In this document: positions 1-32,000 of the stretch, piece by piece | How the letters are laid out: each line of letters begins with the position of its first letter | Position numbering within the stretch: position 1 is the first letter of the stretch | The notes under the pieces: model-generated | Told to the model about the DNA's origin: nothing | Database searches by the model: none | What the model saw: the letters and a program-made list of their open reading frames with translations, nothing else | Made by a program: the position numbers and the translations under genes | NCBI RefSeq assembly: GCF_000092465.1 | Contig: NC_014205.1 | Coordinates: forward strand, 1,200,001 to 1,232,000 | Source of the DNA: Staphylothermus hellenicus DSM 12710 | GTDB lineage: Archaea > Thermoproteota > Thermoprotei_A > Sulfolobales > Desulfurococcaceae | Length of the DNA stretch: 32,000 nucleotides | Direction: 5' to 3'

Positions 1-510
1 ATTGGGTCTTTCACTGGGATTCACATCTGTTACTTTGATCCAATAAGTAGTGCCGCCATCAAACATTCCTGGAAGCTTCGTGATGTTTACCCAGTTATAA
101 CCTATACTGACTGCAACATAATCGCCAACTGTCTTATTGAATGGTGCATAGACTGGGACCTGTATAGTGGCGGGAGTGCTGGCTACCACGTCACCCATGT
201 ATATGGGACCAATATATACAGCATCTCCGGATGCTATCGTAGCGCTGCCGTCCTTTGAGAACCATACCCATATTTGTGCACCGCTAATAGAAGTGTTTCT
301 AAGATCAATTGCTAAGTACTGACCTGTTCCTAAGAAAGCAGGTACGCTTAAGGGATCGCCTGTGGTAATATTTGTGCCGTTGAAGAAGTATACTGTGGGT
401 CTGCCAGTTATTGTTGCGCGAGCTATTTGGATCACTGGTAATGTGCCAATTCCTAATGCCAATACCATTGAGACAAGTAGTATTATTCCAAACAAGGATC
501 TTGTTGTCAT
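1..510 (-). CDS. Secreted/cell-surface protein, N-terminal 170 codons (ORF runs off the left window edge)
   Basis: Own minus-strand translation. ATG at 510-508, GGAGGAG about 7 nt upstream. Reads MTTRSLFGIILLVSMVLALGIGTLPVIQIARATITGRPTVYFFNGTNITTGDPL...WIKVTDVNPSERPN with no stop down to base 1. Signal-peptide-like N-terminus and several N-x-S/T sequons. Absent from the ORF track because it has no stop in the window; the listed 305..529(-) and 362..568(+) ORFs are other frames of this region. Confidence 0.6.
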   Translation of the reverse strand, partial: MTTRSLFGIILLVSMVLALGIGTLPVIQIARATITGRPTVYFFNGTNITTGDPLSVPAFLGTGQYLAIDLRNTSISGAQIWVWFSKDGSATIASGDAVYIGPIYMGDVVASTPATIQVPVYAPFNKTVGDYVAVSIGYNWVNITKLPGMFDGGTTYWIKVTDVNPSERPN

Positions 511-758
511 ATATGACTCCTCCATACAATTCACTCTTTTGTTTTATACTATAACGGAAGGTATTTAATATTTACTACCAATAAAAATCCATATATCCCC
601 CCTTTTTACCCGGGGATCAGGGGTGTATGGGCCAAGTAAAGGATGAAGCCCTGGCTGTGTATCTATTATTAATACATAAATACCAAGTATTAACTATGAA
701 TAAAAATAATAATATTGTAGAATCCGTATTAAGGTTTTCCATAACATAAATAAGGTTT

Positions 759-2711
759 TTATATAATCACTACAATTAGCGATTCCACCAAGACTGTGTC
801 TAATGTATCGGGATCTCTAAGATCGTATTTTACAGGCGTTATTTCAAATAAGTATGTTCCAGGTTCTAGATCCACTACTATCTTATTCTCTCCTGGAGAA
901 ATAATATAGGTAGTATCCGGTTGAATACCGAATATATTGAACAATAACTGGTTATCTTTGATCCTGTATACTGTTATTTTTAGGGAGGTGTTATAGGGAT
1001 TATAAACTGTGAACGAAATATTAGAGTATGCTTGAACATATGTTGTAGTTGATAAATCTGATAATTCATGTTGAAAAATTTTTACTTGTTTATTGAATGG
1101 TTTGCGCGGAATATAATTTTCAATTATTGACCTGGTCCTCGCGTCTTTAATTAATAAGAGCCTTGGTAAGGGTGCTCCTAGAGTTGTAGGGGCTTGTTCT
1201 GTATTTAAATATATTGTTCTACAAGCTTCATATCCTAGACAACTATATTGGTTGCTGATCGATGTATTCAATATAACTTGTAGGAAGGGCCCATAACCTT
1301 GTGAGGGTTCAATAGGCTCTGCTGAAATGTAGTTGTCGCCATCAACCGCGTAAGTATATTGATCTAGAGCCGCATATCTAGTGATATACTCTTCTTCTCC
1401 TATGGGTATCCATATTTTGATTGGTTTGTAACTGCATCCTATATTCCAAAGAGCTGATATATAAGTGCTAACAGTATTGGCACTCTTTATATTGATATAG
1501 TTGCTCTCCATATAGTAGAACTGTCTTGGAACCTTAACTATTGCTGGATTATATGAGTAGTTTATGATTTCGTATCCGTAGATCGTTAAATTTGCCTCAA
1601 TTAACATATCCGGCCCTACAATATAGTTCTCGTATTCAGTATAGTAGTTATAGGCTAGTACGAGTATATTGTTTGTTAAAAAGTATCCGATACTATTTCC
1701 CTCAAGGTATAGCATATAATGTGGCTCGGAAGATATGTATTCAGTTCTGTGTTTTGCAGTAACTTTTCCAGTAAAACTCGATGTAGGCGTTAATAGAAGT
1801 GGATACGCTGCCTTGTTTTTATCAATACTAGACACTGTTTGATCATTGACTCTTTCCTTAGAGAGATAAACATTTCCCCAACCATACAGTATGAACTGGT
1901 TGTTGGTATTAGCTTTAAATGTTAATCCTACGGTTGAAATAGCACTGCTCCAGGAATAAGTCTTGTAGTATGTAATATAGTAAACGTCAATGGTGTAATT
2001 TTCTATTTTTAAGCTGAACAAGTATTGCTTACCTGGATGATGTAGATTGACATGTATAGTTTTTCTAACGGGAGAATATACTTCGATCCTTGCTGGATCC
2101 ACATTTTTTATTGTTATGTTAATGTGTATGGGATTATTGAGCTTATAGTAGTTTATTGATTCATTACCATCGAATACGATTACTCTGCTAATGTTTCCTG
2201 TAACGGGGTTATAGAATTCGCTGAGCTGGTTATTGATCAGCTTTGTGATCAATGTTTTGTTAATATAGCCGTCTGCATACTTGTTTATATCGCTTAATCC
2301 TTGAAGAACGGGATCTTTGAGTGGATTATAGTATTCAATTATACCATTCTCCGTTATGATGCCCAGTCTTATAGGGGATCCATTGTAGTTGTTCAATATA
2401 TACAGTATTGTATCATTATATATGAGCCTATCTACTTTCCTGAATAATACAGTGCCATTATGGAATTCTGCGAATAAATAGGATATTTTAATAGGTGATA
2501 TGGGTTTTATTGCTAAACCTAGCTTTCCATGATCATATTTTAGCGATAATATTGGCTGGTTAGCCAGATCCTTTACATACTCGATTTTCCTACCCATTAA
2601 TGAACTTACATCGGAATTCATTCTTTCTATTGTTACCAGATAATGCGTTGCTAGGAGGCTTAGTATAATTATTGATAAGAATAATGCGTAAACATTACTT
2701 ATAGCATTCAA
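759..2711 (-). CDS. Large extracellular protein with N-terminal membrane anchor (hypothetical)
   Basis: 650-aa ORF. N-terminus MNAISNVYALFLSIIILSLLAT is hydrophobic. Y/N/T-rich, beta-rich composition with many N-x-S/T sequons. Its ATG overlaps the stop of the upstream pilin-like gene by 4 nt (2708-2711). Confidence 0.75.
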   Translation of the reverse strand: MNAISNVYALFLSIIILSLLATHYLVTIERMNSDVSSLMGRKIEYVKDLANQPILSLKYDHGKLGLAIKPISPIKISYLFAEFHNGTVLFRKVDRLIYNDTILYILNNYNGSPIRLGIITENGIIEYYNPLKDPVLQGLSDINKYADGYINKTLITKLINNQLSEFYNPVTGNISRVIVFDGNESINYYKLNNPIHINITIKNVDPARIEVYSPVRKTIHVNLHHPGKQYLFSLKIENYTIDVYYITYYKTYSWSSAISTVGLTFKANTNNQFILYGWGNVYLSKERVNDQTVSSIDKNKAAYPLLLTPTSSFTGKVTAKHRTEYISSEPHYMLYLEGNSIGYFLTNNILVLAYNYYTEYENYIVGPDMLIEANLTIYGYEIINYSYNPAIVKVPRQFYYMESNYINIKSANTVSTYISALWNIGCSYKPIKIWIPIGEEEYITRYAALDQYTYAVDGDNYISAEPIEPSQGYGPFLQVILNTSISNQYSCLGYEACRTIYLNTEQAPTTLGAPLPRLLLIKDARTRSIIENYIPRKPFNKQVKIFQHELSDLSTTTYVQAYSNISFTVYNPYNTSLKITVYRIKDNQLLFNIFGIQPDTTYIISPGENKIVVDLEPGTYLFEITPVKYDLRDPDTLDTVLVESLIVVII

Positions 2712-3166
2712 GGCTTTAACACCACTACACCATTATTTGTTTCCAAAAATGCTTCTGGAGAGTTTGATCTTATTCGGAAAACCATGCCGTGATCAATAAT
2801 TGTTGTATTCTTCCATCCATTATCTATATAGGCTTCTACAGGCGTTGAAACATTTATGGGATCGCCATAGTTGTAAGCATAGATATAGCCGTTACTATAC
2901 ATTATATAGGAAACCCTAATCTCTCCATTATCACTTGTTAATCCATTACCTACATGTAGCATGCTTGGAACAATATTGCTAACAATTAATGCTGTACCTG
3001 ATATCACTAATACTAATAGGATCGCCTCTGAGACAAAACTTGATAAACCCTTCACATAGCCTCCCCTAAGCGGTAGATTATCTTTATAAAGAAGCGGCAT
3101 AGGCGAAAGTATTCTTTTAGTGAAATAAAATGGATATTTACAAACTAGACCGATCTTTTTCTCCAA
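2708..3166 (-). CDS. Putative archaeal type IV pilin-like protein (class III signal peptide)
   Basis: ...LPLRGGYVKG|LSSFVSEAILLVLVISGTALIV matches the [KR]G|hydrophobic-stretch pattern cleaved by archaeal prepilin peptidases. The mature part is about 110 aa and beta-rich. The real start may be the internal Met (codon 3098-3100), which would remove the 22-nt overlap with the upstream gene. Confidence 0.55.
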   Translation of the reverse strand: MEKKIGLVCKYPFYFTKRILSPMPLLYKDNLPLRGGYVKGLSSFVSEAILLVLVISGTALIVSNIVPSMLHVGNGLTSDNGEIRVSYIMYSNGYIYAYNYGDPINVSTPVEAYIDNGWKNTTIIDHGMVFRIRSNSPEAFLETNNGVVVLKP

Positions 3167-4356
3167 GACAAATATAATAGTAGAATAGCAATACCTACAC
3201 TAATAGAACAAATAATTATACCATAGATATTCGGGCTAGAGATCTTGATTGTATATGATGCAACAACTATGCCGGACTCTGTGAGTCCTAAAGCTGATAA
3301 TTCATAGCCGTTGAAAACCAGCTTGATAAACATACTATTCTCTCTACCCGTAAGTCTAATCAATTTATCAGGCTCTACATTATCAGTATGGTAGAGGATT
3401 ATTACAGCATTAATGCTATTATTGCTTTTAATATAGCCTGATAATGCTGCCAAATTATTGTCTTGAAATACTAGTATATCTGTAAAGGAGATATTGCCTA
3501 ATAGTGGCTCCGGCTTATTAATCGTTTTCCCTTGGAGAGATCCCATTGCTGATGCTTTGAATAGTTTATAATTATGACTCATAAAATCTTTGGTAAGAAC
3601 AAATACTGAGTCATCGCTTTGGGAAACCGTGAGCGTAACAGGGTCGAGAGGCCCTAATGGAGTGAACCGTATTATTTTACCGGTTTCATCAATATATAGA
3701 AGAACTGATCCTTGTAATGTAGAGTTAACTAATGCATAAATATATCCTTTCTCAGAAACAGCTAAGTCAACGACGTAGTCATACCCTTTCAATCCCCAAG
3801 TTATAGTCCAATGAGTATAGTTTATTAACGGGTTGATCCTAGATATATAAGCTTGTGTCTTTAATTTTTCATTATAAGTTAATCCTCCAAGAATTACTGA
3901 TCCATCACCATATACTTCAACATCGAAGATAAGTGTTGTAAAGCTTATGTTTGGTTTATAGACCTTATCGATGATGCCATTATCCCTCAGGTATAAAATA
4001 TAAATATTGTTTCTAGCACCTGCAAAAGCTGAAACAACCACGTAGTTTCCCGAATGTCTTATTGTAATAGGATAAACTTTTCCCTCACCAGGAGGGCTCC
4101 ATGGTAATTCCCATTGAACTATTCCATCACTTGATAGCTTCCTAATAATGATTTTATCCTCAGAAGCACTTGATACAGTATATAGGGAATTCTGGGATGC
4201 AGCGATATCTACAGGCTCTTCTCCAAAACCAAACTTTTTAACCCAATTCTCGGAAACAACAATGTTTCCAGCACTGAGAAACTGAAACAATATATATAGA
4301 ATTGCCAAAGCAATAGCTGTTATACAAAGAATTCTAATGATGTTTTGTCTATTCAT
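3145..4356 (-). CDS. Membrane-anchored extracellular protein, repeat/beta-propeller-like (hypothetical)
   Basis: 403-aa ORF. N-terminal TM (ILCITAIALAILYILFQFL) and C-terminal TM with basic tail (IIICSISVGIAILLLYLSWRKRSV). The body has recurring short beta-strand motifs (YVVVSA, IYILYL, YIYALV, VFVLT). Confidence 0.7.
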   Translation of the reverse strand: MNRQNIIRILCITAIALAILYILFQFLSAGNIVVSENWVKKFGFGEEPVDIAASQNSLYTVSSASEDKIIIRKLSSDGIVQWELPWSPPGEGKVYPITIRHSGNYVVVSAFAGARNNIYILYLRDNGIIDKVYKPNISFTTLIFDVEVYGDGSVILGGLTYNEKLKTQAYISRINPLINYTHWTITWGLKGYDYVVDLAVSEKGYIYALVNSTLQGSVLLYIDETGKIIRFTPLGPLDPVTLTVSQSDDSVFVLTKDFMSHNYKLFKASAMGSLQGKTINKPEPLLGNISFTDILVFQDNNLAALSGYIKSNNSINAVIILYHTDNVEPDKLIRLTGRENSMFIKLVFNGYELSALGLTESGIVVASYTIKISSPNIYGIIICSISVGIAILLLYLSWRKRSV

Positions 4357-4460
4357 TTAAACACCACCATAATTATGATGAATACATCCTTAATATTGCT
4401 CAACCAGCTTTTAACGATATAAAAATATTCTAATATTCCATTTATCCAAAAACGAATTAG

Positions 4461-4517
4461 TCCATAGATCTATTGAACATGGTATATTAAAGCTTTAATT
4501 CGTAGAAGATCTATGGA
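4461..4517. repeat. 11-bp inverted repeat (tccatagatct / agatctatgga) enclosing a 14-bp perfect palindrome attaaagctttaat (4486-4499)
   Basis: Read directly from the sequence. Lies immediately 3' of the rps25e stop (4520) and about 100 nt upstream of the 3145..4356 gene start. Function (terminator hairpin or operator) is unknown. Confidence 0.5.
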
Positions 4518-4519
4518 TA

Positions 4520-4786
4520 TCAAGCTTTAATGTATATAGGTGTTCTACCACCACTATATAGTACCAATAATTTTCTATTAGCAGCTTCACGCAGTAATTT
4601 CTTAGCAACACTTATCCGTATATTATATGCTTGTGCAAGAGTATATGGTGTTAGTATGTTAAATGCCCCACGTTTCAGATCTCGTTCAAATCTCTTTATG
4701 AGTTCGAGGGTTAGATCTATTTGTGAAGCAATCGATACTCTAGATGCCCCACTGCTTTCTTTTTTGCCTGGCTTATTTCTCACCAT
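4520..4786 (-). CDS. rps25e: 30S ribosomal protein S25e (eS25)
   Basis: 88 aa with a basic N-terminus followed by ...ILTPYTLAQAYNIRISVAKKLLREAANRKLLVLYSGGRTPIY, the winged-helix core typical of archaeal/eukaryotic S25e. GGTGA Shine-Dalgarno-like motif about 7 nt upstream of the ATG. Confidence 0.85.
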   Translation of the reverse strand: MVRNKPGKKESSGASRVSIASQIDLTLELIKRFERDLKRGAFNILTPYTLAQAYNIRISVAKKLLREAANRKLLVLYSGGRTPIYIKA

Positions 4787-4930
4787 AGGTGCTCACCTGC
4801 AACCCAGAATCCTTCCTAGTCAACAATAGCTTGTAATATGTAATTAAATAGTTTTTCCTCCTACTTAAAACAAAGTTGTTTCATCTATAATGTTTTAAAA
4901 GCATGATAACATGGAATCGGGTGAAAATGG

Positions 4931-5698
4931 TTATTTACTAAATATTAAGGCTAGAGCCGCAGCTAGAATCCCGGATAAGTATATGCCATCAAATGTGCCA
5001 GCACCACCTATACTTAGAAATGATGATCCATACACGTTGATGAATTTATAAAATTCTTTTTTGAGCCTTAAAATATCTGCTCCTATCAGGCTCCCCAACA
5101 CTCCCCCCACATAAGCTATAGGAACAGAATAAATGGGATTATTTATAAGCAGTAAGGTTGTGATAACAGCTGTTAATGGTGGAACTAGGCCAGGCACAGC
5201 TATACCTACTCCAGGTATTGCCTTTGCAGACAAATATGAAGTTATCGTAGTCATTAATATAACAAGTAATGCTGTTACGAAAAAACCTAAGTCCTTAATG
5301 AATAGATTACATAGTATTATAGAACTGATCATTAATGGTATAAGCGCTCCACCAACATTGATCGCGACAACTATTTTACGTGCAACAATAACAGGCATAA
5401 CAATAGGCACTGGTATACCATAGAAGAAAACATATTTCCGCTGAAAATTTATAGTATAACCCCCAGCCATATACTCCTTCAACACTATGTTTATCGGGCT
5501 CAAAACCAGGCTAAACAAAAACATCATAAAGCCTAGAACAACAGAAGCCCTTGTATTAAATCCAAACAAAAAAGTTAAAAAGCTAAAAACACTTGGCGCT
5601 AAAAGACCCAAAGGAATTAAGAGCACTAAGTAGAACATAAAGTAAAATGGATGTGTTGGAAAAGACACTATTACCCTCTTTTTCGAATACTGCTCCAA
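4931..5698 (-). CDS. Polytopic integral membrane protein (DUF1614-like)
   Basis: 255 aa with about 6-7 hydrophobic spans. Motifs NVGGALIP and IGADILRL resemble my recollection of the DUF1614 family; the family assignment is from memory only. Confidence 0.65.
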   Translation of the reverse strand: MEQYSKKRVIVSFPTHPFYFMFYLVLLIPLGLLAPSVFSFLTFLFGFNTRASVVLGFMMFLFSLVLSPINIVLKEYMAGGYTINFQRKYVFFYGIPVPIVMPVIVARKIVVAINVGGALIPLMISSIILCNLFIKDLGFFVTALLVILMTTITSYLSAKAIPGVGIAVPGLVPPLTAVITTLLLINNPIYSVPIAYVGGVLGSLIGADILRLKKEFYKFINVYGSSFLSIGGAGTFDGIYLSGILAAALALIFSK

Positions 5699-5877
5699 GA
5701 TTATATCCTACTCATTAGCTTTTCACTTATATCGAATTTTAAACCAATTATTGACTAATAAGATTACCTCTAAGAACTATATAGCTAGAAAATAATATAT
5801 GGACGATTGTTTAAAGAATAAAATACTGAGAAAATCTATAAACTTGATTACTAAAATAATATTGATGCTGTACATAT

Positions 5878-5953
5878 GCGGCGGTCGTCTAGCCTGGACT
5901 AGGACGCCGGCCCCCCAAGCCGGAGATCCCGGGTTCAAATCCCGGCCGCCGCA
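5878..5953 (+). tRNA. tRNA-Gly (anticodon CCC)
   Basis: Hand-folded cloverleaf, 76 nt. Acceptor GCGGCGG/CCGCCGC, D-stem GTCT/GGAC, anticodon stem CCGGC/GCCGG, loop CCCCCAA, T-arm CCGGG-TTCAAAT-CCCGG, discriminator A. No encoded CCA. TATA-like taaaataat lies about 25 nt upstream. Confidence 0.9.
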
Positions 5954-6047
5954 CTTTACCTATTCCTTCATTAGTTCCATTATAAAATGATCTGTTTTTA
6001 TATTAACGTATTAGTTTATTTTTAAGTTAAAACTATTTTAATTCTAG

Positions 6048-7577
6048 GTGATGAAGAACATGGTTTTTGGAGTAATTGGGCGAGAAGGTGTCAGCTCTCA
6101 AATATATACTGCTTCTCTCGCAGGCTTACGTGTTTTAGAGAATGGGGGTAATGCGTTTGATGCCGCTATTGCTGTAAGTAGTGTATTATCTATAATGTTA
6201 CCTTATACAGGTGGTATTGGAGGCGACGGTTTTTTACTTGCGAAGACGGGAAATGGTGAAATCATAGCTTATAATGGATCAGGCCGTTCATCCAGAATAT
6301 TTCCTGTAGATAAGTTTATTTTAGGAAGACCTGAAAGAGGACCTCTAACTATTACAGTGCCGGGATTAGTTGACTTATGGGATTGGGTTTGGGAAAACTA
6401 TGGTTCAAAAGATCCTCTTGAAATATTTAAATATGCTATAAGCCTAGCTGAAAACGGCTTCTATGTATCGGAACAATTAAACAATGCAATACATTCATCA
6501 TATAGTTCCCTACAACAATACAGTATGTGGAAATCCACATTTGGAGCCTATCGCACCGGAGATATTGCTAGACTTCCAAGATATGCTAGAGTATTAAAAA
6601 TAATATCGAGGAGAGGATTTAGAGAGTTCTATGAAGGAAAACTAGCTGAGGAAATAATCGAAAAACTCCGGAACCAAGGCGTCCCAATAACATATGAAGA
6701 CTTCTCGACCCATAAAGGTGAACCAGTTAATCCGCTAAAGACAAACTATAAAGGCTATAAACTCTTCGAGCTCCCACCAAATACTCAGGGCATAACCACG
6801 CTTGAACTCTTAAAATTAATTGAGTATTCAGGAATTAACACAAAACCTTATGATAGTATCGAGAGAATCATTGAATTTTTTAACTTAGCAATAGCAGCTT
6901 ATGATGATAGAGATAAATATGTTGCTGATCCCTCTTATTACAGATTTGACCCATACAAAATATTGTCGAGGAAATATTTAGTAGATAGGATAAAAGAATT
7001 CGCATCAAACAGAAACAACGAACTAACATCTATGGATACAACCTTCTTTATTACAAGCGATCGATACGGAAACATTGTGGGTTTTATTCAGAGCATCTTT
7101 TATCCTTTTGGTTCGGGAATAGTTGTTGAAGATATACCTTTCCAGAACCGAGCCATAGGATTTACTCCTGAAAAGAACCATCCTAACAGCCCTGCTCCAA
7201 GAAAAAGACCAAAACATACATTATCAATCTTATTAGCTGAAAACGATGAAGAAACATATATTATAGGTTGTGCAGGAGGGGATCTTAGACCACAAATACA
7301 CAGCATAGTGTTTACAAATATCGTAGACTATAACATGAGCTTAGCAGAAGCAATACACGCACCTAGATATATAGTTACGAAATACCATGGGAGACAAATC
7401 CTAAGAGCAGCTATAGAGAGAAGCCTGGGCATAAGCCTCAATAATGAGAACATAAAAATAATCGATGCATTATCACGCAGTGTCGGCAACGTACAAGCCA
7501 TTAAAGCTCACAAGAAAGGCTACTATAACTTAGCAGCCGATCTTAGAGGAGGCGGGATTGCATTGGCTCATAACTAA
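6048..7577 (+). CDS. ggt: Gamma-glutamyltranspeptidase family protein
   Basis: 509 aa. The autoprocessing/catalytic Thr region MDTTFFITSDRYGNIVGFIQSIFYPFGSGIVV aligns with the GGT TTH...DxxGNxV...FGSG signature. The N-terminal FDAAIAVSSVL...GGIGGDGF block is typical of the family. Confidence 0.85.
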   Translation: MMKNMVFGVIGREGVSSQIYTASLAGLRVLENGGNAFDAAIAVSSVLSIMLPYTGGIGGDGFLLAKTGNGEIIAYNGSGRSSRIFPVDKFILGRPERGPLTITVPGLVDLWDWVWENYGSKDPLEIFKYAISLAENGFYVSEQLNNAIHSSYSSLQQYSMWKSTFGAYRTGDIARLPRYARVLKIISRRGFREFYEGKLAEEIIEKLRNQGVPITYEDFSTHKGEPVNPLKTNYKGYKLFELPPNTQGITTLELLKLIEYSGINTKPYDSIERIIEFFNLAIAAYDDRDKYVADPSYYRFDPYKILSRKYLVDRIKEFASNRNNELTSMDTTFFITSDRYGNIVGFIQSIFYPFGSGIVVEDIPFQNRAIGFTPEKNHPNSPAPRKRPKHTLSILLAENDEETYIIGCAGGDLRPQIHSIVFTNIVDYNMSLAEAIHAPRYIVTKYHGRQILRAAIERSLGISLNNENIKIIDALSRSVGNVQAIKAHKKGYYNLAADLRGGGIALAHN

Positions 7578-7592
7578 TTTTTTACAGATTCT

Positions 7593-8390
7593 CTAAAATA
7601 TTGTTGTAGAAAGCATTCTAATTCCAGCATAAAATAAGATCGATCCTATAATAAGTCTTAAATGCTGAGACCGTGTTTTAATAGCTATTCTAGGCCCAAT
7701 ATTTGCACCAATTACCGCTCCTAAAACAAACGGCAAACCAATAAAATAGTTTATATCATTATTTAACGCGTGACGTATAGCCGCAGATATAGATGAAGGA
7801 AATATTACAAAAGTAGATAATGCAACAGCAAAATGAACAGGAATCTTCATGACTGATAGAAATAAAGGCATATTAACAACTCCTCCCCCAGTACCAGTTA
7901 AACCAGCTACGAACCCGGATAATAAACCGATTAATACAGCGATAAAAGGCTTATTTACCATATAGTTGTTGCCAACATATTGCTGAGAAGTACTAGTTTT
8001 TATTCTTTCTAGTTTTTTCCTTAGAAACCCGTATATTAACCGTATAGAGTAGAATAAAATAAATATAGATATAATTAACCTAAGAATCCAATCATTTATT
8101 ACGCTTACAAGATACGCCCCCAAATACGAGGCGGGGATCATACCTATCAGTATCATTATTCCTTGTTTAATCATAACTTTTCGAAGTCTAAGATAATTTA
8201 TCGTACCAAATAACGATATAAAAACAATAACGAATTTACTTGTACCAATGACCTCGTTTATAGGTAGACCTATAAAATAGAAATAGGGAATCATAAATGC
8301 GCCTCCACCAATACCAGCCATTGTTGAAAGAACAGCTATCACCAATCCCCCAATAAAGTTTGCAAATAATAACAATATTTCTATACCCAT
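7593..8390 (-). CDS. TauE/SafE (TSUP) family anion exporter membrane protein
   Basis: 265 aa, about 8 TM, with two internal repeats each carrying the G-rich motif (AGIGGGAFMIP and LTGTGGGVVNMP) typical of DUF81/TauE. Confidence 0.8.
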   Translation of the reverse strand: MGIEILLLFANFIGGLVIAVLSTMAGIGGGAFMIPYFYFIGLPINEVIGTSKFVIVFISLFGTINYLRLRKVMIKQGIMILIGMIPASYLGAYLVSVINDWILRLIISIFILFYSIRLIYGFLRKKLERIKTSTSQQYVGNNYMVNKPFIAVLIGLLSGFVAGLTGTGGGVVNMPLFLSVMKIPVHFAVALSTFVIFPSSISAAIRHALNNDINYFIGLPFVLGAVIGANIGPRIAIKTRSQHLRLIIGSILFYAGIRMLSTTIF

Positions 8391-8633
8391 AATTTCTCCC
8401 TACATAAGTAGCATTTCCAAACGTGTGATACTATAATAAATCACTATAATCAATTAACACAAATAAATAAGCATAATAAATTTAACGAGTAATCTATGAT
8501 CCCATGGACAAAATCTATCTAACAATGTAAATTAATAATTCATGAAGCCCTGAACCAGCAAAATAAGCTGCTCTAAGCTACTTAGATAGTATATTTATAA
8601 ATATATAGATAACAACTATAATTAGGGATACAT

Positions 8634-9452
8634 ATGTCTAGATTCCCCATAGATTATAATGATAGAAAACCAATTGGAAAAACCGGCGAAACTATCACAG
8701 CTATAGGACTTGGAACATGGGCTATCAGGGATTATTCGAGAGCTTATAAGACATTTGTATATGCTATAGAAAATGGCATTGATAATATAGATACTGCTGA
8801 AATGTATGATAGTGGAAGAGCTGAGGAATTCGTTGGCAGAGTTGTTAGAGAAGTTGGAAAAGATAAAGTATTTGTAACCACAAAAATGCTTCCACAACAC
8901 CTCGTATCCACTGATGAAGTGTTAAAAGCTGCTAAAGCAAGTCTTAAGAGGCTGGGTCTCAGCGAGGTTGATTTATTCTTAATTCACTGGCCTAATAGGA
9001 ATCTATCTATAGAGGAGCAAGTAAGGAATTTTGAGATCGTTTATGAAGAGGGATTAGCTAGATATATTGGTGTGAGTAATTTCAATGTATATGAGCTTGA
9101 AAAAGCTATTCATGCTACTCGAAAAGCAGAGATAGTAGTTGACCAAGTTCATTATAGTGTTTTAACAAAGGACATAGAGAAGGATCTGCTACCATATGCT
9201 ATTAAAAACGGTATAACTATTCAAGCGTATACACCGTTAGAAAGAAGCCGTGTATCGCATCATCCAACTATAATAGAGATCGCGAAGAAGATCAATAAGA
9301 CACCTGTACAGGTAGCACTAAACTATCTGATCTCTAGACCTAACGTTGTTGCCATACCTAAAACTGAAAACATAGAACATGTAAAGGAAATAATTGGAGC
9401 TATGGGATGGAGGCTCGGAGAAAAGGAAATTAGCATGTTAGAAAATATTTAA
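8634..9452 (+). CDS. Aldo/keto reductase
   Basis: 272 aa. AKR blocks GLGTW, IDTAEMYDSGRAEEFVG, LFLIHWP, IGVSNF and IPKTENIEHVKE. Confidence 0.9.
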   Translation: MSRFPIDYNDRKPIGKTGETITAIGLGTWAIRDYSRAYKTFVYAIENGIDNIDTAEMYDSGRAEEFVGRVVREVGKDKVFVTTKMLPQHLVSTDEVLKAAKASLKRLGLSEVDLFLIHWPNRNLSIEEQVRNFEIVYEEGLARYIGVSNFNVYELEKAIHATRKAEIVVDQVHYSVLTKDIEKDLLPYAIKNGITIQAYTPLERSRVSHHPTIIEIAKKINKTPVQVALNYLISRPNVVAIPKTENIEHVKEIIGAMGWRLGEKEISMLENI

Positions 9453-9662
9453 CCTTCTATTAATACATACAACTGCTATTCTATTTTTTACCCCTTTGTG
9501 ACAGATATGTTCGACCACTATAGCACAGTAGTGTTTCAGAATTAAACATAACAAAGTTTAAGCTAATAGAATAATCTCATACAAGATATGACATTTATAT
9601 CTAATACAGTTCAAACTTCTTCTTCAATATAAAGAAGGTTCTTGGTTCTAGCACTAATACTA

Positions 9663-9681
9663 TATGCTAAAGCTTAGCATA
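9663..9681. repeat. Perfect 8-bp inverted repeat tatgctaa-agc-ttagcata
   Basis: Read directly. About 70 nt upstream of the 9752 ATG in a 300-bp intergenic region. Candidate operator or small hairpin. Confidence 0.4.
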
Positions 9682-9751
9682 GATGAGTTATTGTTATTAG
9701 CGTCTTAACATAACCCATATCTTAGATGCGTCTATACGAGGATCAGGGCTT

Positions 9752-10612
9752 ATGTTTAAATTAAATAATATAAGTATTTTAGCTATTATCACAATAGCTG
9801 TATTGCTAGGTTTTATATTTTATAACACATTTATTGAAACAAGTATTTCCAGCTCGAGTTATAGCCTAGATAACGCGTATCAGGAATCAATATCTTACTT
9901 GAACAAGACAAGTTTACATATTCAATATAAGAATCCCAGCTATGATGTAGATCCTGCTGACCTATTGAAGCTCCATAAATATATTGAGGAAGAAAAAGTA
10001 AGAATACTGAATACTCCCGGAATATCATATAAAGAATTAACAACCGTTGATACATATGGAAATATAACGATCGTTTCTAGAAAACTATTCAATATAACAA
10101 TGGATCTACCTATTATATGGGCCGGCATGGAGAAAAGCATTGATGAACTCAGCAATTTGAACATAAGGAAATCACTAAATATATACTATGAGATGAAATC
10201 ACGATTATATAATATCGTGAATGAACTCAATGAATCACTGAAAATCTTAATATATGTGAGAGAAAAAGGGATATTGCTCGATGATCACAATACTACGGTG
10301 AATTACTCGATCATGGTTATCAACGACACACTCAACACCATCCTAGAATATATAAAATTAATGGAGATCCTATCATCTAATATAGAAAACATGGAAAACA
10401 ATAATACAAATCAAACCTTATTAAAACTCGCAGAGTCTATCGCGAAACAAGTTGATATGGAGAAATTAAAGCCATTCGCAAAACAAATATCAATGTTCTT
10501 AACGAAGCTTTCAATGGGAGAAATCGTTAAGAAACAGAAAACCAATATGACAAACACCGAGAACCCAGGAGGAATAAGTGGAGGATACTCTGGGAGCATG
10601 GAAGATGATTAA
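9752..10612 (+). CDS. Membrane-anchored coiled-coil protein (hypothetical), first gene of the VWA transcription unit
   Basis: 286 aa. N-terminal TM (ISILAIITIAVLLGFIFY), long helical/charged body, G/S-rich tail (NPGGISGGYSGS). Its stop overlaps the probable start of the next gene. Confidence 0.6.
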   Translation: MFKLNNISILAIITIAVLLGFIFYNTFIETSISSSSYSLDNAYQESISYLNKTSLHIQYKNPSYDVDPADLLKLHKYIEEEKVRILNTPGISYKELTTVDTYGNITIVSRKLFNITMDLPIIWAGMEKSIDELSNLNIRKSLNIYYEMKSRLYNIVNELNESLKILIYVREKGILLDDHNTTVNYSIMVINDTLNTILEYIKLMEILSSNIENMENNNTNQTLLKLAESIAKQVDMEKLKPFAKQISMFLTKLSMGEIVKKQKTNMTNTENPGGISGGYSGSMEDD

Positions 10613-11546
10613 ATTACTACATCCAGAAATGATCAATATTATATTAATTATTGTGCCAATACTGATGCTCTTATACATATACGTTTATTCTAGGAGAAGA
10701 AATCTTCTAAAATTACTAGATCAAAGAGACAACGTATTATGGCATATTATTCAGGCCTCCAAAATAGCGTCGATAACATTATTACTTCTAGCATCAACGC
10801 TTCCAGTCAGTGTTCAAACAATACAGTTTACAGTACATGGAAACCCTGAGGAAACGGAGATTAGGAGAGTAATGTATAATATAACAGCATTACATGTGCT
10901 ATTAATCGATGAATCTAAAAGTATGCAGTATACGGATGGAACCAATATCACTAGATTTGTTAGAGCTTTAAACTTTACATATAAGTACATGAATTATTTA
11001 TCACCCAAAGATAAACTATTGATCATCGGATTCTCGGAATATCCCAGAAAAATATGTTTAGGAAACACAACATTTTGCCGCCCCAAACTATTGGAGCTTG
11101 AACCCAACAAAAAATATACTGATCTGAGCGCGGCACTAGCTTATGCATACTCATATGTTACAGCATCACAGTATCCAGCTATAATCGTTATAGTCAGTGA
11201 TGGAGCATATAATGAGGGTGGAGACCCATATGATGAAATAGTTTCAATAAATAAGTCTGGATACCCAGTATTATTTGTTAGAGTAGGATTAGATAAACGA
11301 GCTGACCAATTAATTGAAGAGCTTACGGCTTCTAACATATATGTTATAAACATTAATCAGTTCACCGAGAAACTACTGAATAAGCTGACAGAAGATGCTG
11401 CTAGACAGATGAGATTGGAAGCATTTGTATCCAAGAAACTATTAGAGGTAAAGGTTTCAAAAGAAGTAATTTATCCATATCCAACAGTTTACCTATTAGT
11501 TGCAAGCCTAGTTTTATTTCTAGCATCACGTATTGAGGGATACTAA
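10578..11546 (+). CDS. von Willebrand factor A (VWA) domain membrane protein, BatA-like
   Basis: MIDAS motif LLIDESKSM (D-x-S-x-S). N-terminal TM pair followed by RRR, and a C-terminal TM (VYLLVASLVLFLA). The likely true start is the ATG at 10605 (MIKLLHPEMINIILIIVP...), which overlaps the upstream stop as ATGATTAA. Confidence 0.8.
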   Translation: MEDTLGAWKMIKLLHPEMINIILIIVPILMLLYIYVYSRRRNLLKLLDQRDNVLWHIIQASKIASITLLLLASTLPVSVQTIQFTVHGNPEETEIRRVMYNITALHVLLIDESKSMQYTDGTNITRFVRALNFTYKYMNYLSPKDKLLIIGFSEYPRKICLGNTTFCRPKLLELEPNKKYTDLSAALAYAYSYVTASQYPAIIVIVSDGAYNEGGDPYDEIVSINKSGYPVLFVRVGLDKRADQLIEELTASNIYVININQFTEKLLNKLTEDAARQMRLEAFVSKKLLEVKVSKEVIYPYPTVYLLVASLVLFLASRIEGY

Positions 11547-12548
11547 TTGGTAATGCTTGAATACCCCATAATAATCTATATTGTACCGTTAATTTTGCTG
11601 TCAATGTACGTGTTATTAAGATGGGGGAGAAGAAGAGTTCTAGGCAGAATATATTCTTTTAATCATCCGTTAACACGGTATGTTTCATCCTATATTAGAA
11701 AACAACATGATATTAAATGGTATTTAAATATAGCATTAGCTATTGCATCGATTGTATTAATAATGTTTTCACTAGCATTGCCATATACTATAATACCTAG
11801 ATATGTGAAGACTACACAAACACTTGAAGCTAAGATCAGCTTGCAGAGAAAACCTCCCGTAGTAATAGTTTTAGATACGTCTGGCAGCATGAAAGGAGAT
11901 AAAATTATCACAGCTATTAATGCTGTAAAGAAATTCATTGATCAAACAATAGATTATGTATTAATTGGCCTAATAACATTTAATGATCATGTTAGAATAG
12001 CTATACCTCCAACAAGTGATCAGGAGCTTCTATATAAGAAGCTTGGAGAAATAAAAGCTTTCGGCGGAACAATATATAGTAAGCCACTAGAAATAGCATA
12101 TGATTGGTTAGTCCCCTTTGCTGAATTCAACTTATCTCCAACAATAATATTTGTAACTGATGGCTTACCTTATAGTCAAGATGCTCCTTTGTATAGAGAA
12201 GTAGTATATAAATGTGCAAGATATAATATAACAATATATCCTATCTTCATCGAAACGCCGGGAATGAGTATCTATGAAACCATGATGGCTCAGCAGAGAC
12301 TACGAGAAATAGCAAATATTACGAAGGGACAATTCTATAATGTAAAACAAACAAATAGCTTGATTAATTTATTTGAAAAACTCGCTGAGAAAACAGTTTC
12401 AAAGGCTGGAAACTATATTTTGACAAGCAATATAAATTATAAAATCGATGTTAAGAACTACGTTGTCGAACCATATATTTTAGCAGCTTTCTTAGTTTTC
12501 TTCGCAAATATGATCCTGAGATCACTGCTTTATAAGTCAACTCTCTAA
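11547..12548 (+). CDS. VWA domain membrane protein, BatA/BatB-like
   Basis: MIDAS VVIVLDTSGSMKGDKI. N-terminal TM followed by RRR, C-terminal TM (YILAAFLVFFANMIL). Starts immediately after the previous stop. Confidence 0.8.
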   Translation: MVMLEYPIIIYIVPLILLSMYVLLRWGRRRVLGRIYSFNHPLTRYVSSYIRKQHDIKWYLNIALAIASIVLIMFSLALPYTIIPRYVKTTQTLEAKISLQRKPPVVIVLDTSGSMKGDKIITAINAVKKFIDQTIDYVLIGLITFNDHVRIAIPPTSDQELLYKKLGEIKAFGGTIYSKPLEIAYDWLVPFAEFNLSPTIIFVTDGLPYSQDAPLYREVVYKCARYNITIYPIFIETPGMSIYETMMAQQRLREIANITKGQFYNVKQTNSLINLFEKLAEKTVSKAGNYILTSNINYKIDVKNYVVEPYILAAFLVFFANMILRSLLYKSTL

Positions 12549-13314
12549 ATAATTTAAGCACGAATTTGTAATCATATGCTTCAATAAAAGTTATCGATAA
12601 TACCCATACAATAAGAATACTCGATAATCTAATGTTTTGACTAGTTAATACGTATTCCTGAAAAACACTTAGAGAACCAGTATTTTCATATATTTTCTCA
12701 GCTAGATACAAAATCATTGTTCTATAATATGGATTATCCTGTGACCTCTTTACAACATTTATAAATATATCAGGCCGAGGAGGGGAACTGGGATAATATG
12801 TTAGTGGAGGCACATATTTTGTTAAATCAACTATTATATCCTGCCTAACACTGAGAACAACTATTATAATAAGATACTTTGAACAAATATTTTCTAAAAC
12901 AACATATTTATCCTCTAAACCCATCCCTACAAGAATAGGATTAACTTTTCCCTCATATAAAGAGACATAATCCATATATGTTAGAATAGGAGAGGGGGGT
13001 TCTATAGGGGTATAGTTGCTGAGGAAATACTTGATCCTTATATTAACTATAGGTAGTGAGGCATAGGTTAAATTTTTAACATGGTAATCAATTACTATGT
13101 CTTTTCTAGTATTGCCTCCACAGTGTAATGGATAAATACTATATGCATATATACGTATTGGAGAATAATCATTTGAATAAACGATATTGTATCCCTTGTC
13201 TATAGCTGTTAGTTCTGAAGAATAAAGAGGTACTCCATGAGATCCGAAAATGTAAAGTGATGTCCAAATTAATGCAATAATAAAAAATATTATTGATAAA
13301 TGCTTTAAATCCAT
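12451..13314 (-). CDS. Hypothetical protein with N-terminal and C-proximal TM segments
   Basis: 287-aa ORF. N-terminal TM IIFFIIALIWTSLYIF, later TM LSSILIVWVLSITFI, basic tail. Its start overlaps the upstream membrane gene by 10 nt. Its 3' end overlaps the convergent VWA gene by 98 nt. Confidence 0.55.
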   Translation of the reverse strand: MDLKHLSIIFFIIALIWTSLYIFGSHGVPLYSSELTAIDKGYNIVYSNDYSPIRIYAYSIYPLHCGGNTRKDIVIDYHVKNLTYASLPIVNIRIKYFLSNYTPIEPPSPILTYMDYVSLYEGKVNPILVGMGLEDKYVVLENICSKYLIIIVVLSVRQDIIVDLTKYVPPLTYYPSSPPRPDIFINVVKRSQDNPYYRTMILYLAEKIYENTGSLSVFQEYVLTSQNIRLSSILIVWVLSITFIEAYDYKFVLKLFRELTYKAVISGSYLRRKLRKLLKYMVRQRSS

Positions 13315-13904
13315 TTATTCCACCCATAATAGACTATAAGCAATAGAGTCAGAGAGGATACGAGTAAAAGCGCTGGATAGACCAGATCATAACTAAATAA
13401 ATGACTTAACCTATAGAGCATAGATAATATAATTGAGATCTCAGTAAACAGTATCAATAATAAGGAGACTAGCTTATCCTTTATAAACGCCAAGTTAATC
13501 AACAAAATAAAAGATGATAAAGTGTTCATTAAAACAAAAATTAATAGGAAATATCCTATGAAAATATATTCTGAAAAATACTGTCCATGAATAATTATCC
13601 AGGGAATAAACATAACTAATGAAAAAATCAATAAATTATCAGTAATTATAGAAACAGCCTTTGCAAACATTTTCATTTTGCCAGAATTATCAGTGCTAAT
13701 ATAGAAGAGTTTATCAAATCCCTCAAACCACTCGATCATCCTAGATAACTCTACATACAATACCATAATGAATATTATATGTAGAAAAATAATCTCTCCA
13801 AAGAACAATTGTAGAACAATATATGTGAATGGAGTAAAAGCTAGTAAACCCCCCATAATAGCCGATAATATATATAGAATTGACTGGGCGGTATTAACCC
13901 TCAT
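13305..13904 (-). CDS. Polytopic membrane protein (possible ABC-2-type permease partner)
   Basis: 199 aa with about 5-6 hydrophobic spans. Starts 6 nt downstream of the ABC-like gene. The permease role is inferred from position only. Confidence 0.6.
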   Translation of the reverse strand: MRVNTAQSILYILSAIMGGLLAFTPFTYIVLQLFFGEIIFLHIIFIMVLYVELSRMIEWFEGFDKLFYISTDNSGKMKMFAKAVSIITDNLLIFSLVMFIPWIIIHGQYFSEYIFIGYFLLIFVLMNTLSSFILLINLAFIKDKLVSLLLILFTEISIILSMLYRLSHLFSYDLVYPALLLVSSLTLLLIVYYGWNKWI

Positions 13905-13910
13905 ATATGA

Positions 13911-14771
13911 TCATTCCTCAACTAAGCTCTGCTTAACAATTCTCATTCTCCTAATTATTCTTTTTCGCTGTAGATCAACTAGGTGAGATAAACATGTTCT
14001 ATACAATGACTTCTCTATAAAAACATAAAACATCTTTTCATTAAGAATAATTATACCCTTTAAACACTTTAATGATAATAGCTTAGATAAGCTATCCCTT
14101 TCAACGATTATTTCAATTGGAGTAGTTTCTTTCAAAAAATCTTTAAATGTAACCGGTCTAGTGCTGGTCTCAAATATTTTGTTGTTTCTTCTTATAATTA
14201 CTAAGTGCTCATAGTTTATATAATCAATAAGGTTTTTATTGGAAGAAATAATCACTATTGTTTTTCCCTTACTTCTCTTCTCATAGATTTCCATGGAAAG
14301 TCTTGACCAAAGAATATCATCTAGCTCTTTATATGGTTCTATAAGTACTGCTAGATTCCCTGATTTTCTCAGAACATAAATTGAACTAATTAAGTATAGT
14401 AGAGGCTTAGGAATATTCTTTATAATCAAAGGATAGTTATCTATTTTATACCCGTATTGTCTAAGCAAGTTAAGTATTTCAGAATATAATGTATAATCTT
14501 TTTCATCAATTGTTAAGATCTCGTCTAGAACCAGTGATTTTCCTTGTGCTAGTTCAGGAATAAATAATCCTTTTACTCCTTGAATCTTTATTCTTGAAAC
14601 AATGTTTCCACTAGAAGGCTTCTTATTTCCTAAAATATAGTTTGCTAGAAGAGTTTTATTGAAAAGTGCAGGAGTAATAATGAGGGTGATGCTTGGAGTA
14701 GGTATGTGGAAGAATAACTTATATGATTTACCTAGAAGATCCTGGATTAAAACATTATCAAATATTATCAT
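13911..14771 (-). CDS. ABC-ATPase-fold protein with degenerate catalytic motifs
   Basis: Collinear with ABC ATPases. Walker A region ITLIITPALFNKTLLANYILGNKKPSSGNI (expected GxxGxGKT; glycines lost). Signature region IPKP (expected LSGGQ). Walker B LAVLIEPYKELD (expected hhhhDEPxxGLD; D replaced by I). H-loop GKTIVIISSNKNL (expected SSH). C-terminal extension of about 80 aa. Confidence 0.6.
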   Translation of the reverse strand: MIIFDNVLIQDLLGKSYKLFFHIPTPSITLIITPALFNKTLLANYILGNKKPSSGNIVSRIKIQGVKGLFIPELAQGKSLVLDEILTIDEKDYTLYSEILNLLRQYGYKIDNYPLIIKNIPKPLLYLISSIYVLRKSGNLAVLIEPYKELDDILWSRLSMEIYEKRSKGKTIVIISSNKNLIDYINYEHLVIIRRNNKIFETSTRPVTFKDFLKETTPIEIIVERDSLSKLLSLKCLKGIIILNEKMFYVFIEKSLYRTCLSHLVDLQRKRIIRRMRIVKQSLVEE

Positions 14772-14793
14772 TTATTACACCATTGAATAATTA

Positions 14794-15837
14794 CTATGTA
14801 ACAGCTTCAACCGCATGTTTTAATCCTTCTCTTATTACTCTCATCCTAGCTTCGAAGTCTCCACCATACTCTATTACAAGGTCAATGTTAGGTATAACTC
14901 TGTGGTTGAGAACTGGGAATAATGCTTTTTCTAGATCAACATATTCTACTTTATCACTGCCTCTAATAGCTGCTAGTGCTTTAGATGCTTTTACGAGCAT
15001 TATACCTGCCCTAGGGCTTGCTCCTAATTCGAAGTATTTCCTAGTACTTTTTAGTGTCTCGGGCCTGGTTGCTCTAACTATTCGTGCAATATAGTCTAGC
15101 ATGGGGTCGGGAACCAATATTTTCTTACTTATTGTTTTTTGTGCTTCAACTATCCATTCGGGTGTAACTATTTTTTCTAGATCCTCTATTGGCTCGACGA
15201 TTCTATATGCATGTAATTTATAAATGTTCTTTTCATCCTCCAAGCTCTTAGGATAACCCATAATTATCCTCATCATGAATCGGTCAAGCTGAGCCTCTGG
15301 TAACGGATATGTTCCTTCCTGCTCGATCGGGTTCTCCGTAGCTATTACAAAGAAGAACTTGCCTTTATCCTTATATTCAAGCTTATATGTTTTATCACCT
15401 ATAGTTACTTCTCTCTCCTGCATTGCTTGAAGCATTGCTGATTGTGTTCTAGGTGTTGCACGGTTTATCTCATCAGCAAGTACAATATATGAAAATATAG
15501 GGCCAAGTCTAGGCTCAAACTCTCTGGTTACAGGGTTAAATATTAGTGAACCCGTTATATCGCTAGGCATAAGATCAGGTGTGAATTGTATACGTGAAAA
15601 CCCTGTAAACGGAGTATTCTCTATGAAGTATTTTCTTCTCTCCTCGAGACCTAATACTCTAACTAGTGCTCGTGCAATAGTTGTTTTAGCAATGCCTGGA
15701 ACACCTTCCAACAACACGTGTCCATCGGATAGGAGTGATGCTAGAAGAAGTTTCAATTCATAATCATAACCAATTATTGCTTTACCGATCTCCTTTAATA
15801 CCATATTTATTTTTTCACTTATCTCATCTACATCCAT
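14794..15837 (-). CDS. moxR: MoxR-family AAA+ ATPase
   Basis: 347 aa. Walker A LLEGVPGIAKTTIARAL, Walker B VLADEINRATPRTQSAMLQAMQE, FFVIATENPIEQEGTYPLPEAQLDRF. This is the canonical MoxR/RavA-type block order. Confidence 0.9.
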   Translation of the reverse strand: MDVDEISEKINMVLKEIGKAIIGYDYELKLLLASLLSDGHVLLEGVPGIAKTTIARALVRVLGLEERRKYFIENTPFTGFSRIQFTPDLMPSDITGSLIFNPVTREFEPRLGPIFSYIVLADEINRATPRTQSAMLQAMQEREVTIGDKTYKLEYKDKGKFFFVIATENPIEQEGTYPLPEAQLDRFMMRIIMGYPKSLEDEKNIYKLHAYRIVEPIEDLEKIVTPEWIVEAQKTISKKILVPDPMLDYIARIVRATRPETLKSTRKYFELGASPRAGIMLVKASKALAAIRGSDKVEYVDLEKALFPVLNHRVIPNIDLVIEYGGDFEARMRVIREGLKHAVEAVT

Positions 15838-15849
15838 TGTTTTAGCCTC

Positions 15850-16701
15850 TTATTTTGTTATGATTATATCGCCAATTTTCAATATATTGTCCCATCCAAT
15901 ATCCTGGTATTTCTCAACAAGTACTTCTTCAAATTCTAGATTAGAATTAAGCAGTTCAAATACTTGACTTGGAGCCTTATATGTTTCTAGTAAATGGTAT
16001 ATGTAGCCGTACAGGTGTAGATCAAGTCTTTCGTGTTCTCCAATATTGTTTCTCAATAAATTTCCTAACTCACTAAATCCTCTTGTTTCAAGAATGGATA
16101 AGAAATTGTTCCACAATATTGCTCCACTCCTATAATTACCGGATTCAATTCTCAACCCTACTTTTCCAGGTGAAAAAACTACTTCACTAACATATCCTAT
16201 TATCCCGTTGCTAGTGCTAACCACTAATTTACCTATTGTTTTATCTATTAATTCAATATAGGGATTACTTATTGGGAGAGGAAGACCCCTATACTTTGCT
16301 TCTCGAGGAGATTTAAGGAGAATAACCGCTATTCTCGAATCGCCTCTGGAAACCCTTCTATAAACTACATCAATCAATAATACATCATCTAGATCGATAA
16401 AAGCCTTTGTAAATTCTACTTTTGAAACAACCTTCTTCATAGGAATTTCTAAGCCCTCATTCCTAGCTGTTAATACTAGTTCCTCCAGCGTGAGATCGTC
16501 TGGGATCTCTAGGCCTCTTTCTTCCAATAATTCGCGAAGCCTATTAGTATCTGGAACCATATCGCCAACGTTGAATTTTAGACATGCTTTTAACATGGGT
16601 TTCTCGTTTATTGAGAAACCACATAAGTCTCCAAAAAATAGACCTGTACTATCATATATTTTAGCATCAATAACTTCTCTATAAGAGTAGTATTTCTGCA
16701 A
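15850..16701 (-). CDS. Hypothetical protein, possibly two PRC-barrel-like domains; first gene of the MoxR unit
   Basis: 283-aa ORF 12 nt upstream of moxR. Segments REVIDAKIYDSTGLFFGDLCGFSINE and LIDKTIGKLVVSTSNGIIGYVSEVVFSPGKVGLRI look like PRC-barrel openings. This is a weak call by eye. Confidence 0.6.
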   Translation of the reverse strand: MQKYYSYREVIDAKIYDSTGLFFGDLCGFSINEKPMLKACLKFNVGDMVPDTNRLRELLEERGLEIPDDLTLEELVLTARNEGLEIPMKKVVSKVEFTKAFIDLDDVLLIDVVYRRVSRGDSRIAVILLKSPREAKYRGLPLPISNPYIELIDKTIGKLVVSTSNGIIGYVSEVVFSPGKVGLRIESGNYRSGAILWNNFLSILETRGFSELGNLLRNNIGEHERLDLHLYGYIYHLLETYKAPSQVFELLNSNLEFEEVLVEKYQDIGWDNILKIGDIIITK

Positions 16702-16796
16702 AACTCTTCACCACGATAAAATACTACATATATAGTGGGTAAATAGTATATCTGAAATAAATGGTTATAATGTAGAATTTTGGCGGCTGAGAAGGG

Positions 16797-17684
16797 ATGC
16801 CTACAAGGATATGTAGAAGAGCGGGGTTAGCATCAAAACTGTCTAGAGCTCATTTTAGTAATTTAATGTATGGCATAGTCCCCTCTAAGATTAAGGGTCC
16901 AGGCTTCGAATATGTTGATTTAAGAGAGTATTCTCCGGGAGACGATATTAGGTTCATAGATTGGAGAGCATCAGCTAGAATGATCAAGCCTGATGGAGAT
17001 TATAGATTAATGGTTAAAGAGCATTTATTGGAGAGACTAGTAAATAACATTGTTGTATTAGACTATTCTAAATCAATGCTATATGGCGACAAGATAGAAT
17101 CAGCCATATATGTGCTTACAGGGTTTCTAAGCATAGCTCATAGTCTGGGAGATATAATCGATTTAATAATTCTGCATGGAGAAAAACCCTTAATAAAACA
17201 TGGGCTAAATCCTTTGGAAGCTATTAATTTTTCATTAAATACTATATGCAAAGTAGATCCTAGTGGAAACCTTGATCTAATTAAACTCTCCAACTACGTT
17301 AAAAACCTAAAAAATAGAGAAACATTGCTATTAATTACAGACTATGCACACTACCCAATAGAATTCGAAGTATTAGCAACAACAACTCACGCCATGAATA
17401 CTGGTCTAGGAATTGTACTTGTATCTACAAAGCTCGAGTTAAATCCTCCAAGCCTAGATGGATACCATGCATTCTATGATCTGGAAAGCGCAGATTCAGA
17501 ATTAAAGACAATGATGAGCGAATACTATAGAGCTGTTAAAACCCACATAATAAAAACTAAGACAGCCCTAGCTAAGACTAGAACACCATATATTGAGATC
17601 AAGGAGTTAAGAGATGCAATGTATAAGAAGCTTAGATTATTAAAGCTATACTCTATAACCCGTATCAGATATAAAAGATACTAA
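16797..17684 (+). CDS. DUF58 domain protein (MoxR-associated, VWA-like fold)
   Basis: Signature VDLREYSPGDDIRFIDWRASAR followed by VVLDYSKSM. Divergently transcribed from the MoxR unit. Confidence 0.85.
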   Translation: MPTRICRRAGLASKLSRAHFSNLMYGIVPSKIKGPGFEYVDLREYSPGDDIRFIDWRASARMIKPDGDYRLMVKEHLLERLVNNIVVLDYSKSMLYGDKIESAIYVLTGFLSIAHSLGDIIDLIILHGEKPLIKHGLNPLEAINFSLNTICKVDPSGNLDLIKLSNYVKNLKNRETLLLITDYAHYPIEFEVLATTTHAMNTGLGIVLVSTKLELNPPSLDGYHAFYDLESADSELKTMMSEYYRAVKTHIIKTKTALAKTRTPYIEIKELRDAMYKKLRLLKLYSITRIRYKRY

Positions 17685-17818
17685 TCTTCTTTCTCGCCAA
17701 GATATGATCCTTTATATGAAAACATGGTTTCACCGCTCATCTTGAACAGTACAAGTTGAGCTATTTGAGCATTCTTTTCGAGAACTATCCCATGTTTATT
17801 AAATACAGCTAGTAATCC

Positions 17819-18041
17819 TATCCGTTTGTCCCTACCGTATCATCCTATGTGTTTGTGGTAGGGACTTCCGCCTCTCCCATAGTCTTTTCTTGAAGGCTAT
17901 GGTGTCATGGGCGGCTGTCGAGGCCAACGGCACAGGCCTCCCATCTACAGCAAGCCCCATGGGTCTCGGAGCATAGCTCCCATCAACCCACAGGGACACA
18001 AACCAATACAAGGAGATATAACCTGAAATATTTAAAGCTTA
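17819..18041 (-). ncRNA. Unclassified GC-rich structured RNA-like element, copy A (inserted in dut)
   Basis: Structured core 17824-18003, closed by gtttgt/acaaac. Hairpins gtccctacc/ggtagggac, ccgcc/ggcgg plus ccatag/ctatgg, gaggcc/ggcctc and ggagc/gctcc. Paralog at 23777-24015 shows compensatory changes. The strand call is tentative: a kink-turn-like loop and a TATA-like box favour minus, while some G:U pairs favour plus. Confidence 0.5.
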
Positions 18042-18043
18042 CT
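18029..18043 (-). promoter_or_regulatory. BRE/TATA-like box inside element copy A (minus sense: agtaag-ctttaaata)
   Basis: Conserved with copy B. The TATA-like TTTAAATA ends about 24-26 nt upstream of the GG preceding the terminal helix (minus sense). Confidence 0.3.
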
Positions 18044-18540
18044 GTCCCCGGCCCTCATAGCCTGGATCTCATACTGCCGTATATATTGTAGCGCCCATTC
18101 TCAACAATGAAGAACGAGGAAATACTAGACCCATGTATCCATTAGGTATCTCCACGTATTCATTGTATCGAACAATATATGCCCCGCTGCTAAGCCTACA
18201 TATAGGATCGCATTTTATCTCTTCATACCTAGGCAGAACCTTATCATTCATCCTAAGCTCTCCAATAGTCTTAGGAACATATATAGTCTTCAATGTAAGT
18301 CTTATACCAGCACAATCCAGCATATTATCGGATAAACCCAGCAATAACTTAATATCCTCAGGCCTTAACACGGTCAAACCATAAACCCCCTTCATAACAA
18401 TAACATTCCCTAATATATACTATAAATGGCTCAAGAATATTTACAATGCAATAATATTAATCATTTAAGTTAAAGATTTTCTTAATCCAAGAAAATTATT
18501 GCTAACGATTTTTAATGTCCATTATGGTATATAATTATAG

Positions 18541-19830
18541 GTGTCTAGGTTGAATAAATCAGCCCCACTCCTTATTCTATTAGTATTTTTAGCACTCCTA
18601 GTTAATTCATTTGTATTTGCCAACCCTATTCCTGCGCCTACGATTATTCTTGATCGAGAAGATATTACTTTTAACTTTACATATCTAGGTAATGGAGTTG
18701 TTAGTGTTAGTGTTTATGGAAAATATACTATGAGAAACGCGGGTTATGCAGTTATTACTATGTATTTTCCTGTTCCAAATGAGACTGATCGAGAAAGTGT
18801 TAGAGTATTGGTTAATGGTAAGGAAATGAGTTACGGTTTTACATGGGACATGATCATTTGGGGACATAAATACAGATATTACACTGTTAAGGGGCCTCTT
18901 CCACTTATTACATGGAGTGTTATGGGTGGTGAAGAAAAATATGTTGTGGAGGTATACTATAACTACAAGTTTAATATTAGAAACGGGTTTGGAGAAACAA
19001 TATATGCTCTCGGCACCGGTAAATACTATTATACTTATTCAAAGCAATGCATTGCAACAATTAATATCAACCTAAAAGGATTCAATAATACATTGCTCAA
19101 CATTATATTAGACGCTCCAAATCAGACAGAAACACTTGTTTATGCTAAGCTCATAAATAAGCCTATAAGAACAAGTATCGTTTTAGCCTCAAACAGGTTC
19201 TCAAGCTTTAAGAGAGACCTATGGTTTATGTTTAAGCAAATCAATCCAAACAATTATATGGAAGGATACGTGGGAAAAATACATTTAAGAATTGATCCAT
19301 TACTAGGGATGAAGTATTTGAAAATACATGGATCAGCCGCGTTTAATAGTGGCGGATACATGTTCTCAAGATTAGAACTCGTTACAAGCGAGAACGAAGT
19401 TGATTTAGTAATGAATATAATACAGATAAAGGGTCCAGCAGCAATGATCATTAAAGAAGTTGATTATGAACTATATGCACCATTGAATATAAGTGAAACA
19501 GGAAAATTAAACTTCAAACTTATAGTTAATGAAAGAATATTAGTGAACAAAACATTGAATTGTACTCGGCAGATGCAGCCACTAGTAGAAGAATCTATAG
19601 TACAAAAGCCAATAAACAACTCAACTATACCAATACAAAACCAAAACACTACTACGACAAATACACAGCATTCCAACAATAACCCTGATGAATCACCGTC
19701 TTCAACAACGCCTATGATAGAAGAAAAAACAACATATAAAAGAACAAAAACAATAAGTACATTAACATTGATTGTATCAGCAGTAATAGCGTTAATATTG
19801 TTTGCCCTATTAATATCTAAAAAGCGATAG
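18541..19830 (+). CDS. Secreted, C-terminally membrane-anchored surface glycoprotein (hypothetical)
   Basis: 429 aa starting at GTG. Signal peptide LLILLVFLALLVNSFVFA, T/N/P/S-rich stalk (NQNTTTTNTQHSNNNPDESPSSTTP), C-terminal TM plus KKR. Many N-x-S/T sequons. Confidence 0.7.
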   Translation: MSRLNKSAPLLILLVFLALLVNSFVFANPIPAPTIILDREDITFNFTYLGNGVVSVSVYGKYTMRNAGYAVITMYFPVPNETDRESVRVLVNGKEMSYGFTWDMIIWGHKYRYYTVKGPLPLITWSVMGGEEKYVVEVYYNYKFNIRNGFGETIYALGTGKYYYTYSKQCIATININLKGFNNTLLNIILDAPNQTETLVYAKLINKPIRTSIVLASNRFSSFKRDLWFMFKQINPNNYMEGYVGKIHLRIDPLLGMKYLKIHGSAAFNSGGYMFSRLELVTSENEVDLVMNIIQIKGPAAMIIKEVDYELYAPLNISETGKLNFKLIVNERILVNKTLNCTRQMQPLVEESIVQKPINNSTIPIQNQNTTTTNTQHSNNNPDESPSSTTPMIEEKTTYKRTKTISTLTLIVSAVIALILFALLISKKR

Positions 19831-19870
19831 ATATGAAATTTTTGCGAAAAATAAAGCAAGAGATATAGCC

Positions 19871-19896
19871 GGCTTCACAAGCCAGTTTTAATTTTA
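19871..19896 (+). terminator. Hairpin ggctt-cac-aagcc followed by a T-rich tract
   Basis: Read directly. Lies between the convergent genes 18541..19830(+) and 19940..21298(-) and is followed by agttttaattttagttt. Archaeal termination usually depends on oligo-T. Confidence 0.35.
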
Positions 19897-19939
19897 GTTT
19901 ATTGTCTTCGAAGAATAAATACTGATATAGTATTGATTA

Positions 19940-21298
19940 TTATCGGGTTTCCGTTAATATACCACTTTCTATACTGTATTCGTAACAACGGGGTTCAACG
20001 TTATGATACCTGAATTTTTTGAAACAGATGTACCTCATATATTCATTATTTATTTTTTCAAGCCTTAACTCAATTATGGCATCAACGATTGTGCTGAGCC
20101 ATGTATATGTTTTCTCGTCCTCATATCCGGTGAGAACTTTTGATAGGAATATTATTCCCCCAATACTTTTAACATAATATACTAGGTCACGTAGAAACCT
20201 ATGATATCTTTCTCCATACTCCTTCCATACTACGTGGAGACCGTCAAGCATTATAATATCATATTTTGTATTCATGTGCTTTGTAACTACGCTGAACAAT
20301 GAGTTCAGAGTTATTGTTCTAGGATTAATACCAACGATTTTCATATTATCCCTAATTTCTTCGTAACTATATCCAAGCGCCTTCATTGTAGCTATAAGTT
20401 GTCTGGGAGGCTCTTCGAAACTAATAAATAAGACTTTATTGTTACTTCTAGCTATTCCATACCCTAATCCTAATAATAGACATGTTTTACCGGCTCCCGA
20501 AGAACCTGTTATTAGTATTGATGTCCCCTTAACTATTCCGTTTGTATGCTTATCGAACCATTCAATAGAAGTTTTTACTCTGTTAGATAAATTGATTTTA
20601 GCATCGTATTGTCTCAATATACCATAGCTTATTATCTCCATACCCTTCCCGGGGACTACTTCGATTTCTGCAGTTCTAGAAACCCCTAATAATTCTCTGA
20701 GCGGCTTAACAATGGTAATGTATCTTCTCGGTTTCCCAGCACCAGGTATTTCAATAGATAGCGAAAACACATAATCAGCTACCGCCTCAAATATTTCTCT
20801 AATACCCTTGCTAATTTCCTCATTAAAAGATAAAACTATTTTAACTCCATATTTTTTCTTACACTCATTAATTGCCCCAACTAAGCCGGCAAGCTTGCTT
20901 TTTGAGAGCCCCATCAATGCTATTCCAGCAGGATATATTATCACTAATCCATTCCTACTTTGTATGCATGCTTCACTAATTATTTCCATGATACTATCAA
21001 TTCTACGTTCCTCCTTCATAGGCAAAGAGGTGATCTCATTGACTCTGAGAGCGCCATTTTCCAAATGTTTCCTAATAGGAATTCCGTAGAACTCAGCTGT
21101 TCTGAAAAATGACATAGTATCAACCATGAATAGTAAAATAGAGGCTTTACCCATTCCTCTCCCGATGTATTCATTGATCAAAGTTGAAATGAACAAACCT
21201 TTGCCTGAACCTATTGGGCCTCTTAACACAATTACACTTGGCTTAATCATTCCTTCTAAAAGATCACTAGTAATACTTAGTTTCACATGAGAACACAT
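19940..21298 (-). CDS. KaiC-like / RecA-superfamily ATPase, two tandem domains
   Basis: 452 aa. Domain 1 P-loop LRGPIGSGKGLF (GKG rather than GK[ST]). Domain 2 canonical ILITGSSGAGKTCLLLGL, Walker B-like DIIMLDGL, and FISFEE blocks typical of the COG0467 KaiC/RadA-like family. Confidence 0.8.
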   Translation of the reverse strand: MCSHVKLSITSDLLEGMIKPSVIVLRGPIGSGKGLFISTLINEYIGRGMGKASILLFMVDTMSFFRTAEFYGIPIRKHLENGALRVNEITSLPMKEERRIDSIMEIISEACIQSRNGLVIIYPAGIALMGLSKSKLAGLVGAINECKKKYGVKIVLSFNEEISKGIREIFEAVADYVFSLSIEIPGAGKPRRYITIVKPLRELLGVSRTAEIEVVPGKGMEIISYGILRQYDAKINLSNRVKTSIEWFDKHTNGIVKGTSILITGSSGAGKTCLLLGLGYGIARSNNKVLFISFEEPPRQLIATMKALGYSYEEIRDNMKIVGINPRTITLNSLFSVVTKHMNTKYDIIMLDGLHVVWKEYGERYHRFLRDLVYYVKSIGGIIFLSKVLTGYEDEKTYTWLSTIVDAIIELRLEKINNEYMRYICFKKFRYHNVEPRCYEYSIESGILTETR

Positions 21299-21442
21299 AT
21301 TTTCTACCCGTCTATTCTAAACTAATTATTTTGTATAAATATGTTTTACAGCTATATTATTCCTTTCTATTTCTAATATGTTATGAAAATTAAGAATTTA
21401 TCCTGATCCCCAGATGTTTAAACAAATCTATGAGGTTAAATC

Positions 21443-21835
21443 TTATATAGGAGGATCATCTTTCTCATTATAAATAATTATTTCAACGATATCATTATCT
21501 TTTAGATTAAGTGTTTTCCGTAGGTTTTTCTCCGAAATTATTTCTAAAATGTTCCATCCATGCTTCGTTATACAAGGCTTTATAACATAGATCTTTATTC
21601 CCATAAGTATGCCTGGATATGCTAGTACGCATCCCAGCCCTTTTCTGGGAGGAGGGATTATTTTTGCTTTTAGTTTTTTAGTGTAGGTAAAAAAGTCTTG
21701 ACCTATGTCAATGTTTAGAGTTCCAGGGTATGGGTCTATTCCCAGGTATTTATTGAAGACTTCACGGTATAGTTTAACATATTTTGCTCCAACACCTAAT
21801 CCCTTCACTATTTTCCCTTTGATCTTAATCGGCAT
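21443..21835 (-). CDS. ribK: CTP-dependent riboflavin kinase (archaeal RibK, DUF120 family)
   Basis: 130 aa. GKIVKGLGVGAKYVKLYREVFNKYLGIDPYPGTLNIDI and the C-terminal LNLKDNDIVEIIIY match my recollection of the M. jannaschii MJ0056-type enzyme pattern (G.V.SGLGEG...PY.GTLN). Confidence 0.8.
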   Translation of the reverse strand: MPIKIKGKIVKGLGVGAKYVKLYREVFNKYLGIDPYPGTLNIDIGQDFFTYTKKLKAKIIPPPRKGLGCVLAYPGILMGIKIYVIKPCITKHGWNILEIISEKNLRKTLNLKDNDIVEIIIYNEKDDPPI

Positions 21836-21850
21836 TTCAGCATAACCACT

Positions 21851-23683
21851 TCACTTTAGCCCGACTATGCTGTCTAATACTGGAATGGCTTCTTTTAAGC
21901 CTAGCTTCTCCAAAGTTTCTTTCTTAGGAACCCCTCTCTCATCCCACCCACGCATCTCGTAGTAAATACTTAACATTTTATCATATTTGTTAATATCTAG
22001 TTTTACGCCTGCAAACGGGCCTTTGGTTAATGGGTGTTTAAACCATCTCATCGGTGGATAATCCATTGTACGGCTCCATCTATTATATTCTCTTATCCAG
22101 AATGCTCTGATCAGTGTATATATTCTATCGGCGACTCTATAGATATCATCCATGCTCCACTCAATACCTGTTGCAGCAGATAACATTTTAGGATAGTAAT
22201 CCAGGTTTAATCCTAGCTCAACCCATGGAAGCCTACAAGTTGTTAGTGATTCAAACATTCCTCCCCTAACTCTTTGTAGGAATATTAGTTTCTCAACCTT
22301 CTCCCTATTATATGCGAACCTATCCATTTTAACCTCTAAACCAATAAGCCATGCATCTTTATGATGTGCTCCTATAGGTGATGTGGCAAAAGCTAATGCC
22401 ATTCCGGGGGCAGCGTGGCAATTATAAGCTGATACTTCTAATCCTTTTGCATGCATTGCAAAATCTTGCGCTTCTCTACCAAGTGATAAAGACATTCTCC
22501 ATACTCCCTCTGCTAGAAAAGCTCCTAGTCCCCGCCTATAAGCTATGTCCTTAACTAGTTCTTTGACTTCCCCATAGTCTCCCCATTCAATTTTCTCTCT
22601 GATCAATCTTTTCTCAGAAGCTTCCATAGTGAAGCCTAAACTATTTCCTAGAGAAATAGTGTCCAATCCATACATATCCGCCAGCTTGTTGAGCTCAGCG
22701 ACTTTTCTCAGATCAGGTAATAAAATGTTGCTTCCAAGCATTGCAACGTTTTCATAGTCTAGCTCGCTTTTCTCACCTGTTTCATCTATTATAACGTTTC
22801 CACACTGCATGTTACAGTATGGGCATCCTCTTCTCTCAATTTTTAGTTTCTCCATGAGATCACCGCTGATTGTATCATAGTATTCCCAAACACCTTCTCT
22901 GAAATTCATGGTTGGTAATACACTGTTTTCATTGCTCCAAACAATTGTAGCCATTGTGCCCTGCCTAATCCAGAAATCATAGTTTTCCTTAGATAGTACT
23001 TCCTTATATGAGGCTTCGCTGAGCTCTCTAAGTTTTTTCTCATCAGCGATCGGGGGGTTCCTTGTACCTTTAATCACTATTGCTTTAACCTTCTTAAAAC
23101 CCATAACTGCACCCATACCTGGTCTTCCACCGCTTCTACCCTTCATGGAAACGATTGTAGCGTATCTTACAAGATTCTCGCCTGCGGGACCTATTAGGAG
23201 AACACCAATGTTCCTACCATGTTCTCTAACAAGTTTATCCTCCGCATCAAACGCATCCCTACCCCATAAATCATCTGCATCCATGAACTCGACCTTGTCG
23301 TTCTCAATATATAAGTAGATAGGCTTATCCGAAGCACCCTCTAATACTATCGCGTCATAACCAGCTTTTCTAAGATGAACACTAGCCATAGTACCTATGT
23401 TTCCATCACCATAACCATTAGTTAATGGACTCTTAGAAGCAACAACTAGTTTACCACTGCTAGGTAGAGGCAAACCCGATAATGGCCCTGATGCAATCAC
23501 TAATTTATTATGTGGAGATAAAGGATCTACTCCGGGAACAAGCTCGTCCCATAGAATCTTTGCTGCAAGACCCCTACCACCTATATAGTTACTATAAATA
23601 CTGGGATCAAGTTCTTGGACAACATATTTCCTCTTAGACACATCTATTCTAAGAATTCTACCCCACCAACCATACATACACAA
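21851..23683 (-). CDS. aor: Tungsten-containing aldehyde:ferredoxin oxidoreductase family protein
   Basis: 610 aa. N-terminus (MC)MYGWWGRILRIDVSKRKY, GGRGLAAKILWDE and the Cys cluster CPYCNMQC are characteristic of the AOR family. The likely true start is the second ATG at 23677. Confidence 0.9.
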   Translation of the reverse strand: MCMYGWWGRILRIDVSKRKYVVQELDPSIYSNYIGGRGLAAKILWDELVPGVDPLSPHNKLVIASGPLSGLPLPSSGKLVVASKSPLTNGYGDGNIGTMASVHLRKAGYDAIVLEGASDKPIYLYIENDKVEFMDADDLWGRDAFDAEDKLVREHGRNIGVLLIGPAGENLVRYATIVSMKGRSGGRPGMGAVMGFKKVKAIVIKGTRNPPIADEKKLRELSEASYKEVLSKENYDFWIRQGTMATIVWSNENSVLPTMNFREGVWEYYDTISGDLMEKLKIERRGCPYCNMQCGNVIIDETGEKSELDYENVAMLGSNILLPDLRKVAELNKLADMYGLDTISLGNSLGFTMEASEKRLIREKIEWGDYGEVKELVKDIAYRRGLGAFLAEGVWRMSLSLGREAQDFAMHAKGLEVSAYNCHAAPGMALAFATSPIGAHHKDAWLIGLEVKMDRFAYNREKVEKLIFLQRVRGGMFESLTTCRLPWVELGLNLDYYPKMLSAATGIEWSMDDIYRVADRIYTLIRAFWIREYNRWSRTMDYPPMRWFKHPLTKGPFAGVKLDINKYDKMLSIYYEMRGWDERGVPKKETLEKLGLKEAIPVLDSIVGLK

Positions 23684-23776
23684 GCACCCTCATCTACCAA
23701 CTTATACGTAGAAGATTCTCCAGCAAATAATTATTATTGCGTAGCCCATATTAAAATGGTTATAGATGATGACTAC

Positions 23777-24015
23777 TCCGTTTGTCCCTACCGCATCATT
23801 CTATATGCTTATATACTTAATTGTGTCTGCGGTAGGGACTTCCACCTCTCCCACAACCCTAAAAGAGGGTTGTGGTGTCATGGGTGGCTGTCGAGGCCAA
23901 CGGCACAGGCCTCCCATCTACGGTGAAGCCCCCGTGGGTCTCGGAGCATAGCTCCCATCAACCCATAGGGATACAAACCAATACAAAAAACATAACCTGA
24001 AATATTTTAAACTTT
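23777..24015 (-). ncRNA. Unclassified GC-rich structured RNA-like element, copy B (upstream of aor)
   Basis: Collinear with copy A. Core 23780-23978 (gtttgt/acaaac). Identical blocks include gctgtcgaggccaacggcacaggcctcccatctac and gggtctcggagcatagctcccatcaaccc. The first hairpin loop is 18 nt longer. Helix changes are compensatory (ccacc/ggtgg; ccacaaccct/agggttgtgg). Confidence 0.5.
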
Positions 24016-24017
24016 CT
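24003..24017 (-). promoter_or_regulatory. BRE/TATA-like box inside element copy B (minus sense: agaaag-tttaaaata)
   Basis: Same position and spacing as in copy A. The flanks beyond it are unrelated apart from about 9 nt (ctgcctcgg vs ctgtccccgg). Confidence 0.3.
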
Positions 24018-24145
24018 GCCTCGGACAGATGTTTAGATGAAGAAAATTCCTTTAACTGATAATTTCTGAGCAACTTGATAATCATCCTTAATACTATGAG
24101 TTATTCATACAAGTAATATGTAAGATATTATTTGAGGCTAGGGGT

Positions 24146-25021
24146 ATGGGTGGTATTCATACATTATTAAATAATGTGTATATTTTGAAGGAGAAGGGAA
24201 TTGATAGGGGATTTATTTATTTCGATAACGATAAAATTATTGATACGGGTAAAGAAGCTGATCCTATATATGAGTTGTCAGAACTAGTAATAGATTATGA
24301 ATACAAAGCTTTAGCTATACATGGATACTCAGTGCTCACAAGTTTATCAGAGTATCCGTACCGTGGATTAGGGGTTAAGGCTGACTTATCAATATTTACT
24401 AGAGATGAACTCAAGAAAATAATTAATGCTGCACTATATGAGCTTATAATGAATGGAGTTACTTTTCCACTAATATATGACGAATATATTGATTTGGTCA
24501 TAAAAATTCTTAAAGAACATAATTTAAAAGCAGGAATAATTGCTGAGGAGGGAACTGTTCCAGAATATACTGGTTTATACTATATTCACATTCGAGGAGA
24601 TAATCTATATTATAATGATGAAAAACTAGGTTCTATTAAAGATGCTATTTGTAGCCCGGAGAAAATAAATAGTAATTGTTTATTCCTAGATCTCCGCAAC
24701 TACTATACATATAATTTATCATATATAATGAATATTTTGGTTAAATCATTAAAGAACATGTTTTCTGCATTAGAAATTTTCGCGAAGCCCTATAAGTTAA
24801 TAAGAATTGATAAAGGCTATATTGATAAACAGGCAAAACCAGACATAGTCATATATGATCTCCGCGAACCCTACCTAGTAGCTCCAAGAAACCATGTACT
24901 GTTATCTGTACTCAGAGGATATGTTCCCAGCCAAGTTTTCATCAATGGAGACACATTCTTTGATCATGGAGAATCCCTCGTATTAGGAAAGACTCGTATA
25001 GATTTCATTCTTGAAAAGTGA
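24146..25021 (+). CDS. Amidohydrolase-fold-like protein lacking the HxH metal motif (hypothetical)
   Basis: 291 aa. The N-terminus NVYILKEKGIDRGFIYFDNDKIIDTGKE and the C-terminus KPDIVIYDL...VFINGDTFFDHGE resemble the composite beta-sandwich of amidohydrolases. Where HxH is expected I see only ALAIHGYSV. Confidence 0.55.
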   Translation: MGGIHTLLNNVYILKEKGIDRGFIYFDNDKIIDTGKEADPIYELSELVIDYEYKALAIHGYSVLTSLSEYPYRGLGVKADLSIFTRDELKKIINAALYELIMNGVTFPLIYDEYIDLVIKILKEHNLKAGIIAEEGTVPEYTGLYYIHIRGDNLYYNDEKLGSIKDAICSPEKINSNCLFLDLRNYYTYNLSYIMNILVKSLKNMFSALEIFAKPYKLIRIDKGYIDKQAKPDIVIYDLREPYLVAPRNHVLLSVLRGYVPSQVFINGDTFFDHGESLVLGKTRIDFILEK

Positions 25022-25027
25022 TCTTTA

Positions 25028-25915
25028 ATGAATACAAAAATTATTCTTAAAATGATCCATTACATGTTGAAACATAGAATGAAGCCCTTCCTCAACTATT
25101 CGTCAAACAATGATATATGGAGACACTATAAAAACCTAGTAACTCTTATAGTAAACATGAACAAGTTATCAATGCATAAATTCGCTCTTTTATCAAACAA
25201 GTATATCTACTCGACACGTGAAGGCAGAAAATTTTACGATTTAAGAAAAGCTGAGTATCTCGATATAAACTATTCTCTAATAAAAGCGTTAAGAGACGAA
25301 ATAAACTTGCTAAGAATACATGGCGCTGAAAGCTTGTTTTCAAGAATACTATACTTAGCTGCCAGTGTTAATCGTTTAGATACTACTAGAGAATCAGTTA
25401 TTAAACATGTAAGGAAATTAGGCGATATACTAACGATTCCAGTACCGCCACAAGCTGATTCTGCACGTGTATTGGATCATGTAAGCTCCTCGAGTAGAGT
25501 AGGTTTTATAGTTGGTTCAATATATACGTGGTGGATTCTCAAAAATATTATTGATTTACTACTAGATAGAGATGTTCTTATAGAAATTATTTTATTTAAA
25601 GATAAATATGAGGACTATGTATCAAGAGATGATGTTAAGAGGCTGCATATCAGGGAACTCAGCATAGATATTCTCTACATAGATCCTGTAAAAATTGATC
25701 TAGAAAAGATGAGTAGAAAATACGATATCATACTAAACACTAATTATTTAGTTACAATTTATGTGATAGAATCATTAATACTTAATAAAAAATCACTGGA
25801 TAAAAGCAGAGTAAACATCATAAACATTTTTAACCCCATAAATACACCTCTCGAAGAAGTATTTGGATTATCACCCATTATTATTAGTTTGGACGAGCTT
25901 AGAAATAGAATCTGA
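25028..25915 (+). CDS. Hypothetical protein
   Basis: 295-aa ORF starting 6 nt after the previous stop. No motif I can assign confidently. Confidence 0.55.
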   Translation: MNTKIILKMIHYMLKHRMKPFLNYSSNNDIWRHYKNLVTLIVNMNKLSMHKFALLSNKYIYSTREGRKFYDLRKAEYLDINYSLIKALRDEINLLRIHGAESLFSRILYLAASVNRLDTTRESVIKHVRKLGDILTIPVPPQADSARVLDHVSSSSRVGFIVGSIYTWWILKNIIDLLLDRDVLIEIILFKDKYEDYVSRDDVKRLHIRELSIDILYIDPVKIDLEKMSRKYDIILNTNYLVTIYVIESLILNKKSLDKSRVNIINIFNPINTPLEEVFGLSPIIISLDELRNRI

Positions 25916-25916
25916 G

Positions 25917-25990
25917 TGGGCCCGGGGGGATTTGAACCCCCGACCTCCCGGTTATCAGCCGGGCGCTCCACCAGGCTGAGCTACGGGCCC
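25917..25990 (-). tRNA. tRNA-Ile (anticodon GAU)
   Basis: Minus sense: GGGCCCG-TA-GCTC-AGCCTGGTG-GAGC-G-CCCGG-CTGATAA-CCGGG-AGGTC-GGGGG-TTCAAAT-CCCCC-CGGGCCC-A, 74 nt. Clean cloverleaf, no encoded CCA. Confidence 0.9.
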
Positions 25991-26050
25991 TTATACTCTT
26001 ATTCAATACTTTTATTGAGTATTTTCTCGGATTATAAAGCTTTATGAAAA

Positions 26051-26123
26051 GGTGAGGCCCTCATAAACGTTGTTCTTCATGCAGTATTATCTGTTTATCC
26101 GCTGCTAATCATCGGGCCTCGCC
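26051..26123 (-). ncRNA. Candidate box C/D-type (kink-turn) sRNA with a 10-bp terminal stem
   Basis: Minus sense: GGCGAGGCCC-G-AUGAUUA-GCAGCGGAUAAA-CAGA-UAAUACUGC-AUGAAGA-ACAACGUUU-AUGA-GGGCCUCACC. C-like box AUGAUUA and D-like box AUGA abut the terminal stem as in a C/D kink-turn (GA/GA, U-U, U-A). A 12-nt spacer precedes a D'-like CAGA. The internal boxes are degenerate and the stem has an A-C mismatch on this strand (U-G on plus). Confidence 0.4.
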
Positions 26124-26156
26124 TCGGTGCTGATACTTATTTTTAAAGGAGGTTTT

Positions 26157-26232
26157 ATTGGTTGCCGGGTTTCACGCTACAATGGATCATCATTTATCAG
26201 TCCGCCCGTCGTAGACATCCCCGGCAACCAAT
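26157..26232 (-). ncRNA. Candidate structured sRNA: 13-bp stem hairpin capped by a canonical C'/D'-type K-loop
   Basis: Perfect stem attggttgccggg/cccggcaaccaat. Minus-sense apex GGA-CUGA-UAA-AUGAUGA-UCC, inner stem CUAC/GUAG. TATA-like aatatttaa ends about 23 nt upstream (minus sense). The outer C/D boxes are not convincing. Confidence 0.35.
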
Positions 26233-26277
26233 AAATAATATACCTTATTAGGGAGTGTTAAATATTGGTGGTAATGT

Positions 26278-27102
26278 ATGACTAGTGGTTTGATCGTGTT
26301 ATTAACTGATTTCGGCCTAAAAGATCCTTATGTGGGGGTTATGAAGGGAGTTATAAAAAGTATTAATTCAGAAGCTGAAATAATTGATCTAACTCATATG
26401 GTTAGAAGACAGGATACTTATGAAGCTGCAATAATATTGCTTGTTTCAGCAAAGTATTTTCCGGAAAAAACAATTTTTGTCTGCGTAGTTGATCCTGGAG
26501 TTGGTGGCTCGAGGAAAGCATTGCTCATAGAGACAAATCATTATTATCTCATAGGACCCGATAATGGATGCTTATCTCTACTTGCACAAAATGATGGGGT
26601 TAAAGCAGTATATGATGTTTCAGAGTCAAAGTATAGGCTTAGAAGGATCTCGTATACTTTTCATGGAAGAGACGTATTTGCACCAATTGCTGCATGGTTA
26701 TCTAGGGGAATAAAACCAGAAGAACTAGGTGTAAGGATTAGCTTTGAAGATATGGTAAAATATGATTTAATAAGACCAGAAATAACTGAGAACACTGTGC
26801 GCGGCTCAGTTATATATATTGATGTTTTTGGAAACATAATGACAAATATATCTATGGATTACATTGATAAAATAAACCTCTCCTACGGCGAGAAACTCCG
26901 TGTCAAAATAGATGATAAAGAATTAGTATGTCCATTTGTTCCAAGTTTCAGCTATGTCGGATTAGGGGAGCCTGCATGTTATATTAACTCATGGGATTAT
27001 TTTGAGATAGGAATTAATCATGGAAATGCCGCTGAAAAATACGGTATTGAAAAGGGAGCTAGAATATTTATAACCAGAGAACAGTTGAAAAGCAAAAACT
27101 AG
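26278..27102 (+). CDS. S-adenosyl-L-methionine hydrolase / SAM hydroxide adenosyltransferase family (DUF62)
   Basis: 274 aa. N-terminal LLTDFGLKDPYVGVMKGVI, VVDPGVGG, GPDNG and TFHGRDVFAP are hallmark blocks of the DUF62 (fluorinase/chlorinase-like) family. Confidence 0.85.
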   Translation: MTSGLIVLLTDFGLKDPYVGVMKGVIKSINSEAEIIDLTHMVRRQDTYEAAIILLVSAKYFPEKTIFVCVVDPGVGGSRKALLIETNHYYLIGPDNGCLSLLAQNDGVKAVYDVSESKYRLRRISYTFHGRDVFAPIAAWLSRGIKPEELGVRISFEDMVKYDLIRPEITENTVRGSVIYIDVFGNIMTNISMDYIDKINLSYGEKLRVKIDDKELVCPFVPSFSYVGLGEPACYINSWDYFEIGINHGNAAEKYGIEKGARIFITREQLKSKN

Positions 27103-27209
27103 TTTGATAGTAATCAGTACTCAAGACCTAATTCATCGGTAAAAACCCTCATATCTCCCGAGCTCATCATATATGAATTAATTAGTGTATCAATGCTTAG
27201 CCAAATATT

Positions 27210-27833
27210 TTAATAACCAACCCTGTATGGGCATATCTTGTGGAAATAACAATATTTACATTCCCATTCCCATTTTGGATGCACTCTATCCTCTATAACC
27301 ATTTTGATAAGAGATTTTATATCGATTTTCTCCTTTCTAACATAGAACTCTAGTAACCTATCCGGTGTTATATAGATTAGTATACCTTTATCAGCATTTA
27401 AGATGTTGAGATACACTTGTAATTGATAAACATGATGCTCTCTAGGTAGATTCTGCGTTGACCTACTAGTTTTAATTTCAACTACAACGCCTTTCTCCTC
27501 ATTATAAGCATCAACGCGGCCCTTAAGAACATATTCCTTACCCTTTACCTTATATTTACGTTCAACAGGATATTCTGTTTTAAAACCTCTATTCTCCAAA
27601 ATACTTTCTAGCCCAGAATGCACCAGATCCCCTAGTATAGCCGCTGGTTCAAACCTAATAGTTAGCTCTGGAAATAAATGGCGTAAATGGTATTTATGAG
27701 TGCATGCAACAAGATCTGTTACAAATATTATACTTGGATCCTTTGATTCCTCAAGTTTCTCATATACTTCCTTCATATACTCACTATATATGATTGAGAG
27801 TATTTCCTGCGAAGACCTGTATTGTTGAAGCAA
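27210..27833 (-). CDS. Cas4-like PD-(D/E)XK nuclease with 4-Cys cluster (stand-alone)
   Basis: 207 aa. N-terminal Cys (LVACTHKY), GDLVH, GRVDAY...VVVEIKTS (D...E-x-K), YQLQVYL, and C-terminal CKYCYFHKIC. This is the DUF83/Cas4 motif order. No cas genes or repeats nearby. Confidence 0.75.
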   Translation of the reverse strand: MLQQYRSSQEILSIIYSEYMKEVYEKLEESKDPSIIFVTDLVACTHKYHLRHLFPELTIRFEPAAILGDLVHSGLESILENRGFKTEYPVERKYKVKGKEYVLKGRVDAYNEEKGVVVEIKTSRSTQNLPREHHVYQLQVYLNILNADKGILIYITPDRLLEFYVRKEKIDIKSLIKMVIEDRVHPKWEWECKYCYFHKICPYRVGY

Positions 27834-27836
27834 GAC

Positions 27837-28295
27837 TTAAACCTCGCTTAAAGGTATTAAGCTATCATATAATTTGTTCTTCTTAATTAATAATTTTAAA
27901 TAATTTATAAAACGTTTAGTAGAAGGAGTAAGTGGTTTGGGAAGATTATCTAATGGATAAAATCGAGCTTGTAAAGCATCGGATGAAGCCTTCGGTTCTA
28001 CCATATACTTAGTATCCATTAGTACATCTATGAGAACGAAGTGATACCTAGAACTATTACTGGGGAGGATCTCGTCTACATAAATTATTCCAAGGGGTCT
28101 AGCATTAATACCTGTCTCTTCGAGTAATTCCCTATGAGCAGCTTCTCCGATTGATTCCCCATACTCTAAGTGTCCGCCCGGTATGGACCAGCATCCTCTG
28201 CATGGTTCGTTTCCTCTCTTTACAAGCAGTATTTTATCACCTACTAATACAACAGCCCCCACGCCAACTACTGCTCTACGAGTCATCGAAATCAT
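27837..28295 (-). CDS. NUDIX hydrolase
   Basis: Nudix box GGHLEYGESIGEAAHRELLEETGI (GX5EX7REUXEEXGU). 152 aa. Confidence 0.9.
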   Translation of the reverse strand: MISMTRRAVVGVGAVVLVGDKILLVKRGNEPCRGCWSIPGGHLEYGESIGEAAHRELLEETGINARPLGIIYVDEILPSNSSRYHFVLIDVLMDTKYMVEPKASSDALQARFYPLDNLPKPLTPSTKRFINYLKLLIKKNKLYDSLIPLSEV

Positions 28296-28845
28296 CTCTG
28301 CATTTTTGTGTCTCTAAACAAAGCTCTAAATATGTTTTATTAACAGGTTGTAAACATTCGGATAAACTAGAATATATATTTTCTATAATAGATCGATTAT
28401 TTGTCTCAACCTCCATGAATCTTCCTAATCCATAAACATGATCTATTGTGACCTCAACGTCTTTTTTCCTATAAATAATTCTTTCTTTAACGAATGAGGC
28501 AACTCTCTGGAAGCCGAGGCTGAGCAGGATTTTATCCATTTTTCTCCAATTATTCAATTCCACCTCTATTTCTTTTCTCGCCTTTACACCTTCTGCTAAA
28601 ATTTTCCTGGAACCCTTATATGTTAAAACGATCTTTACAATTCCTTGTCCTATGTATTTTCTAATCCTAACCCTTAACGCTTCATCTGTTCGGGAAAAAT
28701 CTCTGCAGGGATGATTATAGTATATATCCTTTTCGACAACTCTGTATTTTTCTTTGAAACCATTTTCTTCGAGAAAATAATTGATTTTGCGAATATTGTT
28801 ACATGTTATTCTATATTTTCCCTCAACTTCCACATAGTTATTCAT
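28276..28845 (-). CDS. CYTH domain protein (class IV adenylate cyclase / triphosphate tunnel metalloenzyme family)
   Basis: N-terminal ExExK (VEVEGKY), EKDIYYNHP, EALRVRI, LTYKG, KARKEIEVEL, VKERIIYR and IDHVYGLGRFMEVE. This is the CyaB/CYTH block order. Confidence 0.8.
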   Translation of the reverse strand: MNNYVEVEGKYRITCNNIRKINYFLEENGFKEKYRVVEKDIYYNHPCRDFSRTDEALRVRIRKYIGQGIVKIVLTYKGSRKILAEGVKARKEIEVELNNWRKMDKILLSLGFQRVASFVKERIIYRKKDVEVTIDHVYGLGRFMEVETNNRSIIENIYSSLSECLQPVNKTYLELCLETQKCRDDFDDS

Positions 28846-29896
28846 GTCTCTGTCTCCACAGCTTAGTTATTGTATTAAAGATTTTTTCAGCTATCATTAA
28901 GTTATATGATGATGTTTTATTATTAGTTATAGTCTTACCATATTGTTTTTCAATACTAAGCAGTCCATTGAGAAATGCAGGTATTCCTTCTATTAGTCCT
29001 AAACTATATCCTCCTTCTAAAACAATGATTACTGGAACATCTATTTTTGAAAGCTTCCAACCTATATAATAATATGAATACTGCGACAAATCTAGATCAG
29101 CTAATCCATCATTCTTATAACCATCAAATCCAGCGGATACAACCAGTGCTTCGGGACCATATAATTGTATAAGCTTAAAAGCGTAATCAACTATTTGAAC
29201 ATATGAATCATCACCAGTATGTGGTAGAACTATGAAGTTAGCAGAATATCCTCTTCCCTTACCTATGCCTATATCTTCTGGAAAACCAGTAAAGGGGTAA
29301 AAGTCGTGGGGATTTCTATGAATATCTATGTGTAAAACATCTTTGTTCTTATAGAATATTTCCTGCGCCCCATTACCATGGTGCACATCTATATCCAGTA
29401 TAGCTACTCTGTTAAAACCTCTATCTTTAAATCCAAGGACAGCAGCTGCAGCATTATTGAATATGCAGAATCCCAGAGTTGACGCATTAAATGCTTTTCC
29501 ACATCTACCCGCATGATGCCCAGGAGGCCTTATTACTAGAAATATTTTTTCTTGTTCCCTAATAGATAACCCTGTCTTATATGATAGATCAAACGTTTCC
29601 ATAGCTAATTCGTAGCTGGTCTCGCTAAAATACGTATCAGGATCAATTTCGCATGGAGCATTATTTCGGCATTTCATAATGTATTCTATATAATTTCTAC
29701 AATGAACACGTTCAAGAACATGTAGAACCTCTTTCTCATTATAACTATGATTAACAAGTTCAACATAATCAGTTAATCCATTCTTCTTGATTCCATCAAT
29801 AATATACTTAATCCTTTCAGGCTTCTCTGGATGTTCGAACCAAGGACTATGTTTTCTCAACGAATTAGCTTCAATAATAATTCTGAGTTTAACCAA
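28838..29896 (-). CDS. Zn-dependent histone deacetylase family protein (AcuC / acetylpolyamine amidohydrolase-like)
   Basis: RPPGHHAG, FCIFNNAA, DIDVHHGNGAQEIF, SAGFDGY, EGGY. 352 aa. Confidence 0.9.
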   Translation of the reverse strand: MVKLRIIIEANSLRKHSPWFEHPEKPERIKYIIDGIKKNGLTDYVELVNHSYNEKEVLHVLERVHCRNYIEYIMKCRNNAPCEIDPDTYFSETSYELAMETFDLSYKTGLSIREQEKIFLVIRPPGHHAGRCGKAFNASTLGFCIFNNAAAAVLGFKDRGFNRVAILDIDVHHGNGAQEIFYKNKDVLHIDIHRNPHDFYPFTGFPEDIGIGKGRGYSANFIVLPHTGDDSYVQIVDYAFKLIQLYGPEALVVSAGFDGYKNDGLADLDLSQYSYYYIGWKLSKIDVPVIIVLEGGYSLGLIEGIPAFLNGLLSIEKQYGKTITNNKTSSYNLMIAEKIFNTITKLWRQRHE

Positions 29897-30021
29897 AAAT
29901 AATCACCAGCTAGATAATAATCACGGATTATTCATTAATCAATATAATAGTTCTGAATATATTAAAGTATAACAATTAAGGAAAGATTATGGAACTCAGT
30001 AAGTGAAATAGAATATTTGTA

Positions 30022-31050
30022 TTATATATAGAATTCAGCTTCTCTCAACTTATAGATTAGCTCCTTCTTATCGGGATCTTTCTTAATCTTTACTATGGCC
30101 AGATTTGGGTGGCCGGCAATATCTAGTGCTATTCCCTCGCCTATAAGGAACTTTGCAATCCTATATGCTTTACCCCTTGGAGCCTTAATTATTAGTAATG
30201 AATAGTTCTTGTTTGTATCAACTAATACTGCAACAGGTGCTTTTAAAATAGACGATATCTTGGATGCTAATGCTGTTCCTCCACGGTGCTTCCACTCGTT
30301 ACGTGCATCAATAAATCTCAGCTCCCCAATTTTTACAGCGCTCAAAGCTAGATCAAGTGCTTTCTCCTTTATTTCCCTATCCCTTGTTTCAATTACCTTC
30401 TTCACTTTCTTCATAACCTCTTCGTTTAGAGGCATTGGTAGTGGGGATGGCGAGGCAAGCCAATCAACAATTTTAACCCAGAGATTCTCATCTCTTATCG
30501 CTGTTAAGGCTTTTGAGAACATTGATGTTATCTGGAACAGTTTTAGATATTTTTGTGGAACTTTTCTACCACTATCCATATACTTGACTACTTCAACAAA
30601 CGATTTAAGCCTAAGATGTATTGATATCCCGTTTTCCTCTAATAATTTTTCAACGATTCCCGCAGTAGGCATTTTGTGATCTATTATTAATTCATCAACT
30701 ACATCTTTAAGCTTCTCTTCATTTGTTAGAGTGGATAAGTGGTGATCAATATACATTATCTTCTTTACTCCAAAATGTTGCTTAATTATTTTTAGGACAC
30801 GTGGCACAGTATCGGTATATGGCAGATCTAAGAGAACTACTAGATCATAGTTTCCTCTGAAACTTCCAATTATGAACTTCAGCTTTTCCGGATCAACGGG
30901 TCTCTTATCAATAATAGCTTTTGTTTTCAACGGATACATACCTAGTTTTTCCTGTGAATAAACTATTAATGCTGCAGCAACAACTCCATCAGCATCCCAG
31001 TCTCCGCCAACAAATACTCTAGCAATATTCTTCTTACTTGTCTTCGTCAA
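30022..31050 (-). CDS. DHH-family phosphoesterase (RecJ-like / nanoRNase-like)
   Basis: Motif I VGGDWDADGV, motif II VVLLDLPY, motif III MYIDHHLS, and a DHHA1-like AGHP near the C-terminus. 342 aa. Confidence 0.75.
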   Translation of the reverse strand: MTKTSKKNIARVFVGGDWDADGVVAAALIVYSQEKLGMYPLKTKAIIDKRPVDPEKLKFIIGSFRGNYDLVVLLDLPYTDTVPRVLKIIKQHFGVKKIMYIDHHLSTLTNEEKLKDVVDELIIDHKMPTAGIVEKLLEENGISIHLRLKSFVEVVKYMDSGRKVPQKYLKLFQITSMFSKALTAIRDENLWVKIVDWLASPSPLPMPLNEEVMKKVKKVIETRDREIKEKALDLALSAVKIGELRFIDARNEWKHRGGTALASKISSILKAPVAVLVDTNKNYSLLIIKAPRGKAYRIAKFLIGEGIALDIAGHPNLAIVKIKKDPDKKELIYKLREAEFYI

Positions 31051-31094
31051 TGGTGGTCGCCTTCCACTATTATTTATGGCTTGAACTTAGTTCG

Positions 31095-31610
31095 TTATCC
31101 TGTATTTTTTGTATCTATATTTATTTTCCTACTTTTATACTCTTTACCCACATCTATAGATACTTGTCCAATAGTAAATACTGCTATTATTAATAGGAGT
31201 GTTTTAAATAGTGGTGATAGGTCTACATAATAGTAAATATTATATTGTGTAATATAACCGCTAAATTCTCCAAAGTTGAACGACAATAATACAATGTATA
31301 GCATTAATAAACCCAGCATAGTATTGATAGCTCTACCAAAGGGTATATGTCTTACTAGGAAAGCACCCATAATCGATAATACCATGAACATTAACAAGAT
31401 ATTTATGTTAATCAATTTAAAGCTAATAATCGAATTTATATTGAAACCCTTCAATCCACTAGCTCCCATGAAAAACGGTATAACATAATATACTATTATG
31501 CCAAACAAGACAACATAGTATACTGTATAGTATAGTAATCCTTTAACTACACCTATCAGTATAGTTTTTAATATCTCTCTAGATGTTAAAGGTTTTGTAG
31601 TATATGTCAT
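31095..31610 (-). CDS. Polytopic membrane protein (hypothetical)
   Basis: 171 aa with about 5 hydrophobic spans. Starts 3 nt after the upstream ORF stop. Confidence 0.6.
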   Translation of the reverse strand: MTYTTKPLTSREILKTILIGVVKGLLYYTVYYVVLFGIIVYYVIPFFMGASGLKGFNINSIISFKLININILLMFMVLSIMGAFLVRHIPFGRAINTMLGLLMLYIVLLSFNFGEFSGYITQYNIYYYVDLSPLFKTLLLIIAVFTIGQVSIDVGKEYKSRKINIDTKNTG

Positions 31611-31613
31611 ATT

Positions 31614-31970
31614 TTAACCTCCCAACGTAAATAATGCGATTCTATTCCCGTAGACAGAGAACTCAATATATCTAATACTTCCTGGATCAATGCCTGTAAT
31701 ATCTAAGGATACAGTGTATTTATTGTTTGGAGATACATAGAAATCGTCGTAGACCTTACTAGCTAAAACGTTCCCGTCTTGATCCATTAATGCTATTTTG
31801 ACCGGGGCACTTACTATATTACTTGTTGAAGAAACATTGAATACTAGATAATTTCTTCCCCGATATTTTTCAACTTGTATTTTCTCGATCAACAATTTTG
31901 TTTGGCCTAGTAAGGAAGATACGTTAACTGCCTCCTGCACTATTTTTATTTTACCTATACCAGTATCCAT
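31614..31970 (-). CDS. Hypothetical protein (beta-rich); start uncertain
   Basis: 118-aa ORF from the Met at 31970. The same frame stays open (LGEKLYLSVI-M...) to the right window edge, so the gene may start outside the window. Confidence 0.5.
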   Translation of the reverse strand: MDTGIGKIKIVQEAVNVSSLLGQTKLLIEKIQVEKYRGRNYLVFNVSSTSNIVSAPVKIALMDQDGNVLASKVYDDFYVSPNNKYTVSLDITGIDPGSIRYIEFSVYGNRIALFTLGG

Positions 31971-32000
31971 TATAACTGATAAATACAGTTTTTCGCCAAG

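Follow-up and report, generated by a model that had tools for sequence, protein, structure and literature searches.

A dUTPase gene (dut) in Staphylothermus hellenicus DSM 12710 is broken twice, by an in-frame TGA codon and by a structured segment of 223 nt, and this raises the question of whether the gene is dead or is mended at the level of its RNA. A sequence-only reading of the 32,000-nt stretch of DNA analysed here (the window; NC_014205.1, positions 1,200,001 to 1,232,000) had left two answers: a pseudogene in decay, struck by a mobile RNA-like element, or a gene whose expression needs RNA-level excision together with readthrough, which would be unprecedented. Our analysis makes it highly probable that dut became a pseudogene recently and bears two lesions of independent origin: a TGG-to-TGA change, and a non-autonomous derivative of the IS607 family, 223 nt long, inserted into the gene. 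The reading by splicing plus readthrough was not supported. Coordinates of the features are collected in Table 1.

Table 1. Features of the dut locus and of the second copy of the element (positions in the window)
Feature	Position	Strand	Evidence
Copy A, putative miniature IS607-type element, CAG...ACAAACGG	17822..18044	-	Empty sites; ends common to other copies
Left end of copy A, 41 nt, with TATA-like TTTAAATA	18004..18044	-	Similarity to other left ends
OmegaRNA-like structured region and right end of copy A, with tnpB C-terminal remnant	17822..18003	-	R1 189 bits; covariation; tblastn
Left-junction core dinucleotide, GA in copy A	18045..18046	-	Junction comparison
5' part of dut pseudogene (codons 1-117 from the upstream ATG)	18045..18395	-	ORF and translation
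3' part of dut pseudogene (IGLLAVFN...EKED, then stop)	17681..17821	-	DNA aligns to S. marinus dut
In-frame TGA in place of a conserved Trp codon, directly before the DPGY motif	18069..18071	-	Protein alignment
DUF58 gene, convergent with dut (context rather than part of the element)	16797..17684	+	Stop overlaps dut stop
Copy B, same element, 241 nt, intergenic	23778..24018	-	blastn and alignment; R1 200 bits

The interrupted dut gene

The dut gene extends on the minus strand from 18395 to 17681, and the reading frames described for it earlier were all reproduced. An ORF of 108 aa (18395-18069) ends in ...PRSSLLRMGATIYTAV-TGA (...TIYTAV), after which the same frame reads DPGYEGRGQ-TAA; downstream of 223 nt a second frame reads GLLAVFNKHGIVLEKNAQIAQLVLFKMSGETMFSYKGSYLGEKED up to a stop (GLLAVFN...EKED), and taking the 223 nt out yields a single dUTPase ORF of 163 codons. 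The rejoined ORF showed dUTPase homology over its full length, carried the PRSSLLRMG and (W)DPGYEG motifs, and had homologues belonging to PF00692/PF22769; its identity with the dUTPase of S. marinus F1, an intact protein of 157 aa, was 83%. The dut product was labelled PF22769:DCD in a Logan contig (L009). In an alignment of 16 homologues, both halves were contiguous in every intact one, which disposes of the idea that they are normally separate genes.

The same alignment had Trp at the column of the TGA in full-length homologues, and His only in two Methanocaldococcus sequences. The His that the sequence-only reading gave for the M. jannaschii enzyme is therefore present, and the TGA does occupy the position of a sense codon, as proposed; the DNA of S. 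marinus has TGG there, a single G-to-A transition away. The N-terminal ORF was 99% identical to an nr entry (P0004), 'hypothetical protein [Staphylothermus hellenicus]', that begins at TTG 18377 and stops at the TGA, and the 3' fragment had no start codon of its own giving at least 25 aa. The reported overlap between the stops of dut and the convergent DUF58 gene is real, spans 4 nt, and was found in S. marinus too.

Comparison with S. marinus across the corrected junction revealed no other frameshifts in dut. The dN/dS of dut against S. marinus was 0.20, and adjacent genes ranged from 0.05 to 0.17. The ratio and the absence of further frameshifts indicate that inactivation was recent, and since the rejoined ORF is interrupted in the genome, dut is a pseudogene. 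Pseudogenes number 69 in S. hellenicus and 40 in S. marinus according to the genome paper (PMC3236042).

Misassembly is common at repeats, and it could be argued that the gene is intact in the organism and that errors of sequencing or assembly gave rise to the insertion, to the TGA or to both. The Logan contigs do terminate inside the element, and short-read contigs are expected to end where assembly meets a repeat. However, these contigs (SRR3925462), built from separate read sets, were 100% identical to the window over 8797-17886 and 17969-23853, one of them (L009) spanning the TGA and the 5' junction and another (L008) the 3' junction. In addition, the published genome was finished, with gaps closed by PCR (PMC3236042), and the nr entry ends at the same TGA. 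Because the Logan assemblies agree fully with the window at the TGA and at each junction, neither lesion is an error of one assembly, and we give almost no credence to an artefact.

Extent, copies and junctions of the inserted element

Copy A is a net insertion of 223 nt in the orientation of dut, with ends CAG...AAACGG. The stretch that follows DPGYEGRGQ-TAA has a G+C content of 50%, and the window one of 35%. We compared the locus with S. marinus F1 and with a third Staphylothermus (Logan SRR26701687), both of which are syntenic, have an intact dut and lack the element there, so that the earlier suggestion to look for an empty site in sister species found one in each. With ^ marking a junction, the empty site of S. 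marinus reads GGCCAGGGG^ATAGGG and the filled site GGCCGGGGA^CAGTAAG...ACAAACGG^ATAGGA. The sequence-only reading had split the gene at GRGQ^GLLAVFN; its length of 223 nt and its frame arithmetic hold, but its breakpoint lies 3 nt off, and the true one is a codon further upstream. Removal of 17822-18044 gives GRG^IGLLAVFN, to which GQG^IGLLAVFN corresponds in S. marinus. This placement is backed by the empty sites of the sister genomes and by the ends of 12 other copies. The other copies, together with the published GG core, also settle a 1-nt ambiguity in G over where the insertion is placed and rule out a duplication of GGA.

A blastn search of the window with the 223 nt located a second copy (copy B), with an identity to copy A of about 91% in the blocks that match and of 91-93% in the three longest of them. 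Copy B has in addition an 18-nt insertion in a loop, and one hairpin stem is altered by compensatory substitutions. It lies between a gene for a 291-aa protein and an aldehyde:ferredoxin oxidoreductase gene, 94 nt upstream of the latter. In both sister genomes this site too is uninterrupted (CTGTCCGGGG^AGTAGTC), and the filled site reads CTGTCCGAGG^CAGAAAG...ACAAACGG^AGTAGTC. The element accounts for the whole difference between the filled and the empty sites, which establishes its boundaries. An exact 33-mer of the repeat core had zero matches in a genome-contig collection that apparently excludes S. hellenicus, and an exact-product look-up of a neighbouring 429-aa gene returned no match.

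The left end, of about 40 nt, reads CAG(A/T)AAG(C)TTTAAA(A)TATTTCAGG. The pattern CAGAAAsyTTwwArTATTTCA at the left end of copy A is common to copy B and to two further gene-less copies (L011, L033), and the left ends of the window copies resemble those upstream of tnpA in two relatives that carry genes (L028, L035). The TATA-like box TTTAAATA, at 18029-18036, stands about 25-30 nt upstream of the first stem of the RNA; from its position, it may be the tnpA promoter of full-length elements. A spurious 59-aa ORF inside the element gave no match in a protein search, and by tblastn the TnpB match of the window copies was restricted to residues ~418-466, a tail that overlaps the RNA.

The junctions of the copies followed a common rule. 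Left junctions were GG^(C/A)AGAA in eight of the nine that could be read, with the GA of copy A as the exception, and right ends were ...AAACGG^ in 12 of 13 copies. GGGG is present in both empty sites, and the two targets in the window are alike (CCGRGG^A). No target sequence was duplicated, and a repeat scan of 17600-18300 found no inverted repeats pairing the ends of the element.

IS607 elements are excised and integrated by a serine TnpA through a circular intermediate. They insert at GG, have GG at the transposon end and leave no target duplication (PMC6188088). In the IS607-type element of C. botulinum the GG is strict, preferences upstream of it coincide with the TnpB TAM, and non-canonical dinucleotides of the donor land at the left junction (PMC10690162). 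The full-length relatives of the element resemble IS607 of H. pylori and the IStron of C. botulinum in inserting at GG, in having GG at the transposon end, and in the absence of duplications and of inverted repeats at the termini; upstream of the GG, too, certain bases are preferred, approximately GRGG here and TGGG in C. botulinum. The similar targets in the window, and the GA found to the left of copy A, fit the behaviour of the C. botulinum element. Unlike those examples, the window copies are gene-less, only 223-241 nt long and, in copy A, joined on the left at GA; their hosts are hyperthermophilic Thermoproteota, and they contain no group I intron such as that of the C. botulinum IStron.

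Relatives with tnpB and structure of the RNA

A 20-base motif scan for two repeated GATGGGAG motifs was run on 185,579 species genomes. Nine of the 25 matches were in MAGs of Desulfurococcales, Thermoprotei, Thermoproteota and Thermofilaceae, and all nine were homologous over the whole structured region. The other 16, which were bacterial, were discarded as chance matches, none scoring below E=0.1 with the covariance model described below. Viral contigs gave no match in the motif scan.

The structured part of the element has its homologue in the last ~190 nt of tnpB together with the right end of IS607-family relatives in Vulcanisaeta, Ignisphaera and MAGs of Desulfurococcales and Thermoprotei. 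At three loci (L013, L021, L028) the RNA begins within the last stretch of a coding sequence (...WHRDVVA.WNLLFKALRGDGS...) whose product is TnpB (PF07282, Cas12f1-like TNB domain). In Vulcanisaeta souniana (L035), tnpB occupies 2501-3799 and the RNA 3610-3809, i.e., the last ~190 nt of tnpB and a further 10 nt, ending ...GGGACAAACGG; the RNA also lies over the 3' end of tnpB in L028, L013, L021 and L037. An unlinked RNA copy without a called gene is also present in L037, which is from Ignisphaera. Five more MAG loci have copies with the tail of tnpB only. The TnpB family itself gave more than 700 matches, mostly of about 432 aa, in Vulcanisaeta, Ignisphaera, Hyperthermus and Desulfurococcales, and several sources name it 'RNA-guided endonuclease InsQ/TnpB' or 'transposase'.

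A serine recombinase is linked to this RNA and tnpB family at two independent loci only. At the first (L028), a 154-aa gene with Resolvase (1.3e-19) and HTH_17 domains, apparently truncated, lies upstream of a PF07282 TnpB gene. At the second (L035/L036), a 212-aa HTH_17+Resolvase gene overlaps that of a 432-aa TnpB, and this overlap of an HTH+Resolvase tnpA with tnpB is the layout canonical for IS607. Neither tnpA nor tnpB is present in the window copies, and no cognate tnpA or tnpB was seen in the S. hellenicus sequence examined. A single TnpB gene was seen in S. hellenicus (L005). It is situated ~10 kb to the left of the window and encodes a C-terminus 41% identical to the TnpB family of the element; we rejected it as a partner, its 3' RNA being unrelated.

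We then modelled the RNA. A covariance model (R1) was built from the first 11 sequences, with L035 left out of the building, and scored 189 bits for copy A, 200 bits for copy B and 197.6 bits for L035. Compensatory changes on both sides were seen in 18 of the 42 predicted base pairs. Paired cells amounted to 92.8%, whereas shuffles had 81.5% and slid controls 39-50%; neither the observed pairing nor the covariation score was reached by any of 500 shuffles. The RNA of the element thus has a conserved, covarying secondary structure. Because R1 places the same RNA at the 3' end of tnpB in L035, we take the structured element, on its sequence, to be the omegaRNA/right-end region of an IS607-family element.

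An omegaRNA is transcribed, bound by TnpB and guides cleavage of TAM-flanked targets. The RNA of the family shares with the omegaRNA/reRNA of IS200/IS605 and IS607 elements its place over the 3' end of tnpB up to the right-end boundary, its covarying structure, and a variable flank past the boundary that would act as the guide. It differs in having no Rfam family and, in the window copies, in being detached from tnpB and lying ~25-30 nt downstream of a TATA-like box. We regard it as a putative TnpB-binding guide RNA. At gathering thresholds, a search of the whole window with Rfam (v15) found two tRNAs only and no family for the element; at E<=10 over 17600-18300, it returned chance-level snoRNA and miRNA matches and no intron family. 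Two GAUGGGAG...CUC(C)GA hairpins were checked by hand as K-turn or box C/D-like motifs and dismissed, as their polarity did not fit a K-turn.

These data also bear on whether the element could be an archaeal intron, of the bulge-helix-bulge (BHB) or the self-splicing kind, whose excision followed by readthrough of the TGA gives an active enzyme. In BHB introns each of the two splice sites is in a 3-nt bulge, with a 4-bp helix between the bulges and further helices on their outer sides, and such introns do occur in archaeal protein-coding genes, for example cbf5 in Crenarchaeota. The element is comparable to them as a structured, sense-orientation RNA segment interrupting a conserved crenarchaeal ORF: it shares the orientation of dut, its length is not a multiple of 3, its exact removal restores the frame, and its RNA is strongly structured. 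Introns can also ride in IS605/IS607 elements, as in bacterial IStrons (PMC10690162). However, an exhaustive scan found no BHB motif within +/-30 nt of both junctions, the best candidates having 10 of 12 pairs, being AU-rich and lying at offsets that do not restore the protein. Group I, group II and other intron families were unmatched in the Rfam search at E<=10 over 17600-18300, and the 5' part, of ~40 nt, is below the size of a group I intron. Unlike a BHB intron, the element is dispersed, with copy B intergenic, and is homologous to a transposon end, the same RNA forming the 3' end of tnpB elsewhere. Finally, the TGA would persist after splicing and halt translation. Excision at the RNA level with readthrough thus failed on several counts, and we hold it to be hardly credible.

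The preferred reading, a gene-less IS607 derivative, brings the element close to PATEs, which are known in archaea and derive from tnpB elements, but encode no protein and have their ends fused (PMC3119063). PATEs carrying omegaRNAs have been noted, for which TnpB would be needed in trans (10.1101/2023.03.14.532601). The element has no room for a transposase, has ends on both sides like those of L028 and L035, occurs in dispersed copies and has empty sites, and so qualifies as PATE/MITE-like. As in the PATEs of haloarchaea and Geobacillus, the core has been lost and the ends are fused, with no duplication and no inverted repeats; some PATEs also retain some of the tnpB sequence that codes for the C-terminus, and many bear omegaRNAs. 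Those described belong, however, to the Y1-transposase IS200/IS605 lineage, and the window element to the serine-recombinase IS607 lineage.

Could the element nevertheless be an IS200/IS605 PATE that a Y1 tyrosine transposase moves in the form of single-stranded DNA (peel and paste)? The lack of target duplication and inverted repeats would agree with this, as would a hairpin (GTCCCTACC...GGTAGGGAC) in subterminal position, 6 nt short of the right end, the mutually similar, TAM-like left flanks, and the existence of omegaRNA-bearing PATEs in IS605. On the other hand, a left-end hairpin is not evident, both junctions have the GG core typical of IS607, and the transposases adjoining the tnpB of this family, at the two independent loci, are HTH_17+Resolvase serine recombinases only. 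We consider movement by a Y1 enzyme very unlikely.

Probable decay of dut and possible spread of the element

The repeat, the empty sites in sister genomes, the transposon family and the second lesion all favour the first answer, a decaying pseudogene into which a mobile RNA-like element moved, over excision at the RNA level. We propose that an element with a serine-recombinase tnpA and a tnpB lost its body, which fused the ~40-nt left end to the last ~180 nt, the latter retaining the 3' tail of tnpB, the omegaRNA scaffold and the right end. A serine TnpA acting in trans would have inserted this derivative into dut by a crossover at the GG in ...CCGGG-GG-ATAGG.... At the left junction of copy A, the GA may be a later change of the GG, or may have come in with a donor whose core was GA. 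The element is possibly still transcribed into omegaRNA, in which case the adjacent dut sequence would serve as guide, and the target of the putative copy A guide would be the GRGG-flanked ATAGGATTACTAGCTG. On this reading nothing excises the element from the mRNA, and we therefore conclude that the dut locus yields no dUTPase.

It is also possible, though we put it forward only tentatively and think it probably not the case, that the miniature form, made of promoter and omegaRNA, is no dead remnant but a self-standing, spreading lineage that makes guide RNAs from its own TATA box for a TnpB encoded elsewhere. The idea is suggested by similar fusions of left end and RNA in Staphylothermus, a Desulfurococcales MAG and a Thermofilaceae MAG.

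What appeared to be an unprecedented intron combined with stop readthrough in an archaeal housekeeping gene is thus ordinary gene decay by a documented mechanism, and not a new kind of RNA splicing. Loss of the dut dUTPase raises the question of which enzyme holds dUTP low in a hyperthermophile such as S. hellenicus. For annotation the result is of value, as at the two copies entry P0004 of nr and the gene calls of Logan give only a truncated hypothetical protein or nothing. The analysis provides the anatomy, ends, target motif and guide-RNA structure of an IS607/TnpB family of Thermoproteota whose RNA is absent from Rfam, and these can be used in mining for thermostable TnpB/omegaRNA pairs. 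It further indicates that gene-less copies with guide RNA alone exist for the serine-recombinase lineage in hyperthermophilic archaea. Were the miniature form indeed a self-standing lineage, each insertion would make a new guide against the unoccupied allele, and the element would be an archaeal IS607-type equivalent of the PATEs that bear omegaRNAs, or would mark a stage on the way to domesticated stand-alone guides.

Coding remnant, ends and insertion sites of the element

An open frame retained in both copies of the miniature IS607-type element in S. hellenicus shows homology to the TnpB C-terminal tail. The presence of this frame inside the RNA element indicates that the corresponding DNA of full elements encodes both protein and structured RNA, and conservation across the tail region reflects both constraints. 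In the Vulcanisaeta souniana relative (L035), the right-end terminus CTAGGGACAAACGG recurs in direct orientation within GTTAGGGACAAATG, the left end before tnpA, and the same was observed at the left end of L028, a second relative carrying tnpA and tnpB. This direct repeat at both ends could be the TnpA-binding repeat described for IS607 ends. The motif was absent from the left end of the S. hellenicus miniature copies, and this absence may mean that they have lost mobility. At the two insertion sites and directly beside them, S. hellenicus shows three changes of its own, every one of them G-to-A on the gene strand, a shared direction that may simply reflect common transition bias.

Features of the window and of related contigs
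Feature	Sequence	Position	Strand	Details
TnpB-tail open frame	window	17862-18002; 23835-23933	minus	contains DGRPVPLASTAAHD
Left end	L035	1845-1870		GTTAGGGACAAATG; directly before tnpA start
Right-end terminus	L035	3795-3809		CTAGGGACAAACGG
G-to-A changes	window	18045; 18069; 24021		GG to GA, left junction; TGG to TGA; CCGGGG to CCGAGG, copy B
Second copy of element's RNA	L037 (Ignisphaera)	1371-1569	minus	161.5 bits; no called gene across copy
Truncated tnpB with element's RNA; intact dUTPase gene	L013 (Desulfurococcales MAG)	4462-4976; 5919-6407
Predicted membrane or secreted protein	window	18541-19830	plus	429 aa; adjoins dut
tRNA-Gly(CCC)	window	5878-5954	plus
tRNA-Ile(GAU)	window	25916-25990	minus
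TnpB gene (390 aa), 3' part	L005 (S. hellenicus)	14873-15146		PF27234 + PF07282; ~9-10 kb past left end of window

RNA copies and neighbouring genes

A full tnpB copy with its own RNA (3610-3809) lies ~1 kb downstream of the gene-less RNA in Ignisphaera, showing that tnpB-free RNA copies and tnpB copies coexist in one genome. In the Desulfurococcales MAG, the truncated, RNA-bearing tnpB has an intact dUTPase gene ~1 kb away, and this gene and the dut pseudogene of the window belong to one family. This neighbourhood is common to two unrelated genomes; the proximity in the MAG is probably a coincidence.

No exact counterpart on record was found for the 429-aa protein adjoining dut. Gene calls at this position were of 426 aa in Logan and of 376 and 426 aa in S. 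marinus, indicating strain-to-strain variation in either the start or the sequence of the gene. The tRNA-Ile gene is the exact end point of the Logan contig L007 (window 25917).

A further TnpB in S. hellenicus

The 3' part of the tnpB gene on contig L005 is followed by a GC-rich segment of its own, and the C-terminus of the encoded protein shows 41% identity to the TnpB family of the IS607-type element. The 3' RNA of this gene gave no match with the covariance model of the element's RNA. S. hellenicus therefore harbours at least one TnpB/omegaRNA family besides that of the miniature element.
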